From Styela clava (Eukaryota): a stretch of 64,000 nt of DNA. Made by a program: the position numbers and the translations under genes. The notes under the pieces are model-generated. The model was not told the origin of the DNA, made no database searches, and was given only the letters and a program-made list of their open reading frames with translations. This document shows positions 1-64,000 of the stretch, one piece after another (positions within the stretch are counted from its first letter, which is position 1; each line of letters opens with the position of its first letter). The stretch is taken from assembly GCF_964204865.1 (NCBI RefSeq), contig NC_135260.1, forward strand, positions 10,044,001 through 10,108,000, read 5' to 3'.

Positions 1-275
1 ACGGTTTTATATATGGTTTGAGAAGATAACAATTTATCATTATAATACCAGTTTCGAAAACAAAAAATATTCTCATTAAATATATTTTGCGAAAAATGTA
101 TTGATATTTCGTCACGTTTGTAAAATGTTTCTAAGAAATGTAAAAGTGACTGATTTTCGAAGAGAAAATTATCATGAATCCACTAAATTTGCTCATTACT
201 CGTTGCGCGATATATTTTGAACGTATTATTGGAATTCGTGAAATATGGCTACTCTGATATTTTGAGCGAGCTCAC

Positions 276-1343
276 CTTCATGTTCTTATTGTCAGATCCA
301 CATGGTACACTATCCATTCCCAAAACAATTGTAGCTGTTGCAGCAATTCCAAGTAATATAGCGGTCACACCAAACCCTCTAGCTGGAAATGAAATGTTAT
401 TGATTGTTTATTTACGGTTTCAATAAAAATACAAAAAATTGTTAAAATCCTTTTTTACTGATACTATTGAAGATAGTTTAGGATTATTTTTTAAGTGTAT
501 ACAATTAAAGCAGACGACGAACCTTTTCTTATGTATTAATTTTTTTTCAATCAATATTTGCAAGAAAAGTTTGTGATAAGGATAACAAAATATATATTTG
601 TATGACGTTAATCGTTTGTCGATGCCGTTCTTTAAAATAATCTGTGAGATCCGAATTGAAAAAAAATCGATTGAGTTATTAAATATGCATATACCTGCTT
701 GCAACATAGCTGGAAGTCCAAGAAAAAATTTGTTGAAATCATCACATTCCCAGTTTCCGGTGGAATAAGTCACACATTTCACCCATATTCCTTTATGCTG
801 TAAATAATTGGTTGAAAAATTAGAAAAAAGTTTGTTGTGTTACTGTTTTCTGATAGTTCATCTAGTCACTATTCAGACAAGTTTTCTTGTGATATAACAC
901 TTTTGAATTGAATAGGTATAAGGTAATTTGAGTACTCTAGTGTCGAGTTTTCCCTTTGTCCAATTTTAGTCAAAACACACCTCTTATGATATTTGAGTAT
1001 AAAGAATAAGACGTCGATTGAACCGTTTCAAAAATCATTATATTTGGATTTAACATCACAAAATGTAAAATTATATAAGATCAGGTAACAAAAATTTGGA
1101 AATAAGAGAATAGTTATAAAAATTATACTGCGATTCTTCTCCTATTTCAATGGTTCGCTTAATATGAAGAAATGTCTTAATATGAAGAAATGTCTTTATA
1201 TTACCCACCCTTATGATGTTATCATTGACGGTATCTTCAGGATCGTTCTTCTCCCAGTATGGAATTCCTACTGAAATGCATGTCAAGAGACATCCAATTG
1301 CAATACAAATAGTGGAGGCAATCTCAATACCAGAAGCACCCAT
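276..1343 (-). CDS. Claudin paralog A, first three coding exons; the 3' part runs off the window start
   Basis: Exons 1343-1209, 797-695 and 382-276 have GT-AG boundaries and compatible phases (0,1,0). Translation: MGASGIEIASTICIAIGCLLTCISVGIPYWEKNDPEDTVNDNIIR/HKGIWVKCVTYSTGNWECDDFNKFFLGLPAMLQA/ARGFGVTAILLGIAATATIVLGMDSVPCGSDNKNMK. It shows the claudin W-G[LI]W-C-C signature and the LQAxR motif before TM2. Confidence 0.93.
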
Positions 1344-4300
1344 TTTGCCTTAGTTAGTTTTTATCAAAATCAAATATATATTTCTTCTCAAATAAACTAT
1401 AAAAGAGAAGAGAAATTGTATTTAAATGTAAATAAACTTGAAAATTTTAAAACTATATAAATAATAAAAAACAACTAATAATAATTATACAAAATATAAA
1501 TATAAAATAGTTTAGTTAGCTTGCTGACTACCTATTTCAGGTCGACTTTTGATTTTTATGTTATGAATGGAATAATTTTGTTTCCAATCATTCTTTGAGA
1601 AGGCCTAATTTTCAAAATCTGACTTCGAAACAAAAATTCTCACATAAGTGGGAGATTTCGTTTAATTTCATTCTGTGAACTTGTTTACTCTTCGAAAAGA
1701 GTTTCTAATCGACGTCGTTGCCAACGCCAGACCAGCAAACACCATTCTAAACACTGTATTCATCGAAATATATTCTCGCTTTCTAAGTGAATTGAATTAT
1801 TGATGCATCATAGGGCATACACCATCATAGTTTATGTTAGAAGGCCTTTTTTCTTTCGAAATGATCATTTCGTAGTATGTTATACACTTTAACAATCATG
1901 GATCTTAGATAAAATACAGGTATACTGTGAGTTTATTCATCGCCCATACTAGTTCAATATTTCTCTAAGAATGAGTGCGGAAACAGGAGAAAAGATGCCT
2001 TTTCAGTCCGCCATCTTGTTTCTTTACTCAATCCTATTGCAACGCTACCTCAAAAGTAACTAAGCATATGACTGCTTTGTCTCTCTCTATGGCACACCTT
2101 AAATCAAAAACCTTATCACCACGCATGCGCAAAATTTAAAAGAACGTACCCCCGGGCGATAAAAAACGATTTCTCGTCTTCGTTGTCGCAACATTGAGCC
2201 ATGACTCGAAAAGAAATATCAAAAAGTACTTGGGAAAATAATTACGCTTCGCGGCTTTGTTGTTGTAATATCTTTCCATAATGACCCAGCTTTCTTCTGT
2301 AATTAACCCTCAACAGCACGTTTTGTTTGCTAATCAAGCTACAGTTAATTGATCCGAACTTTAAGGACTCTAAACTATATTTTGTGAAACGGTTTTCCAA
2401 TTATTCATTATCACATTTCTTTGTCAAATTTATTCAACATCAGGATCTAAGTCAAGAAAAAACTTTTTACCATAACCCCATTTTAAAAGGATTCATACTG
2501 ATATGTAGAATTGAACAAATCTAAAAGCAAGTAATGTTAGATTCAAATAAATTACCGTGAGCACCCAAATTTGTGAGATTCAGAACATGTCTGGAATCAA
2601 TACCTTAAAGCACACGGCACACAAGCGAAAAAAATTTTCAGCATGCTATGAATTCTGTAAATAAACAACGTTCCCGGGGTTTTCATAAATTGTAAACTGC
2701 ATTTAACTAACGTCAGTTGTAGAATATATTCAAGCACAGCAAACCTTCTGGCAAAAAAAGACTTGGAATTATTCCACTTTTTGCCGTTCATTTTTTTAAA
2801 AATAAGTAGATTTTGAAGTCTATGGTTCGCAAAATCTAATATTTTATATTTAAATTTGAACTAGCTGTACAATAAAACATGCTTTGAATTGACATTAGAA
2901 ACTGATCAATACTACACAATACGTTTCGTGTTTTGTATTAGCAGAAGACATTTAGGCTTGCACAACAAGCAACTTGAATTAGAGAAAAACATCAACCGAT
3001 AATATTTGAGGATATCAATTTATCAAAGCAGTTACACGTTAAACTCAAAGTTTTTAATATATTGTAATATTGTAGTCAAACTGTCTTTTATAATATTAAA
3101 ATGCTCAAAATTCGGTTCGCTTTAAACACTTTTATTCCGTAGTTTCAAGGAATTATTCAAAATTAAATTTTTGATATAAAACTTTTTGTGATCAAGAAGA
3201 TTTTATCAGCATAGCAACGAGTTAAGTCCAATATTGTTTGTGATTTTAGTTAATGTAGGATGTTGTGTTTTACATTCTCAGAATCATTAGAACTCCTATT
3301 TTAAACTCTAGTTTTCACCAAACCTGAATCGATCTTTGAAAGTGTGCTACATCCCTTTATCATGCTTGATCATTCGTAATAAATATTGAATTTGAGTAGA
3401 ATAAAATTGAAGCCTTTTATTGCAATATTGAAATGATTACCAAATTAAATTCGCTCGAGGCTATCATGCTACACTGCTGTGTCTATGATTTACGTTGCCG
3501 CGTGAGAATTAAGTTTTACCTTTCGCTAAGCTAATTACCGCCTACAACTTTTTAAAGCAACAACTAAACATTTTAACGATAAGTTGCTCCAGGCTAATTG
3601 CAATTACCTTACATCATTATTAAGATTAAATGGATAGAATTTTACATAAAGTAAAAAGAGAAATCCCAATGTCTAGCGTGTTTAGAAGATTGAAATATGA
3701 ACCGACAGTTATGGTGGCTTTCATTATTGTTTTCCAAATAATCAAATTGGTTTTGTAATCCTTTTTAATTCTAAGAATTACAAATATCAATGAATTTTCA
3801 TAATGACCTAAATTGGTCGGCATGCATATTTGGGTAAAACAAACGTTAGCATACTTTTGAGATGCAGCTAGGCTAAATAGAAGGAATATAGTATGTCGTA
3901 AAGAGGAATATTGTCAAATAAATATGTTATACTAAAAATCCAATCCGTAGCGCAATTTCGATAATATTCATTAAACAACGGACTAAGAACAAAAATACTG
4001 CAATTATAACACATCCATTTTTATATGCTTTTAATTCGTTATACCTCAGATAAAATATACCAATACTGCAAGGTCAAAAGAAAAATTGAAACCATTGGCT
4101 TTGTGAGAAGTGCTTCCTTTGCAGAATTTGACATCTATTGTAATAGTTCAAAAGACAGAACCAATGAATGACACAGAAACGATTCAATCCGATTAAGATT
4201 TGGCATATTATATTATACGAAAGTTTATCTTCGTGTACGCCTACGAAACTTCGAGTAGTTTTCAACTTATTGGACATGAGGTGGACCGTTTTACCAAATA

Positions 4301-5189
4301 TTTGTTCAAGTTCTAAGTGATTCAAAAGTCTCACAATAACACCAATATATTTTTAAAGAGAAAATGTATATCTAAACCTAACAAAGATATATATATTATT
4401 TGCGTTAGTGTACATCAACACTTTTGAATCATTTAGAATAGCTGTATTCACTTTGGGGAAAAAATTCTTGCAATATATATTATATATGTTCTTGCACGTT
4501 GTTGTTGTGTGGTTATCGGTTTTTTGACTACTGGATCAATCAAGCTTCAGTAATTAGCTGCAGTGCGCCAAGTGGGCTTTTACTTCATATATATGTTGTT
4601 GTTTTTTTTAAATATTTTTGAGCTCTCTGGTGCCGGTTATTCTGCTCTAATTTCCCTTTTTTCAACACACTCAACCACCACGTGGATTTCACGTGATCTC
4701 AGCGTATGAGTTACAATCAATCGGACGATTTACAGACGAAGAAGAGGAATAAAATTACTTACGGAAGCGAGTAAATTTATACTTTTATAACGTTTATACT
4801 TGATGATAAATAAGTATAAGCCGCATGATATTTGAGTCACATGATATCAAGACCAAATAATGGATATTTTTCGAATAACATTGAGTCATTCACGCTCGCG
4901 GCGTTTATTTTCTATTTTTATGTTTTGTGAAACTAGTGTCTCGATGTATCAAATCTAAGATCTCATTTTTACTTCCATATACGGTTTATAGGTTATCAAT
5001 ATATATTGTGACGAAATGACGACAAATTTTAAAAGAATTCCTAAATAAAATTATACATTTTATTGGAAATCGATGGGAAAGGAGATATAAAAATCGTAAA
5101 ATACCTGCATAACACTGGATGTTTCACTATCTGTGTATTCTTATATCTTAATCTTTATTAACATACGGTAAGAGCGCAATGCTGATAAA

Positions 5190-5516
5190 TGGACACGGAA
5201 GTACCGGTACTGCAGGTCTGCGACCGCGAGTTTATATGATTGGCGTCAAGCAATACAGAGGCAATCGAGCAATACCGAAAAAAATATTTTCTTTTAATTA
5301 ATATAAGTTTTTGAAAAAATATCGGATGTCAAAGAAAATTTGATAATTAGAAGCCTTATAGAAATTCTGCCATTTTTGAGTAATGAAAATTTGAGATGAA
5401 TTGTACATTAACAGTGAAGAATAGCAATTTTTGTTCTCAACGTCAACAATCAACCCTACAACAACCAAAATCACAACAACAATAGCAAATCGATCCATAT
5501 AAACATTTCGTGGCCA
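5190..5516. mobile_element. Small TIR element (MITE) with TGGACACG(G/A)A...TTCGTG(T/G)CCA termini
   Basis: Inverted termini. It shares the internal TACCGGTACTGCAG motif with the 6683-6866 copy and the CGATCCATAT..TTCGTGTCCA right end with other copies. Confidence 0.55.
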
Positions 5517-6374
5517 ATATATTGCAAATGATTAGAGTTAATATATATATTAATATATTATACTTAGTTCAGCGGCTCTGAGTTTAAGCGTTTGTACTTT
5601 ATACAAATCCCGCAGACAAACTCATTATATATTGTATGAGAAACGCAAACGTTGTAACAACATTGATAAATTTCAAATAATTTAGCAATCACTGAACTAA
5701 TCGAATATTTCTGACAGCACGTTTGATCATATACAAATATAGATTATACATGGAATTGGCAACATCTAAATTGAATATCCGTGTGGAAAGATAGTGTCAT
5801 TGAAGTTTTCAAATCATTTTTAGAAACATAACAATAATGATATGAAAAAACTGACTCGAGTTTATTAGTTTAAAACCCAATCAACTCTCTGCGGAGGTCT
5901 CTCAATGCGCACACCAATTCAGCTCATTTTCCTCGGCTCAGGTCTTTTTCGCCCGCGACTTATCCCCATATATATTTGACACCGCATCTCTATTTTTATC
6001 ATCCACTTGTTTTTATAACTTTGAATGCATTAGGATTTATAGCAAAATAATAAAAAAAAGCCTGACCGCATTACAACCAACGGCCAAATCTCTTCAATAT
6101 TTGTGGGAAGAATTTCACATTGTTAAATTTTAGAAAATCACCATAAGAGAAAAGATTTGCACTCCAAGTAATACCTGTAATATTTTTATTGGTAAAAAAA
6201 CATTACATTTCAAATATATTTATTGCATAATAGTTATAACATTGTGAACATTTCATAATCATTTGTTCGGGCGTTTGTTTTGGAAATCAATTTCTACCAA
6301 TGTGGACATTGTATAATAGTCGTGGAAATCCATGTGTCCAGTTAACACAAAATATATCTGTTTTCTGATAATCC

Positions 6375-8848
6375 TCAAACGTATTCTTCGTCTCTTTTGT
6401 ATACTGTGTTTACCTCAGGTTTATAAACGTAAGGTTGTCTTCGCAAATCTTCATCTTCTTCTTCGCAACTCATGCATAAAGCAAGAATACCACCAAGTAG
6501 ATATAAAGCACCACCAGCCCAAGCTATAAACAAAGCAGATCCAAAAACGTACCTGAAAAACATAAAAACAATAAGAATATAAAAAAAAATAGAAATCAAA
6601 ACTGACTAAAGAGCTCTATAACAAATCTTTGATATTTGTTTTGGGAAACAACGAAAAAACAAGATAGCGATGCTAAAATATTTGGACGCGAAAGCCAAAA
6701 ACGAAGTAATATGTGTATGCAATATGTGACTGTAGACTACCGGTACTGCAGTCTTCATGACTTCGCCTGACCACCAAATTGCAACTAACGCGGAACCACC
6801 ACAAGAGGCGCAATATTATATGACGTCATCGCACATAAATAAAAACATAAGTTCATTTCGTGTCCAACAAGTAAAATAATTTAATTTGGTCTCACGTTGT
6901 ACTGTTAGACATTCGTCCAGTGAATTCCATCATTTGTTGACGAGTGTATTCTCTATGAATATCATGTGCATACCAAGACGCAGCAGCTATTATACATAAT
7001 GATGAAAGTAAAGAGAGACAGCCAGCAATCAATCTAGACCGTTTCTGAAAAAAAAACATTTGTCTCGATTTATTTTAAACTATATTATAGTGTGAAACTA
7101 CGCATCTATAATTTAGAAATATCATTATTATCTACTGATATTCGTAATAGCTTGTTTGTTTATAATGTTTTGTTGGTAAATTAAAATAGCCTTATGGGCT
7201 GAATTAAAATTTTACTCTACATATTTATAGTTGTGAAATATGCATGTCAATTTCATGTACATTTATAGTTTTTTTCTATCAAATCATAAATTATGTATCA
7301 AAATAATATAATATGAGCATTGAGTATTAGAAACACATTCAAAGTTTGGGCGAGCTTTATTTGAGCCAAACGCTTTGTTACCGTTTGATAGAATGAAGCT
7401 CCACATATTCCCTGTTTGATGGAAAATGTTATCATAATAAGTCCGACCAATCCTAAAATCAATGCACTGATGCCAAATCCTCTTCCTACAAAAATATAAA
7501 CAACATACTACCATGTTATACTGGATGTTAATGACTAAAACAAATTGATTATAAGTTACATTAAACATATATTTTTTCGCATTTTGTAGCTTGAAATGAC
7601 TTCATCGGAAAAATGTTGACATTGATAATTGCAGAAACGGGCAATAAATTACGTTAATAAAAGCTATTTGACGATTAGGAACAATGCAGACGTGTTTATA
7701 TATCATTCTACTATAAGTTCAGTATTTAGTTCTAGTTTTCTTCTGCGCCATAATGGGGTCGTATGAAACCCAAAACAAACGTCGAAGTTTGAAATCCCGG
7801 AATACCCTTGATTGCAGATAGCTGTAGACTCACAATGTCGCTTGCGATAATGATAGAAAATTCTGACTTGCCTGGTTCTGATTTTTGATTTTGAGGTGTT
7901 GAATTGAAAGAGGTATTGATAATTTGCATTAGCTAATACTTATCCGTGGGGCATGATTCATTTCGGTGAAAAACAAAAAACCAAAAAAATTGCGTCAACA
8001 AATAATTTATTGCTTCGTGTACCGAAAACTACGAATGCTTTATTAGAACATCGGAAGAGGCCGTAATATATAATATCAAAATACTATATTTTGGTGCGGT
8101 TTAAACTTACGGTCGTTTGCCACGGAATAAGTGAATTTTATTTAATAAGACTCCGTTGTTTAAGTTTTTATACATTTAATCGCATAATTTCAACTAGATA
8201 TTATTACAAGTATTATTACTATTAAATCGAACGACGTAAACTCGTTGTCGAATCCGAGTCCCTAAAATGCGAACATTTGACTCAAACTCGAATCTAGTTC
8301 ATCCCTCAGTAAATATATGGAAGTAATGCTTGATTTTATGTATTTACCTGCTTGCAACATTGCTGGAAGGGCTAAAAAGAATTTTTGGTAGTCATCACAT
8401 TCCCAATTTCCTGTTGAAAATGATGTACATTCGATCCATAGACCCATATGCTGCGATTAAATTGGTATGAATTAAAAAAAAAACATAGCATGTTTTTAAA
8501 CATTAATCAGAATATGTCATTTTACCAATCCATTATCGGGTAACTTAAATTTTATATATATCGTTATTTATTAGTCGCAGTCCATTTATTTGATTACAGA
8601 TCAATCAAGCGTTTTATACTACCAGATCTAAACCAACTCAATCATATCTGCTATAGATGACATTTTGAATAAGACAAAAAACGATTTTCAATGAAACTAT
8701 TCCAGAATCGTCATACCTGAGATATGCTATCATTGATAGTGTCGTCAGGGTCATTTCTTTGCCAATACGGAATAGCAACTGCGATACAAGTGAGAATCCA
8801 TCCACCACAAATTGCTAATAGGGATGCAATACCTACTCCTGATGCCAT
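6375..8848 (-). CDS. Claudin paralog B, complete, 5 exons, 221 aa
   Basis: Exons 8848-8717, 8450-8348, 7485-7382, 7044-6896 and 6552-6375 total 666 nt with consistent phases. Four hydrophobic segments, the W-GLW-C-C signature, YVFGSALFIAWAGG in TM4, and a C-terminal EEYV PDZ-binding motif. Confidence 0.95.
6683..6866. mobile_element. TGGACACGAA-family MITE in claudin B intron 4
   Basis: Runs TGGACGCGAA...TTCGTGTCCA. The internal CGGAACCAC..GCGCAA..TGACGTCATCG segment is shared with 30737-31038. Confidence 0.6.
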
Positions 8849-11426
8849 ATTTAAAAATAAATTCTACACTGTAAAAACGAAAGCAAAATAGGTAAAACTA
8901 TTTAAAAATTGTGTATGTTAGGTAGTATTTCATTTTTTTGTCCTTAGAATCTTTTTTTAACCAGTCCGTGGAGATTTTTCACTTCAAACTCTAGGAGTAT
9001 GGTTTCTAATTAATACTTTACATATCCCACAATATTGCCATCTTTTTTTCGAGAGTGACAGCATTCTTCACCTTGTAGCTTAAAGCACTACTTATTTTAG
9101 ATCTGTTCAAAGCATCTACCTGCTTTTCATACAATTCATATCTAACAACTTATGTCCATATCCCGAACCTCATTCCAACCATGTCTGATGCGCATATACA
9201 TCTGGCAACGGTTAAATAATTCATACTGAAAGACTGCAGGTACATTGATCACCATGAGAACGATTAAAAACAATTTGAAACACTGCGCATGTGAATTCGC
9301 CCTAGGCTACAATGTTGTATACTGTTACAAAGATGTGGTAAATTTGGTTTATATGATCATTGATTCGGCTATAACATACAGCGCCGTTGGCAACGTAAAA
9401 AAGAAAGTGAAATTTACGCACTTGTGAATCAGTCAAATCCACCTTTAAGAAGATGCTCAAATCACATATGCCTCTGGCAGATACAACACATTACTTTATA
9501 ACATTATCGCTTTGTCATTTCCGTGAACAAAACTTCGTTCCAAACGTTACATTCATGATTGAGTGTAATTTGTTAAATGTTGATCGCGCGTATAACATAA
9601 GTTTTTCTCTACAATAACCTTGAACACAAACAAGCGGATAAGCCAGTAGCTTCGTGTGAATGAAGCAGGCTTCAGTCGCACTGGCGAAGGTTATGAACGG
9701 GAATATAACGGATATATTAGATGCTGCAACTGACTTATCCCGTAGCCACGACAGTTAATTGGACTGAATTTTTAAACTCAGGCGGTGGCGAGACCAATTT
9801 TAAAAACTACTTGCCACCAACAGCTTTCTCCACCGTCCGGTTCCGTGCATCTACAACAGCTGACTAGTACCGTAAACTACTATTCTTATATCTGTTTTCG
9901 ACCAGTATGACTTTTTGTTCTACCTTCCTTAACGGCCGAAGCTCCTCTGTAACTATTGGACAAATGAACTCTGGGGGCATGACAATTTTAATAGCACAAT
10001 ACATTTATTACTATTTAATGCAGCAAGAAAACGACATAATATTACAACATTATTGTTAATGAAACAATTATACTATGTCATGCTGAGAGAAAAATATCCT
10101 TGAGTTAATACAACAAGTACATATATATATATTTATAAGCCTAACCTCATAATTTTTTGTGGTCGTCTTTTGGGAAAGGAACATTCAATATGGCAAAAAC
10201 TATATAAGATGAAATCCCAAGAATTTTTTTTGTTCCATCAGGGTACTGGTGCATAAATTTATTAGAATGCTTTAAAAAAATTTATGGTTTTTGATAAATT
10301 TTTAAGCAGAATTCTGTTCATTCCATTTTGGCGAAATATTATTGTAACAAGAAAAATTACGCATTCTATTCGGAGTGTGTTGAGAATTGAGAGTAAAAAG
10401 GATTTAATCAATTGTAATTGAATTTGCATATTCAGAAAATAACATTAATTCAATATTGTGGTAAATAATCAGCAGAAATCGTAGTATTTGGCATTTGTAC
10501 TTTCCAACACATGCTTTGCAGAAAAGATTATTTGTGAATAATGATGTTTGCACCAAGTATACAAAATTTCTAAGAATATAAATAAGGTTATACATAATTT
10601 TTTATTGAATGGACTTTTCAAGACTTTAATGAATACCCTGTATTTTTCGAAAAGTTTGACTTCAGTCAAATCTGAATGTCTTAACTTGACAACTTAAAAA
10701 AAAAATAAACAACCATAGCTTTACACAGTTATTACAGCCACAGTTTTACCCACAGTGAAAGCACAAAATAATAGAGTAGTGATGAAGAAGTTAGGTATGA
10801 GTTTTAATTATGAGCAGAGCCCATTGAAACAGAAAAACTAATTCTGCTCTATCAATGAAAACAATTTAGCTTGTTTATTTATCTACGGATACTCGTCAAC
10901 ATTTACAGCTACTTCGATATATAATAAAATATAGATTTTAAATTTTCTTATAAAATATAACATAATAGGGTATCATAAAAAATCTGAAATTATGGCAATG
11001 AAAAATAAGAAGCTGGTCATCTATGTCTATGAGATAGAATAAAAAATTACCTAAGTTAGTCAGAATAGAAATACTGTACATTTACTAATCGTTTCTATCG
11101 TAATATCCTAATTATTATACCAAGCTTGTTGATATCACACAGGAGACCACCAATACTTGGTTGAAGTGGATATTAGTTTGCATTGAAAAAAAAAATTGAC
11201 AGGTATTGGAACCATGTTAAGCAGCAAATGTTTTCAAACTTAAAACAAAGTGAGAAAACACACATTACCACCTTCACAGTAATATCATGATGGGAATCAA
11301 ATTTAATCAAGCATTTTATTAATGAATGCCTATATTCAAATGGTTAGGTTCTGTCTAGGTTTTGACAATTTCAATGGATTTCGTAGTAAAATCAAGACAT
11401 TTGACAAATTATAGCTCAGAAAATTG

Positions 11427-11646
11427 GGCGCTCCCGTAGTATATGCACCAAGATGGCGGAAACCAGAGCGTAGTATGTGTACCAGGTTAGGCAATAATTA
11501 TTTTCCAATTTTACTTCTATTACGAGTTCGGGGACTAGCCAAATGACTTCCGTAGTATTTGTACCTGAAATACAGCCTAACCCTAACCTGGTACACATGC
11601 TACGTTCCGGTGTCCGCCATCTTGGTGCACATACTACGGGAGTACC
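11427..11646. mobile_element. GG-terminal MITE, long form, 8-bp TSD (Merlin/IS1016-like or Mutator-like)
   Basis: About 65-bp imperfect TIRs (GGCGCTCCCGTAGTATATGCACCAAGATGGCGGA...). Flanks GAAAATTG/AAAAATTG. Confidence 0.85.
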
Positions 11647-12035
11647 AAAAATTGTCCTATATTATTAATTATGGCAACCCACTTTCACATTTATTACTAC
11701 TAAAAAGCAGTTAACAATAATTTTACAAGCGGCATGCAAAATATTTGAACTATCCATGTCATTGGTGTAAACTGGTAAGAAAAACTGCCTAATAAAATTT
11801 GTGAAAGAGTGACACAGAACTTCTGCACTGTATCACAACTTTGCTGAAAAAATGCCAACTTTTACATAAAAACAATACCTTAATTGATTCAATTCAACAG
11901 AACCAAATTCTTTGAATAAAATTCAGAATGCAACATTCTATCATTTCTTTATTAAAATGTTGTTGAGTAAATAGTGAGGATGAGTAACAAAAAATAATTT
12001 TTAGACAGTGACAAATAAGATAATAATATATTTTT

Positions 12036-15000
12036 CTAATACTGGTGTCGTTGCGAATTTTGAATTGACATAATTAGTCTTTGTAGTTTCCTCATACGAT
12101 ATGCATCAGCTCGAGATTGTTGTCCAAATTTTCTCTCTTGCATTCGTCGTTTTTGAGTTTCTTCGCTCTTTTGTCTCAACCAACGTTTGTAAGCTTTGTC
12201 GCATTCTTTCCGATCTCTGTTTCCAAATTAACAGAAGAAAAGATTCAGTGAATTGAAATCAAAAAATTGAGTAAAAATTAGTAGTTAAAAATTTATAAGC
12301 CAAGTTTCTAACTCTCACTCAGCAGTGTGGCACATTGTGCTAAGCGTTAGGAATACGCTCGCTACCGCATCTCTGTGTGTGTACCCTGTGTGTGTTCGCA
12401 AGATTCATACTAACAAAATTTGGCATATGAGTATTTAAGTACCTGGAGGATACTTCATTATTACTAGGAACTTACATTTTAAGTTTAATTCAAAAGTATT
12501 GCCCGATTTTATATTGTGTTTTTGTTTTATTGTGTTTTGACTGTTTTTGGTGGATGAGCACGTACTTGTACGTTTTTAACTTTTTTATTAAGTTATGTCC
12601 GTTCTCCATGTCCTCTGTATTTTGTTTGTCCGTTTGTTGTTGTTTTGTGTTGTGTTTCTATCAGAGTGACCAAATAAAATTGATTGATTGATTGAAGAAA
12701 ACGACTCCGAGCATTGACAGGCAGGGGGAAAGGCAATGAGCGCTGGGCTTGAGAAACCCTGAACTAGCTGTTTGATTTTAACATCGATACATGAGCAAAG
12801 TTGTAATACCTTCGATACCATCCTCCATCAATTTCCAGTTGTCTTTGTTGTTCGACCAGTCGATCTTTTTTGGTTTGTTTTCTTTTTTCACTCAACCATA
12901 AGGCATAAGCTTCATCAGCTTCTTTTTTGGAATCCTGAATTGATTTGTATTCGAGATTCGAGTAATAAATGTGGATATTTAGATTACAGAAGTGTTCAAC
13001 CAAGAAAAGTACATAAGAACGTAAATGAATATACGGTAATAGCGCTCAATCATAATAGAATAATTTTTACAAGTTTGATTCGAAAAATAAAAGTTTATAC
13101 TAGAAGAATAGTTTATACTGTAAAGTGCACCGGGTTAAAAAGCGCACCATCAATAAATTGCTTAGATTGGGGTTTTGACCCAAGGTCATATGACGCAACC
13201 GGTACTGCTACTGGTTTTCAGTGTAAACAATAAAGCATGAAGCACTACCTGATCCACACATCAGGTGCATCAGCTTGTAAAGCGTAATTTTTGAGAAAAA
13301 TGGATTTAAAGTGCGCCTTATGGGCCATAAAATACCGTAGGTAAAATTTTACTCTTTAAAATTTTATAAAATTTATTATTTTACTGTAAAAGGGAAAAAT
13401 CTAATGAAAAACTTAAAATTAATAAAAGACAAAAATGAAGACAAATTTACAATTAAATATTCTTACATATTTAACTTTTTTCCTTTCCTTTTCTTCGTCT
13501 TCCAATCTTTTCCTTTCTTTCATTTCTTCGTCTTTCTTTTCAACCCAACATTTCCAGGCATATTCTGCATTTTGTTGGTTTTCTTCCTGTTTCTGTTTTT
13601 CTTGTGCTTTCTCCTCTTCCTCTCTCGCAGCTCGAGCTGCAGCACGTTTTTTCATTAATTCTTTCATTTCGGGAGACATTGCATATGGACTCTTAAATAT
13701 TACAATACAAGTCTAAATTACATTGGAAAGCAAATGATTCAATTTGTATTCAAAACAGAATTTTTTTCATAATTCACTCAAAATGAGGTCATGCACACTC
13801 ACTCAGAGTAAAGGAGACTGTTCTCTAAGCGAAATTACAGGTAAACACTTGAGTGATAAAACTGAAACTATGTGAAATTATGGGCTATGAGAGTGCATTA
13901 TGCATATGACTCATGTGGATAGGATAGGATAGGATAGGATTTACATATTTATCCCGGGGGAGAGGACCATCCCTGCATGGGATTCGAACCTGCGAACCCA
14001 TGCAGAGTAATTAGAGGTGCGGTGGCGAGCGTATTCCTAACGCTTAGCCCATTGAGCCACACCGCCGCGCCACGATGTGTGGCGCATCGTACCAAGCGTT
14101 AGGAATGCCACAGCACCTCTGATTACCCAGGGTGGGCTCGCTGGTTTGGAACCGGTGGGTGATCATAATGTGTGAGAGAATTGCTGTGGCTCGGCAGTGT
14201 GGTGCACCGTGCTAAGTGTTAGGAATACACTTGCCTTTGCACCTATGATTAACCTGCATGGGTTCTCAGATTCGATTCCTGTGTGGGATAATTATACGCA
14301 AGAAGATTGCTGAACTTTTCACCGTTGTAGCGTGGGTCACATGACCCATGATCGGTTACGATTTCCTCTACCATCAAGCCCATGCATCCGAAACAAAAAA
14401 CTGTTCAACCAACTAATTTCATACCCGGCATGGACTGGCAACAGGACGAGAGGTCGTGGTTCACCATATAATTATTAAGTCATCTTATCGGCTTTCCTCT
14501 TCCCAGGAATATATATATTTAATTCCTGTTCTGTAAAATCCTAGTAAGTTCTGATCCATGAGACTTGAATCAATTCAATAGGGTCAGGAAAACAGTTATA
14601 AAAAAGTGAATTCCACATAAAAAAAATGATATAGGGGTAACTAAAAAGAAAAGTTTGAATTATATTGTTGTTTATTACAACATTTTCAGAAGTCCAAGAG
14701 ACAAACATATCAATTCAAACTTATATATAGCATTCTTTTCAAAAAAAGGACTCATTCATTGTATTACAATTGAAATACCTGTTCATATGCTTTATTAACC
14801 ATTAGATGGGTAGAATTAGCTTTCGACTTTGTCAGGCAAAAACACTATTCCCAATATATTAAAAAATATTGATTCCTGCCAAGTCATTAGGGTTTGTTTT
14901 ATCAATAAACTATACTGCCAGAAACTGGCCATAAACTCCATTTTTATTGCCCTATTACATAAGAATCAATGTGTAACATAGGCTTAAACCTTGACATGAG

Positions 15001-18000
15001 AGATGAGCCCAAATTCCCAAACCATAAATCAATCAAAAATATCATTTGTTTGGTTTACACAGCCTACCCAAACAAAGTATGTTTGAGTATGGTGCTTCAA
15101 CAGCAATAAAACAAAAGCTGTGTCCAATAATTACAAGTAATTTGAGTCACTTGGTAAACATAATAGCAAGTCATCCTAGAAAGTAAACATGTGAGTTAAG
15201 GATTAATGGTAAACAATTCTTGGCAGAATTATCCAGATAAGATACATGTAGGATTTAAATATTTATCCCAAGAGAGAGGAAAGTCGATAAGATGACTCAA
15301 CCATATATTGTATTCCTAACACTTAGCACGATGCGCCACACCGCCGAGCCATTCTGTAAGTTTGCAAAAAATTTTTCTCTTTTTCATATGACTACCGTAT
15401 TTATCAGTAATATTTTTGTGACAACAACTTAAAAATAGAAAGAGTTGTAGATTCTTCAATAAATTTTTCTAATTGTTCAACTCATGCAAACTTCAGAAAT
15501 AAATAGGATTTGATTCACATCAGTGATTGTATTGGCCAAAAACATATCATCTCTCGAAACTCCGAACTAACTGTGTAAAAAATTTGAGAATAAAATTTGG
15601 TTCAAATTAAATTACCTTGAGATGAGAAAATTCATTTGATCTAGATGCAGATCCCGGTCTTGGTGTGGATTGATGGTTGCTCATATTTCGTGATTGTGAT
15701 ACAGGAGCAGAGTTTGGTCGTTTCTTCGGTTCTTGGAAACTTTTCGGAGACTGGTAACTTGTTGCAGGTTTTTCTGGAGTGAATTTAGTGCTCGACGGTG
15801 GATTAGAATTGATAGTTTGTTTATCAGAACTGCTTATAAGTTGAAATTTTCCGCCTCTTTCAACAACCATATCTTTGTCTTTACTTTCTTCATCTTCACT
15901 TGATGAACTTGAGCTTGAACTACTACTTGATTTTTTCTTTGATACCGAGACAGATTTGCTGAAATTCACAACACATCTTCATTTAGCTTAGTGTGATACA
16001 AATTCGGTCTAACAGAAAACATAAGCAATGTAAATATTTATATCCAATATGATGCTGTCACTTTTAAATTTGTGTCTTTTGCTAGATTTATTACTATGGA
16101 TGAATAATTTATAAGTGAGGTCTAAATTTTGCTGCACACATAAACTACAAGTTTGATATGTGCTAACAAGTTTGGGCGCTCCTGTAGTATGTGCACCAAG
16201 ATGTCGCACAACCTGAACCAAAGCAGGTACACTTACTATGTTCAGGTTGTGCGCCATCTTGGTGCACATACTTCTGGAGCTCCCGAGTTTGAAATTACTG
16301 CTTGACAGCAGCCATCGAGAATGCACACAACTGCTGGTGCAGATTGTTTTCAATACGAAGTTTGCTGAAAATCTTAGTTTACATGTTTCTGTGCTCAGAT
16401 ATTTGTCATTGTTTATCAAAAACCAGAAAAGATTTCTGAATCTTGCAATTGCATTATGTTGTACATTCTGAACGACGCCAGGATTAAGTAAAATTAATTG
16501 ACAAAAAGGAGGCTGGACAATTTATATATAAGCACAAAACACTCGCTGCATTCTCTTTCCCCTTTAATGGCACACCACGACACCAGTGTGACGCGACACA
16601 CAGTTTGGGAACGTCTAGCTAGAGTATTTGAATCAAATCCAGAATACCGAATCCTATTCTATTTTTTAATGATTTTGAAAATAGTTCAATTCTTCCACGA
16701 CATTAAAATTTCAGATTGAAATTTCTAAGCAAAATAGTAAAATCATTTTAGTGTCTTTGTATTTAAATGAAAATATCCTGAACATTGAATGTTATTTGAA
16801 GCCAAACAGGCAACAAAGACAATACATTTGCTGTGATATATAAAGTTTTAATTCAAATGAAATTCGAAAAGAAATGCTGATGTTTTTGATATTTAAATAT
16901 TCAGACAATGAGAAATTGTTAGTTGGGGTTACACCTAAACACACACAAATAAAATATAATACATGATACCTTGTTTCATCCTCTGAATCACTAGAAGAAG
17001 AAGAAGAAGCGCTACTATAATCATAAGGAGGAGCTTCAACATCGACTAATTTTTTCTTGAACATAACTTTAACTTCACGAGATGAATCGCTATCATCAAT
17101 TTTCTCTAAATCAGCATTTGCCTTTAAAAGAATAACATAAAAAGGAATTCAATTGGTTGATTTCCTGATTTTTTTGGTAACTATTCAAGGATAAGATATA
17201 GATATTTATCAAGGAGTAGAAGAAGCAGATAAGATGGCTTAATCATGTGGCGAACCATGGCCTCTCGTCTGTTTACCAGTCCACGTCGCCTGTCGAGTAT
17301 GGAATCAGTCAGTTATTTGTTTGAGATTCATGGACTTGATTGTAGCGGAGGCCGTAACCATCCAGTAGTTTCGTCAAGCACCCTACAGCGGCCAGGAGTC
17401 CGGCAACCCTCTTGCACAAAATTATCCCCACTGGATTCGAACCTACGAACACACGCAGGGTAATCAGAGGTGCAGTGGCAAGCGTATTCCTTACACTTAG
17501 CACAATGTGCCACACAGCCCAGCTTATGCTGTACTGCCAAAGAGTGAACAGATGACAATATTAAATCATTTTTTAGCCTATGCATTAGTATTGTTTTCGG
17601 ACAAAACGATTGGGCCGGCCTATGTAACACACCTTTTCCTACTATAATTATACCCCAGTAGTCGAACAACTCGACATTTCAACAATGGGTTAGTCGACCA
17701 AAAAAATGAATGTCAAAAATGCTGCGATACTCGAACGGATATTTGGAGCTCAAACAGCTGAGCCTAGCGCATGGCCGAATGAGATGACGTCACCCGAACC
17801 GAAATTAAGTTTGATTACTGAGGCATCTACTGTACCTTGATTGTTAACTTAACCTGAACTGCCTATTAGATCTGGCAAGTAAAAGCGAATTCGGACTTCA
17901 GTTGCAATGAAATGGTTAAAACTGTTTCAAACAATGAGACATTGTCGCAGCAAACACTAGCAGTGATGATTACCGTATATACTAAAATGTAGTTGGGGCA

Positions 18001-20155
18001 ACTCACTTTAACAGCCATCCGCATTTTAGGCCAATAGAAGCCCCGGCTATAAAATTAAGCGCTTTTAAGCTTTCAAAACTTAGTACTTAGCGCCATTGGT
18101 TAGGCAATGCTAAATTAAAAAGTCTTTATAAAAATTGTATTTTCGAACGAAAAATGAAAGTGGAGAGAATATAAAATGAACACCATTGTATCAAAACTTA
18201 ATACCAAAATTATAGAGTCAAATTTTGGCATGTTTTCACTGTTTCACTTCAAAAATTTTCAGGGGTCAGAGCCAAAACTTTTCCTAATCTGGAGTTGATT
18301 CAAATTTTACCCCAATTCAACAGCCCTAACTCGTAAGACTGTTTGCGATGTGTGGTAACAGATATATAATCCCATTCGATTCAAACACCTTTCTTTAAAA
18401 GATCCTAACCTGACAACTAATTTTATAAAAGTTAATAAGAAATAGTATAACCTTCTCTAGTTTATACTTGAGGTCATATTCTTCTCTGTCTGATGCATCA
18501 TTGAGTAGAGTATTTCTCTCGAGTATTTCTCTTTCAACAGGAGTTAAACCATCATCCTCATCATCTGTGTCTGTATCTGTGTGATGAGTATTGTCTAGAA
18601 AGCAAATAAGTCAATGAAATTTAGGAAAGAATGAATATACATAGAATTTTATACAGAATTTTATACAGGCGGTGTCGCGCATTGTGCTAGGCGTTAGGAA
18701 TACACTTATCACCGCACCTCTGACTACACTGCATAAGTTCACAGGTTCGAATCCGTGTCACTGTAGCGCGCTGGCCGGCTACGGCTTCTTCCACCATCAA
18801 GTCCATGCTTCCAAAAATGAATACCTAATCCCATACCCGACATGGATTGATAACTGGACTGAGAGGCTGTGGTTTGCCATGTGATAAAGCCATCTTATCC
18901 TCTTTCCCAGGATAAATTTCCCTAAATATAACTATCCCAACAGTTGCTTATTTGAACACGGTCATCCTAGTCTATAGCAATATCCAGTGGTAGGATTTGG
19001 GAAAGCCCAATATTTGGATGTTGTGATAATCAGCATTTCGATCTTGTTTTTACAGCTATGAGATCTAGGTCATCTTTTAAGAAGATTGTTCTACTGCAAG
19101 ATGAAAGTCTTAGTGTAAAGCTGGTTCCTATTCATATACGTTCTCGACCACATTCATTAATTGAAAATCTTCAAGTGAGCAACTTATAAAAGACAGAAAA
19201 GCAATATATTACTTTCTTACCGTCATTGGCTGGTTTCTGAGGTGCGGGAGGCTTTGGATCTGCCAATTCTTTTTCACTTGTGTCAGGTTTCTATCAAATA
19301 AATAAATAATTAGTTGATTAATGATGATGTTAGTAGGTGGCTTGTGCAGCATATCTTTATTAGGACTTGAATATTTGTATCATTTTCATACAGAAAATTT
19401 GTTCAATTTGATGTTATATTATCAAAGCATGTTTAAGGCAAAAGTTATGTTTAAATGTGAACTGTGATGATTCCAGGGTAAAACGATCGGGTCTCGTGTA
19501 GTTTCGTACCTAACATACTTCTAGTAGGCGTAGCATAACAATTTTTTGATATGTCAATCCTAACCCCCATCTGACTACGCCATCCAAAAATTACATCACT
19601 ACGACATCACAATCACGTCATAGAGCTTGCCAAATATATGTACAATTGCCCGAAATGGCATCGGCGCCAACGATAAAGAACTGACTGACATTATCGATCT
19701 CTCTCTTATTGGAATCGTTGCGACGAGAAAACGAGAAAAATAACTGTTCGATTTCGGGTGCTCGTTTGCGCGTCTTGGATGGCAGTTCGTATAGTTTGAA
19801 GGGCTCTATTACGTCACTGTGACGCCGTGTTGACGTAATTTTTGAATGGCGTAGTCAGGTGGGGGTTAGGATTGATATATAAAAAATTGCCATGCTACGC
19901 CCACTAGAACTAGAAGTATATTAGGTACGAAACTACATGAGACCCCTAATACAGTAATATGGACATACAGACATAAATAGTTAGAGTTATTGAACGTATA
20001 TCATTACAGTTAACTCAACAAATTTCGTGCATTTCTGGATTCAGAATTACACGTGACTGCATGTAGAGAACATAGATTTAAAATCTCACCGATTCTGAAA
20101 CATCTGCGTCATCCTCGATCAACCACTCTAAATCGTCATCAATATTTTCGGACAT
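12036..20155 (-). CDS. CCDC181: Coiled-coil domain-containing protein 181 homolog, 8 exons, 434 aa
   Basis: Exons 20155-20090, 19290-19221, 18594-18452, 17121-16970, 15958-15616, 13691-13467, 12934-12810 and 12216-12036 total 1305 nt with consistent phases. Motifs recalled from CCDC181: DDDLEWLI, VMFKKKLVDVEAPP, VVERGGKFQLI, KSPYAMSP, AWKCWVEKK, AYALWLSEK, ECDKAYKRWLRQK. Confidence 0.9.
12317..12408 (+). mobile_element. tRNA-derived SINE, 5' fragment
   Basis: CAGTGTGGCACATTGTGCTAAGCGTTAGGAATACGCTCGC head matches the six other copies. Confidence 0.75.
13032..13339. mobile_element. Degenerate pogo/Tigger-like MITE
   Basis: TACGGTAAT...AATACCGTA termini with GTGCGCCTTAT subterminal motif; the left TIR is decayed. 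Confidence 0.4.
13917..14071 (-). mobile_element. tRNA-derived SINE, internally deleted, with (ATCCT)n tail
   Basis: On the minus strand: A box TGGCTCAATGG, B box GGTTCGAATCC and a 3' ATCCT microsatellite. Confidence 0.85.
14072..14186 (+). mobile_element. tRNA-derived SINE, 5' part
   Basis: GTGTGGCGCATCGTACCAAGCGTTAGGAAT head, directly head-to-head with the minus-strand copy. Confidence 0.75.
14188..14535 (+). mobile_element. tRNA-derived SINE, near full length (about 350 bp)
   Basis: GGCTCGGCAGTGTGG head, B-box-like GATTCGATTCC, and a body collinear with 17188-17523 and 18668-18920. Confidence 0.85.
15249..15350 (-). mobile_element. tRNA-derived SINE, head fused to tail by internal deletion
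   Basis: Head (GGCTCGGCGGTGTGGCGCATCGTGCTAAG) is joined directly to the 3' CATCTTATCGACTTTCCTCT segment. Confidence 0.8.
16175..16283. mobile_element. GG-terminal MITE, short form, 8-bp TSD
   Basis: Near-palindromic 109 bp. Flanks CAAGTTTG/CGAGTTTG. Confidence 0.85.
17188..17523 (-). mobile_element. tRNA-derived SINE, near full length
   Basis: Reverse complement aligns with 14188-14535 and has a B box GGTTCGAATCC. Confidence 0.85.
17652..17805. repeat. Dispersed repeat fragment; reverse-complement partner at about 51010-51170
   Basis: Shared core TAGTCGACCAAAAAAA..GTCAAAAAT.CTGCG.TACTCGAACGGA. Confidence 0.65.
18668..18920 (+). mobile_element. tRNA-derived SINE
   Basis: Head, B box GGTTCGAATCC and 3' body, with a small internal deletion. 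Confidence 0.85.
19489..19945. mobile_element. Foldback-type MITE with long imperfect TIRs in CCDC181 intron 1
   Basis: Termini GGGTCTCGTGTAGTTTCGTACCTAA and TTAGGTACGAAACTACATGAGACCC. Complementarity extends about 150 bp inward. No TSD was found. Confidence 0.8.
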
Positions 20156-20762
20156 ATTCCCACTTTCAGTCGTTTTCGGGGGTCCAAATATGGCTATATT
20201 TCCAAATTATATAAAACCTCGACAAACCGCCTCGAGTGACCGCCTAGGCTAGTAATGGACCTCGTCAAGTGATTCAGCAGCACCAAAGTGACTATAACAG
20301 CAGCACGAAGCGCTGCGCTTTATTGTCTCCAATGACAGCAATGTTTTTACATGCTCCAATACGTATAGTAATTTGTGGGTAATTTCGAACAAAATGCGAT
20401 TGTTGTATGTTGCAGTTGTTCCCCCGAGGCAACAACTTTTGAACTGTTTTCTATACGAAATTACTGGGTGAAAATAACGTGAAATTATATATAAAATATC
20501 TTTATAATTGAACTTAGTGCGTCCACGGGTACTTATAAATCTCAGATTTGAAGCCACCCTGCGGCTATAAAATTGGGACGAATAAATTAGGCCCTACATC
20601 ATTAATATTATGGCAATTAGTATGGAGAACGCCCATTTCTTTATGACTGATATCGACCATTCATATTGATTTATACATATCCTATAATTAAATTTACTGA
20701 ATCGAATATCAATTTATTACCGAAATCATGTAAATGAGACTTGGATTCTTATTTTTCACCTA

Positions 20763-21035
20763 CCGTGTTTCCCCGAAAATAAGACCCAGCCTGAATTTTA
20801 AAAATGATTTTAACCCCCCCCCCTCTTAAAGTAGGACAGTAGGACCTAGTCGATAGCGCACAATTTTTTTTGACCTAGTCGATAACAAGAAATCTTTCCT
20901 ACTCGTTTTAAAGGAATAATATTCTATGTTTAGTTGTTATTTTTAATAAAAACGAATGAAAATATAAGACATTTTCTCAAAATTTTTCGAGAGAAAATTT
21001 AAATGAGAAACTGTCTTATTTCCGGGGAAATACGG
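20763..21035. mobile_element. pogo/Tigger-like (Tc1-mariner) MITE, TA TSD
   Basis: TA|CCGTGTTTCCCCGAAAATAAGAC ... GTCTTATTTCCGGGGAAATACGG|TA. Confidence 0.85.
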
Positions 21036-23841
21036 TAAAAAGCTTATTAGCACTATTATGGGGGTGTTCATCTCACTAGCGCCTGCGTTGGAAACAATGC
21101 GAGACTGCAGGCGATGGTTTTGTGGATAATTCTGTTGTGCGTTTCTTATCTGTTACAGTGGTTGAACGTATTTATAGGGATAATAAGACACAACTAATGT
21201 TTTGCCATTGTTATTAACTTCTCGATTTCAAGTGTCTCTAAGATCTGAAAACTTGAAATAGCTTTCTCTATCAGGTAGGCTATGGGAGAAAACGATTTTT
21301 CCAACACCAACAACCTCCAAAAACAACAAGAATTTAGCAAACAATCTATATGAACAACCCGTGAAAAATAAACATCAAGGAAGTTCATACCCGTGGATAG
21401 ATCCATTACATTGTGATCTGTTTAGTTGTTATTAGGGCGATTGGTGAACAGCACTGCGTAGCCGTTTTACCATTGCCCCTATGTTTGTGCTCAATTTTAT
21501 CATGAATTTAATCATGACATGATTTTTACAATAACGACATTCTTTTCATCAAGTTTATGGGCTTCGAATACCTGTCTGTTTAATAAAATAACACAACAGT
21601 ATAACCTTGTGAGAGTAGTTAATATTTGAACACTCAACTCGGGCAGAATTCGGACATAAATCAGATAAAGCCGATAGTTTGGGCTCGTGTTCGAAGAAAA
21701 TGTTGTTTTTTACTCATACCATACTCGAAACTGAACAAAACCGAAGAGACTATTGCGAAAATTCATTGAGAAAATAGTTTTTATATTTATCTCATAAATT
21801 TAAAGTAAAATGTACTTAATAAATAAACCCCAGATAAATAAACCCTGGTATTATGTCCTTCAATATATATGAGTTTGTCCTTCGGGGCACACGCATAATT
21901 TTATCGAATTCAAACGCGGTAAAATTCTTAAACAGCATAGTTTCTCGTTTACTGTTTATATAGTAGTTTGCAATAATTGATTCGGAAGTCGGTATTTCAT
22001 CCCACGCATCAAAAACATAGTGATTTTATGTCATGTAGAAAGTGACGCAATTTTAATAAAATATATATAACATAAAGATCCAATACCGATCAAACGGAAC
22101 GATGGCTTTTTCCGGTACACATAAATTGTTCGTGACACGTATAAATCATTTACATTTGACTCAAATGAGATATATGTATGAAATAATTCACGCAATTTCG
22201 AACTATCAATTCCAAAATCGTTAAATCTCTAGCGATCAATCTAGTCGATGTCTATATAAAATTAATTCCATATATGGACACATATTTGATAATTTCCAAC
22301 TAAACCCATTACTCAATCATTACATGACGGCCATATTATTCGTGTTCGACTTTACATTTATCGAACTACTGCGCTTAGATGATCATCGTAGCGAGGCAAG
22401 ATAACACATAGTGATGAAAGGGCGTTGAAAAAATAAATATTATCATAATGGTTTGATGGTGGATTTCTTAATGACTTTTATTTGAATATATATATATATA
22501 TTTATAATGATGTGGTTGAATTTGAGACATATAACGATGATAAAAACCAATGACTTCAATGGATAATAGAAAAAAAATTCATTTTGTCGATTCAGTAAAA
22601 TATTTTTCATTATTCACTTAGCCACTTTTAAATATATGTATATCCCGAAGATTGTATGTGGAACGATTATCAATTATTATAATGTAAAAGCGATATACCG
22701 GTAATCATAAAAAGTGAACAACCGTAAGTATAAAATTCAAGCCTTCGTCATATTTAAGCAGTGTGTGGGAGGTGATTTTCCACTTTTGGTTTTTTTACTA
22801 TTCAATTTCTAATTTACTTTATGTTAAAAAGCAAATGTATTGTTGAGTTATATTACCTACATCAGTCAATCTGGAAATACCAATATTTTATGGGCCACAA
22901 GTTATCCACAAAAAATCAAAGTAAGAAGAAAAAAATCAAAAGATTACTTTTTATTCATTTATTTGTTTGTGTGTATGGGTGGTCGGACACGTTCAAGAAT
23001 ATCCCTGACTTTGTCGATTTCAAGTCATTGTCGCACACGTTTGTTTCGAAATATATTTTTGATGTTTAGTTGTTTGTTTTTTCTTTTAATCCCGGAACAA
23101 AATGTCATCATTCATATTTCATATTTCACAATAAGTAAAAATCTTTCGTAATGTTAAAATAACGCTTGGAAATTTTATTTACTTTTTTGATATTCCCCTG
23201 TATATTTCAACTTCTATGGTAAAAACGAAACGATCAATTGTTTTTTTTGTCTGTTTTCCATTCCTATTTTAAATTGATTTATATTTAAATGATGCAATGT
23301 TCGATTGAATTCATTTGCTCTAAAAATAGTCTTGCGTTCCCACATGCAAGTTTACATTAACAATATGTGACATACCAACCTTTCACTTGGTTTACTTTCG
23401 AATCACACTTTTCTTAAAATATCAATACCAAGTATATATTGAAAAAATTAATTTTAAAGTTAGTTTCGTATCGTCAACCACCCAATTGCTGATATAGAAC
23501 AGCTGATACTTGATATCAAACGTTCATTAATTACACAAATTGTAATTTAACCAATAATAAAATTTAATGAGAGTGTAAAATTTTACCATCCAAATGGTAT
23601 TCTTTAAAAATTAAATATAGTCACCAAAAAGCGTAGGATATCTTATTTTAATGACGATCATGTAAATAAAATGAGTTTGCTTTCACCGAAAAAATATCTT
23701 GAAGTTCCGGTACAACATACGCATCCAACATCTAAGTCAGAAACATCATTTAAACCGACCCGTTTAGTTGCTGGATTGCCATTAAATTTAATGTAGATTC
23801 AAACATTAGAGTGGTCGTATGCATTTCCTTTCGCATATTCA

Positions 23842-24734
23842 TGGATTTCCCTGGAAATTGCCCAAGAAATTGCAATGAGCAAAATTCTCTTGTTCATTTA
23901 ACCTTCCAACTGATGGAGTTTCTCGGGATACGCAATGTATGCGAATATCGGAAAGATTTCCATATACTGGAACTTTACTTTTGGTTCATGTGAATAAAAT
24001 GGGCTCACGTTTATCTCGTTTGCGGGGAAAACTTTACTTTCCGGTACAAATATTTTTTTTATATTGTACGTTAAAATAATTGTAGAATATCACGTTCGTG
24101 AACTCGACCAACACAAAAAAAAAATATACTGCAGGAAATTCAATTGTCATTAATGTCAAAACGCTATTCATATTTTTAAATGACCCGTGGAATAGACGCC
24201 AGATGTTGTTATTAGATCTGTCATAAAAGCTAAACGGACTATGTTTAACATATAATGTTATTTTGTTTGAGTTGCGACAATAAATTTGAACAGGTAACAA
24301 AAAGTACCCTCGGTTGTCACTCAATAGGTATTATTATGGGACAGTACTGGGTAAGCGTATCAAATCACGTTTTGATGAATATTTTTTGTCGTTAATGCCA
24401 ATGGTACTAAGACATAAAAGTCATTGAAATTTATATTTTCTAAAGTAATAAATATTCCGAATTCAGAATTGCCATATACTGGTAATTAATCCATAAATCT
24501 CTCTTTTTATGGTTTCATTGAAATAACAAATAATAAAATCCGGTAGGGAAACTTGATTTAGGCTAAGAAGAAAGTGTTTGGAATTCAGACAATGTCTACT
24601 GCTTCCTCATCTTCGTGTATATATATTCGTGTATTCCACAAAAACTCAAACCTATTATTATTATTTGGTAAAGCGATCGCTGATAATTATACTTAACGCA
24701 TTGTTAAATACCGGAAATTTATTACGTGTATAAA
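23842..24734 (+). promoter_or_regulatory. Putative inducible promoter/enhancer of the IL-17-like gene (kappaB-like cluster plus TATA)
   Basis: TGGATTTCCC at 23842-23851, GGAAATTGCCC at 23853-23863, GGAAAGATTTCC at 23950-23961, GGAAATTT at 24713-24720 and TATAAA at 24729-24734. Motif evidence only. Confidence 0.4.
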
Positions 24735-24763
24735 TTCCTCTCATCATAAAAACGATTGAAGAT

Positions 24764-26439
24764 ATGAAGACTGCATTTGGGGTACATTGTTGTTTGAAGT
24801 TCAGATTTTGTTTTTATATAAATATGAATGATCATACTTCTAAATTCTTTGATTTTTTTTTTATAAATTCTACGTACAAAATTTGCGAGTTTGTTTAGCT
24901 AGAGTTCCCTGAGGCTCGATTTTCACCCCAAATTTTCTTCGATTTTTATTATAATTCACGGCACATATGTATATGATGTTTATTATAATTCTTTTAACAA
25001 TTGTTTGAAATATGGATGATTCAGCGTTGATATATTGTTTTAACATCAGGTTGTTCTTCTTCTTGTATTCATGCTGACGTTGTCGTATGCGGAGTCGAAA
25101 AAAATAAAGCACAAGTTGAGTACACGAGCGTAAGTGGCTAACTTTAAATCAATTATAAATGCATGTTATATATATTATTTATTTGAAAGATTTGTCGTAT
25201 TAATAATATTACTTCAATTTTGTATAGATCAGTTTTATATAACTAAGTAAACAATTAAATTATAAATTATACGATTGTGTTAATGTTTAATTCGATTTGT
25301 GTTTTTCGATTACTTGAGTAAACCGTTTGGGCGCAAGAATGTGTAGACATAATGCTAGCTAGAGGGATCGTAGAAAATATCTTGTCGAAAGTTTTTAGAT
25401 GTGCTATTCCTAAATTTATAAATAAAAAAGTGTAAAAAAAAAGTGTATTAAATAAGATTTAGCCAATATTGAAGATGTAGCATTTCTATGAAAGCGTTTC
25501 AAAATTATTCGAGTTATATACGAGAACCAATAGATATTTTAAAAACACTTTCAATATGGGCCACTAATTAAAAGAAAAAAAAAACAATTTTATGCAATTT
25601 AACTTGTGACCAAGTTAATATGAAACCGTAACCGCTTACTTTTATTTCAGATTTCTTAACCTTTACCCCAATAGCTGTACAAATACGACATTGCAAAAAG
25701 CAAGAGGATTTGCCGACTACGATCTTTTGCTGTAAATATATTTTTTATTTAACTTCGTCATATATATATTGATTTTTTTCATTCCCCCAATACTTAAAAT
25801 TAGTCGAATAATACCCCAATCAATTTCATCTACTCCAGATTCCACTGTAAAGATTTTGAGCCTGATAACTTCACTGCGGTTTTTACATCGAAAAATGAAG
25901 GATGCGGAGACACATGCACTCGTCCAGTGGACGGTAGTGCCTTGAATTTGACTAAATACAAGGTCCAACCAATTATTGCGATTCAGAAAATCAACAGTAA
26001 CTACACTGACTTTCGTGTCAAAGTAACCAAGGGATGCACTTGCGTGAAAAAGTTCGCCACATCGAAAACTCAGACAGAAAAAGAGGTTAAATTTCTGGGT
26101 GCTTCAGCCATTTTGTAAGTTTGTTTTACCATATTTTAAATAAACCCATAACTGTTGATTTTCAATCGAAAATTTCAAATAAATTAGGCATCGAGAATAT
26201 CGTTCAAAATAATTAACTAGTGGAACTGAAAAATGATTGACTATTGGGGTTGAATAATCTCGCTATAAGCCTCTTATACAACACTCTATTCCACTCTTTC
26301 ACTCCACTTTCATCTTCCAAAATAAATACCTATTTTTACCCAATTTTACACAAAAAATATATTTCTGTATTGTATTTCCAGGTCTAAAACGAGAAGAGGC
26401 AAAAAATCTCGACGCAACATGGGGAAGGGTAAAAACTAA
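24764..26439 (+). CDS. Divergent IL-17-like (cystine-knot) secreted cytokine, 5 exons, 170 aa
   Basis: Exons 24764-24781, 25050-25129, 25651-25731, 25839-26114 and 26382-26439 total 513 nt with phases 0,2,2,2. Protein: MKTAFGVVLLLVFMLTLSYA-ESKKIKHKLSTRAFLNLYPNSCTNTTLQKARGFADYDLLLFHCKDFEPDNFTAVFTSKNEGCGDTCTRPVDGSALNLTKYKVQPIIAIQKINSNYTDFRVKVTKGCTCVKKFATSKTQTEKEVKFLGASAILSKTRRGKKSRRNMGKGKN. It has a signal peptide and the IL-17 VxxGCTCV motif. Confidence 0.75.
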
Positions 26440-28355
26440 ATGGGATAAAAAATAACAAACAACTATAATGGCCCATATTCAATTTTGAATTACTAAATTA
26501 AACATGAATTTATTGATATAACAAACTCTTTAAAATCAATTTTATTAGAAAAATCTAGGAAAGCAATATCTTTTACCAAGTTTGATCATTGTATGAAGAA
26601 TTTTAATGAGCTCGATTTATATGCTGTCTACGCTTGATGAAAACTTTGCCAAATTTATTTCACTTAATATTAAATTATTATATATATATATTACTAGTAG
26701 TTGTATAACACCTACACGACTAAAATTACTGGTCAAAAACATGCGCTTCCGAGATATTTCAACGTTACTTCGGAATGACGGAATGACATTTCAAGCAAAC
26801 AGACTTCAATATGCATTTAGGATTCGTATATGGCACAAATAAATTTTAATATCGTTGATTTTTTTTTCATTTCCGTTTTAATAAATGTACGTATATGTAT
26901 GGTCTATTTTCGTTGTTTATTCATCGTACCTTCAATTATGGAAGTGTTAGTCTGTATAGTATACTTCAAAAAGAGCTCAGTGATACTACGAAATCAGTTC
27001 AAATTGCACTCAAAGTTAGGTTGTTTGCACTCATTCAGATATGAAGCGACAGGAAATTGTGCAAAGCAACATAGGAATTGAATATTGCATTTGTATTATT
27101 GTTTTGCGTTAGATTGCTATATATACTACCTTGCCAACCACCTCACACAGGGTGTAATAAATAAAGGCAATTAAGAGTGAAACAGAAGCAGACTACTACC
27201 ACCTGGCCAGTATTCGATCTATTGAATTACAGGGCATCCTTTTGGATAAAGTTGGGAATGATGTCATAACTGAAATCACGCGGAAATTACATTTATTTCA
27301 CACATTTTTCAACAGTATATGAATTATGTAAAGGTGTATTACGATGCTTTTATCCGGGCATTGTGTTCAAACCAGTGCGTGTAATATTTCGACACGTCTT
27401 CGTTCCGACACTGTCAGTGTGTATCCCACCATTCACAGGCCTTTATTTGTTATTGTGACGACTTGCCAAAATATTATACGTTGGTCCGATTCATTCTAGT
27501 CGTTAATTTCAATGCTCGTTCGACCATAGAATTTTTATTGTCACTGTATACTGCTCATATCAAAGAAAAGATACATCCATAAGAAAACATTTAGGAAGCA
27601 GTTCTTAACCTCGTCAATTTGTCTGAAATGCGCTATTCTTAAGCAGCTCAGAGGTCATTTCCATATATCAGTTTGTCATCATTTGTATACGATATAGAAT
27701 TTTGATTATATATCAGACGTTATAATCAATCGCTTGTCGAAATCGCGAGCCTTGATAGTATAGTCAGAGTTAGTAAGAATTCTACTGAATATGGTAACGT
27801 ATTTCATATTTTTGAAAAGAAAGTTGATGTGATTTCAAAATTACTAGGTATGATTACCGATAGGTTATGGTGGTTCCTGTTGTTTAGCTAAAGTGGGTTG
27901 CAACAGTACAATTGAGTCGATTTCCTGCTTATTTGGCAGAATTTAGCGCAGCATGAGTACGGCAGTATGCATTTTAGGATAAACAATACAAATTTTGTAA
28001 CTGATAGTTTGACTACATCAAAACTGATTTTATTTTATACTATAGTTATATTTTGGGCTAAGCAGTTACAAATTTTCAGCTTATAAAATCAGATTTGCTA
28101 AACCTGATTTCTAGTTGATGTGCATAATGTTGTAGCACGGTATAGTTAAGCCAGCAGTCTGTAATGTGTAGGTTTTAGTTTTATTCATCAGTATTCGTCG
28201 AGAACCCATTATATTAGGTGTATATAATGGTAGTAAAAAAGTTACTGGAAAGCAAGTACATACACGGATTTTGTATATTTCTCGAGAATTTTAAAAAGAG
28301 TATTTGCAACCATTGAATTAACTTAAAGTTGCAATTTTCATATATTTGAAATGAA

Positions 28356-28465
28356 GGTACTCGTGAAGTATGCGCACCAAGATGTCGCATAACCTGAACC
28401 CTAACCGGGTACACAACCTGAGTTCAGGTAGTGCGCCATCTTGGTGCACATACTTCAGGAGGTCC
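28356..28465. mobile_element. GG-terminal MITE, short form, perfect 8-bp TSD GAAATGAA
   Basis: 110-bp near-palindrome of the same family as 16175-16283; ends 113 bp upstream of the 28578 ATG. Confidence 0.88.
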
Positions 28466-28577
28466 GAAATGAATGCGTCTAATATGAACAGAATTGTAAC
28501 GTTTTTCTACGATATATTCCAAACTGGTATTTAGTCTAAACAGTGTTAGGATTTGATATAACTATCCAAATAACAGA

Positions 28578-31500
28578 ATGCAGATATTGCTATTGGTTTT
28601 CGTTGTTAGTTTATCGTGCTTGGCGTCAATATCAGAGGCTTCTCGTGGACTGTCTCTTCCTCACGGAATGGAACAAGGTATTTAAATTTTTATATTTTTT
28701 TAAAACAACAGTTTGTCCAAATATATTAAAATGCCATATTTGATTAAATAGTAATAGAAATTTAGAGTGGAATTTCAACTTGACTGTGCAGTGTAAATTT
28801 AAGTGTCTGATACCCTCCAAGATAAAATGGAACTCCCAGATAACGTTTATTACGTTGAAAACCGAATAATAATTAATTGACATATACTTTGATGTAAAAT
28901 TGTTAATTTAGCATAATCTACATAGGCATGAAAAGTATTCTGACAAAAAAAGTTGTAGGTATATGATAACTATTTTTGTACTATACTATTAAACCGCGCG
29001 GTGGGACACAAGAGCAAAATCACAGTGAAATCGAAATACCTAACATATTGGCAATGTTTTCCATTAGTATATTAGATTAAACTAAAGCCAAATCTATTTT
29101 CAAATTTTCAGAGGACTACTGTAAAGGATGCATTGAAACTGTTTCAGGTTATTATTTTTCTTGCTATGTACTTCAGTCGAATAGACAGACCTGAATGTTT
29201 TGATGAAGAGCTTTGCAACGAAAGCGATGCTCAAATATATGGACATGAAGGCCATGGCTGAATTAACTATTGGGGGCAAAATAAGCACGTTCGAAACTTA
29301 AAACATTCATCGACTGACGCATTTTAACAGTATTGGCCTTACGGTGAAATGCTATTCAAACGTTTAACGACTAACGTTTTTTAACAAGACGAAGAAGAAC
29401 AACAACATAATAACAAAACGATCCATATCTGAACTTCGTGTCCACTTATGCAAATCAATATTGTGCCAAATAAATATCACGTCTCATTTTGACCTCTGCC
29501 CTGAGCCACAGTTGCGTACAGATGTATTGTGTAATTAAGAAACATTTATTGCCATACCATTAATGTAATTTATTCAATCAACTTCAGCAATAGTCAAAAA
29601 ACAAAAGAATGGAATGAGTACGAAAAAAATTGTCAAAGGAATGGAAAAAATGTGTAATTCGATGAAGGAAGGAAACAACAAAACATCTTGCTTGCAGTTA
29701 GTTGGTGAGATTCTACAATAAATACTCGATCTTCATATGAAATCTACTCAAATAAATGAAAATAAAAAAAGTCACTCTGTGCATTCTTTCGTCGTAAATA
29801 TTATTATGTCAATAATAACTATAGATAAGGAACACTAATTGTAACAATTTATTTGTGAAACTATAGCAGAGAATGCGAAACTACTTACACTTGTGCGAAG
29901 ACTATAAATTGTCTGAATATAATTATAAAAATAAGTGATAGAATTATCCATCCATTTTCAAAGATACATAAATCTTCAAGATTATCTAAGAAAAATAGAT
30001 CCGCCTAGATATACGTTTTACAAAAAAGTTCAATTACTCATAAATTACAAATTTTCTTGTATCTATCGTAAGCTATACCTATTCTCAATAACTATATATA
30101 ATTCATTCAAACTGTATAGTGTATATTATAGTTTTAAATTGCACAAATAACAGACCATCACATCGACGATCTTGAGAGTGTCCTGGAACATCCAGAGAAA
30201 TCCAAGAAGTTGATTTCACATTTTTGCTTTGAACATTCATTTGCATGTACTGGGCTGAGAACTTATTCTTCCCAGGTAAGTCAGATAACGGGACATGGTG
30301 TTAGTTAAACTAAGTAGTCATTGTGTCAGTTGAATCAGGTCGCTACAAATTTGACGGGGAGTGTACACGTGGACTATTCTGCTGGATTGCCGAAGTGTTA
30401 ATTTTCGCATTTCTATCTAACCAAATTTTGTGAAGGTATTAGTCGCCAGAAGGCCAGACATTTCATTCAAAATTTTGCTGTTTTAAATTAATTCACAGGG
30501 CACTCCGTGTGCGTTGCTATCTTATAATAAACATCACCTGTAGACCTATATGGTATGCCTATTATTTTGCATTTGCAATCCGGTAGCTCGATACTAATGT
30601 TATTATTCGGTTACTATATATATATTCTAGTTTCTCTCCCTAATAAATCGTTAAGAATTGATTAAAATTATCCTGTAAACGTGTATGATATATAAAGAAA
30701 AATTAATTCAGAATAAGAGAGCAATGCCCAAATAGATGGATACGAAGACCAAAACGTAGTAGTATCAAATCTATTACAGTACCCGTAGTCTGACAGTAAC
30801 TAGATCACTGAGATGTGATCACGGAACCACGGCACGGTGCGCAAATTTTGATGACGTCATCGTACAAAACTTCAAAGTGAAATACGAATCCCATATAGAG
30901 CACATATTTTTTTGAAATATTTAAAAGTAATAGCCTTCAAGCGACAACAACAAGTTTTAAACACTGAGAATGTAAAAATAATTGGTCCAGCAGTTTAACG
31001 AAAATTAACAAACAATCCATAGGTTCATTTCGTGTCCACGTGTCCAACAAAGCGTTCAATTTTCGTATTCCGACCAATTGGAGACACGCACTCAAATATG
31101 TACTAAATTGGTTTTAATTCATTCTAATCGCCATTTTCGCTTTTGAAACATACCTAAACAACATAGTATAAACTTATTAGATCATGATGTTAAAACACAC
31201 ATATTAATTTACAATTTTATTGTAAATTTATTTACAATTTTAAATAAAAAATGCTTTAACTGCCCATATAACTTGATACATGACATCGAGTATAGGTAAG
31301 ACAATAGGAATGTAAATAAGAATTTTATATCAACAATTGAGAAGAACGTTTGAGAATTGAGCAGAATTATTACTATATCGTCACGCTAATAACCGAATTG
31401 CGTAAGTCACGATTTTGAGTTTTTTATAAAATAGGTATTTATGTAATGCTGCGCACCTGTCTGTTAACTCAGATTTTATTTTAAGAATTCTGAAACCCAT

Positions 31501-33268
31501 AAAAATGGAGATTTAGCATGACATGCACATTTGTGCAATTGTTTCGTCATAATGAATTATCATTGTTATCGCAGGACTATTGTGACGTCACAAAGGTAAA
31601 ATAACCTCGGCGAAGTATTTTCGAGTTTTTTCATCTTGGATTCTAGCTTAGCGCGTATTAATTTGAATTTATACTACAGTATAGGAAGACGTGCACTTGT
31701 GATATTCACTGTCTGAGTCCAATTCACCTTGGTTGGCTTTTATATTAGGTGCATTGCTGTTTTATTCTTTATATTTAATCTTAGTCTTATTTCGGAGGGT
31801 GTGCAGAACGTGTTATATTGATGAAATATATATTTTTACACATAAAAAATAATGTAATTGAAACTGATTAGCTAGCTATTTTGGAGATTACACATTGTAG
31901 ATACTGAGAATTACATTCGTTTTTGGAATGTTTAGTTTCCAGGACTGGTTCATATAGTGAGGTTGACAAATTGCGTATGTCCCCAAGTCATAGACACATT
32001 TCTGCCTAAGTCACAGTGCGCCATTATGACGTCACCTAACTGCGTCATACAAATCAACTTAAATCCGGCCACGATAAAAAATTTCCACCATGGCAAATTA
32101 TTGACTCTCAATGGCATATCAATATCATTAGGAAGTTTTTTACGTTATTCTCAAAACTGCTAAAAATGACTTACGCAATTCGGTTATTAGCGTGACGATA
32201 TTTTATATACGGTATCATACAGCCGGTGTTTCCTTCTTTCACGAAGAAGTACATCAATGGCATAAATAAATTGAACATACATTGTTAAAAGTTTACACAT
32301 GCATGTATAGGAAGGTATTTTTTGATGTTTCGACATTACCGTTCTAGTGAGATAATTGCTACGTGGAAGAATTCAAAAATGGTTTAATAAAACGATCATA
32401 TTGTTAATAATTTTGAGGGCCCGTGAATTTATCCATTCTACAAATGAATAAATTAGCGGTTTCGGATATGGAGATAAGTTTGCAACAATTATAAAAACTA
32501 GTTAAGAACATGGACACTCATCTTCAATGAAAAAGTAGTGCCTAGTCATAGTCCCATGCTGTACTTTGCACAGGATGAAATTTAAACTTAGTATCTGGAT
32601 AGATTTGACTTTAATGTATTATTTGATACTTTCAAGTAACACGATTAATAGGGATCACTTGCTCGAAAGCAAACGAATGAAACTGACTAATTCTCAATGA
32701 AATGTTTTCAAGATTTATCTAATCAAATTAACGATGTTTTTTTTTGTAATGGGAATAAAAAAAATGATTAGGTATCATGATTCTTCCGCATTGGTTGTGA
32801 TATCAATTTATGTTTCGGCATTCCAATTTACTGTCACGTATGCAAAATTGACATTCAATAGCCCAATTACGAGACTACTGACGAACCGGTAGTCAGCTGA
32901 TATATGCATAAGCTGTCGCAGTTGGGTGATTTTTGAAAAGTGATTTTTAGGGATCAAAATAGTGGCAATTGTGAAAATATCTGGATTTGGGACATTGGGT
33001 AATCTGCAAAAACGCAGTTCGGTCCTCTGTTTTCAGTGTGTACGTCAAGTTTTTATAGCGAACTTATATAAATATATAAAATCGTGCAAATATTCAATAT
33101 TTGAGATAGCATCTAGAATAAAAAAGATAAGAATGAATTTTCAGAATAAATGTTTCAAAATTTCAGATCAAACACGAGAAGAGCGAGGAAGAGCTTGAAA
33201 AGATTTTGGCAGATATGGAACCGATGAAACGGGTTCCAAATCCAGTTCGGAAGACAGATGAACTGTGA
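28578..33268 (+). CDS. Uncharacterised 107-aa signal-peptide protein with C-terminal TDEL (putative ER-luminal), 3 exons
   Basis: Exons 28578-28677, 30154-30275 and 33167-33268 total 324 nt, GT-AG, phases 1,0. Protein: MQILLLVFVVSLSCLASISEA-SRGLSLPHGMEQDHHIDDLESVLEHPEKSKKLISHFCFEHSFACTGLRTYSSQIKHEKSEEELEKILADMEPMKRVPNPVRKTDEL. Confidence 0.7.
30737..31038. mobile_element. TGGACACGAA-family MITE
   Basis: Runs TGGATACGAA...TTCGTGTCCA with internal similarity to 6683-6866. Confidence 0.6.
31378..32198. mobile_element. TA-flanked non-autonomous DNA transposon with perfect 32-bp TIRs
   Basis: TA|TCGTCACGCTAATAACCGAATTGCGTAAGTCA ... TGACTTACGCAATTCGGTTATTAGCGTGACGA|TA. Confidence 0.85.
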
Positions 33269-33370
33269 CGTAACCATGTTCATTCATTCACAATCGATCG
33301 AATTTTCCGTTCTTCTGTCCACTTCTGTTTGCTTCTTTTTATATACCTTTTCTAGTTTCGAAAATAATAA

Positions 33371-36300
33371 TCACCGACGTTCACATGTTTCCCCACAAAT
33401 TATGTTTATTATTCTATCTTTAAATTTTGATTCTCCTATTGTTTGAGCTCCACCTGGTATTTCAATGAGCTGAAAAATAATAATAAAAAAACATTCGTGA
33501 AACGATTTTTCAGATCTACTTGATTAAAAATTATTTGATATCTCTTTGTAAAGTATTCAACAGTTTTATGAATATACATATTTACTGTTTTATATATTTT
33601 CAAGAAGGAACCTATTTTTGCGACTAAGATTCATATTTGGGTAGTAATATGTGGCAGAGATACAGCATAGTTTGAAAGCTGTATCGACTACAAGATGAAC
33701 GAACAATTTCCCTTGTCAAAAAATCACAGCCATTACTACCGAGTTAATAATCTAATAATGCATTTTACCTCATTTTGGAGGAAGCATTGCCCTTGCGGCA
33801 ATATCAAATTATTTTGAATGGAGATTGAGATGAGAGATAGAAAATTTAGCTCTATCTGGCACTGAACTGGCTAAACTACTTGGATGTGATGATGTAGGCA
33901 TAAACCTATGCAACGTTTAACCGCAATAACCGGTATGTCAGGATAATTTCCTCGCTTTTACCGCTACAAGATTTATTACTCATATTTCAAATAGAGAAAC
34001 AGTCAGGATTTGAACGAGTTTCCAAATTAACAGTACTGATTGGATGAAAACTTGAAAATTGTATTAATTCAGTTCTATCAATTTGTACTAAGAAAGGCGG
34101 ATGACTGTTACGCAAACGTTGTTAGAAAAACAATACACATTAATTAAAAGGCGATTAGAAATTAGTCATTATAGTGACCAGTGGTATCAAAACCGTAAAT
34201 GGAGAACAATTCATCATCGGTCACCGAAAACTATATTTTTCAGATGTTTGGAAGACGATGAAGCGGCTTAAATATTTTCAATAAATTTGAATATTTCAAA
34301 TATTCTGACGATTATGGGATAGTTGCGTAACGCGTTTGAAAAAGTATTTTAGCTTTAGAAACCATGCAATCTCAGTATTGTAGTTAGTACTCAGTAACAG
34401 GGGATCGAAAAAAAAGCAAATATTTCAGGAATAGCCACGGTAATTGAATGGGGGTTTCTCTCATTCTGGTAATAGTTCATTTAAACATAAAATTGCTTTT
34501 TGGTACAAATTCAAATATGAAATTAGAGATGTATAAATATTCCACCTCTCAAGTGAATAAAACACGTGATCAATAAAAACTGACGACAGGGTCAATTTTT
34601 TAACATCAGATTAGGAATTCCAACAAAAAATTTGTTTATTTTTGTTATGCAAGTAATTCTTCCAGGACAAAAGATTCATTTTGAATATTTTCGGGTTAAA
34701 TATTCCATTCTGTTATTAGGTGAGATAGGTTATACGCGTAAAATTTCAAACACTTGTATAACGTCAAGAGATCGAAATCAAAATATCTCACCCGTTTTTT
34801 GAATCCAGCAGTTCCTCGTAACTGCTTCATATCAACATATGAACCGACACCAACTGTTACTACCTGCAAGGAACATCAAAACAAAATTGACGCTATCTTG
34901 AAAGTTTTTAGCATGAGTATAGTTAACAGCATACCAATGAAAAAAGTTAATGTGTCGTAAACAAGTAGGAGATTGATTCTGCGTTTGTAGCAACGCGCCT
35001 AATATTTAATCCCACGCACTTAATTTGCCTCTATTAGAGGTTAAACCCAATTTAAGTAAATTAATTTTTCGGTTTGGAAATTCTAATGAAGAACACTGTA
35101 GAAACAGAACTCATCTTTCTCGTTGTTGTACAAAGATTTTTGTTACGGGAGAGTTTGGGATTATCTTTTGTAAGCTGTTGTTTTCCCACATTGGTCATGA
35201 TAATTGTGGAAATGTTTAGTTGAAACTAAGTTCATCAGGTGCGCCCTTGAGTTGCGAAGTACATTTCGAGTTTCGATCAAAGCAACGTGACTACGATAAT
35301 TTATTAATTGCAATTATGTGAAGTCATTCGGAAGAGAGGCAGGCACGATCGTGAGTAGAGCCATGTGCACCACTGAAGCGACGAGTGTATTTATTTAATG
35401 ACAATAACAAATCGAAAGTCATAAATATTGACATTTCGAGTATTTGACAAGTAGAAGTGACCAAAAAAGCTTTGATCTAACGTTGAAAACATTGCTATTT
35501 CTTAGTTTCTAGGAAAGCTGTATAAACCTTCTTCTAACATAATAGACAGTACGAAGCAGAAGATAACTATAATTTATTCGTGGCTTTAAATTTACATATA
35601 ATATATATACTAACTCCTAAATCATCATTTATAATTCACGCAATGACTTCACAATAATATTCTGTGTGACCTATTTCTACCTAAGATTTGAAAAGTTTCT
35701 AGAAATGGCACTGGTGCACCGTGCATATGGGTTGCAAAAATGGGATTCGACAGACATGAATATAATAACTTTGATCGCTATTTACAATTTACATACATAA
35801 AATTGCCGTAAAATAAATTGGTGCATTTTATTATTCACTGAAATATTTTGGATAATATTTGTAAACTAACTTACATCTATACCATTGTCTCTTAACAGTT
35901 TAGCTGTTGTTTTTGGATCAAGTTTTTCTTTTAAAGGTGCTCCTGTCGTTAACATAACTAAAATATCTCTATACCTTCTTCTGTTTCCGTTACTTTTTAA
36001 AAATGAAACCCGATTCACGTGATCGAGAAGTTGTCCAATCCTCGTACCTGAAATGAGGACAAAAGATATTTTGAGCAACCCTCGCATTTTCCCTTCACTA
36101 CTTGATTTTGTTAAGTTAAAACTAGAAGAATACTATAAAACAGTGGTTCTCAAACTTTTTTCAAGCCGCGCCCTCTTTTTAGAATTTGTCAAGTCTCGTA
36201 TTCCACCTCAAAAATAACTAGCTAACAATAGGCTACAAATAACAGATAGTGAAGCGAAAGTATGTTTTATTCAAAAAACACGTTGAAAATATGTAGATGG

Positions 36301-39300
36301 AACGCATATAATGGAATAAATGAAAGGTTTTGAAATATCAATATTCAAAATAAGGCGGGCAAATCTAACAAATATTTTTATTTAGCTTTACGACCCCTCA
36401 AAAAATTGTCTACGCCTCTTTGTAGAGCGAGCCCCACCGTTTGAAAACCACCGCTATAGAATATATATATACATTAAATTTAAAATGCGGAAGACATAAT
36501 TGTTAAAAGCTCCATATACTTTAATATTACACAAACACACATACATCCTCATTTGACGTTTAAAAATCCGAAACCAACTATTGTTTTTAAATGTAGCCTA
36601 CTTAAATCATATTTTCTGCCAATGCATTGATGTGACACCAATTCGCCACGTTGATAAAGTTTTGCTATATAAAATAGCTAAGGACAAAAAAAAATTTTCA
36701 TATTGGAACTACTTACCGGTGAATATATTGGTTTTGCATTTATTACCCATTACAAAGACTCTTTGCTCAAAATAATGCGGTATTATTGTATATTATATTG
36801 CAATATATTTCCTTATTTTCAAAATGTGATTGGCTTAAATGTATATAGCTTTGAGGAGGTAACGAGTCATCGATTATTGAACACAATCCTGGCGAAAAAT
36901 ATAAATACATTTGTCAAAATTAATATTGTATGTATGTCTTTCTTGTTTTGACATTGTGATTTGGGTTATAAACAATGCGGTCGCATTTCGTAAGTACTAT
37001 ATATACCACAAGAAAGCATTCAACTTGGAATCTAAACTGACGTCAGAGCAATGTTTACAATGGAATTCAACGGAAAGAGTCATGTAGATTTGTAGGCCTA
37101 TTACCATTACGTTTATGACCGGAGGGTGTACAAGAGTAAACCGAGAGTGAATTTGACAAGCGGCGTTAACTTTTATCGCTTCAACTTTCAAGTCACGAAT
37201 TCCTTATTCATCAAGTGGAAATCAATTTACGACAATATTCAAGTGTTTACAAATTTTCAACACCTGGAGCATACTTTGGAATTTAATAAATTCCCGTTGG
37301 TGTGGAAGATCACTTACGGTGAAGCGTTTCAATTTTCCGAGTGGTACATGAATAGTATGGATAACAATTATTAACTGTGTTTTCTTTTTGCATACTGTAA
37401 TATTGTAACGTAACGTTATGTTCCACCCCAAGAACCTGGTCGCGAATGACAACAAGGAGTCACGTTACCGCAACTACAACTAGGGATTTGTTCAAAGAGA
37501 ATTGTCTAAAAACAATTGTTTGCGATGAAACCACGTTGCGAAAATTGAAATGCGATCGAATAAATGAGTTTGTATAACCTTGAAAAACTCACTTCAACCT
37601 TAAAAAACAAAGTATGCTGAGCATAAATTAACCGAACAGTATTAACCGTAACAATGACTTCATTTTATGAGAAAAATGTCAATACATGACCTCGAAATCC
37701 ATATTATGGCGTCATAAGTTATGACTCATAACAGATTAGTTGTGGCGTCTTTGCATCAGAGGACTCTTACAATTAACATAGGCTAGGTAAAGGTGTCTCA
37801 TCGTTCATATCAGTAGATTACCGCCGCTATAAGCATATTCTTCGTTATTGCAACCCACTCGTTTTGCAGAAGGGCTGCACTTGATCGAATTGCTTTTGTA
37901 GTAGCTTTTGTAGGTTCGTGAGCTAATTTTCATGATTTTTTTTACTCAAAACGTCTCTCTGATATCTCGGTTAAACATTTCGGGTAAAATCTTATGATTT
38001 TGGTGGAGATATAAAGTGGCGATATATGTACGCAATAGTGATAAAAGTCAAAATAAAAAATTTACTTACATTTTTGAAATTATAATTCCGGCTGCGTGTG
38101 CAGCTGCCAGAATGCAACGTTTTGGCGTAGTTTCGCGTCGATGCAAGGGGTATTTCAATAAAAAATTCAGAAAAAATTTGATTTAAAACAAGCCCTTGTT
38201 TTAAAACACGATATTTTTCTTAGAATTGATAAAAAACAAAACCCTAACTACAACGGTATTATAATATATATATTATCTTTTGAGATACTACGTTGCCACA
38301 TTTTTCAATTCAAATATCGGTGACTTCTAAACGAGTTTCTGAATATGCAACAGTGAAACCCAGAATACCGGTAATGTTATTGTGGTCACCAGACAACTTC
38401 GGATAGTTGGACATATAGTTCAAAAATGAACTACGTTGCCACATTTTCCAATTTAAATGACGGTGATCCTCAAACGAGATCCTGAATAGGCAACAGTGGA
38501 ACCCGGGGCTAACGGTAATGTTATCGCGGTCATCAGAAAATTTTGGATAGTTGGACAAAGTTTAAAAATGAGCCACAGTTTTCAATTTAAATATTAAACA
38601 TTAGGCAGCTCAAAACAGAGTAACCTGTTTGAGTAATTGTTTTTTATATATGATCATCATAATTACCAGAAATATCTATTACGTGATAAAGAGTTATCTT
38701 CACAGACGGTTGCTGTCGTTGATATTTAAAGTGACATTTGATACATCAGTATTCATTTCGCTTTGTCAACCTGTCGAGACTGTCTGCCCTTTATGTTAAA
38801 GGTGTTTCATAATATATATATTCGCATGCTTCAAACGCGACAATTGACAAGTTAATGAACTTTCTATTTGTAAACCTTTAACAGACTTTGGATCATGGAG
38901 GAGCCTGATTGTTCGTTTGTTACAGAAAAAAGCGCTTTGAATATAAGCGGAAACTACATCTTTATTATTTTAAATTTCATAGGTGATCAGGTTATCTCTC
39001 AATGTACTATTGTAATTCTATATGGCTCAGAGGTGAGTCTCTTTTAGCCCTGAATGAGTGTGTGTGAAGTTGTCTTGAGCAACTTCTTTCAAACTATATT
39101 TAGGGTAGGTATTGAACTGTACGTTACTTGTATGAATTTGATACTGATAATGCGCGAGCAAAACTTGATAGTAAAATTATCACAGAAAACCGATAATCGA
39201 TTACCAAAATTTAAAATTCCTAAACTGAAACGTATTATGCCTCTGGCATGTCCATTAATGGAAATTTACATATTTAGTGCAGTATGATCGGCACGTTTGA

Positions 39301-42300
39301 ACTAAATTCTAACGATGTGGTTGAGGTTGAGTAAACGATAGCGAGAAAAGTATCAACATTGGATGCATTTGGTAAGATTCAACCCGTCTGCCTAAAGGAA
39401 CACTGTGCACTGAATCACACTCTCGTCAGTATTTTTAGGCACCACCATTGGAAGTCTAATTTTGGACCAAGGTATATCAGAAAAAGAGAACCTACATCTT
39501 TCAATGTTTTTTGATTTTGATGCAAAATGACGCTTTAATGTCCGAAATTGCGTAAATTATGGAAATTTTGTGAGATGCATAATGGGTAATTGATTGACAA
39601 TCTTGCCCCCTAAGGCCCTCATTGTCGAGAAATATAGTGCAATTGGGATCTCTTGGTATTAAATTTGTTTTTTTCAATTTATAAAACTGCGTAAGGAACA
39701 ACTTTCATATCTAATGTTTCCCCTCTATTCACAAGTATTTAATGACTCATAATATTATTATCAATTTGCTTCAATCATTACTAAGATTTGTTCTCGCCTC
39801 GACTACAGTTCCATTAAATCTCTTTGTTTCTAAAACTGAAATCCAAGATCTTCAACATTGGATCTTATGACACCAGGCCAACTCCTATAACCTTTAACCA
39901 CAAATGAAAGTAAAATTATTGTTTCCAATCCAGGTAGGATTCGTACACTCAAATTCCCATCTTAAACAAAGATACCTCATTGTAGAATAAAGAATCTAAC
40001 CTCTCGTTGGACCAGGATGGCTTCTCAATGTATTGACAGCAGAAGCAAGTTGCATTGTTGAGTTGTAAGAATTCAAAAATATTTCACTATCCGCCCCAAC
40101 TTTTTCATTGTATGTCACAATTCCGATTCTGCTTTCTCTAGGTCCGACCAAAAATGTACTGAAATATAGTAACACCTAGAATCACTCATTTTCATATATA
40201 TTTATTATCATTGTTTCATACCTATCTGCGTTTACTGTATTTTCGGATTTTATATCGCTCCACGTCGTGAGTGCATGACTCCCATAAAGCATTACACTCT
40301 TTCGCTTTAAATACATTTCTAGATGAGAATATGGATAGCAAAAGGTTGCTACAATTTTAACGATATAAATATATATCATTAATACGATTTTAGAGACACT
40401 ACTGGTAGTCCTAGGTTCATTCATCATGTTTAAAATTCACCCAATAGACAATATAACGTTATCCAATTTCTCTCTATATAAGAACGTGACTGAACCCTGC
40501 CTTGGGAATCAAACATTCATTAAATCGATTTAACTAAGAGATCAAATATTTTTTTTCTGAAATTTATATTTTTCAAATTCACGGCAATTCTACACTCGGA
40601 CATAACCAAAATATGAATACAAAAATAAATACAGAAATTTATTTTTGTGAATAATGTTTTAGCCTGCATTGATATCATTCGTAATCGCTGCCACGCCATT
40701 ATTAACTACCAATATAAGAGATATAGACAAAATAATACCCCTACTTAGTTTCACATTTGAGGAAAAGATACCTCACTTACGTTATTAAATCTTTCAACAA
40801 TTCTTTTATTTTCTCCCAATTTTCCTCCGATTCTATCGATGAATCGACGGCAAATACAAGATCCATGTTTCCATGAGGAGGACATGGTTCTGAAAAAAAA
40901 AAACAAGAATCGTTTTCAAGTACTAGTTTAATCGCACAGTGTTGTCTGAATTTGTGATAAACACAGGATGAATCAATATGGAAAAATGATAGGTAAATAG
41001 AGAATGAACTGATTTAGTTTACTCATTGCAGCGCCATTCAACTACTCGTTTAAATTTGATACTAAATTACAATACTTACTGCTACAACACGGCATCTTAT
41101 CTGACCATGTTGCCTCCAGTTTATCCATTTCACAACGGAGCATTCCTGGCCCGTGTAAGTCGTGAAATTTTTTACATCGAAATCTGCAGTTTGAACCGGG
41201 ATTATTGTTTCTATCACACGAAACGACACCGTTTCTCAATCTGCGAATTTTTGGACACTTCGGTGAATTTTCTCGCAGTAATTTTGCGTCGGTCACTGTA
41301 AAAATATGCGAGATATATTTCAGTGATAACATTGATAAATAATTTAAGAACGATAACATCGTATATAAGTTCCTAGCGTACCAAAAATATGGTAAAATTG
41401 TGCATGAAGGTCACGAGTGTTGTGTAACACAAGCAAGTTTATACTTCATGGTCATTATTTAAATGGTGTGTTGTTGACGCTATAACACATTAATTCATGT
41501 AAAGTCTTGTTTGACGTGAAAGGATTCAATTTCATTCAAACAGTCAAATATAACAGTGTCAAATAAACTAAATAAGTTGGAATGTGAAGGTTTCTAAAAA
41601 TACAGGAAAAGGGATGACTATGGCACAAATGGGGACTTTATTTCAAAAAAAGTAAATACAAATATACAATAGGCTATCTATAATCATGAGTAGGGCTGGG
41701 CATTTTCGAATATCTGATGATTTCAGAATCGAATCGAATAATTTTTTCGAATTGAATCGAATCTCGAATACTTTGGAGATATAAAATTGTATGTAACTCT
41801 TCTATTGTGTTAGGTCCCCCAGACACATAAATTACTGAAAACATAGAATACATCACTCAGGCAGATTGCTGAGCGTTCACACACAATAAAAACACGTTTT
41901 CCTCAATAACTCACAACAGAAAAGAGTCATATGTCAGAATTGCGTTGAAAAAATATGACTTCAAGAAAAAAAAAATGAGAAATTTAGCTCGACCATTGGC
42001 GGGAAGAAAAAAACAAGATGGCGGCAATTCGAAATTTTGCCCCGAACCGATTCGAATAATTTCATATTCGATTCGAAATGCCCAGCCCTAATCATGAGTT
42101 ATTTCAACCATTCTGTAATTTGTTGTTTGAACATAAACTCTTAACATGTCTCTAAACAAAAAGTTACTGTATTCAACAGTTGGGTAATTTGAGACGAAAT
42201 CGTACGGCGTTTTACTGAAAACGTTATTTTTGACAGCATTCTAAATACATGTTTGCGAATAAAAACGAAAGCGTCACACAGTGGTAATCGAGATATGGAA

Positions 42301-45300
42301 CATATTACTTGATTTACCTCCTGTGCAGGTATCGCTGTCAAAATTGCATAAATCATCGATGCAACAACATCTACACACGGATTGATTTTTGAAATATCTG
42401 CATTGTGAATTATTTCTCTTCCTTTTGTTTTGTCTGAAATTATTTTGACAGGCTCTGGCTTGCTTGCAATTTTTCGTTATTTTTGTTATAGGTCCCCACG
42501 CGTAGTCAACACGCTCTGTAGTTTGACAAGCCGTCTGAAACAAAAGATACGTGAAAATGTGACATATATATTCCATGAAAATGTGACACATTGTTCGTGA
42601 CACGTGATCTGAGAACATTTTCACCAGTTGTTATTCAACGATACCTCGTATCTGTTATTCATTTTGTACTAGTTTGTTCAGCCGAAGCGGTAGAGCCCTC
42701 TGCGAAAATAATAACGTACGGATATAACAGTTGTGGGTAGTCATTGATGTATTAAGTAATATAAATAAGTATATCTCTTTGACAAAGATGTTAGTAGTTT
42801 GAAGTAGAAACAAGACTCAATACAAATAAATTACTGTAAAATGACCTATTTCCAATAGCTCAAATTTCAGAAATATAACACAAAAAGTCATTTTACGTCC
42901 GCCTATAAGAATTATTATGACTAAGAAATTTGTGCTCTTGATATAATGATAGACATATTCTTACCTTCGTTTTGGAGTTTTTTAATTACATGCTATTCAT
43001 ATTTCATTCAAATCAGAACTCAAGAGATATTTAATTTTAGTAAGTCCTAATTGCGACTGAACAAATGCACAACATCTAATTATATAAAAGGTGTGTAGTG
43101 GGAGTGGCCACATGTTCAAAGTGTTATCCAAGTGCACACAAACAAACCATTCAAACATTATATCATGTTTTCCGGTAAATAGATTTGAGATGATTATGGC
43201 ATGAAGCCAACTGTTTACAAATTGTAACCAACAATTGCTTGCGAGGCGTAAAGCTGATTTCTTAACGACATTAATTATGCTCTTTATTATTGACAACCTG
43301 AGGTAGGTCTAGGAGGAGAATTTGCAGATACTGTTCAGAATTAAATTCATAATGAGTTCGTACAAATCATTCGTCCAGATTATCATTGCAATGTACGCAT
43401 CAATGACAAATAGCACTATTCAGTGGAATGAATTGATTTTAACCGCTTGAACCCGGCAAGCCGGTTTACCGGCTTGTTTGAGTACGCTCTGTGCCCCGGC
43501 AAGCCGGTTTACCGGCTTGTTTTTCGTGTCGGAGGGAATCAACTTTATGATCTCGTATCTCAAGAACCACAATGAGTATTTGAATAAATTTAATATTGCA
43601 TGAAAGCTTGTTATTGGGACTAATTATATTGTGATGATCGGTGCTCTAATATACGATGTTTCAGTAAAATTGGCAATTTGAAAGTGCGTATGAAATTATT
43701 GTATGATAACAAATATTTAATATAAAGAATTTCGACTTCTTGCCTAAATAGCCACATATTCAATCGGCAATATATGTGGAGAATTTGAATAGCTTTTTAT
43801 ATACGTATCCAAAACGATTTTACGATGAGCCATTCAAATTTTATGACCAAATATATTAGATTATCTGTAGATTTAACAGCGACGCTGCGTCAAATTGATG
43901 TTCTCATTGAAGAGCGGCAACGTCTCGTCACGCACAACTTTACGCATATTACGCAAATGCAACTAAACGTGACGATATCCGCAATAACGTTACGTCGAGA
44001 TGTTATTATTTAAATGTCCGCAGGAAGTAATTAATTAACCCGATGCTACGCATTCAAAATTCGCACTACGATTTGACTTTGACTGCCTGCTCAAGCCCCA
44101 TTAAGTTGTGGTTACGTATACGCAATATGAACAAGATTGTGATTTTATTAGCGGATAACGGAACAATAAAGACCATGAAAAATGTATGTACATAAAAGAC
44201 TGCTTGCTAAAAATTTTAAATTGAATATTGCACTTCGTTGTGCCCGGAACAATGAAGAACATGAAAATATTAGGCAGACTAAATCCAATATTGCACTTTG
44301 TTGTGCCAGTTATACCAATGGTTGTTGGTTTCGTTACCTACACATAGGTACTCATTACAGTATTTGTACTTATATACTGTCTCGCATCGTTTCAGCAACG
44401 CTTTGTCTTTAGCAGCTGAATTGGTTTTTTGGCAATAATGTAAATTTTGCTGCATACGACGCATCTATTATTAGAACTGGCGTTTTGCGGTGGGGTATCT
44501 AGTTCTGGCGACGCATATGATCTTGTTGGAATAAGAGTTGCTCTTCCTGCATTATTAGTGCTCTCAGATATTATTCCATCCACTTGCTTCGCCTAACATT
44601 CGTAAAATCAGATATTTTGATCTGCAGAGCAGGCAAGTACTTATTTTGGTTGATATTTGAACAAATACTCATGGGCGAATAAAACATTTTCCACGTGAAA
44701 TTTTATATGACGATATTAACTTCACTTCGCTATTACTGCACGCATACTCGACGTCGGTACTTCAATCCATACAGGGTTAATATCATATCGAAACTCGGCG
44801 ACCGATGTTCCGCTGAGAACGTCGTCGTGAAAGTTATCTTGCGCATTTTGCCACGCAATACGTTTCGAACGTACTTATCAACATCTTCATGACGGTAGTC
44901 ACGTGATCGGCTTTTGCGTAGCTGCGTAATCAGTGCGTCATGGCCGCTTATCTATGTTGTTCACCCGACACAATGATACACAATTAAATATTTAAATATA
45001 AAATTGGTTATATGGCAGCCACAATAGTAATTCGAATATCAACAAAAAGCTTATAAAAAACTCTTCATGAACATCAAATATTGGCAGTATATTTTGTACC
45101 AAACTAACAAAATTTCAAGCCAAAACTCACATACATGCAGAAAAATGACTGTTAGATTAGGGTCAATTTTATTAATTTTGACAAAATGTATTTCAAAATG
45201 GAAAATACATTCTGAATGCACGATAAAATTTCCTTTCGATTGAAATGTCTCACAACGTGCTACCTATAATTGGTAGAAAGTTACAAGCGTGCCAAATAGC

Positions 45301-47019
45301 CAGTATTTAGACTTATTTTATTGTTCTACCAATACGGCGCCGCGAACCTTCAGGGTGAGCGAGTAACTTCGCTCAGAGCCGTCAGAGTTCAAAGAGTTAA
45401 CGCTTATCACACAACTCGAGATTCGATTTGATTCGAAAAAAAAATTGAATCTATTTTGAAATCATCAGGTATTCGGAAATGCCCTAGTTATAATATTGTT
45501 TGGGACATTAAATAATTTCACGAAACAAAGTACAAAAGTACTATGCCTCCGACCGCAGAGTTTGTAGATAAAACAGAATAATCTGCCATAATAAGTTTTT
45601 AGTTTGTATATAAACTGCCACCAATTTGACGTCATAACTTTCACACTATTCCGATACATCTGTTTTTGTTTTTAAATTAAACGCCTACGGTGTTTTACAG
45701 TCAAAATATATCAAAGCACTAATACACACGCATATTATTTATGAAATTTGAGTATAATAAATCCTAGTCGAGACTAGAATGTTGAAAGTCAACTTTGTTG
45801 CGGTGATATATCACGATTCTAATAAAAGTCTCCAGTTATCGTCAATCATTACCCTCACTTAAATCTGAACCATGTCTGAGAAAATGTTTTTTCATCAAGT
45901 TATTAAAATACATAAATATACACATATATATATGGAACACCTTTTTAGAGAAACAACACCGACACCTTATAACCGTAATAAGAAAAATCTGGAGAAAAGA
46001 ATAATTTCTCCCACCTGCGATTTTTCACACAATCTGACTTTCCCCTTTCTCCGGCAATCTTCGTCGTTTTTTGCATTCCAGCATTCGTAACAAATCAGAC
46101 CTAATAAAAAAATGAAGAATCATCCGTAATGTTAATTGTATTCAATTGATTTTGTTCGTATTTTCTTCACAGTAATTGGCATCAATGTGATTTATAACGA
46201 CTACTGCTAAATATCACATTAAATTGCCAAGTTCATGATCCAACAAACATTTGCATAAATGGATCCCCTTTTTCTGGAATGCCAGTGTTTGAAGTACCAA
46301 CACTATAATTATAGTTATTTATATTTCATATCCCATTCCTGTTACTCAATATTAGGTTATATTTCAACAAATATGGATACAATGGGATCGTTATATACTA
46401 ATCTTCAATGGTATTCCAGTCGCTATTGATAATGGATATAATTATAAACAATGATGGCTATAGGAACAAACATGACAATAATTCACACAAATATGCAGTT
46501 ACAGAAAGTCCCCACAAACAAACTCTAGTTCAATAACAGAATCAACCTGTTATTAGCTCGCATTAATTGGCCAATCAAATTGGATATACGACAACCACTG
46601 TTTGTGCATATATACTTTTAATGGGAATCTGGAAGTTTGAGCTCACTTTTCACTAAATCATTCTACGATCCCCACTCAAATTTAACCCGTTATGCCAATA
46701 TTCATATTCCTGCCATCTGCTGAACTGTAGACTCATTCTAGGAAGCTACTTTCAACAATAAGCATAAAAGCAAGTTTGAGCATGACCTAAAACTTTCGAA
46801 TTGTCACATAATTAGACCTGCAATATATTCGCGTCTATTTCCGTATATTGCTGGCATAAGCAGCCTGGCTATTCTAAGTGCACATTATGGCTTTATGCCA
46901 CAATTTATCATAAATAATAAAAACGAATGTTTTGAAAAATACAAACCTTCAACTAATGATGTGATGACGACAATAACGTAACAGATAATCCAGATTACCA
47001 CAATAACGCTGGAACGCAT
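33371..47019 (-). CDS. Secreted Ly6/uPAR(three-finger)-Sushi/CCP-vWA protein, 9 exons, 400 aa
   Basis: Exons 47019-46947 (signal peptide); 46100-46015 and 42534-42318 (LICYEC...CCCIDDLCN, LU domain); 41295-41080 (CPKIRRLRNG..C.FRC..L.G...RC...WSDKMPCC, CCP); 40889-40781, 40158-40001, 36047-35875, 34863-34792 and 33469-33371 (DLVFAVDSS, RIGIVTYN, GTRIG, LVMLTTG, LRDNGIDVVTVGVG, vWA). Total 1203 nt, all phases consistent. Confidence 0.88.
36141..36453. mobile_element. hAT (Charlie-type) MITE
   Basis: CAGTGGTTCTCAAAC ... GTTTGAAAACCACCG, with 8-bp TSD CTATAAAA/CTATAGAA. Confidence 0.85.
38288..38595. repeat. Tandem repeat, 143-bp unit, about 2.2 copies (intronic)
   Basis: CTACGTTGCCACATTTT starts at both 38288 and 38431, and the units are collinear. 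Confidence 0.85.
41691..42090. mobile_element. hAT (TAGGG-type) MITE with perfect 8-bp TSD ATCATGAG
   Basis: TAGGGCTGGGCATTT ... AAATGCCCAGCCCTA with (TCGAA)n subterminal repeats. A decayed inverted fragment of its left end lies at about 45415-45487. Confidence 0.9.
43443..45396 (-). mobile_element. Non-autonomous piggyBac-like element with a transposase C-terminal remnant
   Basis: TTAA on both flanks and imperfect termini CCGCTTGAAC/GTTCAAAGAG. A frameshifted minus-strand remnant at 44279-44583 reads RCVVCSK...KRCETVYKYKYCNEYLCV..NNHWYNWH, resembling the piggyBac cysteine-rich domain. Confidence 0.75.
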
Positions 47020-48237
47020 TTTAAAATTTCCAATAATATATAAAAATTTATGCTATGCATAGAATTCGAGATAAAAAGTTACACTTCATTAGTAGGCTTT
47101 ACCAATATGTATGTATGTATAATAATTAACAATTTATATAAATACAATGTACTGTTCTGAAAATTGAGCATAATGCAGGCATTCAAAAGCTGAGTCCGCC
47201 ACTCAAGGTTTTTTTAGGTGAATGAGACGAGATTAAATCGTTCTTGCTTTATATTTATTCGAAGACAAAACCTATCAATGACTTGGCAGAGTATTTGTAA
47301 GTATACTGTAATACAATTTCATCAACATTACAACAATATCCTAGTAAATTGAACTAAGTAGTGAAAAAATTCTAAGCTGTTTAGACACAGGTAAAAAAAG
47401 TAACTAAGTAACTAATAATAATCTATAGCGAATTCCCTGTACATATCTGTAATGATATCAGTTGATGCGCTAATTTCCATATCTAGTTTAAATAATCTTT
47501 CTGGAATTACAAACACATTTGTGGTGAGGTTTGCGGGAAACTTGATCCTCTATTTTACGACTTCATTAAATATTGAATATTTGCGACTTCTAACCATCCC
47601 AAATCGCTTAATCTTACCGTATGCAAACCTAAAGTCTATATCATTGACTAAATAGCGAAAGTCGATATTCGTTATTTTAAGGTGTACGTGACTACCATTC
47701 TGCCTAAACTAAGCCAGCTTACCCCGCTTCAGTCAAATGGCGTATGCGAAAATGTCGGCCACCCGATTGGCTTATCTGATTTGGCACATACATTTTTCTC
47801 GCTTGCTTCAATCATGCAAAATGCGTTCTATTCCTCCGGGCATCCAGACACCCTAAAAAAATATCAAATTTCTATATCAAAGCATAAGTAGTTGCTATTT
47901 TTATCAACAAATTTTGATCGGCACGTATGTTTACTATGAAACTCAAGAGAAAATATCATAAATTTCAAACATCTATACAAAAACTTCTAAATTTATGTCG
48001 AAACACCCTAAAAGTTTCAAAGTTAGTTGCTTCTAGACTAGAAATATTGAAAGTTTATAATATTTATAACAAGAAAAATAATATCAAAGGAAATCAACAA
48101 AAACAAAAATAACAATAACATAATAATAAAACGATCCATATGTACACTTCGTGTCCAACTATCAGTCATTCGACCAAAACTAGAGGCCGACTTATAGTCG
48201 GTAGTGTGGTGGTACATTGGTTCACAGTAAAAATCAA

Positions 48238-48473
48238 GGCGCTCCAGAAGTATGTGAACCAAGATGGCGGACACCGTAACGTAGTATGTATACCAGGTTA
48301 AGGTTATGCCATAATTTTATTCAAATTTTCCTTATTCTAATTCTATTACGAGTTCGGAGACCAGCCAAGTGACTCCCGTAGAATTTGTACCTGAAATTAT
48401 GGCCTAACCCCAACCGGGTACACATACTACGTTCCAGTGTCCGCAATCTTGGTTCACATACTACAGGAGTACC
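48238..48473. mobile_element. GG-terminal MITE, long form, perfect 8-bp TSD AAAATCAA
   Basis: Collinear with 11427-11646. Confidence 0.88.
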
Positions 48474-49847
48474 AAAATCAATTCTCAAGCCATCGTAGTA
48501 TAACTGCAAATGACCACCTGCCCAACGATTCAACAAATAATATCATCTATTATTTCATGCGCATCTGAAAATTAAAAGAGATCTAATCCATAAAGGCAAT
48601 TTCTAAATGAAAATCGAACGAACCTAAAATCGAAGAATCTCGAGCGACATCTATTGTGTAAAGTGCAATACAAAAATAATAAATCATATTGTGACGTGAT
48701 AGGTCCTGTAACTCCCGTTTACATTGCATTAAAGCTGTAGATTGTAACAAAAGCACAAACATTTTGTTTGTCACTGCCTGGGATTTTTTAATGAGGCCTA
48801 TTTCTGTGGATAAATCTTATAATTTTTACGGAGTTTCTCACAAGATCGTTGAAATACCGATATTTACTTTTCAGTTTTAATTAATATACAGAATCGAATT
48901 AGGTTTATTATTTCTAACCCCATGGGGGGACTTATTACGTCATAATACGATGCATTATTCTATATGTCATCGGTTCCCAAAGGGCGATTTGCTGAGTGCA
49001 CCCCGAAAATTACCAAAATTGTGTTAGAAATTAACTAATATATGATTGAATATTTTACATATCGTATTTATTATAAATGTTCTATTGTTTATTTTTCAAA
49101 TTCTGTAAATATGAATCACATAATTCATTTCACTTTCCTATGTCGTTCACTTCTGTTACGTATTGTCTGCCTCTAATGTTGCGTAACTGCTACGTATACG
49201 TAATAATAGAGATAGACACCTCTTGCTGCAACTTTAAGTTATTATAATTAGAATGTCAAATATAATTTGAATCCATGTGTTTTTACGGCTTATCAAGCAA
49301 ACCATGACACAATATAGCAAGAGAGTAAGAAACGGACATTCTTTAGCAAATCAATTGCGATTCAATATATATATTTCATTTTAGGATTATACATTCTTTA
49401 TTAATTTAAAAAAATAAGGCCAAAACATACAGGCTCACATTTTTTACACTTATTTGAGTTGATCCTGAATTTTTAATACATTGACACTGCTTAGCTGGCG
49501 AGCTCTGTGAGTTCTAGATATATATAAAGACTTAAAACTAAAATCCAGTTTACTGCAGAAACCATATAATTGCTTGCTTTTTTTAGAATTGTTCACTCTT
49601 AAACCATGAGATACGCGTTAATTATACCTCCCAACTTTATTCCCCCATTGTGAATTCGTATTACCCTCTACTGTTTGATTATCGTCGTTTATAAGCGTGT
49701 TTATTTCATCATTTTGTTATGGTTTAAATATGCATGACCCACGAGGTCTAACATTAGTCAGACGAAGCGTTAAAGCCGTAAGTAAATGTAAATGTGAAAC
49801 ATGATTTCTTATTCCATTCTCGCGAATACTATTCAATCCCTCTAACT

Positions 49848-50976
49848 CAGTGTTTCCCAAACTTTTTCCTGCCAGCGCCCCCGTGGACGACTTTTTAACT
49901 AGCAAACGCCCCCCTGACAAAAAAAAGTCAAAGCAACTTTATTCTCCATTTATCATTAGTATAATGTGAAAGTTGAGCCTAGTGAAATACAACCAGCTTG
50001 ATAATATCTGGCTTCATTTCAGTCAAAAACAGTCTTGGGTCTCGTCTGACACTATCGAGAGAATCTGTCTTGATATGCAAAAGTGCGGTCACTGCACTAA
50101 ATACACGCTCTGCCGAGAATGAGCTGGCTAGACTCAGCTAGAGCAATAAAAAAACTTTTGACCCGATCTTTATTTCATTATTTATATTATATATTATTTA
50201 TTCCTTCTTCATTTCAAAGAAGAGTGATTGACAATGTTGCAAAAAAGGAATGCAATTCTTTCTAAAAATTGAGGAGAGCATTTGGAACACATTCTAGGAA
50301 CAACAAAATTTTTGTGCAAAATGTCCTAGATTTTTCGACACTTTTGGGTACAAAACACGCAAACAGAAGTTCAAGTGTAGACAAAATTAAATAATTCACT
50401 CCATTTTCGTAGAAGTAATTGGAAAATTGATGGTTCCGTTTTTTGGGGATCACGATGTATAATACTGTTTTTCAACTATAAATCAGTTAAATATGCTGCT
50501 TAAGTCACTGTATTCGTTCGACGCAACACAAATGATAAACTTACACAACACAATTATAACATAAGGGTGTTGTACTTAAACTGCCGCTTCCAAGCACCCT
50601 ACAGCCCGATGGTAAAATGAAGCTGTTATTCAATACAGTACAACGAAACGTGAAGTGAAGTATATGCCGTATGCGCTAGACTAATATTATTACAGTATTA
50701 TAAAACAATACGGATTTAAAAAAGTCATAAAACCTATTCTACATTGAGTGAGAAATTTCCAACACCGAAATCACAAGCAAACTAGTTTGAACCAAAACAT
50801 AGGAGTAAATGACATAAAATATCACATTTCTTGTGAGTTCCCGTATTGATGTAAGCGCCCCCCAATTGCCCAGTTTGACAGCCAGCGCCCCCCAATTGCC
50901 CAAATCGCCATCAGCACCCCCAAAGTTATAGTAATCGCCCACAAGGGGGCGTTTTCGCCCACTTTGGGAACCGCTG
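49848..50976. mobile_element. Non-autonomous hAT (Charlie-type) element with perfect 8-bp TSD CTCTAACT
   Basis: CAGTGTTTCCCAAA ... TTTGGGAACCGCTG with CGCCCCC subterminal repeats. Confidence 0.88.
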
Positions 50977-51009
50977 CTCTAACTGGAAGTGATGCTTGTT
51001 GAATTGTCG

Positions 51010-51170
51010 AAATGCGCGGTTCGGCTGGCGTTATCTCAGTTGGCCGCGCGCTCGGCTCGGCTAGGATGTTCGTACTACGAATTTCCGTTCGAGTACCGCA
51101 GTATTTTTGACTCGATTTTTTTGGTCGACTACCCAATTGTTCGAGTGTCGAGTCGTTCAATTACTGAAGT
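51010..51170. repeat. Dispersed repeat fragment; reverse-complement partner of 17652-17805
   Basis: TTCCGTTCGAGTACCGCAGTATTTTTGACTCGATTTTTTTGGTCGACTA. Confidence 0.65.
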
Positions 51171-51306
51171 AACCCTGTGTGTACAATGAGGCTTAATTAC
51201 ACTCTACACAGTTTCAAACTAAGCAACTTCTAGAATCATATCCATACCATGCTCATCCGAATTTAACACGCGCTATGCATTTGGACTCTCTTGATTATTT
51301 TATATG

Positions 51307-53882
51307 CAGGGCTAGGACTAACCATTGAGCAAAATGAGCACGTGCTTAGGGCACCGAGGTAGAAGAGGCACCACTGCAATTTCCATAGTTGAATTTCCAA
51401 TGGCGCTTCAGTGTTTAATGAAATAAGCCCACAGTTTGTCGATCACTGACATAGATCAACGGCTCTGGGTGTGTGAGCCATAAAATTGGATCGTAACATG
51501 GACATTTCGGTCAAAACCACCTTTATTGTAATTTCGAAGTAAAATTAGTTGTAAGGTGAATGTATTTATCCTGATGGTGGTATGATGGCAAGCGATATAA
51601 CTGTCCTCAGAGCGGTGGATACTCCGTACCGTAATTTATGTCGGATCATCTAAATTTCCACTATCCGTTCAAAAGGGGTCATTCTGGGTGTAAAGATAAT
51701 TTTCAATTATTGTCTAAATACCTGAAGAATCGGGACCCTTCTTTAATCTGCAAAATTGTCAAGAACTCTAATATTTGTATTCAATCTGCCAGAAAAATCA
51801 TTACGGAAGATAACAACAAAGAAGGATCAATACCAGACACCTGCTGATGCAAAGTTATAGCTTAAATAGCCTCAATGGCTAATTAGCCTCGATTCATTAA
51901 AATGTGTGTGAATATTGAAGTAAATTGTCCCTAATCGAGCATTTTTACCAAAAAACTAAGTTGTCAACGGTAGACATTTTGATATTGTGTGTAATATTTT
52001 GTACTTTTTATGGGCGCTTTTGTCGCAAATCATTAACTAGTGATGCATGCCTTGTCGTTCTTGCATGCATTTGTGCAAACATTGTCTGTCATTAAAACTG
52101 AACGTGCGATAGGTTTGTGCCGGAAGCAATTTTGATATCACCAGACACATTTTGTCAAGAAACAATCGATGTAGTCGTTCTAAAACTAAAGAAAATGTCT
52201 CAGAAGCTCTCCAGTGTCATTGTAACTACAAGGAAAGTTACAAATGAAGAGACAGGTATTGACTTGCACGTATATGAAGAACGGAAAAACTTTGCTTCTA
52301 AACGAACAATCAGGGCGACTGTTTATAATATAATTGTTGTGAGTAACTTACAGACACTTAATGCAAAAGCAGGCGAAACAGTGCAGTATACAATCGACAA
52401 ATCTCATGATGATTGCGAGAAGTTACATAAGAATTTATCAAAAAAATTTCCTGGAACGTTGATCCCAGAGATGCCAAGTAAACCTATCCGCATGATGGAT
52501 ACAGCAGAAAAGGCGAAAACAAGGAAATCTCAAGTCGGCAACTTTTTATCCTTTTGTGCGAAGACGCCAAAAATAAGCAAGTCAGAAGTAGTATTAAAAT
52601 TTCTCGGCGTTGAAAATGTAAAACTAGATGGCAAAAGTGAAGATGACGAGCCTAGCGAAAGTCAGGAATCACCAACTCCAGTGATGTCCAAACCAAACGT
52701 TGACTTGTTTACTCCGGCCATTGATTCATCTCATGAAATATTTTCGGAAGAAATAGAAAACCAGCAAGAAGAAGAAGGCGAAGAGGAGATCGATTACACA
52801 CCACATAATTTGAAAAAAAGCAAAAATAAAACAGAAGAAATATCTTCATCCGGGCGCGAGGTGAAGTTATTCGACGATAAAGATACCGATACACCAATGA
52901 TTGAAAATGCTGTCGTAGCTCAAAAAATAAATGAGGTTACGACAGAACAGGAAGTGGAAGATGGATTATTCGATTATGCAGATAGTGACGAGGATTTAGA
53001 CGAGTTACTTCGCAAATTAGAAAACACAAAAAATACGCGACAAGCAAGAGAAAAGGATATTGCGGAAAAAAGAAAGGCTGCACAAAACTCAAATATCAAA
53101 ACGGCTGTAGAGCCAGAAGCGGGAGATTTTGATGTCAACGATATTTCTAAATACATATCAGAAAACGTTGTGAACATGAACGACCTTAACCTCGGTTTGT
53201 AACATCAATAAAAAAGATTTGGCGGTAAAGTGAAACCGTGTTTATATACTATATAGCAGTGCAATATTGAGATGCTTATATTGATTTATGTTTTAACTAT
53301 ATATATTCTATTGCAATATTTCGCTAGTGTTTGAACTAACATTTCATCCAATCGATAAAACAGACATTTCCAAACTACCATTTTGTGAATATTTCCTAAT
53401 AAAATAATAGCAAACATTTGTCAGTTTTTGTTCAGTTACTGATGTCGCCAAGAATTATGTATTGGCAAATTTTTTCCATTTGTTAATGTTTTGCAGCCAT
53501 TCTGGGGACGCACGCAGTAAACGCAGGCGGGTTTTATAATCATCTCTGCTTTTTTCTACCACAACCTTTCTTAGAATCTCGCAAAACAACGGGAACGAAA
53601 AAATGTTTACAACAATGCCTGCATATCTGTCTGAGCGATTGAATAAATTACAATAGTTTCGTCATTGTTAACTCGTTGCTGATTTGTCATTGTTAAGGAA
53701 ATAAACAAAGAAATTGATTCTGTGAAAACATCCTTTGTACTGAAAATCATTCAATTTCAGATAATATGAAACACAAGTTTATCATTATTTTTTACAATTA
53801 GGACACCAAAGTCTAAAGTGCTTAGGTCCTGTACTGTACTGCCCATCTCCATTAGGTCACGAAATCTTATGTCATGTCCTTG
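51307..53882 (+). mobile_element. Decayed hAT (Tip100/ZMYM1-DUF4371-type) transposon relic enclosing HS1BP3
   Basis: Left end CAGGGGCTAGGACTAA..GTGCTTAGGGCACC. 5' transposase remnant PFKRGHSGCKDNFQLLSKYLKNRDPSL (ORF 51638-51847). 3' dimerisation-like remnants MFTTMPAYLSERLNKL (from 53603) and ADLSLL (from 53678). Right end GGACACCAAA..GTGCTTAGG..GTCCTTG. No TSD. Confidence 0.5.
52195..53202 (+). CDS. HS1BP3: HCLS1-binding protein 3 homolog (PX domain), intronless, 335 aa from the first ATG
   Basis: TGIDLHV..VYNIIVVSNL..VQYTIDK..L.KKFPGTLIPEMP..R..FL..KSEVVLKFLG matches the HS1BP3-type PX domain. Acidic tail with LF motifs and C-terminal DVNDISKYI. The GTG start at 52117 in the track is unlikely. 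Confidence 0.85.
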   Translation: MSQKLSSVIVTTRKVTNEETGIDLHVYEERKNFASKRTIRATVYNIIVVSNLQTLNAKAGETVQYTIDKSHDDCEKLHKNLSKKFPGTLIPEMPSKPIRMMDTAEKAKTRKSQVGNFLSFCAKTPKISKSEVVLKFLGVENVKLDGKSEDDEPSESQESPTPVMSKPNVDLFTPAIDSSHEIFSEEIENQQEEEGEEEIDYTPHNLKKSKNKTEEISSSGREVKLFDDKDTDTPMIENAVVAQKINEVTTEQEVEDGLFDYADSDEDLDELLRKLENTKNTRQAREKDIAEKRKAAQNSNIKTAVEPEAGDFDVNDISKYISENVVNMNDLNLGL

Positions 53883-54433
53883 CTGAGCAACATCCTAAAA
53901 ATTTTGAGTGTAAAAATTCAATGAAGCTGAGAATCTAATGTCATTAAATTTGACACTGCCTTCAAATATTTATCTTAAAACTCACAACACCTAAAGATGG
54001 ATTAACATGGTAGGAAGATACTCTTTGTACAGTTTCCCCACACACTTGAGACAAATTTAACCATATGTTAGAAATGAATTTTCTAATATCAAACAAGTGA
54101 ACATAAATGAGGAACATGCTTTCCACTTTAATCATAATGCATTTCATAAAATATCGATGGTCCATGCATCCTTGTATATGGCAAGTGATTGGATTTGGGA
54201 ACATAAATTATGGATTTGGGAACATAAATTAAAACAGCAATGATTGAATGTTTATATGGAGACCATGTAATTATATAATCCAAAATAATAATAGTATAGA
54301 GAGACCCATTTTAAACAGGCATGAAAACATAACTTTTACATGTTTAGAATTAATCATTCAGTCATTGGATAATAATAAGCATGCTTCAGCATCACAGTCA
54401 TTTTCAAGAAATGAATTTTTAGAAAATTTTACA

Positions 54434-56476
54434 TCATAGCCCGATGGTATAAGATCTACCATTTGGGTTGTGTATTTGACTTGCTTGTGGAGAAGTGACA
54501 CACCATTCATACCAAACCTTTTTTCCATTGGAACAACGCCAAAAATCAGTCTGTAATGTACAACCTTCGGTAAGAGGGATTGGATTCATCAAGGGAACGA
54601 AAATTGGAAACCAACTGAACATTCCCGGTGAATGTGTTTTCGGTTCGATACTGATTTCAACATCTTTGTACAATGCGCATCTGAAATAACCACCAAATCC
54701 ATGCAGCATAGTGTCAAAAGGAATTGTGCAAGAAAATTGTTGATATCTTGTGTTGTGACTATTTGTTGGCATTGTCGGAGTTGATTTGATTTGATTGTTA
54801 GCTTTAGTTGGATCAATGTGATTGTGTTGACTATCTTGAATCTGATTAACTTCAGTTTTCCCATTCGTTTCCATGTCCTCTTTATCCTTTACATCTTTTT
54901 TGCTGAACTTCTTGTCCCAAACTTCTGCGGAAACGTCGGCATGGAACTCTGGTTTAGGATTTTGACTATCCAAATCCCAGTTTGGATGATTGAATGTGAA
55001 CAACGGAACTGGTTCAGTAAGTTCATGATAATTATGAATACGAACCACATACAAAGTTTCAAAAGCAGCTTCGGGTGTCTTATTTTTATCCAGACCCATC
55101 ACACCTTTTATCTCATTGTAAAGTTTATGAGATGAGATAGGAGATATGTAAGATGTGTATGACTGCGGGATACTGACTGCATCTGGTTTTAGGAAGCGAT
55201 TTGCCCCGTCTAAGCACTCCGGTGACAATTCATTGTCACCCAATGATCCTAGCAACTCTGAAACAACAATATCAGCTAGCTCAGGAGCCTTCCAAAACCT
55301 CATATCAGATGAAACTACAGTGACATCATAGTCTTTCCACTCTGTCGTGCACAGATGTTGCAAAAGTACAGCAGCATTTCTGTTTTTTTCTACTGCATAA
55401 AGACGAACTTTTCTTTGAGCTCTTTTAGCACCTCTGAGTGACATTCTAACGAGAGGGCCGCGACCCGCACCAAGCACCATGATAACAGCTGTTTGCTGTT
55501 CTTTTGCGGAATCAGGAATTTGGTCAAGCAAGCAACGATAAACTGCTTCCTCATACTTTTTATATTTGATAGGATCTCTTTCAAAGATTTCATAGGTTGA
55601 CGATTCCAAATTATCCATGAGAGGCTGGAGTGGTGCTTGCAAATGATCTTCATAACCTTTTGAAAATTTTTCATATTCTCCTAGATTTTGAGCACCTTGG
55701 AATAAATGATCCAAGTATTGATGATACACTAGGATTCCTTCTGCATTATTCAAGTTAGGACCAGACAATACAATTTGACAATTCAACTTCATGAGATTTT
55801 TAACAAATTGCTGATGAGCACGGGACAAAACAGGAAATCCTTTTTGATTCATCAGAAAAACAGAAGTTGGAATATAAACCACACGAATAGGTTCACCTTG
55901 CCATCTTTCCAACTGACTCGGTAAGTCTGCAGTTAATTCCAATGCTAATCCGATTCTACTGTGATGGCTGCATAAGGTTCGAAATTTATTCCACCAGTGC
56001 CATGTATCCTCCTCACAATTTCTGGAGTGTAAAGGGACTTTAACCCATATGTGGACATTATGATGACCTTCATATAAAAAGGTGTTTATCATTCTGGCAA
56101 TATTTGAACAATTTTTGCTCTTGATTTCAACAATAATCGCAGGTAAGCTCAAAAAAGCAACAAAATGAAGCTCTTGTTTCACAGCTTCTTCCGCACAAAT
56201 ACGCTTCTCTGTTACAACAGATGTCAAATCAGGAAAATAAGAAAGTTTGCCAACGACAAGGGAAGCCCATTCTTGTGAATTGAATAAAAATGATGTGTCT
56301 GTAACACCACCAAGTTTATTACATAGATTCGCTGTTTCAAATGGTGTGCAGCCTTGTCTGACAACATTCGCACATATAAAGTCATAGCCATTTCTACTAG
56401 AATTCTCAATAGATTCTTCAAGATCTTCAGTAAATTCAATATCTAGTCCGCAAGATACACGGTTTCTTGAGGCCAT
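54434..56476 (-). CDS. PRMT5: Protein arginine N-methyltransferase 5, intronless, 680 aa
   Basis: TIM-barrel N-terminus, PLQPLMDNLES.TYEIFERDPIKY, VLGAGRGP, double-E loop SELLGSLGDNELSPECL, MFSWFP and C-terminal SYTIGL. Confidence 0.98.
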   Translation of the reverse strand: MASRNRVSCGLDIEFTEDLEESIENSSRNGYDFICANVVRQGCTPFETANLCNKLGGVTDTSFLFNSQEWASLVVGKLSYFPDLTSVVTEKRICAEEAVKQELHFVAFLSLPAIIVEIKSKNCSNIARMINTFLYEGHHNVHIWVKVPLHSRNCEEDTWHWWNKFRTLCSHHSRIGLALELTADLPSQLERWQGEPIRVVYIPTSVFLMNQKGFPVLSRAHQQFVKNLMKLNCQIVLSGPNLNNAEGILVYHQYLDHLFQGAQNLGEYEKFSKGYEDHLQAPLQPLMDNLESSTYEIFERDPIKYKKYEEAVYRCLLDQIPDSAKEQQTAVIMVLGAGRGPLVRMSLRGAKRAQRKVRLYAVEKNRNAAVLLQHLCTTEWKDYDVTVVSSDMRFWKAPELADIVVSELLGSLGDNELSPECLDGANRFLKPDAVSIPQSYTSYISPISSHKLYNEIKGVMGLDKNKTPEAAFETLYVVRIHNYHELTEPVPLFTFNHPNWDLDSQNPKPEFHADVSAEVWDKKFSKKDVKDKEDMETNGKTEVNQIQDSQHNHIDPTKANNQIKSTPTMPTNSHNTRYQQFSCTIPFDTMLHGFGGYFRCALYKDVEISIEPKTHSPGMFSWFPIFVPLMNPIPLTEGCTLQTDFWRCSNGKKVWYEWCVTSPQASQIHNPNGRSYTIGL

Positions 56477-58246
56477 CTTAGGTTATAGTAAGCTATAATT
56501 TTAAGTAGTTATATTATTGATTTTGGTCCTAAAATTTAAATAGTAAAGCACACTTTTACCAAATCTCTAAAAACTTGTTTTTTCTTTAATGCCAACGACT
56601 ACCAAACACATATATGGTCACACAGGATTAAAAATGATGAAACATGACTACCAGTATGTTTTGTTCAGTTTTCAACGGCATAAAAGGATGATTTACATAA
56701 GGTTAAGGAGGACTCCAGAGTAGATACGATCAAAATTATTAAAATATTTTTTTGTACCGTTTCAATTTGAGGCATGATACTGACATATAAACAATTATCC
56801 GCAACAATTATACACTTTGAAAAAATAATCTAATTCGCTGATTGAAAAAAATTTTACCGAAGCATTTGAGTTTTTAGCTGAAAAACATAATTTTGGTCAC
56901 CAGACGTCCAAGTCATGATTGATTTAAATTATTACCGAGAGAATCTTGGCGTGATGTAACTGTTTTAGAGCCAAAAGGGAGTGCTTGTTATATTGAACCA
57001 AATGTTGGGACATCTTGGAATCGAAGAACTGTGCCCTAATGATGACTGGATGGTATAAAAGTAAAGTCGAATCATGTGAAATTTCAGATATTTAAATACT
57101 GATTGAATCGAAAGACCAGAAAAGGCAGCAAGAACAATAGCAGAATAGACTATGTGTGTGTCATAAGATAAATTGTTATAATGTTTTCTTATTCCTGTAT
57201 TCTGTTTAAAATGAAGTCTGAAGGAAGGCTACGATGACATTTATGCCAAAATAATTCGCACACTTTCCACACACAGACACACATGTAGGCTACGGTAGCT
57301 AACTTGTTTCTAATTCTCATATTTAATATATCAGTAGAAATTTGAAGTCAGGAGTTCATTAATTATAAACTAACGTGGAATCATACTACCATAGCATCCA
57401 TAAATGCGTATTACATTGTTTGTCTAATAAAAAAAAAGAAAAGAATGCGGATCGAGCAGGGCGGGAACTAATCCTTATGGATGTTTGGAATTATACTACA
57501 GTACCATAGTCAAAAGGTTTTGAACAATAATTTACAAGCAAGTTGCCAAGATTAAACCCTCACACAGATCGAGACTATTACATGCTTCCAGTTAGCAAAT
57601 CAACATGAAGTAAATACAAACATAAACTCCACCCCACCTGCTATCAAAGAAAATATCCCCGCATGCACCAGCAAAGTGCACAATCCACATGCTACTAGTG
57701 CGGTGGTGTATGGAGTGGAAATCTAGAGTCCGAACGTAATTCGATTTAAGTACACCTGCATATATGAAATTTACGTATATGCCTTTATGTGGTGATTACC
57801 ACCGTAATATAAGTAAATTCAAGTTTGAATGGAATAGCTAAATCTTAACACATAATGTCTTATTTTCCTTATTATTTTCCAATTCTTACAAAATTATTAA
57901 CATGGTGTGGCAAATTATTTTTTTTTAATTTGTTTGTATATTATTCTTTTTATTAGGTAATATCTTTTATGTTTCAATTTTTATTTTAAACCTTAGGATT
58001 TACATCCTGAAGGATCCTATTTTAAACCTTACTTAAGTTTTTTTTGCTCTCCTGATTCTGTAATCAGTTTTATTTACTTAGTTTTTATCAACAATTTTAT
58101 TGTCTATTGTGCTGATCATGGAATCGAAATAAACTATTCCACGTAATAGTCTACGACTACGGTATGTGTAAATGTTAGTTCTTCATGCGTTTATATTCTC
58201 ATTTTTGAGGAAATTGCAGTTGATTTTATTCAGCGATCCCGTCGGG

Positions 58247-59016
58247 CCGTGGTTCTCATAGTGCGTCGTTTCAATTTTGCTAGGGCGTCCCAAAACTTTT
58301 TTCTTTTGCGGAATCGTACCTGTTTTGCGGTGCGTAAAAAAGTTTGAAAACGTCTAAATATCGCTGTAGAAATGTACGAGCGTAAAAATGATACCGAACA
58401 AGAAGTATGATGAAAGCTACTTGGACTTTGGATCGTTCAAGTTTCGAGTAAAAAAGCGCTGTGGTTTTTGTTGCAACTGGGGATGCGATGTACTTACTAC
58501 ATGCCGTTCAGGCTTATTAGGTAACCGGTTTCACTGGCTGAAATCTTGCTACAACAACATATTACGGCTTTTGTTCGCCATTTTGTGAACGGAATCGATA
58601 TAAAAAGAAATTTTAATCACGAAAATGTTATGAGTTTTTGGATTTCCCCGGATAAAGATTATCCTTCCTTGCGGATAAAAAAAAGGCATTGCGCACTCTC
58701 ATCCCCCGCGACTTCATATTCATGTGAAGCAGGCTTTGCTACCATGGCTGTAATAAAGGCAAAATATCGTTCTCGAGAAAACGTTGAAAGGAAAATGCGT
58801 ATTCACCCCAAGACTCAATGACAATTGTGAAAGGAAGCAAGAACACCCATCACATTAAATGCAATTTCACCGACTTTCGGTAAATTTTGTTTGCTTGTTT
58901 AAATAAAGCTCATTACAAAAAGGTCTTTAATTGTATTAAGACGTTTTCACGGGGAGCCGCAACTCGAGCATATTTTTCGGAAGGCGTCACAACACAAAGA
59001 AGTTTGAGAACCACTG
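58247..59016 (+). mobile_element. Internally deleted hAT-Charlie element with transposase remnants
   Basis: CCGTGGTTCTCA ... TGAGAACCACTG. N-terminal KKYDESYLDFG (ORF 58388) and C-terminal FWIS..KDYP.L..ATSYSCEAGFATM..IKAKYRSR.NVE..MR (ORF 58546-58821), as in the ZBED5/ZBED8/SCAND3 family. Confidence 0.88.
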
Positions 59017-61428
59017 CGGTTGTAGGCAATCCGTAACTGACGTCCCAAACATAGGCCACATGAAACACTCCACGACAACAGGGGTCTCAGCAATCCTCCC
59101 CCACTCAAGATTTGAATCCGCACACATTAAGCACGAGGCATTTTACTCCCATATTTTTTCATTTAAGTTTCTGTGAACTATGAAAACTAACGCAAATTTC
59201 TCAAAAACCAGACTGTGTAGTTTACAGACTGTGTCAAAATAATACTGCCGTATCAAAGATACTGATACCTTAAACTTTAATAAGTAAAGCTCAATTAAGT
59301 TGATAAAATACAAATTAATGTATAGACTCTCAAGTTTTATTACTTGTTTCAAACTACCAAAGTTCCACAGATAAATTACAATAACTAAATTACATTTACT
59401 GGTCACATAAAAATGAACCAGACCTAATAACTACATATGATGAATAATATGCACAATGCAACTAATGTAACAATGATTCTAGGGCTAACTACCAAGCCAG
59501 TAAAATGCCAACAATCCACACAAATTCTCATAATTAGCACTACTGGGTATAAACTTGAAACCAGACGATACTTGACAATGAGTGATAATAAGGTCTGTTT
59601 TAGATCAGTCGAGAGAAGTTTGTTCATCGAATATAGATAAGCTGACCTGTGCGAAGTGGAAACACTTCTCCGGAATGCAGTTTTAGATTGAAAGAAATAT
59701 AAGCATTGCACTGCAAGAAAAAAATAAATAAGCAAACTATATTGCGCTACCCCGTCTATATATGCAGCTCAGAAAAGACAGAAGCAGTAGAGATGAGACC
59801 TTGCGATGTAATATGCATTGCTTCAAACGAAAATTATGAATTTCATCTTGAATTTAGAACATACACAGTTGCATTGGAATTGGCAAAACCTAAATCTTTG
59901 AAAGTTGGGCAGACACAGTTGATGAATTAAGACATCAAAGAAAAACTTGTGCAAAATAATAAAGTTGACTTTCTGTGTATACTATATACATGTACAGTAC
60001 ATTAATTGTAAGACATAAATCAAAAATTTGACAGAGTTTGTACAACGAAAGTGCTTCGATGATATAAAATAAATTGTCAATCCTACATAAATATAGATGA
60101 TAGGATAAAGTAATCTTGATTAAATAAAAAAAACCAGACAAACTTAAACTATAATCACAATTAGATTTTCAGCCTTACAAAGTGCAATAAACGTTTGTCC
60201 GATAAATCCCCAAAAAAGTGTATTCTATATCCATAATATTACATGCAATAACTGTCCATTTGTGATACATTATAGCAAATCTAAGGAAATTTATTGCAGA
60301 AACAAACTTTATTTCATTAATATTATCCCAATATAGCAAATTAAGAACATGGTGAAGAAAACAATAAAACCAAATGGAAAATAAAAAAAAAATTATTAGT
60401 ACCTTGTAATCTAAAACAATAAAATAAACTAGAATAACATATTGAAGAAATTAAAGGTATGAAAGAAAGGTTTGGATAGACATATTCACATAGTAAGACG
60501 AGGAACGATTTTGTTTTCACCTTAATCATGTTTTGCAATATTTCTCCGAACGAAAAAAGTTGGAAATCTGTTTAAAATCAGACATATTTCACCTAAAGTG
60601 TTGACAGCATAAATGTCTTGAACTGGCACTTCCTTTTACAAGGTATATATGCTTCACTGGTCCTGACAGTATAAAAATAGCCTAAAACTACATGGAATTA
60701 TTACAATTACATAACAGTATACATAGAAAAAAACTTGTCACTAAAGTACGAAAAATAGTTTATTCAGTTCAGAATTTACTCTCTGAAAGCATGATAATTT
60801 TATTAATCAAACTCGAACCATTAAGCATCACTAAAAAATTGATTCGAAAAAAAAAATCCATCTATTCCAATAATTTCATTGAATAACCATTTGAAACCAA
60901 AATTTTGGTTGATTAGAGCTCTCCAACTCTAAGAATGGTAGACTGTGGTGGGTAAAAATGTATGTGTAATATTTTGATTTTCGCTCAACCACATCATGTT
61001 CAATTTTCATAAACATACTTCTGTACAGATTTACGACATGATTATGAGTATCATGAATAAACAGAGTTCAAAGTAAATGAAAAAAAAAGTTTAAATATTG
61101 AGGGCATCAAAATGTTCCAAATTCATTGAATTACTAATAAATAGAACCAAAAAAAGTCGAATTTTAATCTCCTTGGTCAAATCCTATTTGACATATATTG
61201 AAATTTTGCCGCCTTTTTAGATCCAATTCCGATATTACAGTTTATTTTATCAACTGAAAGCATCAAAAGCACCTTTTTGAATACACTCATTTAAAAGGAA
61301 TATTTAATCTCTTTTGATATTGAAAATCAGTGGTGTAACTAACATTAGATATTCATGAAGAACTGTGGAACTGATAAATATGGAATTAGGTAGCACCTAG
61401 ATGTAGATGATTGCCATCTGTAACTTTC

Positions 61429-63604
61429 CTATATTCTTTGGATTTCAAAAAGTTTGACATCTGTGTCATACCAGACGGGTGGATCCACATTCCTGAACAA
61501 AAAAATTTATAAGAGGATAAAAAAAATTTAATAAAAAGGAGTATTACTAATTATCAGGGAATATTTCCAGTGGAGGGATTGAGGGGGTTAGCGCAAACAG
61601 GTTCTCGGAATGTTGCGACAATCACCAACCAGTTCTTGCTTTTTTTTTTGGAGACAGCAGCAAATGTGTAACACGCGCCGCAGCTGACATCTAGTGTTGT
61701 ACGCAGCGTTTCGAGAGATACGTATTGGATTTTTATAATCATGTCATGTTAAAGTAGCTTCCGTATTGCCATACATTAATAAATATGACATCGCGTAAAC
61801 ACATTTTCGGAATGTTGCAATAATTAGTGAACCAGTTCTCGTTTTTTTGTTTCGACGACAGCAGGCGTCAATGCTTGGCGTTTCGAAAGTTTCATGCTGA
61901 AGTAGCTTATGTATTGACATACAGTTATAGTTTGGCATGATTTTTTGGAAGGAGGAAACCTGTTGTGAGTTCGATACAAAACTTGATTCTCATCACAGGT
62001 TATTTTCAATCGATCCATACACCTTTCTACAAATGCTTTTTACTGATTTCATTTGAAAGCTTTACCTGAGATATATCACACCCCACATATAAGTTCGAAA
62101 CCAGGTCGTTGTGCCAGCATTTGCCTGATATTTTCTGATGAGAATCGGATGTGGAACAGGTAACAAACCAACAAGCGTGCCATGTTGCAGAAATTTGAGA
62201 ATTTCTGACTCATCTGTGAGGTTCCTAACAAAAAGGAATGTGAGATTGTCGAAACATATTTACATCAAAAAAATGGTCAAAACTATGAATCAATTTTCAC
62301 CAAAATATCTAAGTTATTCCTAAAGAAGCTATGCTATGTGGCATTACTATTTAGCTGAGCTGTTGTAAAACTGCAGGTCTCATGCCGGCCGGTATTTGAT
62401 GGAGAGTATTTTAATATGACATGATTATAAGCCTTCCGCTCTGAGCAAGGCTCTGCACAAAAAGTCACTACTGGGTTAGAAACTACACATAGTTTGGAAG
62501 TAACTATACACCACTTACTTATCAATGCAAATTTTTTCCACTTGAGGAACGAGTACTTGCAACATTCTCATTATTGTTTGTAAAGGTAGCTTGCTTTTCC
62601 ATGATCGAACCTAAACAAAGAATAACATTTCATAAAAGTGTTTTAGTTCAGTAGTCTCTACTCAATTTATTCCCAAATTTAAACTAAAAGTAAGTGAATT
62701 TGGCATAATGGGGTTTGACCAATATTACACCAATCCTCAATTTCAACATATAATATGCTGCATTAGTAGTCATCTCAACTGGTATGCTGCTAAAGGGTAA
62801 CTGTGCCCAAATTTGATGTTACACATAATCAAAGTAGTTGGACCAAGATGACAATAAATGTTCCGTTAGGAGTAGAGATGGATATTCGGTGCCGATTACC
62901 ACACTAAAGCCAACTGTGTATAAAGCTGCCATACGTGGGTTTGATTTTTAGGGCAGCTACTAAAGTCTTGTATTGTGAATCAAACCGAGTAAGTAAGTAA
63001 AGACTTGATCTCAGTCTCCGACTAATAAAAAAATGGTACTGTGTAATAAGATCTATTGAATATTTGTTATAAAAATTTTAAGGGCAAAAAAGTGAAACAT
63101 GGACATAGTATTAGAAGTACAAAACACGCAAATATAACAAAAATAGAGATAAAATAGGGAAAATAAGCACGAGACAGGTGAAACAACTGGCTAGCTGCTG
63201 TTAAATGGAAAACAGTAACTTGGTGTCCTAAGTAATCAATTTCAGCATATATACAAAAATTGAACGTGCAAATGTGGATTCTAAGGTCAACTGGTAAAAT
63301 CGATCGAATTACCATTATCCCTTAAAGTTGTGTGCACAAGCTTAGAGAACTCGCAAAAATAGAATTTGGAGTCACAGCCCACTTACCCATTCAGGAGTGC
63401 AAACCCATTCCCCGGATGGGGCTTTCGCATCTGATGGTCTCTTGGGTCTTGTTGCTGCATCACTAGGCTTATTAGCTACATTATTATGAGAATTAACATT
63501 ATCAACTCCTGACTCGGTTCCGGAACTTTCTCCTTCTAATACTCTTGCGCTGTCAGATTGAGGTTGGCGATCATTTTGCATTTGTGATGTCATAGTATTA
63601 AGAT
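61429..63604 (-). CDS. HID1: HID1 domain-containing protein, last four coding exons; the 5' part lies beyond the window end
   Basis: Exons 63604-63387, 62610-62519, 62224-62066 and 61492-61429 give TPEWVRSWKSKLPLQTIMRMLQVLVPQVEKICIDKNLTDESEILKFLQHGTLVGLLPVPHPILIRKYQAN...RNVDPPVWYDTDVKLFEIQRI*. Confidence 0.96.
61595..61930. repeat. Degenerate direct duplication (about 200-bp period) in the last HID1 intron
   Basis: TCGGAATGTTGC..AACCAGTTCT..TTTTTT..GACAGCAG and AAGTAGCTT..GTATTG each occur twice. Confidence 0.6.
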
Positions 63605-64000
63605 CTGAAACGAATAATTTGTTGGTACACAAGAAGAAAAAAATTTTACATAAAAGTTCAGGGATGATCGGGTAGGTAGTAAATCCAATTATTAAATTTT
63701 ATCAGGGTTTTCCATTTTTGAGGAAAATTCCACGGAAATGGGGGAAAAGAAAAAATTTTGATGAAATCTGAAGTATGTGTGATTTTGCACTCGAAGTGCC
63801 AAGGATAGGTAATAGTGGGATAAATTAGGAAAATCAATAATACCTAACAATTCTCTATACACTATATTATAGAAATAGCTTTTTATTTCAATAAATTGCT
63901 TTGCCAGCTAAATGACTATTCAGTTGGTAATAAAAATAATAATACTAGTATTAACATAGTATATTTTCGATAGACGCATTAATTATGAAATTATATAAAT

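Follow-up and report, generated by a model that had tools for sequence, protein, structure and literature searches.

LOC120347241 of Styela clava encodes a probable divergent member of the IL-17 superfamily from a paralogous family that the Pfam model does not detect

LOC120347241 of the tunicate Styela clava encodes a predicted secreted precursor that is probably a divergent ligand of the IL-17 superfamily, and whose function as a cytokine we infer. The evidence comes from a family of paralogs in the same genome, from profile comparison of this family with canonical Styela IL-17 exons, and from two genes that appear to stand between the two groups. The gene lies on contig C14 of the S. clava assembly, within a stretch of 64,000 nucleotides (the window; NC_135260.1, positions 10,044,001 to 10,108,000), and unprefixed positions below are those of the window.

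Direct reading and exon-by-exon translation gave five exons with GT..AG borders and consistent phases on the + strand between 24764 and 26439, with coding lengths of 18 + 80 + 81 + 276 + 58 = 513 nt, that is, 170 codons and a TAA. The features are as follows.

24729-24734, + strand: possible core promoter TATAAA, 35 nt 5' of the ATG, to judge from the sequence
24764-24781, + strand: coding part of exon 1 (MKTAFG, residues 1-6 of the protein), ending in phase 0, with the GT donor at 24782
25050-25129, + strand: exon 2, with AG at 25048-25049 and the donor GTAAGT at 25130
25651-25731, + strand: exon 3, with AG at its 5' and GTAAAT at its 3' border; C42 (in NSC), the sequon at N44 and GFADY
25839-26114, + strand: exon 4, the IL-17-like core, with AG at its 5' and GTAAGT at its 3' border
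25903-25917, + strand: first putative knot cysteine pair, C82 and C86 (TGC at 25903-25905 and 25915-25917)
26035-26043, + strand: second putative knot cysteine pair, C126-T-C128, aligned to canonical GCTC
26116-26118, + strand: in-frame TAA across the intron-4 donor (TTG followed by TAAGT), seen in the sequence and in the ORF 25927-26118
26382-26439, + strand: coding part of exon 5, the tail and the TAA stop, with AG at its 5' border
26497-26502, + strand: possible polyadenylation signal ATTAAA, about 60 nt 3' of the stop, proposed from its letters

The TATAAA, if used, would leave a very short 5' UTR. Exon 2, in which the signal peptide is completed (to A20, about 25091) and the mature chain begins, was matched by residues 6-38 of the protein in a genome search. 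Exon 4 contains C63, FEP, NFT, C82-x3-C86, RPVDG, YKVQPI, and G-C126-T-C128-V.

The joined model is identical to the S. clava entry XP_039273084.2 of NCBI (hereafter P0001; 170 aa), and the five in-phase exons proposed in an earlier note on this DNA proved right to the base. P0001 was the sole protein returned when we searched with the open frame spanning exon 4 (25804-26115), and the whole-protein analyses were done on this database entry. RefSeq describes it as "uncharacterized protein LOC120347241 isoform X1". The earlier note had called the gene hidden, pointing out that the list of open reading frames has no more than a 63-aa fragment of it; over the main exon, this fragment is indeed all that the list contains (ORF 25927-26118), but because the model equals an annotated protein (RefSeq carries isoforms X1 and X2, without a name), the gene is unnamed rather than hidden. 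P0001 was seen on a single contig. Three transcripts are modelled by NCBI for LOC120347241, and multi-transcript models from NCBI normally require RNA-seq support. With its five exons modelled independently, LOC120347241 looks like a real gene. RefSeq isoform X2 (P0002, 157 aa) begins at Met14, within the signal peptide, and retains only about seven residues of the leader; X2 either is not secreted or arises as a by-product when an alternative 5' exon is used.

By inspection, P0001 begins with MK, a 14-residue hydrophobic run and SYA/E, as expected of a secretory leader, and similar leaders are present in the paralogs P0006, P0007, L029, and L070. The mature chain contains six cysteines (C42, C63, C82, C86, C126, and C128), with none between C86 and C126, and four N-x-T sequons (N44, N70, N96, and N114), so that the signal peptide, cysteines, and sequons counted beforehand are all there. 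Exon 5 adds a polybasic tail of 18 residues, 10 of them K or R. Similar basic tails occur in the paralogs L029, L070, L075, and L079, where knot and tail share one exon. If intron 4 were retained, the product would have 153 aa, end in ...SAIL, and be devoid of the polybasic tail. Such an isoform is absent from the RefSeq products, of which X1 and X2 both have the tail, and because it is not on record, the tail-less form is speculation.

Direct database searches gave no family. With exon 4, P0001 or P0002 as the query, Pfam returned none at E ≤ 10, PF06083 included, and none with exon 3 or with six paralogs; rows for ATPgrasp_YheCD and DUF2963 were at chance level and were rejected. The HMMER check against PF06083 that the earlier note had suggested thus came back empty for P0001 even at this permissive limit, and P0001 does not reach the gathering score of the model (24 bits). 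When PF06083 was run over the whole S. clava genome, 32 exons scored above the cut-off, with zero at the LOC120347241 locus. That standard profiles could miss this gene had been anticipated, and both the Pfam search and the genome scan bear this out. A phmmer search of 1.84 billion representative proteins found only the query and P0005, and no relative outside S. clava; the match to P0005, a 956-aa CUB-repeat protein, was rejected as spurious, as it consists of one 22-residue stretch that recurs seven times. Searches of PDB sequences with P0001 and with the family profiles A1 and A3 gave chance rows and no IL-17, a protein search with a canonical Styela IL-17 exon gave no candidate protein, and our literature search did not find a paper on Styela IL-17.

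Relatives were found within the genome itself. In a genome search, P0001 weakly matched three exons on C13, which belong to P0006 and P0007, two secreted proteins of 137 aa annotated as "uncharacterized"; BLASTP of P0001 against P0006 gave an E-value of 1e-5 and 29% identity, with the cysteines aligned. Profiles run genome-wide (A1, then A3) brought the number of paralogous loci to about 50. These are clustered at C13:8.01-8.05 Mb and, in a very large group, at C13:8.96-9.23 Mb, with smaller groups on C1, on C6, and at C13:2.69 Mb, and a decayed match at C14:8.33 Mb. P0001 scored 39.0 bits against an HMM of 30 other members, as compared with a maximum of 10.4 for 500 shuffles of P0001, and hhalign aligned it to the family built without it at 97.2%. 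Because the leave-one-out profile still gives 39.0 bits, the membership of P0001 in this family is independent of its own inclusion.

The members share a common frame, which runs from an N-terminal cysteine through G/S-F-x-P-Y/F to a second cysteine seven residues on and x-x-x-P, continues with an NFT sequon in many cases and C-x3(4)-C-x-D/N-P-x-T/x-G, and closes with Y-x-x-x-P-I/V and G/A-C-x-C-V. Little or no variation is seen among members at the cysteines corresponding to C82, C86, C126, and C128 (the C82/C86 pair is invariant in alignment A3), and P0001 retains all family-invariant residues. The extra cysteines C42 and C63, the additional pair (NSC, FHC) noticed beforehand, are common to the family. 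The spacing C-x3-C of P0001 is C-x4-C in some paralogs, and the position of A54-D55-Y56 is occupied by EPY, APY or APF. Many members have an intron within the CxC, and several have basic C-terminal tails. P0001 is one of the most divergent members of the family.

Two of the C13 clusters may be described further. The larger (C13:8961957-9231437; L031, L033, L071-L074, and L080-L089) is a tandem cluster with at least 30 divergent IL-17-like exon matches, several of which have C-x4-C, as in canonical IL-17; its exons mostly end in ...C-R at an AG/GT donor, and therefore an intron splits the CxC. In the cluster at C13:8.01-8.05 Mb, L022 and L024 (C13:8022088-8022427 and 8045710-8046003) are decayed or rearranged copies, one lacking the cysteine framework past D-P-I-T and the other having a partial internal duplication.

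The link to IL-17 was established by profile comparison. As the canonical set, we drew 28 Styela IL-17 last exons from the PF06083 matches. The hhalign probability climbed steadily with the depth of the profiles, from 13% (6 family sequences against 8 canonical exons) to 80% (11 against 8), 95.5% (11 against 28; E 1.5e-8), and 96.4% (31 against 28; E 1.2e-9, score 51.7, 65 columns). Column-shuffled IL-17 alignments with preserved cysteine content served as the null; they gave a mean of 9.3, a standard deviation of 2.2, and a maximum of 16.9 for the score of 51.7, and a mean of 11.0 and a maximum of 26.0 for the earlier score of 33.8. The family without P0001 still reached 96.4% against the canonical exons, and a control with seven Styela TGF-beta domains gave 0.04-0.16%. 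P0001 alone gave 40% with hhalign and 11.1 bits with the HMM against canonical Styela IL-17, which is above all 500 shuffles and weak when taken alone. In the alignment, C82/C86 fell on the canonical C..GC, TRPVDG on IDPxTG, KVQPI on SxPI, and GCTCV on GCTCV. The register that the earlier note had assigned by eye to VTKGCTCV, QPI, and CGDTC..P.DG was therefore recovered independently. By this comparison, the divergent Styela family is homologous to the IL-17 domain at an hhalign probability of about 96%.

The family is further connected to IL-17 by individual genes. The A3 HMM matched the exon C1:22958640-22958864 at a genome-wide E-value of 1.9e-4, and this exon is itself positive for PF06083 (32.6 bits vs. 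the 24-bit cut-off). Using hhalign, A3 aligned with its ORF (L066:2608-2949) at 82% over 77 columns with five cysteines in register, and with the neighboring gene at 75%. RGFADY...FHCKDFEP of P0001 was placed on DNVSPW...NCKNMDP of L066 without a gap, with ADY on SPW; this is the register proposed in the earlier note, which had pointed to an 18-residue spacing from R to P. The genes concerned are two adjacent single-exon IL-17 genes, L066:2608-2949 and 5467-5844 (C1:22958640-22961720, - strand), of which one passes PF06083 at 32.6 bits and the other fails at 18.3 bits; their ACKCV end and extra cysteine at W+7 are held in common with the divergent family. Like P0001, they have the extra cysteine seven residues past W/Y, the C-K-x-x-x-P stretch, an N-terminal cysteine about 15 residues before SPW/ADY, and a Y-T-I-x-P-I strand; unlike P0001, they keep SPW, have C-x4-C or longer, and end in ACKCV. 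Judging from these shared features, the two genes bridge the canonical and the divergent groups.

Between the family and the canonical SPW-bearing exons (A4), hhalign gave 0.2%, that is, no profile similarity over the N-terminal half, and the SPW/CPW motif is absent from P0001, which has A54-D55-Y56 in its place, as the earlier note had read. Canonical Styela IL-17 genes vary at this position too, with SPW, SPY, APF, and APW. An intron position in common with canonical Styela IL-17 was considered and rejected, as the canonical intron lies 11 codons past W and that of P0001 only 4 past Y; the C13 paralogs lack the latter intron.

In a maximum-likelihood tree, the canonical IL-17 genes formed one clade (100/100), and P0001, on the longest terminal branch (1.95), joined the two bridge genes on C1 (C1:22958640 and C1:22961493), which are its nearest relatives in the tree (support 91/76); because of the long branch and the few columns, this placement is to be taken cautiously. 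Seven SEFIR exons were found above the cut-off in the S. clava genome. It is unlikely, though deserving of some weight, that P0001 descends from IL-17 and has acquired a new function (it might, for instance, bind matrix or tunic, act against microbes or serve allorecognition) without IL-17 receptor signaling. The length of its branch, the loss of SPW, a tail so rich in K and R with counterparts in paralogs, and the presence of about 50 family loci vs. only about seven SEFIR exons would all be consistent with such a history, but the parts of P0001 that are conserved are the receptor-facing core motifs of IL-17.

Feature comparison and structure prediction lean in the same direction as the profiles. 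Among ESM Atlas features, IL-17 clusters ranked first for P0001 (23 of the 30 nearest, score 0.91) and for the paralog L029, which is 22% identical to P0001 (24 of the 30 nearest, score 0.91), and NGF/Spaetzle clusters stood lower in the lists (0.86-0.89). AF2 with 6 sequences gave a pLDDT of 47.7 and meaningless Foldseek matches. With the 11-sequence family alignment, the model was of low confidence overall (pLDDT 58.3, pTM 0.35), with a core at residues 81-130 of pLDDT 70-80 and a long predicted hairpin (100-112/117-130). Foldseek found no match in the PDB at E ≤ 0.001 for this model; about 30 of the best 50 rows were IL-17A/F or IL-25, at E-values of 0.3-0.9 and TM-scores up to 0.43, which are below significance. 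A Foldseek-independent search listed IL-25 (Z 2.8) and IL-17A (Z 2.6) amid unrelated rows of equal Z. After VIA re-alignment of the top 1000 chains of Foldseek, IL-17A/F and IL-25 chains occupied 47 of the best 50 rows with Z-scores of 2.4-3.0, again below significance, and the best match (Z 3.0) covered 65 residues at an rmsd of 3.3-3.5 Å and 20% identity, over model residues 55-132. An AlphaFold monomer searched with Foldseek, as the earlier note had advised, thus brings IL-17 chains to the head of the lists at scores below significance, and the predicted structure leans towards IL-17 without establishing the cystine-knot fold.

These sub-threshold scores, together with the NGF/Spaetzle clusters in the Atlas lists, are what could be cited for a different origin, namely membership of P0001 in a different cystine-knot family (NGF/Spaetzle/coagulogen, PDGF/VEGF or TGF-beta/CTCK) or convergence on a cysteine-rich fold, the IL-17 signal arising from the pattern C...CxC. 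We consider this very improbable. Shuffles that preserved the cysteine columns never came near the real score, and the TGF-beta control was negligible; the similarity extends to the non-cysteine motifs D-P-x-T-G, Y-x-x-x-P-I, and R/x-x-P; and HMMER links the family to a PF06083-positive exon. At E ≤ 10, Pfam reported no NGF, Spaetzle, PDGF or TGF-beta for P0001 (PF00243 and PF16077 being the NGF and Spaetzle models), and the six-cysteine knot of TGF-beta (CxGxC...CxC) was not seen in P0001 by hhalign, by cysteine pattern or by Pfam. That the model is an artefact of gene prediction, or a copy in decay that is not expressed, is scarcely credible: although P0001 occurs on a single contig only and the family includes decayed copies (L022 and L024), all five exons join in one intact reading frame, their splice sites are canonical and their phases agree, all family-invariant residues are retained, and three transcripts are modelled by NCBI.

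Against IL-17 itself stand the lack of a PF06083 match at E ≤ 10, of an IL-17 match in the PDB, and of SPW in P0001, and the introns of its gene, which are not at canonical Styela IL-17 positions. P0001 nevertheless appears to carry the four-cysteine framework of chordate IL-17 (C...C, then CxC). Because the cysteine framework and the profile homology are found and the Pfam match and SPW are not, we regard P0001 as a divergent superfamily member by homology; it would be a new variant of the IL-17 superfamily rather than a standard family member. The reading as an atypical IL-17 subfamily, already put forward in the earlier note, is supported by the profile comparison (96.4%) and by the HMMER bridge.

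Compared with chordate IL-17 (PF06083; human IL-17A/F and IL-25, Ciona IL-17-1/2/3), P0001 is likewise a small secreted precursor, with four putative knot cysteines (C...C......CxC) in the arrangement described for chordates, which lacks the third knot disulfide (PMC8353272), the C-x-D/R-P-x-T/D-G turn after the second cysteine, the Y/S-x-P-I strand, a terminal GCTCV, and the putative knot encoded by the last large exon. It differs from chordate IL-17 in having no PF06083 match, ADY for SPW, C-x3-C for C-x4-C, 5-6 additional residues ahead of the first knot cysteine, the added cysteine pair C42 and C63, and the 18-residue polybasic tail on an exon of its own. The IL-17 repertoires of sea urchin, mussel, and oyster are also lineage-specific, tandem, and fast-evolving, with very low identity (PMC8353272, PMC4517768). 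They are Pfam-defined and usually have 6-8 cysteines with CPW (PMC8353272, PMC4517768); unlike them, the divergent Styela family goes unrecognized by the Pfam model, and its extra cysteine pair is a different one.

In one survey, large expansions of IL-17 were reported only in molluscs and echinoderms, and Ciona was credited with 7 IL-17 sequences (6 in the second count column of the survey; PMC8353272). The at least 32 canonical PF06083 exons of S. clava are far more than the 7 of Ciona (PMC8353272). Canonical clusters were observed on C3 (2.19-2.23 and 14.84-14.87 Mb), C5 (14.72 and 15.02-15.08 Mb), and C2 (18.35-18.38 Mb).

If P0001 is a divergent IL-17-superfamily ligand, as we favor, its precursor would consist of three parts, the signal peptide (about 20 residues), an N-glycosylated core (about 110 residues), and the polybasic tail (18 residues). 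The core, which appears to keep the four chordate-type knot cysteines, the C-x-x-P-x-x-G turn, the Y-x-x-x-P-I strand, and GCTCV, may adopt an IL-17-like cystine-knot fold with disulfides C82-C126 and C86-C128, by analogy with chordate IL-17 (PMC8353272), and the extra C42 and C63 may pair with each other or link chains. The protein is a long-branch member of an expanded Styela family, which comprises about 50 loci and goes undetected by PF06083. By analogy with known IL-17 cytokines, it would act as a secreted glycosylated dimer signaling through a SEFIR-domain IL-17 receptor; through its basic tail it may attach to matrix or cell surfaces, or the tail may be trimmed by a protease.

A bolder reading, which we think distinctly unlikely, is that of a tunicate-specific, IL-17-derived family with a new C42-C63 disulfide, within or between chains, and exon-encoded polybasic tails, in which intron 4, by being spliced or retained, would act as a switch between matrix-bound and diffusible forms. 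In VEGF and PDGF, splicing switches the products between matrix-bound and diffusible forms. Were this true, the IL-17-type signaling system of S. clava would be much larger and more diverse than known in any chordate.

On the favored reading of a divergent IL-17-superfamily ligand, an "uncharacterized" RefSeq protein gains a functional hypothesis. S. clava holds its canonical IL-17 exons, at least 32 in number, and in addition about 50 divergent loci that domain databases miss. If these ligands are functional, domain-based surveys would undercount fast-evolving cytokines, and IL-17-type signaling in a chordate without adaptive immunity would be far more diversified than such surveys suggest.

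What the first reader, a model, noticed from the sequence alone, without database searches (positions are those of the whole stretch)
28578..33268. Orphan 107-aa secretory-pathway microprotein ending in KTDEL
Seen: three exons, none called in frame by the ORF track, join into a signal peptide, a His/acidic segment, one C-x6-C loop (CFEHSFAC), an amphipathic acidic helix and RKTDEL-stop. Known: xDEL termini are KDEL-receptor retrieval signals. I cannot assign a family. Hypothesis (a): a minimal ER chaperone or cofactor. There is a weak resemblance of CTGLRTYSSQI...ELEKILADM to MANF/CDNF CELKYDKQI...ELKKILDDW, but it lacks most of the saposin domain and the CxxC. Hypothesis (b): a peptide precursor with a cyclic peptide after KK (KK-LISHFCFEHSFACTG-LR; also KR and RK sites), with the same ring size as allatostatin-C/CCHamide.
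Basis: partly seen in the sequence, partly recalled or inferred. Interest (0 to 1): 0.72.

Follow-up and report, generated by a model that had tools for sequence, protein, structure and literature searches.

The report
Compact ER-retained saposin, Canopy-related family
The supposed 107-residue orphan is a mis-spliced reading of a five-exon sea-squirt gene for a 158-residue saposin-type protein; it belongs to an unnamed family found from jellyfish to frogs that likely stays in the endoplasmic reticulum and likely helps other proteins fold, as its Canopy relatives do.

Summary
Transcript contigs join five exons. The product is 158 aa and identical to a RefSeq 'uncharacterized' Styela clava protein. 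The missed exons add a CxxC and two more cysteines, completing a six-cysteine saposin domain; sequence and fold searches rank saposins first. The 'C-x6-C loop' is the end of that domain, not a cyclic peptide; its KK site occurs in 1 of 15 aligned rows. Fourteen relatives (tunicate, fish, frog, jellyfish, unnamed) keep the hydrophobic N-terminus, six cysteines and an xDEL/xEEL/xSEL end. Cysteine spacing is hybrid: saposin-short loops, Canopy-type C-terminal half. The genome has separate CNPY2-like, CNPY3/4-like, MANF and prosaposin-like genes. Best reading: an unnamed, insertion-free Canopy-related subfamily, likely an ER folding helper; lipid chaperone is the main rival. Function is untested. 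Side finding: the mRNA carries a trans-spliced leader.

The parts
28542..28543 (+). AG acceptor where a 24-nt leader is joined (trans-splice site); mature mRNA body starts at 28544
   Evidence: X9 contig has a 22-nt loose 5' end here; same leader sits before a GT donor in a tandem array elsewhere in the genome
28544..28577 (+). 5' UTR, no ATG, in-frame TGA upstream of the start
   Evidence: read by hand; contigs cover from 28542-28545
28578..28677 (+). Exon 1 coding: predicted signal peptide (about residues 1-21) and conserved LPxGxxQ lead-in; phase-1 donor
29112..29147 (+).
   Evidence: joints in 6 of 6 RNA-like runs
29588..29704 (+).
30154..30275 (+). Exon 4: end of helix 3, helix 4, C109-x6-C116 (30225-30248)
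33167..33268 (+). Exon 5 coding: acidic tail helix (residues 132-142, 33185-33217), PxP, KTDEL (33251-33265), TGA
33269..33487 (+). 3' UTR with AATAAA at 33482
   Evidence: contigs end at 33453-33487

Best explanation
This five-exon gene encodes a 158-residue protein with a hydrophobic N-terminus, a complete six-cysteine saposin-type domain, an acidic tail helix and a KTDEL end; it is predicted to be a soluble ER-lumen resident and likely works as a Canopy-type helper for folding or export of secretory clients. Steps: (1) five-exon, leader-capped mRNA: shown. (2) Signal-peptide entry into the ER: predicted from hydrophobicity. (3) Four-helix saposin fold: predicted with high local confidence; disulfides C37-C116, C40-C109, C68-C80 are inferred from the family pattern. 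(4) Retrieval by a KDEL receptor: inferred from family-wide xDEL-type ends. (5) Function: inferred. The most conserved residues (27-44 and 109-118) would be tied together by two disulfides into one patch, which would be the site that binds a chaperone such as GRP94/BiP or a client, with the tail helix as a second contact in chordates. Identity (steps 1-3) about 0.95; ER residence about 0.8; the confidence given is for the whole mechanism.
For: Splicing. Identity with RefSeq XP_039273089.2. Saposin: best solved-structure sequence hits are saposin C (E 0.005 single, 2e-6 profile); model pLDDT about 90 over residues 31-90; the top five structural matches are all saposin-like (Na-SLP-1 Z 10.3, rmsd 2.8, 89 aligned; NK-lysin 9.1; saposin D 8.9; granulysin 7.2; AOAH 6.5), pERp1/MZB1 Z 6.4, rmsd 2.8, 87 aligned. 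Family: six Cys invariant in 15 of 15 rows; ends KDEL 11, TDEL 2, KEEL 1, KSEL 1; no transmembrane-like stretch after C1. Canopy kinship: C5-x6-C6 in 14 of 14 tabulated, the motif PMC6566547 gives for CNPY1/2/5; family profile of the C4-C6 half scores the genome's CNPY2-like models 25.3/23.7 bits and CNPY3/4-like 16.8, against at most 8.2 for 22 of 22 ordinary saposin repeats and at most 0.3 for 3 own prosaposin-like exons; helix-1 profile 16.8 against at most 9.8. Atlas neighbours of the frog and fish members are 170-185-aa clusters with 11-12% DUF3456 members (0.90-0.94; leads only). Canopy proteins act with GRP94/BiP on clients (PMC6566547, PMC13037941).
Against: No functional or localisation data for any member. 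It lacks the long inter-helix insertions of Canopy proteins (C2-C3 21-32 and C3-C4 10-20 residues against 51-54 and 47-61), and PMC6566547 suggests that CNPY functions differ through the regions outside the helices. Whole-domain matches rank lipid-binding saposins above pERp1, and the profile of the six short members scores a saposin repeat (30.1) above CNPY2-like (20.9). The core tree groups family plus CNPY2 with only 41% support and does not recover the family as one clade. 0 of 4 intron positions are shared with the two Canopy genes. DUF3456 scores 11.1 bits against a cut-off of 21.1. TDEL does not match the Prosite ER motif quoted in PMC2140024. No Foldseek hit reaches E 0.001, and Z under 13 can be generic for helical bundles (note). 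The Canopy gene models are my own, without RNA check.
Confidence: 0.45

Rival explanations
1. ER/Golgi lipid chaperone: the bare saposin core opens and holds the acyl tails of ceramide or another lipid, presenting it to ER enzymes or limiting its flux, as reported for CNPY4.
For: Loop lengths equal those of lipid-handling saposins (2,27,11 against 2,27,10); closest structures are saposins and AOAH; helix 57-69 is strongly amphipathic (moment 0.65); CNPY4 binds ceramide and sphingomyelin (bioRxiv 10.1101/2025.10.13.682155, Discussion).
Against: Helical cores score closer to CNPY2 than to saposins; conservation is concentrated in one disulfide-linked end, more typical of a protein-binding site (inference). 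Not exclusive with the best explanation.
Confidence: 0.3
2. Leaky-retained or secreted saposin-like effector (NK-lysin/amoebapore type) or lysosomal cofactor; the tail only delays export.
For: NK-lysin Z 9.1 and granulysin Z 7.2; TDEL is outside the Prosite motif (PMC2140024); domain net charge +3.
Against: 11 of 15 rows end in exact KDEL; domain net charge runs from +4 to -7 across 14 members, unlike cationic lytic saposins (recalled); single copy in the genome searches.
Confidence: 0.1
3. MANF/CDNF-like BiP regulator.
For: Same superfamily fold followed by a helical tail and an ER signal (CDNF Z 6.1, ARMET Z 4.6).
Against: The genome has its own MANF; no SAP domain or second CxxC; tail profile against MANF C-terminus equals shuffles (230 of 500); profile comparison probability 6.5%.
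Confidence: 0.05
4. One reading: a minor exon-2/3-skipped isoform that yields a cyclic peptide.
For: Skipping both exons keeps the frame.
Against: No such joint among the rows shown for six RNA-like runs; KK in 1 of 15 rows; xDEL end argues against dense-core granule sorting (established knowledge).
Confidence: 0.02

Closest known systems
Canopy family CNPY1-4 and CNPY5/MZB1/pERp1 (Pfam DUF3456, PF11938)
   Same: Signal peptide, single six-Cys saposin-like domain, C5-x6-C6 as in CNPY1/2/5, C4-C5 gap 26-28, KDEL-type end; best half-domain profile scores; pERp1 fold match.
   Different: No long insertions between helices; 158 aa against 182-278 aa (PMC6566547); below the Pfam cut-off; no shared intron; the genome has its own CNPY2-like and CNPY3/4-like genes; family-specific LPxGxxQ lead-in and AC-x-G end.
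Saposins A-D / prosaposin (SapB_1 PF05184, SapB_2 PF03489)
   Same: Compact loops, best whole-domain sequence and Foldseek hits, N-glycosylation sequon in the domain (query only; 2 of 14 tabulated have one inside the domain).
   Different: Single domain with ER-retrieval tail rather than a multi-domain lysosomal precursor; C4-C5 26-28 and C5-C6 6 against 21-24 and 5; phase-1 introns against phase-0.
NK-lysin, granulysin, amoebapore, hookworm Na-SLP-1
   Same: Single compact saposin fold.
   Different: ER-retrieval tail; not consistently cationic.
MANF/CDNF (ARMET)
   Same: Saposin-like fold, ER signal at the C-terminus.
   Different: No SAP domain; separate gene in this genome.

Membership tests
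SAPLIP superfamily | Six conserved cysteines beginning with CxxC | tested here: met
   C37, 40, 68, 80, 109, 116; invariant in 15 of 15 rows
SAPLIP superfamily | Four/five-helix saposin fold | tested here: met
   Predicted model; top five structural matches are saposin-like; Foldseek probability 0.99 but E 0.19-0.3
SAPLIP superfamily | Disulfides C1-C6, C2-C5, C3-C4 | not testable with these tools
SAPLIP superfamily | Pfam SapB_1/SapB_2 over cut-off | tested here: not met
   SapB_1 13.4 bits against 25.2; SapB_2 not listed; closest relative 19.5
Canopy (CNPY1-5) | N-terminal signal sequence | tested here: met
   Hydrophobicity only, no SignalP: best 11-residue mean 3.05 in the query, 1.92-3.49 in 15 rows
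Canopy (CNPY1-5) | C-terminal KDEL-type signal | tested here: met
   TDEL in the query (non-Prosite, like PDEL of CNPY3); KDEL in 11 of 15 rows
Canopy (CNPY1-5) | C5-x6-C6 (CNPY1/2/5) or x11 (CNPY3/4) | tested here: met
   x6 in 14 of 14 tabulated
Canopy (CNPY1-5) | Long insertions between the saposin helices | tested here: not met
   Gaps 27 and 11 against 51-54 and 47-61 in the genome's Canopy models
Canopy (CNPY1-5) | DUF3456 over cut-off | tested here: not met
   11.1 against 21.1 bits; relatives 17.0 and 19.7
Canopy (CNPY1-5) | One clade with CNPY genes | tested here: inconclusive
   41% support on 61 columns, CNPY3/4 model left out for lack of C1; 0 of 4 introns shared
Canopy (CNPY1-5) | ER location and action with GRP94/BiP on clients | not testable with these tools
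   Needs experiment
Prosaposin | Tandem saposin repeats with C4-x24-C5-x5-C6 | tested here: not met
   Single domain, x28 and x6; RNA contigs span the whole ORF
MANF/CDNF | C-terminal SAP domain with CxxC (ARMET_C) | tested here: not met
   No Cys after residue 116; no ARMET family; PF10208 maps to another contig
Neuropeptide precursor (allatostatin-C/CCHamide type) | Conserved dibasic sites flanking a two-Cys ring | tested here: not met
   KK before the ring in 1 of 15 rows; ring cysteines belong to the saposin set

The most novel reading that the evidence does not exclude
An undescribed, ancient sixth branch of ER-resident saposin-like proteins, kept from cnidarians to amphibians, that has the Canopy core without any Canopy insertions and so bridges lysosomal saposins and Canopy co-chaperones; it would be the minimal system for testing whether Canopy proteins work through lipid binding or through protein binding.
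Probability: 0.4. Interest if true: 0.62.

Novelty: new variant of a known kind. Interest (0 to 1): 0.4.

Why it matters
The orphan-microprotein and cyclic-peptide claims fall. What remains is a conserved, unnamed ER protein family that Pfam misses and that reaches fish and frogs. [quoted passage not shown] The gene itself is already annotated correctly in RefSeq, and two relatives carry an automatic 'Saposin B-type domain' label, so the novelty is the family and its position, not the gene.

Tried and rejected
Pfam on four single exons: nothing meaningful. SICA_beta (E 0.0012, under cut-off): treated as helical/Cys chance. Word-indexed searches with an exon and with the full protein returned only the protein itself. 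Of 11 hits I dropped P0009 (low-complexity repeat), kept P0004/P0005/P0012 only as multi-domain saposin comparators, and left P0007 (N-truncated isoform of P0014) out of alignment A2; P0006 and P0013 are the same species. Paralogue at C2:13.42 Mb (E 4, stop inside): rejected. The family profile found only one of the five own exons, so 'single copy' is weakly tested. Homology of the chordate tail helix with the C-terminal helix of the long members: 0 of 8 clearly beat shuffles (best 21 of 200): not shown. Homodimer prediction: no verdict (score 0.00, alignment not used). Core tree: unresolved. The look-up of sequencing runs: no holder on record as RNA. Rfam: no match to the leader array. Literature: no paper with the gene id, none for 'saposin B-type domain' + KDEL, no listed paper with CNPY6 or the frog/Clavelina gene ids, none for spliced leader + Styela or TDEL + KDEL receptor; searches listed no title on this family. 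The library is open-access only and supplements were not read. Earlier scan findings: none by sequence or by family words.
Full report
1. Observation. I laid 7 of the 13 listed runs. In X9, X8 and X5 one contig of 724-729 nt joins all four introns (434, 440, 449, 2891 nt, all GT..AG). X7 and X1 show the first three, X4 the first two. The DNA-like run X10 covers every bin and has none of these joints. The runs are only guessed to be RNA, but their contigs are spliced and their depth is zero in most non-repetitive intron bins. No exon-1-to-exon-4 joint is among the rows shown; some rows were hidden and contigs lose rare forms. The five-exon product is 158 aa and equals XP_039273089.2, 'uncharacterized protein LOC120347244' of Styela clava, letter for letter.

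2. Both ends of the mRNA. The X9 contig has 22 extra letters before the AG at 28542-28543. That 22-mer has 345 exact copies in the genome against 0 for the reversed control. A 17-mer form ending in GT has 148 copies, most of those listed in an array on C8. Four units there are 1634 bp apart, each with a TATA-like box, the 24-nt leader, a GTAAGT donor and a T-rich Sm-like site (the Sm label is recalled). This is the anatomy of spliced-leader genes; trans-splicing in an ascidian is described in PMC3074122 (passages seen). The joint is seen in one contig only. The UTR has an in-frame stop and no ATG (read by hand), so the ORF is 5'-complete. Contigs end near the AATAAA at 33482.

3. The protein. 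After a hydrophobic N-terminus come C37, C40, C68, C80, C109 and C116 (gaps 2, 27, 11, 28, 6), an acidic helix and KTDEL. No Pfam family passes its cut-off; SapB_1 and DUF3456 appear weakly. Solved-structure sequence search puts saposin C first. The AlphaFold model has mean pLDDT 76, about 90 over residues 31-90 and about 55 in the tail. Foldseek ranks saposins A and C first without reaching E 0.001. The wider search ranks Na-SLP-1, NK-lysin, saposin D, granulysin and AOAH first, with pERp1 seventh and CDNF eighth; a chaperonin at Z 6.5 shows the background level. Of six coding differences that I translated, five change signal-peptide residues and one in the domain is silent; that table was truncated, and one difference in the DNA run (30186) would change residue 96 (read by hand).

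4. The family. An exhaustive search gave 11 hits: the protein itself, six single-domain relatives, three multi-domain saposins and one repeat. A profile search added seven. Named members are Clavelina lepadiformis, Lithobates pipiens, Alosa alosa and the jellyfish Sanderia malayensis; the rest are unnamed. In 15 aligned rows the six cysteines, A115 and the final EL are invariant, and G30, Y36, G118 nearly so. There are a short form (156-164 aa, tail helix plus PxP) and a long form (240-260 aa, charged tail). The grouping is not circular: a profile from the eight long members scores the six short ones 33.5-49.6 bits, a profile from the six short ones scores the long ones 54.7-66.2, and a profile without the query or its closest relative scores the query 55.9. 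The margin over CNPY2-like is small for the first of these (31.3 summed over split pieces).

5. Place among known families. The genome holds separate CNPY2-like (C3), CNPY3/4-like (C9), MANF (C10) and prosaposin-like (C14) genes. My splice models give the Canopy genes 47-61-residue insertions that this family lacks, while the C4-C5 and C5-C6 gaps match CNPY2 and not saposins. With the insertions ignored, helix 1 and the C4-C6 half score CNPY2-like well above all ordinary saposin repeats tried. Against simple Canopy membership: no shared intron (Canopy introns fall inside the CxxC, just before C4 and between C5 and C6; here before C1, after C2, after C4 and after C6), sub-cut-off DUF3456, and an unresolved tree. 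It is a saposin-like protein that looks and probably works like a Canopy but fails two defining Canopy tests, so I do not file it as a CNPY. Atlas clusters of similar size from arthropods, molluscs, chordates and ciliates hint at a wider range; untested. Trypanosomes have pERp1-like ER proteins labelled by BiP proximity (bioRxiv 10.64898/2026.04.03.716285, passages seen); their relation to this family is unknown.

6. Mechanism. Shown: gene structure, expression as a spliced transcript, conserved anatomy. Predicted: signal peptide and fold. Inferred: ER retrieval, supported by KDEL in 11 of 15 rows; TDEL itself is outside the Prosite motif and its measured efficiency was in a figure I could not see (PMC2140024, passages seen). 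Inferred: function. Characterised Canopy proteins assist folding or export of clients with GRP94/BiP (PMC6566547; PMC13037941, passages seen), and conservation here clusters at the disulfide-linked end of the domain, so I put a Canopy-type helper first (0.45). A lipid chaperone is second (0.3), since the core has saposin dimensions and CNPY4 binds ceramide (bioRxiv 10.1101/2025.10.13.682155, passages and Discussion seen). The two may coexist.

7. Verdict. The orphan 107-aa microprotein and the cyclic-peptide idea are artefacts of missed exons. The real gene is already annotated but unnamed, and it marks a conserved, apparently undescribed compact variant of ER saposin-like proteins. My searches of an open-access library showed no paper on it; subscription papers and supplements were not seen. 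New variant of a known kind; interest 0.40.

Noticed in passing
G000:C1 loci L042/L043, L045/L046, L047/L048; many same-strand pairs 5-6.5 kb apart genome-wide: The host spliced leader sits inside about 720-750-bp direct repeats that look like the LTRs of a retrotransposon family (integrase-like and gag-like frames by eye, no domain scan). In L042/L043 the leader is followed by nine extra bases ending in AG that L045-L048 lack, as if it was captured at two alternative trans-splice acceptors. Observation only.
   Followed up: partly
G000:C8 about 4.23-4.57 Mb (L049): Tandem array of candidate spliced-leader RNA genes, 1634-bp unit, no Rfam match at E 0.1.
   Followed up: partly
L014 (G000:C3:237000-246500, minus strand): The CNPY2-like gene has two paralogous middle segments (one exon against a pair of exons); both give in-frame products of 179 and 193 aa ending KDEL, so they may be mutually exclusive exons. 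No RNA check.
   Followed up: partly
G000:C14:10.717-10.792 Mb: All 16 SapB_1 matches of the genome search lie in one prosaposin-like cluster about 640 kb from this gene on the same contig; may be chance.
   Followed up: partly
window 31375-32201 and 28360-28461: Inverted-repeat elements (49-nt arms 729 nt apart in intron 4; 40-nt arms upstream of the acceptor), both repeated widely in contigs; likely small transposons.
   Followed up: no
window 54434-56482 (-), 52102-53202 (+), 35875-42630 (-), 58525-58821 (+): Neighbours: single-frame PRMT5, a PX-domain protein, a VWA/sushi-domain gene facing this one, and a hAT transposase remnant. No functional link seen.
   Followed up: no
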